Part shown: in pieces, positions 1 to 29,648 of the stretch | How positions within the stretch are numbered: the stretch's first letter is position 1 | Layout: the number at the start of each line of letters is the position of its first letter | Source of the DNA: Pseudogymnoascus verrucosus | Lineage: Eukaryota | DNA length: 29,648 bases | Strand: one strand, 5' to 3' | Assembly (NCBI GenBank): GCA_001662655.1 | Contig: KV460271.1 | Program-made: the position numbers and the translations under genes | Notes under the pieces: model-generated | Told to the model about the DNA's origin: nothing | Seen by the model: the letters and a program-made list of their open reading frames with translations, nothing else | Database searches by the model: none

Positions 1-698
1 TTATGGCGAGTTTCGAGTTTAATTTCAACAGGCACGACAGACTTCTTCTGGGTTTTTGAAACCATTGCCGCTCCCCGTCGATTTGGGAGATGGTGCAAGT
101 ATCTACTGCGGATTGGGTTGAAGGAACTGCCCTCGAAACCAGCGACTGATATAGAGGTTAGCAGAGCTAGCCATGGTGACATTGGCCGTCTGGACGCATT
201 TTAGAAAGAGCAAAAACAGGCAAAACCAATTCTGATGTGGGAAGTTGGGCTTATTTTCCAATCGTCCTCCTTTATGGTACTGTAAGAGGACACATGATTG
301 TGGAAGTTCTTACAAGCCTTCGGAAATTACCACTCTGTGTATATAGAACTTTCGACATTGGAGACGTATTTCCGCAATGGTAACTGGATTTACATTATCC
401 ATCGTGGAACTAAATGACACCTGAAATTTTACGTAGTTTAATCCGAAACCCAGTCTCTTGGTATTATTCTATTTTAAAATTACCGAATATATGACAATGT
501 GGTGATCTCTCCAAACAATTGCTGCGCCTCGCCCTTGACCGATTGACTCATGGCGCGAACCCTGCAATTCGGAACATATAATAAGCCACATGAAATCTAA
601 TAACTAACATTTTTCGTCGAACAAATTTTACTGCACAAGTATTAACTTCAATCACAAAAGCTATATAATTTCAACAAAAATTTCACTAAACTGCAAGA

Positions 699-1586
699 AT
701 GGCATCAACATCAGAATCTAAGCTAGGTGGCTCATCGCCAGCGCCATTTCGAAACAAAAATTGGCGCGCAAAGAATAACAAGGAGACAATCCATGTCGTA
801 ATTCCTAAAATCCTCAAGGCTAGCCCTCGAGCTCAGAGCGCTATCACGCGCTCAAAAATGATCCTTTATACACCTGGCTTTGAACCATCCAAAAAAGTCC
901 AGCCTTCGGAATCGTCGCCGTCAAATACAGATACACCGGCACCACCAAGAATCACCGTCATCCAGTCCGACACTTTCGATGCTGCCATCGCCCTCACATC
1001 ATCCAAACCCGGCGCCCGAGTAGGCGTCCTCAACATGGCATCATCCTACCAACCAGGCGGCGGCGTCCTCAAAGGGAGTATAGCACAGGAAGAGTCCCTC
1101 TGCTCGCGCAGCACCCTCTACCCCAGTCTAAGGGACTCCTTCTACCGCCTCCCCACCCTCAGTGCCATTCACTCGCCTGATATTGTCGTGTTCCGCAACT
1201 CGGAACTCAACGGCACGGCCATCCTCCCGAAGGCAGAGTGGACGTTTGTGGATGTCATCTCGTGTGCCGCGCTCAAGGGGCCGGATGTCGAAGTCGATGC
1301 CCAAGGGAGGAAGATCTACGCTAGAGAGAAAGATAGGGAGACTATGACGCTGAAGGTGAGGCTGATTTTGCAGATTGCAAGGGAGATGGGGATTACGCGA
1401 TTGGTTTTGGGAGCGCTGGGGTGTGGTGCCTATGGGAACCCGCCGGAGGAGGTGGCGAAGATTTTTAAGAAGGTTATTTGTGGCGATAGTAGGAGGTATG
1501 GGTATGCGGAAGGAATTGAGGAGATTGTGTTTGCAATTTTTGATGATGGGGAGAATTTAAGGGTGTTTAAGGAGGTGTTTCCGTAG
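699..1586 (+). CDS. TIGR02452/DUF2263 family protein, microbial-type poly(ADP-ribose) glycohydrolase (macrodomain fold), 295 aa, intronless
   Basis: Motifs VGVLNMAS, GGGVLKGSIAQEESLC (PARG GGG-x6-8-QEE signature), LVLGALGCGAYGNPP and EIVFAI; TATATAA about 120 nt upstream. Confidence 0.88.
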   Translation: MASTSESKLGGSSPAPFRNKNWRAKNNKETIHVVIPKILKASPRAQSAITRSKMILYTPGFEPSKKVQPSESSPSNTDTPAPPRITVIQSDTFDAAIALTSSKPGARVGVLNMASSYQPGGGVLKGSIAQEESLCSRSTLYPSLRDSFYRLPTLSAIHSPDIVVFRNSELNGTAILPKAEWTFVDVISCAALKGPDVEVDAQGRKIYAREKDRETMTLKVRLILQIAREMGITRLVLGALGCGAYGNPPEEVAKIFKKVICGDSRRYGYAEGIEEIVFAIFDDGENLRVFKEVFP

Positions 1587-1728
1587 TAGTTATAGAAATG
1601 GAATATAAACAACCAAGGAAGGCGTCAAGCCTAGGAGGTACACTGCAACTGATATCATATTATCTAAAGTGAAACTCAATAACATCTAGATTTTGATTCC
1701 CAACTCCATGACGCCCATCGCCCACCGT

Positions 1729-3843
1729 TCAAAATTGGTACTCACTATCTAGCATTATATCTTCGGAATTACCATCCAATAACTCAAGATGAGACCCATT
1801 GCTCGTCCAGTTAAAACTATTGTATTGCTCGGGTGTTAAATAAGGGGTATGTGTCATATATCCCAGCGAATTCATGTCATCGGACATGCCCTCGGGCATC
1901 GGAGAGTGCCCAAACTGACACTCACTCGGAAAGAACGGTGCAAGGTCGGTCATTTGTGCAACGTCTTGGTAGGTAGCATCAGCCATAACCAACGTCATAT
2001 CATCCAGCGAACCAAAGGGCTCTTGGGATAGCAGTGAAGCCTCTAACGGCTGCCATTCCGAGATCTGCGCTCTTACGGCTTTGGCCTTCTCCAACATTTC
2101 TAGCAGAAACTTGCCATTCTTTGAAGTCTTGTTATCCTCTGTCCACCGCTTGAAAGCATCTTCCGTGGCTGCCCAAGCGCGCTCAAGTGTATCGCTCTGT
2201 CGACTGTGGCAGAGTTCTTTCAAAAGAAAGGAAAGAGGATGGTATTGGAGGTACGCTGTGAGGAGCCACTTCCATCTTATGGCTTGAGGCTCTGCTTCTA
2301 GTCGACGAGGGGTGTCGACGATGTCGATGGCTGTGAGAAGTATTTGGTTCCGGGTAACGTGGATCCCAGATGAAGTATTATTCGATAGCCATTCATCATT
2401 GTATAACTTGATCCACATCTCGGAAATCATAACATAGCTGACATGCTGAGCGAGCCAGTGAATTGGTTGACTGTTGTCGCAGTACCTTAGATGATCCCTC
2501 TGTATCTTGAAGCCACACTCATTTATCATCCTTTCCTTCTGACTCTGAGAAAGATCGCTTTCAAGCGATCGACTGGTGTTGGCGATTCCAAAACGTATAA
2601 GGCAGAAGCTCATCTCAGTCCAACCTTTGCGAGCACTGGGAGCTACTGTCATGGTCGGATCTATATCCTCATCGTTGATATTCAATGGAAGCTCCCAGTC
2701 TTTCATCGGGTCAGGTGAGCAGGCATCTGTGCCATGATCATCGGATGCTCGTCGGTCAAGGTACCATAGCTGCCACTTGAGGCGCTTATGCATTTCCTTT
2801 GTGAACGGCGACGCGTCGTTAATGGGGATGCAAAGACGTCTTGCCAATCCTGTCAAGGCCCATACTAACTTTGCGTCTTGCGCGTAGCGGCTGAATGATA
2901 AGAACAGGACGAACGCTTGAAACGTGACTAGATCATCTGCCACTAAAAAATCTGCCGTGGTTAGAGCCTGCTCTGTAGCAGCTCGGTACATCGCCAGTGT
3001 CGTAGTCTTGTCCATCTTAAAGCAGTCTTCAACATCTTTGACTGGCATGCTGGAGATGGATGAGAAATAGATGGCGAACAAGAGGGCCTTCTGGCCATTG
3101 TTTAGAGAAGTCGGGTTGTTAACTGCCTTCCGAAGTACACTTTGTGCGCTTGGTGTGTGTAAAACTTTGGCAAGTTGGTCGACATTTTCTAGGAACGCTC
3201 GCCAACATATTTGAGTTTGGGCAGTTGATGGAAGCAATGATGCAGTCTCTGACGTAGAGTCATTGAATGAGAACACCCCCCCTGCCCATGAGGTATTCAT
3301 ACTCTGGCTACTTGCAAAACTCGGCTCAAAGCCATTGATAAATGTGGCTGAAGTGATTGGCCTGCCATCGAAGGGTTTAAAACCTAGCGGCTTGCCCCTG
3401 TCTCTTATAATAATCAACTTCCCTATAGCATTTTCCAGGGCCTCCAATCTTCTCGCATCTTCAGTGCCTTCTGTGAAAGCATCACCCGTCCCACCGAGCT
3501 CATGAGTCTCAGATAGAGAGCCATTATGGTCGTTGATTGAACTTGTTAGGTCTTTGAGTAACTCCTCCACCTTTTGAATCCTCTCATATAGTGATGGCGA
3601 GATATTTGCACTACCGCCCGTATCTGGGGGATATGCGATTGGCCTTTTTCGAGGCCGGGGACATCTCCTGATGGGTGACGGGTAAACGCATTCAAGTGAC
3701 CATAGCGTACAATTGGTGCAAGGTGAGCTTTTGTTGCACTTTACTTTACGCGTGCGGCAAGATATGCAAGCCTTTTGCTTTACAACTGGGGGAGCTGCGA
3801 TAGGCAAAGTTGGACCAGAAGATTTGAGGAGTCGCATAGCCAT
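1729..3843 (-). CDS. Zn(II)2Cys6 transcription factor with fungal-specific middle homology region; start probably 3843 or 3837, although the ORF is open to 3966
   Basis: CISCRTRKVKCNKSSPCTNCTLWSLEC binuclear cluster, coiled coil LYERIQKVEELL, MHR-type motifs (FLENVDQLAKVLHTP, LPLNINDEDI, WTEMSFCLIRF), acidic C-terminus; no intron needed. Confidence 0.88.
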   Translation of the reverse strand: MAMRLLKSSGPTLPIAAPPVVKQKACISCRTRKVKCNKSSPCTNCTLWSLECVYPSPIRRCPRPRKRPIAYPPDTGGSANISPSLYERIQKVEELLKDLTSSINDHNGSLSETHELGGTGDAFTEGTEDARRLEALENAIGKLIIIRDRGKPLGFKPFDGRPITSATFINGFEPSFASSQSMNTSWAGGVFSFNDSTSETASLLPSTAQTQICWRAFLENVDQLAKVLHTPSAQSVLRKAVNNPTSLNNGQKALLFAIYFSSISSMPVKDVEDCFKMDKTTTLAMYRAATEQALTTADFLVADDLVTFQAFVLFLSFSRYAQDAKLVWALTGLARRLCIPINDASPFTKEMHKRLKWQLWYLDRRASDDHGTDACSPDPMKDWELPLNINDEDIDPTMTVAPSARKGWTEMSFCLIRFGIANTSRSLESDLSQSQKERMINECGFKIQRDHLRYCDNSQPIHWLAQHVSYVMISEMWIKLYNDEWLSNNTSSGIHVTRNQILLTAIDIVDTPRRLEAEPQAIRWKWLLTAYLQYHPLSFLLKELCHSRQSDTLERAWAATEDAFKRWTEDNKTSKNGKFLLEMLEKAKAVRAQISEWQPLEASLLSQEPFGSLDDMTLVMADATYQDVAQMTDLAPFFPSECQFGHSPMPEGMSDDMNSLGYMTHTPYLTPEQYNSFNWTSNGSHLELLDGNSEDIMLDSEYQF

Positions 3844-4431
3844 AGCTAACTGAAGCCCTTGTTGTTCGGTAATTGGTGCCAGTGCGTACTGTATGAAGAA
3901 GTTGAAAAAATACAGTATGATAGCGACACAAATATACAACGGAAAACTCACGGATTTCTCTATCATTTAGAAGAATACACCTTGGGTTTGACCAAGACCG
4001 GCTACTGATACATCCGTGATGTGTCGTAAGCAGAAAGTGCTCATAACTTGTTGTGGTCGTGGCTGTGCAAATTCCCAAGACGTGCCCAAGACGGACATCT
4101 CGCATCTCTCGGTGTTTAACGACTCCCGCGATCCAATTGGTCCGCCACCAAACGAATCATCAGTCTCATCATTGTAATTATCACTTTCTCTCAAGTCAAA
4201 GTATATCAATGGGGTTCTCGGTCCTATAATCGGGCCAAGCGATGCCTTTGTCGATCAAACATTGCGTGGAATTGTATGCGCTCACAGACGTAAGCCAAGA
4301 TGGAGTCAGTTGGTATAAATGGGAGATTGTCCCTCGCCATTTACTATGATGAGCACCTTTACCAGCTTTTATCTCTAGCTTGGCTTGGATTTTTTCACGG
4401 CCTGGAAGAAAAATTTCAAGGTTAAATAAAC

Positions 4432-5238
4432 ATGAATTACTACGTCGACCCAGCTGTATTTTTCAGTTTCGTTTTTGGTAAGCAGCATTCCAATCAGTCG
4501 AGCCGTGTCGCTGCTCCGAGAACAATAGCTAACCGCAACTCTACTTACAGCATCTCTTTTTGGCAGTGTATCGGCTGGAGGGATTGTAGTCGTCGATCTC
4601 CCGTTAGTGCCAAATTATGCCAAAGCCCACGGCATACTTATGGGCCTGGCGTTGGTCGTCGTTCTACCTGGCGGAGCAATTCTCATGCGCCTTTTGAGCT
4701 CAAAAGGAAAGCCTACCGTCTGGGTTCATGTCGGCACCCAGCTTGTGGGTTGGGTGCTCATGATCTCGGGGTTGGCCATGGGTGCCAAAGTTGGGAAGAT
4801 TTTAGACAGAGTAAGCCCTCAAATATTGTTTTCACACTGCAACGTTTTGGTGACGATCATGTGGCTGAGGATACAAAGCTTGAGAACAACGCCCACACGA
4901 TTCTCGGCACAGTTGTTGTCGCCTTGTTGCTCTTTCGGCCTCTGTTCGGCTTCCTTCACCACCGGAGGTTCATGGCCACACGAAAACGAGGGAAAATGAC
5001 CCTCTTTCACGTCTGGTACGGCCGCGTCCTCATTCTTCTCGGGATGTTAAACGGCGGGTTCGGATTGAAGCTAGCTACAAACTCTCCAGGTGGAAATATA
5101 GCTTATGGGGTTGTCGCGGGGGTCATAGGTGCAACTTATGTTGCTGTGATGGTACATTTTGAGGTAACTGGTGGGAGCAAGACCAGTTCGAGGACTCCAG
5201 ATGTTCCGGAGGAAACGTCGAAATCGCAAAGCAGTTAA
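4432..5238 (+). CDS. Cytochrome b561-domain membrane protein, about 221 aa; exons 4432-4477, 4551-4810, 4879-5238
   Basis: Introns 4478-4550 (GTAAGC..GCTAAC..TACAG) and 4811-4878 (GTAAGC..CTGAG..AAAG) join two ORF-track frames in phase. Product: MNYYVDPAVFFSFVFASLFGSVSA..AHGILMG..WVHVGTQ..NAHTILG..GFLHH..FHVWYGR, with heme-ligand-type His in transmembrane helices. Confidence 0.82.
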   Translation: MNYYVDPAVFFSFVFGKQHSNQSSRVAAPRTIANRNSTYSISFWQCIGWRDCSRRSPVSAKLCQSPRHTYGPGVGRRSTWRSNSHAPFELKRKAYRLGSCRHPACGLGAHDLGVGHGCQSWEDFRQSKPSNIVFTLQRFGDDHVAEDTKLENNAHTILGTVVVALLLFRPLFGFLHHRRFMATRKRGKMTLFHVWYGRVLILLGMLNGGFGLKLATNSPGGNIAYGVVAGVIGATYVAVMVHFEVTGGSKTSSRTPDVPEETSKSQSS

Positions 5239-5547
5239 ATAAACCGACGGTATTAAATTGGTGAAGAATGATCTTTTCAAAGCGCTTGTCCTCGATAATG
5301 GATCAAGTGCCGCATTTTCAGACTCTTTGTACTTGATAGTTAATAATAGTCTTGCAATAATTAAGAGGGATAAAGATTGGCCGTATTACAAAGATGTAAC
5401 TTTTGGTATAAGCGAAACTCTTGGCAGCCGAACTGCAATGTGAGTCAAACTGAGCCAACTAACCGACCAAGGCACTCGAACAAGACAGGCTGGTCATCGA
5501 ATCGTATTCGACATTTTAAATATTATTATATTTTCGAATAAGACATA

Positions 5548-6212
5548 ATGAGTTCAGAGGATTCACCTACTCGCATACTCCTCGTCATCGATGTCCAGAG
5601 ATGCCTTCTTGGCCCTCCAAATCCGGTCCCTGGCTCGATAAAGATCCTCCGCAACCTGGAGGCTGCTCTCGCTCGAGAAAGGGCCGCTTCCCCGCCGACC
5701 AAAGGTATGCCTTACCTTCAACTTTATTATTTCCAACCTGCGGCAGAACTCCTGGCGGACAACTCTAAGACAAATACGTGGTTTGTGATAACTGACAAAA
5801 GGAAGTAATTTGGATTCGGCACAATGAAGATGATGATCCCGACTTCACCCCCAATACCACGCCATGGGAAATCGTGCAGACGGAATTATTTCGCATCCAG
5901 GAAAACGAGGTGATAGTTGATAAAACAACGCGCGATTCCTTCCACAAGACATCGTTGGGGTCACATATCGAGACTCCTGGTTTCGACCCACAGAACCTCC
6001 AGCTGGTTATCATAGGTTTACAGAGCGATTACTGTGTTCAGACTACTGCAAGAAGCGCCCTTGCAAGATATCCCTCTGCACGAGTATCACTTGTGCATGG
6101 TGCTCACGGAACATATGACGATGAAAAGGCCGGGAGGAGTGCGGAGGAAGTTTCTGAGCAAATTGAGATAGAGCTGAGGGACGAGGGGGTCATCATTGAG
6201 GACATCAACTAA
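5548..6212 (+). CDS. Isochorismatase/cysteine hydrolase family protein, about 187 aa; exons 5548-5704, 5806-6212
   Basis: Intron 5705-5805 (GTATGC..CTGAC..AAG) gives LLVIDVQ..KVIWIRH..DKTTRDSF..GLQSDYCV..HGTYD, with the Asp-Lys-Cys catalytic triad. Confidence 0.85.
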
Positions 6213-6833
6213 AGGGGCCAAGGCGTACATGAGCTCTGTGAACTTTCAGTTGGAACCGAGCCGTAGTATTATTAGTCTTGTCATTCGCAGAATTATAGGA
6301 TAGGGCGTGGCCAAATATAGTTCCCTTCTCGGCGAGAGCTCTGGCTTGGCCCAATTCCCATTCTATATCTAGTTGGCATGACTTGGTGGATATGTCGCTC
6401 CCGAATTATCCGTTTGCGGAGCTAGGCAAGCTGGTCAACATCATTGTCGACCCTGGGCGGTCGCTACGTTGAGGCGTCGTAAGCCCCGAAGACGGCTCAC
6501 TTACGGGCTCGTTGGCTGCGGTGCGGGTCGTCCTTCGTCTAGATGCATCGTGTTTTGGTGGGCTGAATATGGGTGAGTCAACAGAATTGTAACAGGCTAG
6601 CCGAAAAGTCACAGGGAGTTTAGGGCACTAGCATAATGGTTTGGAATACGGGGTAGCATTGCTGGGCTTCTAGTAAACGTAGGTCCCTGGTAATACGTCG
6701 ACTGTTGACTGGACTGTAGGTCGGTTAAAGTTTTCACCTATATACTGGCGTCAAGCCTCTGGCACGTTACGCCCCTCCACGCCATATTATATCATTAAGT
6801 TCCGTGTTTTCCGGCACCTTACATTGCTTATAT

Positions 6834-8308
6834 TCACACTAAAGTAAGAGGGAATCTACATTCTGGGTCCCATTTGTCCCTAATCTTTATAAATCGTTCA
6901 AACGCAGAGTCCGTCATTACCTTGGACTTTCTAAATGTAATATCGTAATCTGCTACATACATACCACATGCAACCTTCTCCGCTTCTCTATAGACGTTTT
7001 TCATCCAGTTGCGGAGAGCAGGTATTTTAGTAGGATTTTTAGTGCAGGTGAAGGTTGAGATGTAATACTGTTGAGGCAGACTGAAGGCCATTTTTCCAAC
7101 GTCTGGATAAGTGTCACCGATGTAGATGACCCCAACAGACTGTCTCGTAGGCAGCTGGGTTTGGGAAGGCTTGATTGCTTCGATCATCTGTTTAACAGCG
7201 GTTAGGGACTCGGCCATTTTTAAAGCGTCCACTAGAGGAAGAAAGAAAGGTTCTTAACGTACTTCTGGAAGCGGGATACTTGGGTCATTTAGAATACTAT
7301 CAATATGCCAAATTTCGCCGTTTCCGTAAGGAACAAGCATATCTTGTTCTTGAAACACTTCTTTCCAACTCTTGAGAATGACCGGAGCAGGACCTGCTAC
7401 AACCTCCGCCAACCCATCGGGGACATAATCGAAGGCACTAAGTAGAGTCTCGGCTTCTGATATTGAGTCGACATAGGCAGCAGCGGTAATTGACATCATC
7501 AACGACGAAGGCTCACTGATCTCATCGCTTTCGATAGTTGGATTGAACTTCTCTGGAAAAAAAGTACAAACAGCAACTTCTGTGCCATATTTAGGCGTCT
7601 TCTCATTTTGCTCGATTGCCAATGTAAGAACTTCGTTAAAGAGTTTACCATTAGGCCCTATGGAAAAAGTGCGCTGGCGTTGATAAAATTTCCGAGCTGG
7701 AATTGTTCGCGCACAGAACTTAGTCACGACCCCAAAAAACCCTTGACCAGAGCCTCTTGCCGCCCAAAAGACGTCCGCATTCTCACTGGCATTAGCTCGG
7801 ATCAAAGATCCATCTGGAACAACGACTTCCAGCTCAGTGACCCATTGATCTACGGTTGCGCCCCAACCACGCATGAAAAAGCCCTGTCCGCCAGCTAATG
7901 TGAAGCCACCCATTGCGACTGAGGGGGCGTGACCATGAGGGAAAAAACGGCCGAGTTTTCAAGCTTTTCGGATATCTCACAGACACGCACAGCTGGTCCA
8001 TAAGTTATAGTTTGCGTTTTCTCCTCGTATTCAACTTGTCGATTGAGGTTTGACGTATCTATTAAAAGGCCATCCTGCCACAAAGACATACATGTGAAAA
8101 GATGGCCACCTGAGCGAACTCCAATTGGAATTCCCAATTCCTTAGCTCTATTGACAGCGGCAATTACGTCCTGGACACAGATTGGTCGGTGAATTTCTCG
8201 GGGATATTTTGCGGGTACATTGGCATTAATGAAAGCCTTTCGAAGTTGCTCATAGTGTGGTGACCCTGGAAGGAAGACTTTTTCTGTACGCGAAATAGTA
8301 CCGGCCAT
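6834..8308 (-). pseudogene. FAD-binding (PCMH-type, BBE/6-HDNO-like) oxidoreductase with a 1-nt frameshift at about 7956-7959 (pseudogene or sequencing error); intron 7188-7262; about 466 aa if repaired
   Basis: RSGGH covalent-FAD motif in ORF 7895-8308. GRFFPHGHAPSVAMGGFTLAGGQG and FWAARGSGQGFFGVVT lie in the next frame. C-terminal KWDPECRF. The intron GTACGT..CTAAC..AACAG joins PLPE|MIEAI in phase. Confidence 0.82.
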
Positions 8309-10126
8309 CTTAGACGTGAGAGAGGCAAACTAAGAGAGCGGAAACCGAGGGAGGGAAAACAGGGACATAAGAGCCATATAAGGCTTGCTACGTCAAGTCC
8401 ATGTCACATTATTGAAGTTGTGGAATAATGCGTACTGGATGGTTGGTGTAACTCCCGATTATCATGTGGGGTTTTGCCAAGATATATGCGATGTACCCCA
8501 CTTGCGCCTACTAAAACCCCTCGCTGGATTGGTGTGGAAAGTAGCGTTGACACCTGGTGTTAGTATACCATTTGATAAGCAAGCCTGACACATCTATTCT
8601 GCAGGCATACTACACTTTAAGTGTGGTTTGAGTTTGATGTTTAGTTGAAGAGTGCTGCGCTATATCATCGACGATGTTTGTTGTACTCCAACAGCTCACC
8701 GGAGCCTAGTTTGCATACCTAGGAGCTAAGCACCGTAGGTCTAAAGGGGGAAAGCAGTACGTATATAGGTTATATGGTGACCGTTCTAGGGTAGACAGTC
8801 GTTAATCATGACTTCGTTGCGTGTCTATAGTCTCTATTTTCCCGCATTCCAACAGTGTTTGATTAACCTCGCTCGCGTGGTGAGGTCAGCGGAAGCAAAT
8901 AAAAGCCCAAGCAAGTGAGCTACGTCGCACAACGTTGAATTTTTGGCAATAAGAGTAGAGGCTGGGGAGGCTGCGTATTGCGTGCCTACGAGCGGCACAG
9001 TGTTGGTTGCCTACAGGAGGAACAAGAGCGACAGTTTGTTGGAGAATGGGGATAAGTCGACGATATGGTCGTTATTGATTACTGGGGACTTGTTGAGCTG
9101 AATAGTTCAATCAACCCGGCTTTGTTCAGCTAATGCGTTCTCACTTCAGCTAAGGCGTACTAGCTCGGCCAAGGCGTAATGTAAGTCGGCGTAACAGGGC
9201 GCTTCTATAGATCTATGATCAGTAACACCTAACGTGTATGATTATGTTGATATAAAGGGGCTTATAATACAAAGCTATGAAGGTGGTCTAGGCTATTCGT
9301 GAACTCGATCCATTCGCGAGGGGACTGGAGCAAATATATTAATATCCTATTATAGGAGCAGCGCTTTTCGAAATGTACCATAGTTTATTATCAGTGGTCT
9401 CTGAGCAGGGTAAATAGGATGTGAGATACAGTGATTGGGTTATTTGTCCTTTGATGGAATGCCAAACCCCCATTGGAATTATAAGCAAAGTGCGATGCCG
9501 AGGCGTGAGGGAAACCAATATTCTAATTTCCTTACACCACTCACGGATCTCTCCGGGTTTCACAAGTGAAATCTGTTAATTCTCATTCTTCAAGTCCGTG
9601 AGAGAGAGCTGGGGGACGAAGGGGTTATCATTAAGGGCATCAGCTGAAGGGGCTAAAGTGCACAGGACCCGACGTTTTCTCTGTAACTACATATTCAGCC
9701 ATCAGCCTCAAAGGGAAGAAAAATAGCAAAAGCATAAAACAGTGGGTATTCGCTGGTGGTCACCCACTCAACTACCAATTCACGGATCTCAAGCTTCCAG
9801 GAGATTAATACTCAGGACAGTGCAATTTGGACAAGCGGGTGAGCGTCGCCGCCCTCATGCTTTTTGATCCCCTTACGATGATCTAACTGTCTCCTTTAGC
9901 TACCTGATAACGACCATGTCGGCACGCACAAAGTGGATCTGTATGGAGACGTAATGGCTAGACCACTGGTATGTGAGTGGTGCTAGAAATGGCGGCGGTC
10001 TAATGCAGTTGTATCTGCCAGTGAAAAGTATCATTCGCTGTGATCTGATCCTGCCCACATTCTGTTCGGAACCACTTTGTACCGAACCGGCAATGAACCA
10101 CCGAAGAGGCTATAGGGGAAACTCCC

Positions 10127-10141
10127 TCGGTAAACTCGGTA
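10127..10141 (+). promoter_or_regulatory. CGG-N6-CGG direct-repeat element TCGGTAAACTCGGTA (putative Zn2Cys6 site) upstream of the DUF1254 gene
   Basis: Exact 15-bp copy also at 16648-16662; lies about 100 nt before the ATG and just upstream of TATATA-like stretches. Confidence 0.6.
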
Positions 10142-10239
10142 TGACGACCGACTTTACAGAAGCCGGACTTTATACTATATATGGATACCGACTATATATC
10201 ATATTACGACTTAATGTACTTCTTTACTAAGAACTCATA

Positions 10240-11786
10240 ATGGCTGTAGCAATGAAGATGTCACCCCTACCAAACAACAGTCACGAGAAGGAGGAGCAGC
10301 AGCATGCACTTGAATTTTCGTACATGGTAAATGAAAATAAGTCACTGTCTGCCATCGTTGGGAAAGCTGACCAAAACTTTGTATGTAGTACGGCTATCCG
10401 TTGCTTGAGTATGCGAAATATGTTGCATGTTATCCAAAAGCGTCAACCAACACGCTCTATCACGACCGGAGGCTCTCGACATCGGACGATCTCAAAGTCA
10501 TTCGACCTAATGTCGACACCTTGTACTCGACAATATTCATAGATGTTTCCTCGCACGATCTAGAAGTCACCGTTCCTTCTATCCCTGATCGATATTGGGT
10601 GTTCCCGTTCTATGATCCGTACGCAAAGCCTCACGCCATCCAAGCCAGATTTTTACCAATTGCTAATTTAGGTGATTCTTCTAGATATGGCAACAACATT
10701 GCCAACATCGGCAGCCTTCAAGGCCATAAACCGGGAAAATATCTCTTTCGCCTCGCCAGCAAAGATTTCGGCTTCTTTAGCGGACCTCCCCCGGAGGAAG
10801 CCGGCCATCATTGCAATTATCTAGGCTATATCAACTTCCCTACCGCCTATGGCATGGGTCTTATTCGTATCGCCTCAACGCCGGCCACTGAAGACCAGAA
10901 AATAGTCAACGTATATCAAGACCAGATCCACGTGACTCCAGTCAAGCGCCTGGATCTACAGCCCGTCGCTCCGGCTTTGGATCTCTCTCTGCTCATAACA
11001 CCAGCGTATCGCGTATCGGGCGAAAACTCTGCGGCACATGTGGTTTTGGCTTTAACCGCAGCGTTCGCAGCTCACAATCAATCCGCGGTCATTCAAGACC
11101 GGCCTTGGATCGCTGACCTCCTTGCTAAGAGTGGCATTGAACAAGGCATCTCTGGAAAGACAGACCTTTCACAAATTCATGAATATGCCGAAGCTCAAGC
11201 AGTTAAACTTGCCCGGTCTCCTAATGGTAGGCGGGAATATGGTAACGGCTGGAGTGAACTCTTCCCGGGTTGCAAAGGCAACTTTAATTCCTTTTACCAG
11301 GCGAGGTATGCAGTTGGGAAAAAGGGCTATTTGGCACTCACTAAAGACCAAGCACTTTACCCGTCTCTCGCCGCCCCTCTGATAATTGGAGCTAATGAAG
11401 CAGTCCTTCTCCGCTTTTCACGTCGACCGGCTCTAGTCCCTAGCGGATTCTGGAGCCTCACAGCGTACAATTCCGAACAGTACCTTGTCCCTAACAGGAT
11501 AAACAGGTACTGTCTTGGAGACCGCGATGATATGAGATTTGCCGATGGCAGTTCACTGGCCGATCATACCAAGGATGGCGAATTTCATATCCTGTTACAG
11601 CCGGCGGACCTTCCCCCACCGTGGGGATGGTTGAATAACTGGCTACCGGCACCGGCAGGAGGAGGAAAGTTGTCCATCACGATGAGATGGTACGGCGCCA
11701 TGGAGGAGATGATGAGCGGATCGTACGAGTGTCCTAAGATTGAACACATCAGTGCTATCACAGGGTCGCCTGTATCGAGGATGTAA
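10240..11786 (+). CDS. DUF1254/DUF1214 domain protein, about 472 aa; exons 10240-10326, 10389-10618, 10685-11786; C-terminal PTS1-like SRM
   Basis: Spliced product YMYGYPL..VIRPNVDTLYS..DRYWVFPFYDPYGNN (DUF1254) and GFWSLTAY..NWLPAP..TMRWY (DUF1214). Introns 10327-10388 (GTAAAT..CTGAC..TAG) and 10619-10684 (GTACGC..CTAAT..TAG, 66 nt, in frame). Confidence 0.85.
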
Positions 11787-11996
11787 AAGCGAAGCTGTGG
11801 AGCTCGCTAGTAGTCGCTATTGATGATTTCTTTTCGATAGAAATACTATATTTTATCGTCGCCTATCTGTCTCTGCCCTCCTATCCCGAGAATCTGTGGA
11901 CAGGCACCTCTTGGTTATCTCGCTCTACTGTATAGCAGGAGTATTTTGAGAATGTCTAAGAAGAAGAAGCATAATAACTGATTCCTCTGGCTCAGA

Positions 11997-13883
11997 TCAT
12001 GCATAGTCTAGTAGGTCGATGTCGTCAAAACCAAATATATTTGCTATTGGCCAGTCGACATAATTGTTAAAAAATCCGTCAACTAGGTCTTCTGCTTCTA
12101 TAGCATCAAGTAGCTCTAGCCTTGGAGATAGCGTTTTTGGAAAGGGGAATAGTTCGTGGACCCTCAACACTGTCAAGTGCGGTTCGGGGTTTGGCTCTGA
12201 CATATTCCTGTGTGCAGAGCTAGATGAAGCTGATGAGGGATCATTGTTTTGTGAGAGAACCTCTAGTTTTAGATGCTCAATTTTGCTGACGATGGCTTTT
12301 GAGCCCGGGAATTTAAAGCCCCTCTGTCTTAAAATATCCACAAGAGTATCGAGCTCTTCCAAGGACGAAGGTCGATGATCTGAAGAATTCCCTGGTGCAT
12401 CAATGCCCCGATTCTCTCTGGGAATGTTGTCGAGCTGCGGAAGTGAGGCCGCCATCATAGACCAGTTGTTAATAGCAGTTAGATAGTTGATGTCATCATG
12501 GTAATCCATTTCTTGGTAGAGTGCAATGATGCACGAGGAAGCCACAAGCGAGATGGAGGACGCAACTGAAAGCTGGAAGTATTTCCCGAAGTTGTGAAAA
12601 TATGTTATGATACACGTGAGATAACAGGCGAGATACTCGTAAAATTCGCGGTGATAAACTTTATTGCCTTGATCATCACATATCCGAAAGACAGCCGAGG
12701 TGCTAAACGCCCAAGTCCTTAAATCTTCAAGAACACACAACAGTTCCTCGGAAGCGGATGAGAATTCGGCATCTTTAGCGCTGAGCATTCTTGCATAGAT
12801 CTTCGCTAGTTCTGTCCAGAGAATGAATGAGTGAGCCTGATCGTTTTCGCAACCACTGAAGTCCGCTAGTGAGAGCGGACGCAGGTTGAATTCTTGCGTC
12901 CGAAGCATCTGGGGCCGGCCAAAGCAGGCGGCCTGCATCTTGTCTTGGGCATAGAGATACCACGCTATCCTACGAGCACAGCTCGGTGTGGATCTCTGGA
13001 AGTGCGTCGACTCACGATGAAGACCCATCTGGGTTGCGAGGCGCATTGCGAGTCCTAGCCAATTCCAGCTGCAGTCAATCGTAACCACCGATGGGGGTTT
13101 GACATTCCAGAGAGTGAAGAAACACAAGGTTTTGAGCGTAGTAAGCGGCTCTTTCTCATGATTCAGGAAGAACAGTATCTTAGCTTTAGCATAGTGTTCT
13201 TCGAGTTTTTGAAGGTCTTTCATCGATTTCGGATGACGAAGGAATGATCCCACAAAGCATAACGATTGTAACAGCAGAGTTGACGGGCAGGGAGTAGTAA
13301 TATCTTGACGATCCATGATTGGGATGCGATGGTACAGGTACTTGAAGTAGGCAGCGCTTGACGCATCAAGTACTGATTGCGAGGGTAACTGATCGGCTCC
13401 GGTGGCAATGACAGTCTGTATCTCGAGCGACGTCGAAAAGGAGCCTAGAGTAGCAGTGCTGTCGGAAGTCAAGGGGCCATGGTTCGACATGACTGAACAG
13501 TCTCCGATATAGCCGCCATCAGTAGGTGCAGTAAGACGAGGAGTTTGACTAAGGCGGTGTTCGCTCTCATCAATATGCTCGACGGTTGAGGGTGATTCTA
13601 GCGCGTCATTTGTTAAAGGCGGCGTCGCAGCAACATCAGGGCGCCTATCCAGTGGGAAAACCGATGTGGCTGGGTCTGGCGAACGGCGATAAGGTTGTCT
13701 TCGGGTATGTTCTCTTCTCTGACAATGTTCATCTCGCTTTTCACAGTTGGTACAGCTATCAGAAGTGTACCTTCTCGCGAGCAAGTCGCATTTGACTTTT
13801 CTCGCGTGACATCGTTTGCAAACGACTCTCGATCTGTCTCGTGGTGTTCTAGAGTGGCTAGGCGGACTAGACTCTGTAACCAT
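11997..13883 (-). CDS. Zn(II)2Cys6 transcription factor with fungal-specific domain (resembles the Ctf1-beta-like group), 628 aa, intronless
   Basis: CKRCHARKVKC..CTNCEKRDEHC cluster; MHR motif WLGLAMRLATQMGLHRE..RRIAWYLYAQD..GRP. Confidence 0.88.
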   Translation of the reverse strand: MVTESSPPSHSRTPRDRSRVVCKRCHARKVKCDLLARRYTSDSCTNCEKRDEHCQRREHTRRQPYRRSPDPATSVFPLDRRPDVAATPPLTNDALESPSTVEHIDESEHRLSQTPRLTAPTDGGYIGDCSVMSNHGPLTSDSTATLGSFSTSLEIQTVIATGADQLPSQSVLDASSAAYFKYLYHRIPIMDRQDITTPCPSTLLLQSLCFVGSFLRHPKSMKDLQKLEEHYAKAKILFFLNHEKEPLTTLKTLCFFTLWNVKPPSVVTIDCSWNWLGLAMRLATQMGLHRESTHFQRSTPSCARRIAWYLYAQDKMQAACFGRPQMLRTQEFNLRPLSLADFSGCENDQAHSFILWTELAKIYARMLSAKDAEFSSASEELLCVLEDLRTWAFSTSAVFRICDDQGNKVYHREFYEYLACYLTCIITYFHNFGKYFQLSVASSISLVASSCIIALYQEMDYHDDINYLTAINNWSMMAASLPQLDNIPRENRGIDAPGNSSDHRPSSLEELDTLVDILRQRGFKFPGSKAIVSKIEHLKLEVLSQNNDPSSASSSSAHRNMSEPNPEPHLTVLRVHELFPFPKTLSPRLELLDAIEAEDLVDGFFNNYVDWPIANIFGFDDIDLLDYA

Positions 13884-14219
13884 GGTTAATGGACAGGTAG
13901 ATTTCTGGGAAGTAGAAACAAGTAATAAGAACGTTTGTCCTTGAGGCTACACCCTGGGATATGGGATAACTTGGATGAAGACACCAACCAAAAGCTTAGT
14001 CACATAAGCCTAGCCAAGTACCCCGCATATTCCACGTGGTTCCGCTGCAGGCACCTCGGCTGTTGAATTCCAGGAGCTACTTCAACCCCATCTGGCTTCC
14101 ACACGAGTTTCTGTGAGGCGTAGACATTAACTTATATAGACGAAGGTAATTAAATGTGATAATTCACTTCCTCTAGAATCAAATAAAGCTACTCTAAGAA
14201 TTGATTATTTTGATAGTAT

Positions 14220-16142
14220 CTATATGTAACTCTGCAGCTGGTTCTTGACTTTGCTAGTAATTGATGCGAACGACAGAAGCTTATTAAGAGCCTGTACGTC
14301 ACCCTTAAGGTCGAGGATATCGCTGCTGCTGCTCTTGCTGTTCAAGAGTCGGCACAATCCGATTTTATTCAGCGTCAGGGCAAGGTCGGGCTCAGTTCTG
14401 TTAGAGGACCGTTCTCCGTTCGGTTGACTGCGGTATGTCAAAGCACCATTACTCAAAATTAACCTCCAGTCCTCACTAATGTCCCTGACATGAATATCAA
14501 TGCAGAAAGGCTTCTCTTCTTTCCCAGCTTCCTGTCCATCAATTGTGATAGAGAGTGCGCCAAACCATTGTTCTACGGACAGGTTCGGTGCAAAAGCCGC
14601 CATCCCAGATGAGTTCTTTCCTTGGGCTCTCTTGCCATTCATCAGGTCCACCGACTGACTCAAGTAGAAGTTCCTCCAAGTCGCGTTCTCAGCTCCAAAC
14701 CCTAGTTTCTCGAACACATTTGCCAGCAGGTTTTTGCATTGCAAATGTGCGATTGCATCGTTCCCAGGTTCGTCACCCGCTGCGACGACGTGGCCCAGTA
14801 ATGTCGCCGCGAATCTCAGATCTCCCTGAGATATAAATACCTGAGACTTTTTCAAGACTTCCTCCGCGCCGCCCATGCATGCTACATACCTAGCACCCTC
14901 TTCTTTCGGTGGCCACTTCCACAAATTCTCTGCTGATCCGTCGAACCAAGTCATGTAACGCTGGTAGATTGCCTTGACATTGTGGCTCACGCTTCCATAG
15001 AATCCTTGCGTATGCCACTCGCGACTCAGGCTTGGTGGAAGCACCATTCTTTCTGCGATTTCTGTCCCGTTCCATCCCTGGTTCATTTGCCTCACTGTTT
15101 GATCGTGGATAAACGCATAGAGGTCTCTTTGTTGCGCTAAAAACTTCTTGATCTTGTCGGCCCCCCAGGTTGGCCAGGCATGGCTTCCAAACTGAACATT
15201 CGACTTAGCATCTTCGCAGTACAACAGTAATGTTTCATCCAGATATCTACTCCACGCTTTGGCATCCCTTACTAAGGCACCTCTGAGTGTCGCTATATTG
15301 TGCAGCGCGTGGGTCGCGCACTCTGCAACCAATAGGGCTCTTTCGTCAGGAAAATAGATGTTTAATTCCGCAGGTGCTTCTGTATTCGGTACCATTTGGA
15401 ACGTCATCCGGACTCCGTCGATAGTCAAGGTCTGTCCCGTCTGTGTAATGTTGATAGTGGGTGGCACGAGGCTTGTTGTACCATGCGAGGTGGCCATGCC
15501 GAGGCCGACGCCGATTTGGCCCTTGGGAGACTTCGGAAGTTGAGAGCCGTACATATGTCTAGCTCGCTGCCGCATGATAGGCCCAGCGAAAATGTTCTCG
15601 GACGTAGCCTCTTCCATGAAATATTCTGGGGCAATTATTGGGACCGGGGCTGTGTCGTTATCGTTTGTGACAGGAGGCAAGACGCCTGAGGCGCCACCAA
15701 AATGATCAATATGCGAATGCGTGTAAATGATAGCCTTGACAGGGCGGACTCCTTGGTGCTTGTAGTATAGTTCTCTTGCGGCAGCAGCACATTCGCAAGA
15801 AATCAAAGGGTCGATTATAATGATACCCGTCTTGCCCTCGACGAAAGTAATGTGTGATATGTCAAAACCACGGACTTGGTAGATGGATGAACTGATGCGA
15901 TACAATCCCTGCTTGGACAGCAATTGAGCCTGGCGCCATAACTTAGGGTTCACTGTTTCTGGACACGGCTGCTGATGAAGGAAATTGAACTCGTCATTGT
16001 CCCAGACGGTGTCTCCACGGGCGTTTTTGATGACACACGGATTGAGCGATCCTACAAACCCGCGGTCTGCGTCTATGAAGTCTGCCGTGTCTTCGAACGA
16101 AGGAGAGATATTTTCGGACAATTGAGAAGTGGATGGATCCAT
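14220..16142 (-). CDS. Alkyl/aryl sulfatase of the SdsA1/Bds1 family (metallo-beta-lactamase domain, dimerisation domain, SCP2-like C-terminus), 640 aa, intronless
   Basis: DFIDADRGF, PETVNPKLWRQAQL, IYQVRGFDIS, YTHSHIDHFGG (HxHxDH), TEAPAE, HNIATLRGALVRD, FYGSVSHNVKAIYQRYMTWFDG, AENATWRNFYL. Confidence 0.93.
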   Translation of the reverse strand: MDPSTSQLSENISPSFEDTADFIDADRGFVGSLNPCVIKNARGDTVWDNDEFNFLHQQPCPETVNPKLWRQAQLLSKQGLYRISSSIYQVRGFDISHITFVEGKTGIIIIDPLISCECAAAARELYYKHQGVRPVKAIIYTHSHIDHFGGASGVLPPVTNDNDTAPVPIIAPEYFMEEATSENIFAGPIMRQRARHMYGSQLPKSPKGQIGVGLGMATSHGTTSLVPPTINITQTGQTLTIDGVRMTFQMVPNTEAPAELNIYFPDERALLVAECATHALHNIATLRGALVRDAKAWSRYLDETLLLYCEDAKSNVQFGSHAWPTWGADKIKKFLAQQRDLYAFIHDQTVRQMNQGWNGTEIAERMVLPPSLSREWHTQGFYGSVSHNVKAIYQRYMTWFDGSAENLWKWPPKEEGARYVACMGGAEEVLKKSQVFISQGDLRFAATLLGHVVAAGDEPGNDAIAHLQCKNLLANVFEKLGFGAENATWRNFYLSQSVDLMNGKRAQGKNSSGMAAFAPNLSVEQWFGALSITIDGQEAGKEEKPFCIDIHVRDISEDWRLILSNGALTYRSQPNGERSSNRTEPDLALTLNKIGLCRLLNSKSSSSDILDLKGDVQALNKLLSFASITSKVKNQLQSYI

Positions 16143-16346
16143 GATGAACGTTTTGGGTTGCAGGTTGCTGACTATGAGGTTGCTAACTCTGAAGGTAAAT
16201 CTATCAAGGAGAGAGAGGTTATCGGTTTCGCGTGTTCAAATACATATTCACTCTAAACAATTTAAGGCCGAGGTTTGATGTCTCTCGTCATCGTCACCAT
16301 ACTGCCGAATACCGAAAATTGATAACGTAGTCGATAACAAGAGGAA

Positions 16347-16662
16347 TCGGCAACCTCGGAACTATGTTTCCTAATAAGGATTAGGCTGCGGAGTCGGTAC
16401 ACTTCCATATTAGGACTAGTAGCTCTAATTTATGAGCCGAGGGAGATATCGTACGAAAACAATAGTTTCCATAGAACTAGTGTGGTTGGAGAACAAAAAA
16501 TAAAGAACCTGTAATATACCCCGCATACACTCTGACACGTAAATCCACCAAATTGTTGTGGAAACTTGGAGGCGACCTCCAGCCACAGACGAATGCTTTG
16601 TGGGGTTTTGCGGGGTTTTGCGGGGAAGTGGGGAAGAAGAATGAGCTTCGGTAAACTCGGTA
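16347..16662. promoter_or_regulatory. Divergent sulfatase/MFS promoter: CGG-N6-CGG sites (16347-16359, 16648-16662) and a SYGGRG cluster (16600-16633)
   Basis: TCGGCAACCTCGG and TCGGTAAACTCGG; GTGGGG-TTTT-GCGGGG-TTTT-GCGGGG-AA-GTGGGG. Confidence 0.55.
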
Positions 16663-16943
16663 GCCCTGAAGGTTTTTGGCACCAAAGACCTGAAATATAT
16701 GATCTATATATCTAAGTTCGACCAAACAAACTGGCTGGTCACATCGTAGGACTTCCCTCACTCACACGACTATACTCGTAAGATTTACAGCACGACCTCT
16801 CCCATTTAAGGCTTCAATTACGCCTCCCCAAAGGATATAGTTCGACTTCTAGACAAGCTTGTACTAGCTTCAGACTCTTGGAAAGACCGAAGAATCTCTC
16901 TCGAAACAATATAATGCGATAAAAAAAATAGAGCCTTGGAAAC

Positions 16944-18635
16944 ATGTCTCAAAGTGAATCATACGCCGAGAAGGACGCGGAAAAAAATGTCCTACAGGTT
17001 GAGGCAACGGACCTAAAACAGGATACCACCTGTGAGGATGAAGATCTCGGTATCTCCTATGCTGAGGGAAGAAAAATTATCCATAAGATAGATCGACGTC
17101 TTATTTCAGCTTTGGGTCTCATGTTTGGGGTTTCTCTCATGGATCGAACCAACCTGGGCTCTGCTAACATTGCTGGTATGGCAAAGGAGCTGCACCTAGC
17201 AATTGGAAATCGCTACGTAAGTCTAGCATGGCAACCCCTAAACCGCAGGATCTAGGGCTAACTATCGCAAGTCCATTGCCATTATTATGTTCTTCGTTCC
17301 GTACCTTATTTTCCAGTGGCCTAGTGCTATTCTTGCACGCCAGATCGGCCCTCGGATTTTCCTACCTGCTGTGTCGTTTGCCTGGGGCATCGTCATGTTG
17401 GGCATGGGATTTGTACATCACTGGGGCGAGTTAGTCGCTCTTCGAGCGGTTGTTGGTCTTTTCGAAGCCGCCTTATTACCAGGAGCACTGTTTCTATTGC
17501 AAATGTGGTATTGTCGCTGTGTGTATTCTTCTTTCCTCTGGGCGTAAATCTAGGACATGCTAACTTTGCGCCTCAGACGATGTGCATAAGCGATACGCAT
17601 CGTTCTATCTTATCAGCGTTGTCGGAGCATCACTTTCCGGGGTACTTTCTTATGGCTTTATGCAAATGGCAGGCGTTGGCGGCTATGGAGGCTGGAGGTA
17701 CATTTTCATCTGGGAAGGAGTGCTAACGTGTGTCATCGCTATTATCGGGGCCATTTTGATCGTCGACTTTCCTCAAAAAGCGCAGAATAGCCGGAAGTTT
17801 CTCGAACCTCGTGAGCTGGAATACGTTATCAAACTTCTACAAAGAGATCGTAACGATACTCATGAAGAGCCCTTCAACTGGGCCGCATTTTTCAAGGCAG
17901 GCTTGGACCTCAAGATCTGGCTGTTTGGGCTTATATTCTTGTAAGTATCAGACGGTATATGACAGGATGAAAATATCTCTGACAGGTTCTAGCGCTAACA
18001 CTGTGATCGCGTACGCAATCGCGCTTTTCCTCCCCATCATTCTGCATCAGAAGATGGGTTTTGGCGTTGGGATCTCACAAGTGATGATAACCCCACCATA
18101 CATCTTCGCGGGCATCTTCATGTACGTTCAAGGCTGGTTCGGAGATAAGTACCATGTCCGTGGCCCGATCGTTGTATTCAATGCGTTACTGGGAACTTGC
18201 GGGTTGTGCCTGATGGCTTGGGTCAAAGCTGCAGGTTGGCAGTATTTCGGCGTGTTTCTGGTTACAGCAACTTCCAATTCCTCAATACCAACCGTCATGG
18301 CATACCAGGCAAACAACATCCGTGGAACATGGAAGCGCGCCTCTAGCAGCGCGATCTTGGTTACAATGGGAGCAGCAGGTGGTATCGTTGGCGCGTTAGT
18401 ATTCCGAGCTCAAGATGCACCTCAATACCTTCCTGGTATGTATGCATCCATCGCGTAAGTCAATTTCCCTTGCTGCTGACTCTACAAACGCGGTGGACTG
18501 ATATGTTGCAGGTGCTGTATACTACAAGTGTTTATTGTTGGCGTTCTGTCTCTACAGTTTAGTAGAATGAACAAGAAAGTCGCCAATGGAGAGGCCATCA
18601 TCGAGGGCTTGCCAGGTTTTCTCTATACCTTGTAG
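16944..18635 (+). CDS. MFS transporter, anion:cation symporter (Dal5/Tna1-like) family, about 489 aa; exons 16944-17216, 17272-17518, 17577-17940, 17993-18454, 18512-18635
   Basis: KIDRRL..MDRTNLGSANIAG, LRAVVGLFEA, GWRYIFIWEG, ANNIRGTWKR, FRAQDAPQY, C-terminal GFLYTL. Four 52-58 nt GT-AG introns with CTAAC/CTGAC/CTGAT branch sites restore one frame. Confidence 0.9.
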
Positions 18636-19117
18636 ACAATGTTACATTTATAAGGAGCTTAATTGATAAGGGTAACCCTAAGTGGAAGGGTTTTCTAGAG
18701 GTTGAAAATTATAGTAGTCTCATCTTGACAATTTTAGTTATGAGCTGAGACACACGTTTGCAGTTTTATAACGCTATGCAATTAGAGAAATATTAAAGCT
18801 TCATCTAAGCATACATTAGTGCTCTGTGTGTTACTCTTACTGTTTTGACATCAAGTTGCTACATCGAATAACAAAGGTAACACAAGTGACAAACTATAAG
18901 TAACACTGTTCAAAAAGCAGAAGAGTAGTACAGCTAGAAAACAACTGCAGTAAGAAACTATTAGTAAATGTATAACGTATTTCGCATGCTAGTTGCGCAC
19001 ACAATCTAATGTCTGCCACTGGCGGCCTTGTATCGCGGCTACCAGTGGACTAAACGTGTGGTAATGGCTGCTTGAAACCGAGAAATGGCTAGCTGATTTT
19101 GTAAACTGCCTAAAACC

Positions 19118-19957
19118 TCATTTCCACCCAGAACTCATCTCCACCCCTCCGGTCAAAACATTGCACTGACCTTTCCCAACACAGCTGTGCAAATTCCCCT
19201 GCCTCAGCGTATCCTGCTGGCCTGACACCGTATCTATCAAATTCGAAATGACTCGCAACCTCTCACTCCAACTCCTAACCCCCCTCGTCTGCCCCATCAC
19301 CGCCAGCGGGCCCACAAAATTGCTCAGCATGAGCACTGACTCCTCCTCTGCCGGCTTACCCTTCCATAAACCCATATACTCCAGTATATCCCCCCTAAAG
19401 CTCATCAGCCACGGATGAACCGTCGTCAGGTAATCGTGCACGCTGACAAAGTCCCTCCCGTCCAAGGGCGTTACTACAAGTCTCGCCGTCTTCCCACGCG
19501 GCCGGTCCGTCCCGCAGCACCGCAGCAGACACGGCCTCTCGCCGTATCCAGGCAGCATGCCGTACTGCGGGGCCGCGGTGAGCTGCCAGTTAGGCTCGGA
19601 GTGGCCACGGTGGCATAGTAACCACTCGTCCTCCCAATACTCGAGCGCAAAGACGCGCACTAAAATTGAGGGGACCGGCGGCTTGGTCATGGGCGTCTGC
19701 GAGATGGCGTGCCAGGTGCTGGTGCCTTCGGCGGTGAGCTGAAGGTACAGCTCGATGGAGGTGGGGTTGTCGCGTTTGTCCAGCACCCAGATGGAGGTGG
19801 AGAGAGGGCCGTTGGGGGTGCAGAAGATGCGTTCACTGGAGGCGGAGTCGGTGAAGTGCTGCTGCTCTTGGGTGGCACGAGCCCGCATTTGCGCATCGGG
19901 TCCGTCATCTCCCTGGATCCGCAATCGCTCTGAAATATCGAAAGATGATGACATCAT
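19118..19957 (-). CDS. Hypothetical protein, 279 aa (3' end uncertain)
   Basis: GC-rich 840-nt ORF between AT-rich flanks; contains LLRCCG..FVSVHDYLTTVHPWL; no function recognised. Confidence 0.6.
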   Translation of the reverse strand: MMSSSFDISERLRIQGDDGPDAQMRARATQEQQHFTDSASSERIFCTPNGPLSTSIWVLDKRDNPTSIELYLQLTAEGTSTWHAISQTPMTKPPVPSILVRVFALEYWEDEWLLCHRGHSEPNWQLTAAPQYGMLPGYGERPCLLRCCGTDRPRGKTARLVVTPLDGRDFVSVHDYLTTVHPWLMSFRGDILEYMGLWKGKPAEEESVLMLSNFVGPLAVMGQTRGVRSWSERLRVISNLIDTVSGQQDTLRQGNLHSCVGKGQCNVLTGGVEMSSGWK

Positions 19958-20701
19958 GAAGAAGCAGCAAATCGATAAATAAGATTCTGGGTAGGTTGAA
20001 GTCTTATGTCTAGTTTAAATGCGAATGATTTACTTGTATATATTTTTGTTTGGTAGAAGGACGTTAGTTTTAGATTATTGGTTTAATTAGGCTGCGTGCG
20101 GCGCAGCAATTGTAATGCTTAATATTCAGCTAGCTAATAATTATTCGAGATTTTATTTATAACGTGTTATTTTTCCTTTTTTAATTATCCTTTGGTGTCC
20201 ACCGCTTTTGCCAATGGCTGTATTCCCGTCTTTGTCTTCTTGTGTTCCGTGTTCAGCTTTCGGTGCTTGATGAATATACTAGCTATCGTAGCCACAACAG
20301 CCAAAGACCGCAGTTGTGGCCCCGAAGCGCTGCATCTCTAGGTTTCCCCACACGGGCTTAGCCTGGGGTGGGGATGCGGGTGCGGTATTACGGGTTGTGC
20401 AACAAGATGGATAGTACACTTTGCAGCGCTGCCTCAAAAAGGGGGAGGGCTAGTAAATAAGGTCGCGGCCCGAAGCGCTCCGCAAACGCATCATCGAAAC
20501 CGTGTACTGTGCGGACCGCCATGCGGTAGGAGACGATGGGGAGATGACAAAGAATAGGCGCGTTGCACTGCGGGGTTAGCTCGGGGTAGCGCTTGGGGGC
20601 GGGGCTTACGTATTGGCGATCAAACTTCGGTGCTGATACGAGAAAAACACGAAAGTGACGCCAAACTAACACGAAAATGTTGCATCGCCTTACTCAGAGT
20701 A

Positions 20702-21473
20702 CACAGGTAAGCAGACCATTAGGTGACCTAACCCCCCCCCCTAACCTCAGCTGACCTAGAAATGCTCCACTTATTAAGTAGGGGGGTTAGCCAGCCTCTA
20801 CTAAGACTGTATTACTTACATGACATAGTTAGGTTAGGTTAGAACTACTATATAATAGAGCGTAATTCTAGTAAAGTTATAAAGTATTCATTCTGTTAGT
20901 AATTATGTTATAATGTATTACTAATACATTATAATAGACAACTTAATATTACTACTAGAGGTAAAGTTATAGTTAAGCCTAATTATAATTATTAGTAGTC
21001 TTTAATGTAAAGATAAAAGATACTAAGAGGAATATAAGGATATAAGGCACTAGCTTATAGTAATAGCATATAAGAGTATAAGTCTAAAGGGTTATAGGTG
21101 CTATCCTATAAGTCTACTATAAAGGATATAAAAAAGATAAAAAGGGAACTTATTAAGTCTATTCCTCTAAGTATCTAAAATAGGTCTAACTTAGTTAGCT
21201 AGCCCTTAGCTCCTTATATATAACTACCTTAGCTCTAAGTCTAATCCTAAGAATGTCTAGAGGATAAGGTATCTTTATACTACCTCCCTCCTATAAGAGT
21301 ACTTTATCCTTAAAGTAAGTTATATCTATAATGTCTCTAAATAGTATCTATTTATTATAGGTATAGCTAAAGGCCCTATCTTAGGGGTAATGTAGGCTAG
21401 GGAATTAGGGCTAGGGGACTAGTGCCTTAGGCATCTATTACTAGTTAATGCTTATATGCCTATATACCCTATG
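20702..21473. repeat. RIP-degraded repeat of unidentified class
   Basis: Abrupt shift to AT-rich, TpA-rich, CpA/TpG-poor sequence; inverted CTAACCCCCC (20728-20737) / GGGGGGTTAG (20781-20790); no ORF. Confidence 0.5.
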
Positions 21474-21665
21474 TGTAACGCTAGGCCTTAAACTATAAGA
21501 CTTATAGAGGTTTTGTTACGTTAGTTTACTTAATAAAGGAGGTAGGGGATTAGACACTAAAGGCTTTTATAAAACACATTATAGTATATAACAAATACTA
21601 TATTAAGTTAAGTATAAAGCTCCTACCTAAGAACTATCCATCTACTTATATAGTAGCATTATGCT
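21474..21665 (-). repeat. Partial LTR related to the Gypsy LTRs (matches their first ~190 nt as read on +)
   Basis: TGTAACGCTAGGCCTTAAACTATAAGACTTATAGAGG.. is near-identical to 22207.. and 28843.. Confidence 0.8.
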
Positions 21666-21676
21666 TAATGTATAAC

Positions 21677-21933
21677 TATAACGCTAGGTCCTAAACTATA
21701 AGACTTATAGAGGTTTTGTTGCGTTAGTTTACTTAATAGAGGAGGCAGGGGATTAGACACTAAAGGCTTTTATAAAACACGTTATAGTATATAACAAAAT
21801 ACTATATTAAGTTAAGTATAAAGCTCCTATCTAAGAAATAACTATCTACTTATATAGTAGCGTTGTGCTAAAGGGAATAGTTAGAATAGTAGACTCTCTA
21901 ACTATTCTTACTATTCCTACTATTCTAATTACA
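21677..21933 (-). repeat. Short solo-LTR-like copy (about 257 bp) sharing ~195 nt with the Gypsy LTR but with a different remainder
   Basis: Starts TATAACGCTAGG and ends ATTACA, consistent with RIP-altered TGTAAC..GTTACA termini; diverges from the 546-bp LTR after ..GCTAAAGG (about 21874). Confidence 0.65.
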
Positions 21934-21948
21934 TGTGTGTCCTATAAG

Positions 21949-22090
21949 AGGTGCTATACTTATTATAGGTACTAATTCCTATAGGTGCCTTTCTAAGGAG
22001 GCACCTTACTCTATATAGGTGCCTTTTCTAATAGGCACCTCTCTTTTACTAGGTACCTTCTAAGAAAGGTACCTTTTCCTAAAGGTGCCC
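21949..22090. repeat. Array of AGGTGCCT/AGGCACCT/AGGTACCT inverted motifs with 34-bp period
   Basis: 8-bp arm / 8-nt spacer / 8-bp arm units at 21983-22006, 22017-22040 and 22051-22074; degenerate motifs at 21949, 21967 and 22083. Confidence 0.75.
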
Positions 22091-22206
22091 TTATTAACTA
22101 AGCTACCTACAATCTCTACGTCCATTTCCTACTGCTAATTAGCTATAAGCTATTTTACCTTATTATTCTATCTTATAGCATATAGGTTGCATGTTTTAGC
22201 TGTAAC

Positions 22207-22752
22207 AATAACGCTAGGTCTTAAACTATAAGACTTATAGAGGTTTCGTTACATTAGTTTACTTATTAGAGGAGGTAGGGGATTAGACACAAAGGCTTTT
22301 ATAAAACATGTTACTAGTATATAACAAATACTATATTAAGTTAAGCATAAAGCTCCTATCTAAGAACTAACTATCTACTTATATAGTAGCGTTATACTAA
22401 AGGATATTAAAGATATTATAGATAACAAATATCTAACATATCATTGTTATCTATTACATAGGTCTTACGATATAATTAGGTCTAAGGACTAGAGGTCTCT
22501 AGATCTAACTAATCCTACAACGTCCCCTACCCTTAAGACTATAGGGCATAGGAGCTACTTAGTTCCTACGCTCCTAGGTTATACGCCTAGCTTAGTCCCT
22601 AGGCCTAATTAAGTCTAGCGCTACTAATGTTCTAGCACTTAGCTTAGTTATTTAACCTAACTAGGTTGTACGCTGTCTAGTTTCTAACACTAGATACTAT
22701 GTTCTAATATTAGAAACCTATATAGTCTATAGTTTCCCTAAGGGCTGTAACA
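22207..22752 (-). repeat. 3' LTR (546 bp)
   Basis: Colinear with 28843-29388; ends GGGCTGTAACA on +; left boundary could be 22201 (extra TGTAAC). Confidence 0.9.
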
Positions 22753-22767
22753 CTAGGTCCCTTCCTT
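22753..22767 (-). other. Polypurine-tract-like sequence
   Basis: Minus strand AAGGAAGGGACCTAG immediately before the TGTTACA start of the 3' LTR. Confidence 0.55.
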
Positions 22768-22864
22768 AAGGCCTAGTCCTAAGGCCTATTACTAACTAAG
22801 AAAAACGCTAACTACTTAAGTAGAGCAATGCCTACTTGTTCTATAGGCAGGTTAGGCTGCAACT

Positions 22865-23398
22865 ATGTCTTCTTCTAAACATACTAAAATTAAAGAACGT
22901 CTTGCTCTAGCTTAATGAATCCCAACTACTAGCATTAAGATGCTGCCCTATAGTTAATGTAAAAAGAAATGTGTAAAATGCATTGTATTAGACGACTTAA
23001 AACGATGTAGTGAATGTATCTACATTAATGCTTACTATAATGCTAGTGGTCCTTCTACTAGCAACTAGGATAAGCTTAAACGTAAAGAACGTCATTTATA
23101 AGAGGAGGAGGAAGAGGCAATGGCTAAAATCCTTTGCCTTTATAAGCAGTAACGCCTATTCTGTTCCTAAGCTAAAGACATGCTTTGTTAGGGTCTAAAA
23201 ACTATAGACAAACTTAACGAGGTAGAGGAGAAAGAGCGTAAGGAAGCTAAGTCTAAAGAGGCCTTTCCTTACAGTCCTTCTACAACCATCTCTAGGACTA
23301 CTATCCCTAACCTAGACCTTTTTACTACCCTATCTCCTAGGTTTTTCAAACGTTAGGGTGTTAACAGTAGAACTCTACTAGCAACTCTAGGCAGCTAA
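22865..23398 (+). pseudogene. Antisense accessory ORF inside the retrotransposon (178 codons, RIP-mutated): Zn2Cys6-like Cys motif plus coiled coil
   Basis: ATG 22865 to TAA 23398 with no indels. Codons 29/32/39/48/51/58 are TAT,TGT,TGC,TGT,TGT,TAT (C-x2-C-x6-C-x8-C-x2-C-x6-C if TAT derives from TGT). Followed by KLKRKERHL*EEEEEAMAKIL.. and a Pro/Ser/Thr-rich tail. Confidence 0.7.
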
Positions 23399-26300
23399 GG
23401 TTCCCCCTTAACTCCTATAAGTTATCTATAGGTTTATAACCTTTCTATTTAATTAAAAACTCTTCTTAGCGCCCTATTAACCTTCTGTCTAGGATTGCCT
23501 CAACCTTATATTTAATAACTTCATTCTTAGGTTAGAGTTTAGTGTCTATTACAATTAGGGTATCCCCTCTTACTAGTTCTAATAATAAGATATAAAACAC
23601 TAGGTAGAGTTTAGAGTTCTTAAGTAGCTATAGTCTATAATTAACTAAGCTGACTTTGTTTAATACCCTAAATGGTCCTAATTTTTTAAAGTCTAACTTT
23701 ATACTTAGTCGTTTCGTTTTAATGTGTTTTTAGAGTAGGTATACTTTATCCCCCTTCTTAAAGGTAGGTTCTATACTACGCTTCTTATTTACATATGTAG
23801 TAGATCGTTCATTTAAGAATTAGATGTCTGTTATAAGTTGTTTATAGAACGATTTTAGTTGTTCTACTACAATTAGGGCTTGTTTAGCTTATGCTTTGTC
23901 TAGTCTTAGTTGCCTATATGCTTTTAGCTAGTAGCTGTAATTAGTAAAGAACAGTGAAACTTTCATTACTTCTGCTATTGCACTGTTATATACAAACTAT
24001 ACAATAGGTAAAATCTAAACCTAATTATCCTATTAATGATTAACATAACTTTATAGGTACTGTTTAAAGGTTTGATTTAATCTTTCTGTTTAGCCATCTA
24101 TCTAGGGGTAGAAAGCTGTTAACAGCTTGTGATTTGTTCCTAGTAGAGCCATTAACGATTTCTAGAATTTTAAAGTGAAGAGATTGTCTTAGTCTAAGAT
24201 GATTTCTTCTAGCATCCTATAATTAGCTAATATGACTTAAATGAAGGTATATGTAAGCACCTTAGTGTTGCTAGCTTCTAGATATGGTACGAATTTCCTA
24301 TACTTTATAAGTCTTTCTATAATAACGAGGATAGAGTTATATTCTACTCCTATTAATAGGTCTTTAGAGGGTAGTAGCTTAACAATGAAGTCTAAGGCTA
24401 TTAATTTCTATGCTCCTTTTAGTACTAGTGTTGACTTAAGCTGTCTATAAGGCAAGTGCCTATTAGATTTCAATTTACTGTAAATGTTACACTCTCTTAC
24501 TACTGTTTCTACCTGTTTCCTTATACCTAGGAAGTAGTAGTGTCTAGTAATTTGTTTAAAGGTTTATGTTACTCCCTAATAACTATGTACTAGCAACGAG
24601 TGTTGTTCTTGCACTAGTAGGCGTCTTATTTAACTTAGGACATACACTAATCCTTTATAACGGATCAATCCTTATTCGTTAATAGTAAAGTTGCCTTTAA
24701 CTTTAGCTAAGACTCTCTTTACACATTTGTCTGTTATATAAGATTTCTTAAGTTTTACCTTAAGTTCTATGTCCTTAACGATGGAGATTGTTGCTAGCAA
24801 CTTGTTGTACTATATTCTTACATCTGTTTTCTTTAATATTACTCTAGGTCTTTCTTCCTTTAGGCTAACGTAGTTAGTCTGTCTACTAAGAGCGTCTACT
24901 CTTATGTTCTTAGAGCCCTTATAATAGGTTATTATTAAGTTGTAGGCTATAAGGGTCTCTACCTAGTAGACTTATCTATAGTTTAAAACCTTAGTTATAG
25001 TAAAGTATATAAGGTTCTTATAATCTGTCTACACTTATATAGTGTAGGTAGATCCCTTAAGATATACTTACTACTACTTAAAGGCAACGATAATAGCTAG
25101 TAGTTCCTTGCTATAGATGTTATAGTTAAGCTCTATAGGTAATAGTTTTCTAGAGTAGTATGCAATTGGTTTAAACTTACTGTTCTTATCTAGTTGGTTT
25201 AGACATGCTCTAATTGTAAAGTTAGAAGAGTCTGTTTTAAGGATGATCTTCTTTATAGGGTTAAATGTAGTAAGGATAGGTGCCTCTATAAACTTCCTCT
25301 TAAGTTCCTAGAAGGTAGCCTCTGCCTTAGCTGTCTATTTAAAAGTAAGATCCTTCCTAGTAAGCTCTATAAGTAGTTAAGCTACCTTAGAATATCCTGT
25401 AATAAACTAACAGTAGAAGTTAGTAAAGCCTAAGAAGGCCTATACTTCTTTAACTATAGTTAGTGTTAGCTATTCTAACACTGCTATAACCTTTGCTTAG
25501 TCTATCTTAATGCTGTGCGTTCTAATAATGTAACCTAAGAATTTAACTTAGTTTTTATAGAACTTGCACTTTTATAGCTTTAATAGTAGGTTGTATTCTC
25601 TTAGCTTCTAGAGGACAAGTTTAACATGCTAAATATATTTGTCCTTGTTTACTAAGTATACTAGCATATCGTCTAAGTAAACGATGGTGAATATGTCTAG
25701 ATATTTATATAAAGTATCATTTATTAAGCATTATATAGATATAGGGGCGTTAGTTAGCCTAAAGGGTATAACTTAATATTTAAATAGGCTATAATAGGTA
25801 TAGAATGCTGTTTTCTACTCCTTGCTATTAGCTATCTAGATTAGGTTGTACATGCTACATAGATCTAGCTTAGTAAAGATCTTAGCTCCTTAGAACCTAT
25901 TATATAACTTATTAATTAATAGTAAGGTGTATTGATCCTTTATTGTTATGTTATTTAATGCTTAATAGTCTACATATAGTCGTTTACTCCTATCCTTCTT
26001 TAGGACCTATAACATTAGGCTTCCTACTAGAGATTTAGATAGTCTAATAAACCCTTTCTTAAGGTTGTTGTTAATATACTCCTTTAGTAGTTTTAGCTCA
26101 TCTGCTAACATCTAGTATATTAGTCTAAACAGTAGACTCTTTCCTTCTTCTAAGGGTATTACATAATCCTATAGTTAGTACTTAGGAAGTGCCTTGTTCT
26201 TAGGGCCTTCCTAGAATAGCTGCTTATATTCCTTATACTCTACTAGTATACTCGTTAGTAAGGGTGCCTAAGCTAGGTTACTAGGCTCTATAGAGGTTAC

Positions 26301-26813
26301 ATACACCTTACGTTAGCCCTAAGAGGGTCCCTCTCGTTATAGCGTGTCCGTTTGTTATTTATATACACACTAGCTCATTATAACTTTCTTGTTCTACTAG
26401 TTAATCTAGGGGTTGTGTTTCTTAAGCTATAGTACACTAAGGATACACGTATAATTGTCTATGTATACAATGTTAAATTAGATCGTTTCCTTATGTCTAT
26501 ATAGCATAACCATTTCTAATAGGACTATCTTATAGGTTACTATTCCCTTGTTAGTTAAGATAGGCTCTCTATCTACAACTATTAACAGGTAGGGGTTAGT
26601 TTTCAATTACGTCTTAAAACCTTAAGTGTCTGCTACTTTCTTTATTATAAAGTTGCCTATTACTCTAGAGTTAATCATTACTTAGAGGTGTTGCTATTAT
26701 ATCTTAGCAACTATATATAGCTGTATACTACCTTCTATAGCACATAGCTAGTTTATACTAGGCCTCTTTCTATCGCTTACTAGTAGCCTACTGTTAAGGA
26801 CTCCTAGTTTTTT
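23340..26813 (-). pseudogene. pol: pol (RIP-mutated): protease, reverse transcriptase, RNase H, integrase, chromodomain (3' end approximate)
   Basis: Protease VMINSRVIGNF (DSGATGNF) about 26650-26681; RT IPFRLTNAP about 25744-25770 and YLDD 25668-25679; RNase H ILKTDSSNFTIRACL about 25200-25245; integrase YP*IDG*TERLNQ about 24070-24110 and KLDFKKLGPF about 23670-23700; chromodomain YKVEAILDRR..FLIK*KGY..DNL*E about 23410-23510. Confidence 0.92.
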
Positions 26814-28794
26814 AACTCGTTAGAGGGAGAATAGTATTTATTGTCCTCTGTTAGTAGTCCTAATAAGGGCAGTCCTTCTTATCTTACTACTTCTCTTAGT
26901 AGGTGTAAGTATTTCTTATATACCTATTTATTCTTTATAGGTAATTCTCCTTTAGACTAACTGCATCTAAGGGCATAAACCTATTCTACGTCTTAAAAGT
27001 GTATCTTAGGTAAAGATTAAGGGAATAACTAATGCTAGTGTTTCTTTTTCTAGTAGAGTTTATAGTTGTCCTTACTATAGTACTCCTAGTAGACATATGT
27101 ATGCTAGGGATAATTAGTCTCTATTACATCTGCCCTTACTAATTCCTATTGTCCTTTTACCCATTTACTGTCTTTCCTTAGAGGCATAGTAAACGTCTCT
27201 AATTGTTCTATAGCTCTCTGTTCTAGTTGTGTAGTAGGTCTTGTGTTTTCCTATTAAATCATGTCTTTAGCTTTTTCGTTGTACTTCTTTAGGGCCCTCT
27301 TTCTGTCCTAGTAGTAAAGTTCAACGCTCTTTACGTTCTTTAGTATAGCTATATACTTAACATCTGTTTATAGTCTTCTTACTTCTTAGACTAGGAAGTC
27401 TTCTATCTCTAATGTTGTGCTAAGCTATCTATGCTCGTTAGTTAGTATATTATAGTATCTCTAGAGGTCGTTCTTATAGTTGTCTACCTTACATTCTAAC
27501 AGGAGTCCCTATAATAGGTTCCTATAGATGCCCTAAAGTGTAGGGATTCTCCTTAGAGCGCTAGGCTTATCTTGTTTAGCCCTAATCTTTAAGTAGGCAT
27601 GTTTTGCTATACGTTATACTACGCTCTTACATTACAGACTCATTAATTCTATAGGTACAAGCTCATTAAAGGTTCCTTATTCTAAGATAGTAAGGGATTC
27701 TACCTCTAATTCTTCATCTAAGCTTTCATTTCTAGGGTACTGTTGCTATTAATTCCCTAGTATTGTTTGTTTACAAACATAGCGTTTAACTGCATTCCTA
27801 AGGCGTTATAGCCTCCTTAGCCTTACTAGGTAGCATTAAGTTGTTTACTAAATTTACATCTACTATTTCCCTTCTTTAGCTGTCTATAGTCTTAGGCTAT
27901 GTAGCCTAGCTTATTGTAGTTAAAGCAAAGTTGTTCCTTAAATTACTTGTCCTTTTTTAAGTTATAGGGTCGTCTAGGTTTAAACGTGACATTAAGTTCT
28001 ATTAGGTCTAACTAATAGTTGTCTTATAGGTGTTGTTCCTATTGTCTACCTTTGTTCCCTTAGTACTTAGTAAACTTCTTTAGCTTGTTATAGCTTTATT
28101 TTTCTTTCTAAAACTTATATAGTTAGTTGTTGATCTAAACTATATGTTTAATTAGGGATACTATGTCCTTTAGCTAATGCTCCATTTAGGTGAGCTCTAG
28201 GTAGACATGGCTCTTTAGCCCTCATTTATAGTAGCTAAGTAGGGCATAAGTGTCCTATCCTATCTAGTTGCTATACCTTTAGAATTCTATAGAGTAGGTA
28301 AGGGCGCTACTAGTCTACTTTAGGCTATATAGGTGGTCTTTAGCAGTCTTTACTTCATTGATGTTGCTAAACATTTAGTAGATTTCCTTCTTAAATCCTT
28401 TCTAGGATCTAAACATATTCTTAGTTGTAATTATAGCTCTACATGTTTCCTTATATAGGAAGTAGTCCTTAAGGAAGGGTTTAACCTATTATAGGGCTTC
28501 TCCTCTTAAGTAGGATGAGGTCTAGAGAGCGTAACTCTTATTAGTAGGGAACTTATTATCATTAAAGTGCAAGTAGATCTTAACCTAAAGTAGGAACACT
28601 TTAAGGTCCTTTTAGTTGCTAGAAAAGGTGTTAGGCAACTTAACTCGTAAGGTTTCTCTAAGTTTAGAGACTATAGGCAGCGCGTTAGGCATTTCCTCAT
28701 TCTTAGGGGGAATGTTCTAGGACAACGTAGGTGTAGGTGTCTTAGGTTGTCTAATAACACTTCCCTAAGGGCTAAGGATGTTCTTTAGTAGCAT
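26804..28794 (-). pseudogene. gag: gag (RIP-mutated) with CCHC knuckle and long C-terminal extension; ends at the -1 slippery site AAAAAAC TAG
   Basis: KLPNTFSSN..FLL*VKIYLHFN..SYLRGEAL**VKP; CFNYNKLGYIA*DY (RIP form of CFNCxKxGHxAxDC) at about 27886-27927; one frame change near 27740; A AAA AAC at 26807-26813. Confidence 0.8.
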
Positions 28795-28842
28795 GTTTGC
28801 TTTATGTTATAAGCTAGTACCTTATAGAAGTAGTGCTTAAAG

Positions 28843-29388
28843 TGTAACGCTAGGTCTTAAACTATAAGACTTATAGAGGTTTTATTGCATTAGTTTACTT
28901 ATTAGAGGAGGTAGGGGATTAGACATAAAGGCTTTTGTAAAACATGTTACTAGTATATAATAAATACTATATTAAGTTAAGCATGAAGCTCCTATCTAAG
29001 AACTAACTATCTACTTATATAGTAGTGTTATACTAAAGGATATTAAAGATATTATAGATAACAAATATCTAATATATCGTTGTTATTCATTACATAGGTC
29101 TTGTAATATAATTAGGTCTAAGGACTAGAGGTCTCTAGATCTAACTAATCCTATAACGTCCCCTGCCCTTAAGACTATAGGGCGTAGGAGCTACTTAGTT
29201 CCTATACTCCTAAGTTATGCACCTAGCTTAGTCCCTAGGCCTAATTAGGTCTAGCGCTACTAATGTTCTAGCGCTTAGCTTAGTTGTTTAACCTAACTAG
29301 GTTGTACGCTATCTAGTTTCTAACACTAGATACTATGTTCTAATATTAGAAACCTACATAGTCTATAGTTTCCCTAAGGGCTGTAATA
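28843..29388 (-). repeat. 5' LTR (546 bp)
   Basis: TGTAACGCTAGG..GGGCTGTAATA on +; about 30 differences from the other LTR by eye, essentially all transitions. Confidence 0.92.
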
Positions 29389-29436
29389 AATGGGTATAGG
29401 GATATCAATGGATATAATAATATATCTATATATCTA

Positions 29437-29553
29437 ACGTATTTCACGGGCGAGCGGGTCACACGAGCGAGCGGGTCACTAAAACACCAAAATTGACTAT
29501 TACTACCTACTACTACACCACCACCCTACATAATGACCCTTATTCGATCGTAA
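29437..29553 (+). mobile_element. Probable left end of a Fot1/pogo-type (Tc1/mariner) DNA transposon, truncated or decayed
   Basis: TA (29435-29436) followed by ACGT.., two 17-bp direct repeats CACG(G/A)GCGAGCGGGTCA (29445-29461, 29462-29478), an ACC/ACT-rich leader, then ATG reading MTLIRS*. Confidence 0.5.
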
Positions 29554-29648
29554 TTGAATCCTCGTGCTTCTCGCACGTACGGGAATTATGGCCCATAATA
29601 CCACATAAGCCACAGCGCTTCTGTCGGCCCTTAGAGCCTACCTGCCGA

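Follow-up and report, generated by a model that had tools for sequence, protein, structure and literature searches.

Catabolic gene clusters of Pezizomycotina that are under Zn2Cys6 control, such as those for quinate and proline, bring together a pathway-specific regulator, a permease and enzymes under a common CGG motif. Among type III alkyl sulfatases, SdsA1 of Pseudomonas supports growth on SDS as a carbon source (PMC5426288). In Saccharomyces, the gene for a sulfatase of the same type, BDS1, is syntenic with SOA2 (YOL162W/YOL163W), which encodes a Dal5-family MFS transporter, and each of the two is responsive to sulfur starvation (PMC5303821, PMC5857272); the available parts of these papers report no Zn2Cys6, DUF1254 or ligase gene there. 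We analyzed a window of 29,648 nucleotides of Pseudogymnoascus verrucosus DNA (GCA_001662655.1, contig KV460271.1), for which a sequence-only reading had proposed five contiguous genes for alkyl-sulfate use, a combination it did not know to be described in fungi. The five coding regions, their order, strands and Pfam domains hold up, but the frame of the fifth, an FAD oxidase, is broken. The cluster is genuine, with four members rather than five: a sulfatase, a Zn2Cys6 regulator, a DUF1254/DUF1214 gene and an anion-type MFS transporter. As for novelty, the pairing of sulfatase and Dal5-family transporter is already published for Saccharomyces, while the four-gene unit did not appear in our literature searches.

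The sulfatase gene (14220..16142, minus strand) is intronless and encodes an SdsA1/Bds1-type enzyme of 640 residues ending in SYI; its relatives end in SHL, SNL or SRL. Lactamase_B (PF00753), Alkyl_sulf_dimr (PF14863, 171 bits) and Alkyl_sulf_C (PF14864, 59 bits) provide all three parts of a type III enzyme, namely the MBL, dimerization and SCP2-like C-terminal domains, and matches to SdsA1, Pisa1, SdsAP and YjcS have E values of 1e-133 to 1e-152. N282, R287 and R292 align with SdsA1 N307, R312 and R317 and are conserved in 76/76 alignment rows; we take this Asn/Arg/Arg set to bind sulfate. Y198 and G215 correspond to the primary-alkyl pair of SdsA1 (Tyr223/Gly240), as opposed to Ser233/Phe250 in Pisa1. 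In the same alignment H142, H144, D146, H147, E255, E274 and H321 match the zinc ligands of SdsA1, a binuclear set of HxHxDH, two Glu and a His (PMC5426288), and are conserved in 75 to 76 of the 76 rows. These residues agree with the alkyl-sulfatase chemistry proposed earlier and support the prediction of a primary alkyl sulfatase. There is no hydrophobic N-terminus (checked on P0001, a 99% identical relative), consistent with the absence of a signal peptide noted before. The best plasmid matches are actinobacterial (47 to 53%); three actinobacterial neighborhoods gave no substrate clue, and a SulP transporter lies close by in two of them. A second sulfatase in the same genome (contig C71, 51 to 55%) was set aside: it has two frame breaks, and the other cluster genes are absent from the 20 kb around it.

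The regulator gene (11997..13883, minus strand; 628 residues, intronless) begins 336 bp past the sulfatase stop, directly downstream as described. It matches Fungal_trans (E 7e-18) and Zn_clus (E 4e-4; score 20.7, slightly below the cut-off of 21), and it has 36 close relatives at 44% identity or more, many of them adjoining a DUF or sulfatase gene. The transporter, putatively of the anion:cation symporter type, lies head to head with the sulfatase at a distance of 801 bp, matching the divergent promoter of about 800 bp claimed for the pair. Its gene (16944..18635, plus strand) is intact, with four introns and five exons free of stops (16944-17216, 17272-17518, 17577-17940, 17993-18454 and 18512-18635), and encodes 489 residues. 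MFS_1 scores above cut-off in 2 of 4 exon ORFs; the best NCBIfam model is TIGR00893, far below its whole-protein cut-off when single exons are scored. Copies at related loci L008 to L011 are 54 to 70% identical. The DUF1254/DUF1214 gene (10240..11786, plus strand; exons 10240-10326, 10389-10618 and 10685-11786) is open throughout and encodes 472 residues ending in SRM, with both Pfam domains and no signal peptide; it is the only DUF1254 match in the genome.

The promoters carry a common signal. As the sequence-only reading had noticed, a 15-mer, TCGGTAAACTCGGTA, occurs at both 10127 and 16648; sharing of 15 or more bases was seen in 2 of 1000 shuffled promoter pairs. It belongs to a direct repeat, TCGGTA-N3-TCGGTA (CGG-N6-CGG), located at 10126..10141 (plus strand), 99 bp ahead of the DUF start codon, and at 16647..16662 (plus strand) in the divergent promoter, 282 bp ahead of the MFS start. 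A weaker copy with three mismatches (16347..16361, plus strand) is 205 bp from the sulfatase start. Across the window and related loci the repeat is present in 10/10 enzyme and transporter promoters examined versus 0/4 regions upstream of regulators; L009 is a duplicate of L008. The strict form has 6 sites in 30 Mb, 2 of them inside the cluster; the four others are no excess over the reversed pattern used as a control, which gives 10, and the genes next to them suggested no clear link. The divergent promoter also contains five SYGGGG sites (16519..16633), presumably the CreA-like carbon-repression consensus, where 0.9 are expected (p 0.002), although these sites are not independent because four of them form one 10-bp tandem array (16597-16625).

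The same genes recur together well beyond this genome. All four are direct neighbors in members of the Leotiomycetes, Eurotiales and Chaetothyriales, and the regulator and DUF genes keep together in Onygenales. Cluster genes have consecutive accessions in Cadophora (PVH72077/78/79) and A. ambiguus (KAL4894137/38/39) and consecutive locus tags in P. lagena (N7510_004159/160/161) and Pseudogymnoascus (V491_00274/5/6); neighboring cluster genes are found in C. immunda (OQV03093/94) and E. aquamarina (A1O9_05496/05498). Both L008 and L010 contain the sulfatase, MFS, regulator and DUF genes. Together with the common motif, this recurrence makes us highly confident that the four genes are a co-regulated cluster, and it upholds the linked unit originally proposed.

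Two features of the related loci were overlooked in that proposal. One is a recurrent extra member, an acetoacetate-CoA-ligase-like gene, which carries the same motif in 2 of 3 long related loci; the cluster-linked ligases score highest on acetoacetate-CoA ligase models and end in ARL and ARI. The window genome has no ligase in its cluster, and CGG-N6-CGG is missing from the stretch around the genome's best ligase match (50%, contig C6). The ligase raised the idea of an acesulfame route, from sulfatase to acetoacetate, which we rejected because the cluster is too old for it and because the enzymes of that route are described, in the source text available, as either a different sulfatase or an MBL of the Mn-dependent type. 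The other is a version of the cluster, L011, with regulator, DUF, MFS and ligase genes and no sulfatase within 10 kb on either side.

L011 makes the DUF, MFS and regulator genes the apparent core. Regulator and DUF genes are also adjacent in five Onygenales and two Penicillium genomes, none with a named sulfatase among the best 120 of 7998 matches, and in E. oligosperma the sulfatase (LTS17_009586) is far from the DUF gene (LTS17_001751). A sulfate ester is therefore not the only conceivable substrate: the core, with the ligase, could serve a nonsulfated organic acid, with the sulfatase as an add-on that releases this acid from a precursor bearing sulfate or that works on a different oxyanion ester. 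We consider this rather improbable. The sulfatase and regulator trees are congruent where both are sampled, in the window, L008 and L010 the sulfatase is served by the shared promoter that carries the motif, and its absence elsewhere is read from those best 120 of 7998 matches. A sulfate ester is probably the substrate.

The FAD-binding (PCMH) oxidase gene (6834..8308, minus strand) had been given the role of oxidizing the released alcohol. Its frame breaks at 7955, inside PF01565, and the first frame ends after 137 residues. Assembly error was discarded as the cause: contigs from run X1, which may be the source of the window itself, match it at this position at a depth of 192. Runs X2, X3 and X6 have one extra base at the break, leaving the frame open in 3/3 related runs, and the break is a strain-specific mutation. 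It is thus conceivable, if very unlikely, that the route has five genes and that the oxidase is a Pseudogymnoascus-specific recruit. The oxidase and DUF genes do share a divergent spacer, and positions 8465 and 16599 carry the same 13-mer, TGTGGGGTTTTGC. But the other four genes are open in this strain while this one is broken, and it has no match in five of five related fungal loci (L008 to L012, E up to 1). The gene has no motif near its start, the motif being 1819 bp away beyond a dispersed repeat, and it lacks a PTS1; none of its 10 nearest representatives is named from a genome in which we saw the cluster. The oxidase very probably falls outside the conserved unit and is probably a local bystander. 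The repeat, about 150 bp (9719..9865), matches 40/40 scored candidates of 90 in the genome and shows a depth spike in 4/4 runs; X2, X3 and X6 cover the two flanks of this element at 9.72-9.86 kb, with no single bridging contig, and neither the window nor the repeat has an Rfam match.

Where would the chemistry take place? By a relaxed PTS1-like pattern defined for this analysis, PTS1-like tripeptides end 25 of 27 proteins of the cluster DUF clade versus 0/93 other DUF proteins, and 25/28 of the sulfatase clade; regulators have 2/40. Such ends also occur in 60/92 more distant sulfatases and hence are not cluster specific, and a strict pattern finds only 12/28 sulfatases and 9/27 DUF proteins. 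The window's own pair includes a weak signal: SRM fits the PTS1 consensus quoted in PMC12316961, and SYI fits only an extended plant formula. Because both clades carry PTS1-like ends, the cluster chemistry is quite likely peroxisomal rather than cytosolic. This makes the cytosolic desulfation of the original route doubtful and lends support to its peroxisomal end.

The cluster DUF proteins form a clade with SH-aLRT support of 100, and a hydrophobic N-terminus is found in 0/12 of them versus 59/78 other full-length DUF proteins. N70, D72, Y75, R167, R313, W362 and R440 are conserved across kingdoms. The structural model shares the VPA0106/VPA0735 fold (against 3u07, Z 28.2, rmsd 4.5, 374 aligned), and above Z 5 the fold search returned only uncharacterized family members; glycosidase-like matches, at Z 4.8 or less, were dismissed as uninformative. 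In bacteria, DUF genes lie near sulfatases in 10/80 loci (8 FGly-type and 2 SdsA1-type), and sulfur depletion reportedly induces a PF06742 gene of Chlamydomonas (PMC4634964). A speculative proposal, which we doubt, is that DUF1254/DUF1214 proteins process sulfate esters, as a further class of sulfatase or an obligate sulfatase partner, that in these fungi a secreted member was rerouted to the peroxisome, and that the block then moved between Chaetothyriales and Leotiomycetes. Such a role would explain why bacterial DUF genes sit beside two unrelated sulfatase folds, the reported Chlamydomonas induction, and how a fungal cluster could drop its SdsA1-type gene and keep the DUF gene.

These bacterial and algal observations, and the BDS1-SOA2 pair itself, also speak for a sulfur-scavenging module as in yeast, in which the cell would take up the ester and split it to obtain the sulfate, with the carbon of no more than secondary importance. 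We regard this as unlikely. ATGRYRYCAT, which we take to be the CYS3/MetR-type site, is in 0/14 intergenic regions (the whole window has two, both beyond the cluster), and TCACGTG is in only 1 of 14. Scavenging is also hard to square with the peroxisomal tags, with a specific Zn2Cys6 regulator that has a motif of its own and with a CoA ligase placed under that motif. The transporter may point the same way: by an indirect test on accession order in three genomes, no entry in the available Soa1/AstA orthologue list adjoins cluster genes; it has no KFY781xx or KFZ069xx accession, and its sole E. aquamarina entry is A1O9_09238 (PMC5303821). Use of the carbon is the likelier purpose.

On balance, and with modest confidence, we favor an inducible four-gene catabolic module that obtains carbon from a small sulfate ester. 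In this module the Zn2Cys6 protein would bind TCGGTA-N3-TCGGTA and activate the MFS, sulfatase and DUF genes and, where present, the ligase-like gene. The transporter would import a small organic anion; the likeliest candidate is a primary alkyl sulfate carrying or yielding a short carboxylic acid. In the peroxisome, which would house the sulfatase, DUF protein and ligase wholly or in part, SdsA1-type zinc hydrolysis would remove the sulfate, the DUF protein may act at a neighboring step, and the carbon skeleton would become a CoA ester and then a carbon source.

Four-gene recurrence, a common motif and peroxisomal tags thus point to an undescribed route of sulfate-ester utilization. The uncharacterized DUF1254/1214 family gains a testable setting, with a regulator, motif, partner enzymes and compartment. 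A simple reporter screen could be built on the motif, and the inducer, once found, would name a natural sulfate ester eaten by soil, cave and rock fungi. The results also suggest that many mold alkyl sulfatases are located in the peroxisome and may help in using carbon; Bds1, the best-studied fungal example, instead serves sulfur supply.

Yeast Bds1 was acquired from proteobacteria (PMC5857272), whereas the window enzyme finds its best plasmid matches in actinobacteria. SdsA1 and SdsAP share with the window enzyme the three domains, zinc ligands, oxyanion arginines and Tyr/Gly pair, but SdsAP has a signal peptide (PMC5426288), whereas the proteins of the cluster clade lack one and carry PTS1-like tripeptides at the C-terminus. 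MaAts of Metarhizium acridum, a fungal type III sulfatase of 629 residues, also lacks a signal peptide; it was studied for stress tolerance, and the words "cluster" and "peroxisom" are absent from the available text of PMC8951457. The Malassezia PF06742 protein is secreted and was modeled as a glycosyl hydrolase (PMC4634964), in contrast to the cluster DUF clade, with its PTS1-like ends and no signal peptide. Pfam domains, fold and cross-kingdom residues are nevertheless common to the window DUF protein, VPA0106, VPA0735 and this Malassezia gene. In overall design, with a regulator, a permease, enzymes and a shared CGG motif, the locus resembles the quinate- and proline-type clusters of Pezizomycotina.

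The window is the terminal 29.6 kb of contig C66 of its genome assembly (G000). Together with the FAD oxidase, the cluster spans 6.8 to 18.6 kb of the window, with five coding regions. First comes the FAD-binding oxidase (minus strand), followed by a DUF1254/DUF1214 gene (plus; 472 amino acids, 2 introns), a Zn2Cys6 regulator (minus; 628 amino acids), an SdsA1-type sulfatase (minus; 640 amino acids), and an MFS gene (plus; 489 amino acids, 4 introns). The last four have open frames. Pseudogymnoascus proteins are 94 to 99% identical to those of the window. The region around the cluster, at the end of the contig, is accessory. On one side, at 690-6212, are genes for a microbial-type PARG/macro-domain protein, another Zn2Cys6 regulator, a cytochrome b561-like protein (divided between two frames), and an isochorismatase-family protein; neighbours in the related fungal metagenome loci L008 to L011 matched none of these. 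On the other side are a GC-rich minus-strand ORF of 298 amino acids lacking a Pfam match (19118-20014) and an AT-rich tail (20800-29648) with a strong RIP signature (TpA/ApT 1.95) and no ORF of 80 amino acids. The same assembly holds a second SdsA1-type sulfatase (C71:3526-5288, locus L004), 51 to 55% identical; its frame is broken twice, its C terminus is shortened, and it is probably a pseudogene.

We inferred synteny from metagenome contigs and from the order of accession numbers. These numbers run in sequence for the sulfatase, the regulator, and the DUF gene in Cadophora, Aspergillus ambiguus, Penicillium lagena, and Pseudogymnoascus VKM F-3775, and one 51-kb contig carries all three in A. 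sclerotialis. The regulator adjoins the sulfatase in Cladophialophora immunda and is two accession numbers away from it in Exophiala aquamarina. In five Onygenales, P. cosmopolitanum, and P. waksmanii, the regulator adjoins the DUF gene, and no sulfatase was named for these fungi among the best 120 of 7998 matches. Scanning metagenomes with an alignment of the regulator produced 19 loci, five of them at 47 to 50%, three of these with full 10-kb flanks. The gene order of L008 is sulfatase, MFS, regulator, DUF, with an 8-kb RIP-like gap before the DUF gene (L009 is a partial repeat of this locus); that of L010 is ligase, sulfatase, MFS, regulator, DUF; and L011, which lacks a sulfatase, has regulator, DUF, MFS, ligase. 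The ligases of L010 and L011 score best with acetoacetate-CoA ligase models, as partial exons below the cut-off. The four-gene module is genuine and conserved, and the gene cluster proposed by the sequence-only reading stands as a four-gene unit.

The FAD oxidase, proposed as a fifth member, probably does not belong to it. Its frame is broken at 7955, where sequencing run X1, possibly the source of the window DNA, agrees with the window and three related runs have one additional base. A search of L008 to L012 with the oxidase found no match at E values up to 1. Ten of its nearest representatives were checked; those with a named source belong to Exophiala sideris, E. viscosa, Bisporella, Dactylonectria, Cercospora, and Elsinoe, and no genome with an observed cluster is among them. 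Finally, its start is 1819 bp from the nearest motif copy, with a dispersed repeat between. The repeat at 9719-9865, about 150 bp long, has at least 40 copies in G000, with a further one at C71:5589-5728, 300 bp from the second sulfatase. One half is similar to the 3' portion of fungal 5S rRNA, though an Rfam search was negative even at E 1. The repeat may be a SINE derived from 5S, or a 5S gene that has been interrupted.

The motif itself, TCGGTAAACTCGGTA, occurs 99 bp upstream of the DUF gene and within the sulfatase/MFS spacer; a shared word of that length appeared in 2 of 1000 shuffled pairs. Its strict pattern has 6 sites in G000, 2 of them in the cluster. With region limits that we set from ORF lists, CGG-N6-CGG is present in each of the 10 promoters of enzyme or transporter genes examined in the window and L008 to L011 (9 without the duplicate) and in none of four regulator-upstream regions. 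The form is nearly always YTCGGTA, repeated at 9 bp, and the L011 ligase promoter has three copies. Single regions taken alone are weak (P from under 0.002 to 0.32); we read a regulon signal here because the motif is consistent across fungal orders. Zn2Cys6 proteins bind spaced CGG triplets, and we infer that the cluster's regulator binds this one. The module is probably co-regulated.

We then considered compartment, scoring C-terminal peroxisomal tripeptides (PTS1) by a strict pattern and by a wider, relaxed one of our own. DUF proteins of at least 48% identity group in a single branch (14 of 14 rows, SH-aLRT 100) in a quick, midpoint-rooted tree of 70 rows. PTS1-like ends occur in 25 of 27 members of this clade (9 strict) and in 0 of 93 less similar fungal DUF proteins; a hydrophobic N terminus is found in 0 of 12 full-length clade members versus 59 of 78 others. 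Among the closest 28 sulfatases, 25 have such ends (12 strict). The window sulfatase ends in SYI, a weak form; the related SYM is weakly functional in A. nidulans (PMC12316961). The ligases end in ARL and ARI, and 2 of 40 regulators have a PTS1-like end. Such ends are common in Pezizomycotina type III sulfatases beyond the cluster clade (P0029 to P0120; 60 of 92 relaxed, 21 strict). The tripeptides and the missing hydrophobic N terminus argue for a peroxisomal or dual location, which is more likely than a cytosolic one. Cytosolic desulfation, as first proposed, is probably wrong given the ends in the sulfatase clade, and the module is probably peroxisome-directed.

The sulfatase aligns with SdsAP, YjcS, Pisa1, and SdsA1 across almost its full length and retains all the zinc ligands and the Asn/Arg/Arg set. 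Its Tyr198 and Gly215 are the pair of primary-alkyl enzymes, at positions where Pisa1 has Ser and Phe (PMC5426288). The DUF model (pLDDT 90.8) matched only uncharacterised structures of its family. Across 104 fungal and bacterial sequences, three polar residues (N70, R167, and R313) never vary and D72, Y75, and R440 hardly do, as would be expected of an active site. We surveyed the best 80 of 264 bacterial DUF loci. Within 6 kb, a formylglycine-type sulfatase occurs in 8 of the 80, where genome counts predict 1.35 to 2.64 (P 5e-5 to 0.004); an SdsA1-type one occurs in 2. One weak match, L045, is left out of these figures. Four of the eight are Chloroflexota loci, probably mutually related; recounted as 5 events, the association has a P of 0.01 to 0.12. 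Directly upstream on the same strand are five formylglycine-type genes, against 0.1 to 0.2 expected, and one SdsA1-type. The association can hold for no more than a minority, as 70 of the 80 loci lack a sulfatase. DUF genes adjoin or lie near sulfatases of either type in L055, L056, L057, L063, L072, L102, L047, and L034. The Chloroflexota loci also carry a sodium/bile-acid symporter gene.

Maximum-likelihood trees of named rows place E. aquamarina and C. immunda with the Leotiomycete sulfatases (100/99) and regulators (100/100). Uniting the Eurotiomycete rows was rejected for both (p-AU 0.00025 and 0.0066), with thin sampling and with the sulfatase group named after the first tree had been seen. 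Chaetothyriales have at least two versions. The history may be block transfer, or old paralogy with loss.

Does the cluster serve carbon or sulfur use? For carbon we counted the dedicated regulator, a CoA ligase with the same motif, and the peroxisomal tags. Site searches used what we take to be the CYS3 and CreA consensus sequences. None of 14 regions had a CYS3-type site, and the divergent promoter has five CreA-like sites, four in one tandem array; both counted for carbon. So did the MFS, which, searched by accession and not alignment, showed no sign of membership in the Soa1/AstA list (PMC5303821, supplement 2). For sulfur we counted the BDS1-SOA2 precedent, the two genes being described as syntenic (PMC5303821), and a Chlamydomonas PF06742 gene reported up in sulfur depletion, as relayed by PMC4634964.

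A literature search, with most subscription journals outside its reach, found no paper naming both DUF1254 and DUF1214; 17 name one family term, and none of the titles listed for them is about sulfatases. Within the same scope, papers on alkyl sulfatases with fungal clusters, peroxisomes, or ligases, on SdsA1/Bds1, and on Pseudogymnoascus sulfatase did not describe the four-gene unit. Its substrate and the role of the DUF protein are directly testable. Type III sulfatases are described as sporadic in fungi, with Bds1 the sole one characterised by 2018 (PMC5857272); a list for three Fusarium species has no Bds1 orthologue (PMC5610705), and MaAts is a fungal enzyme of this type characterised since (PMC8951457).
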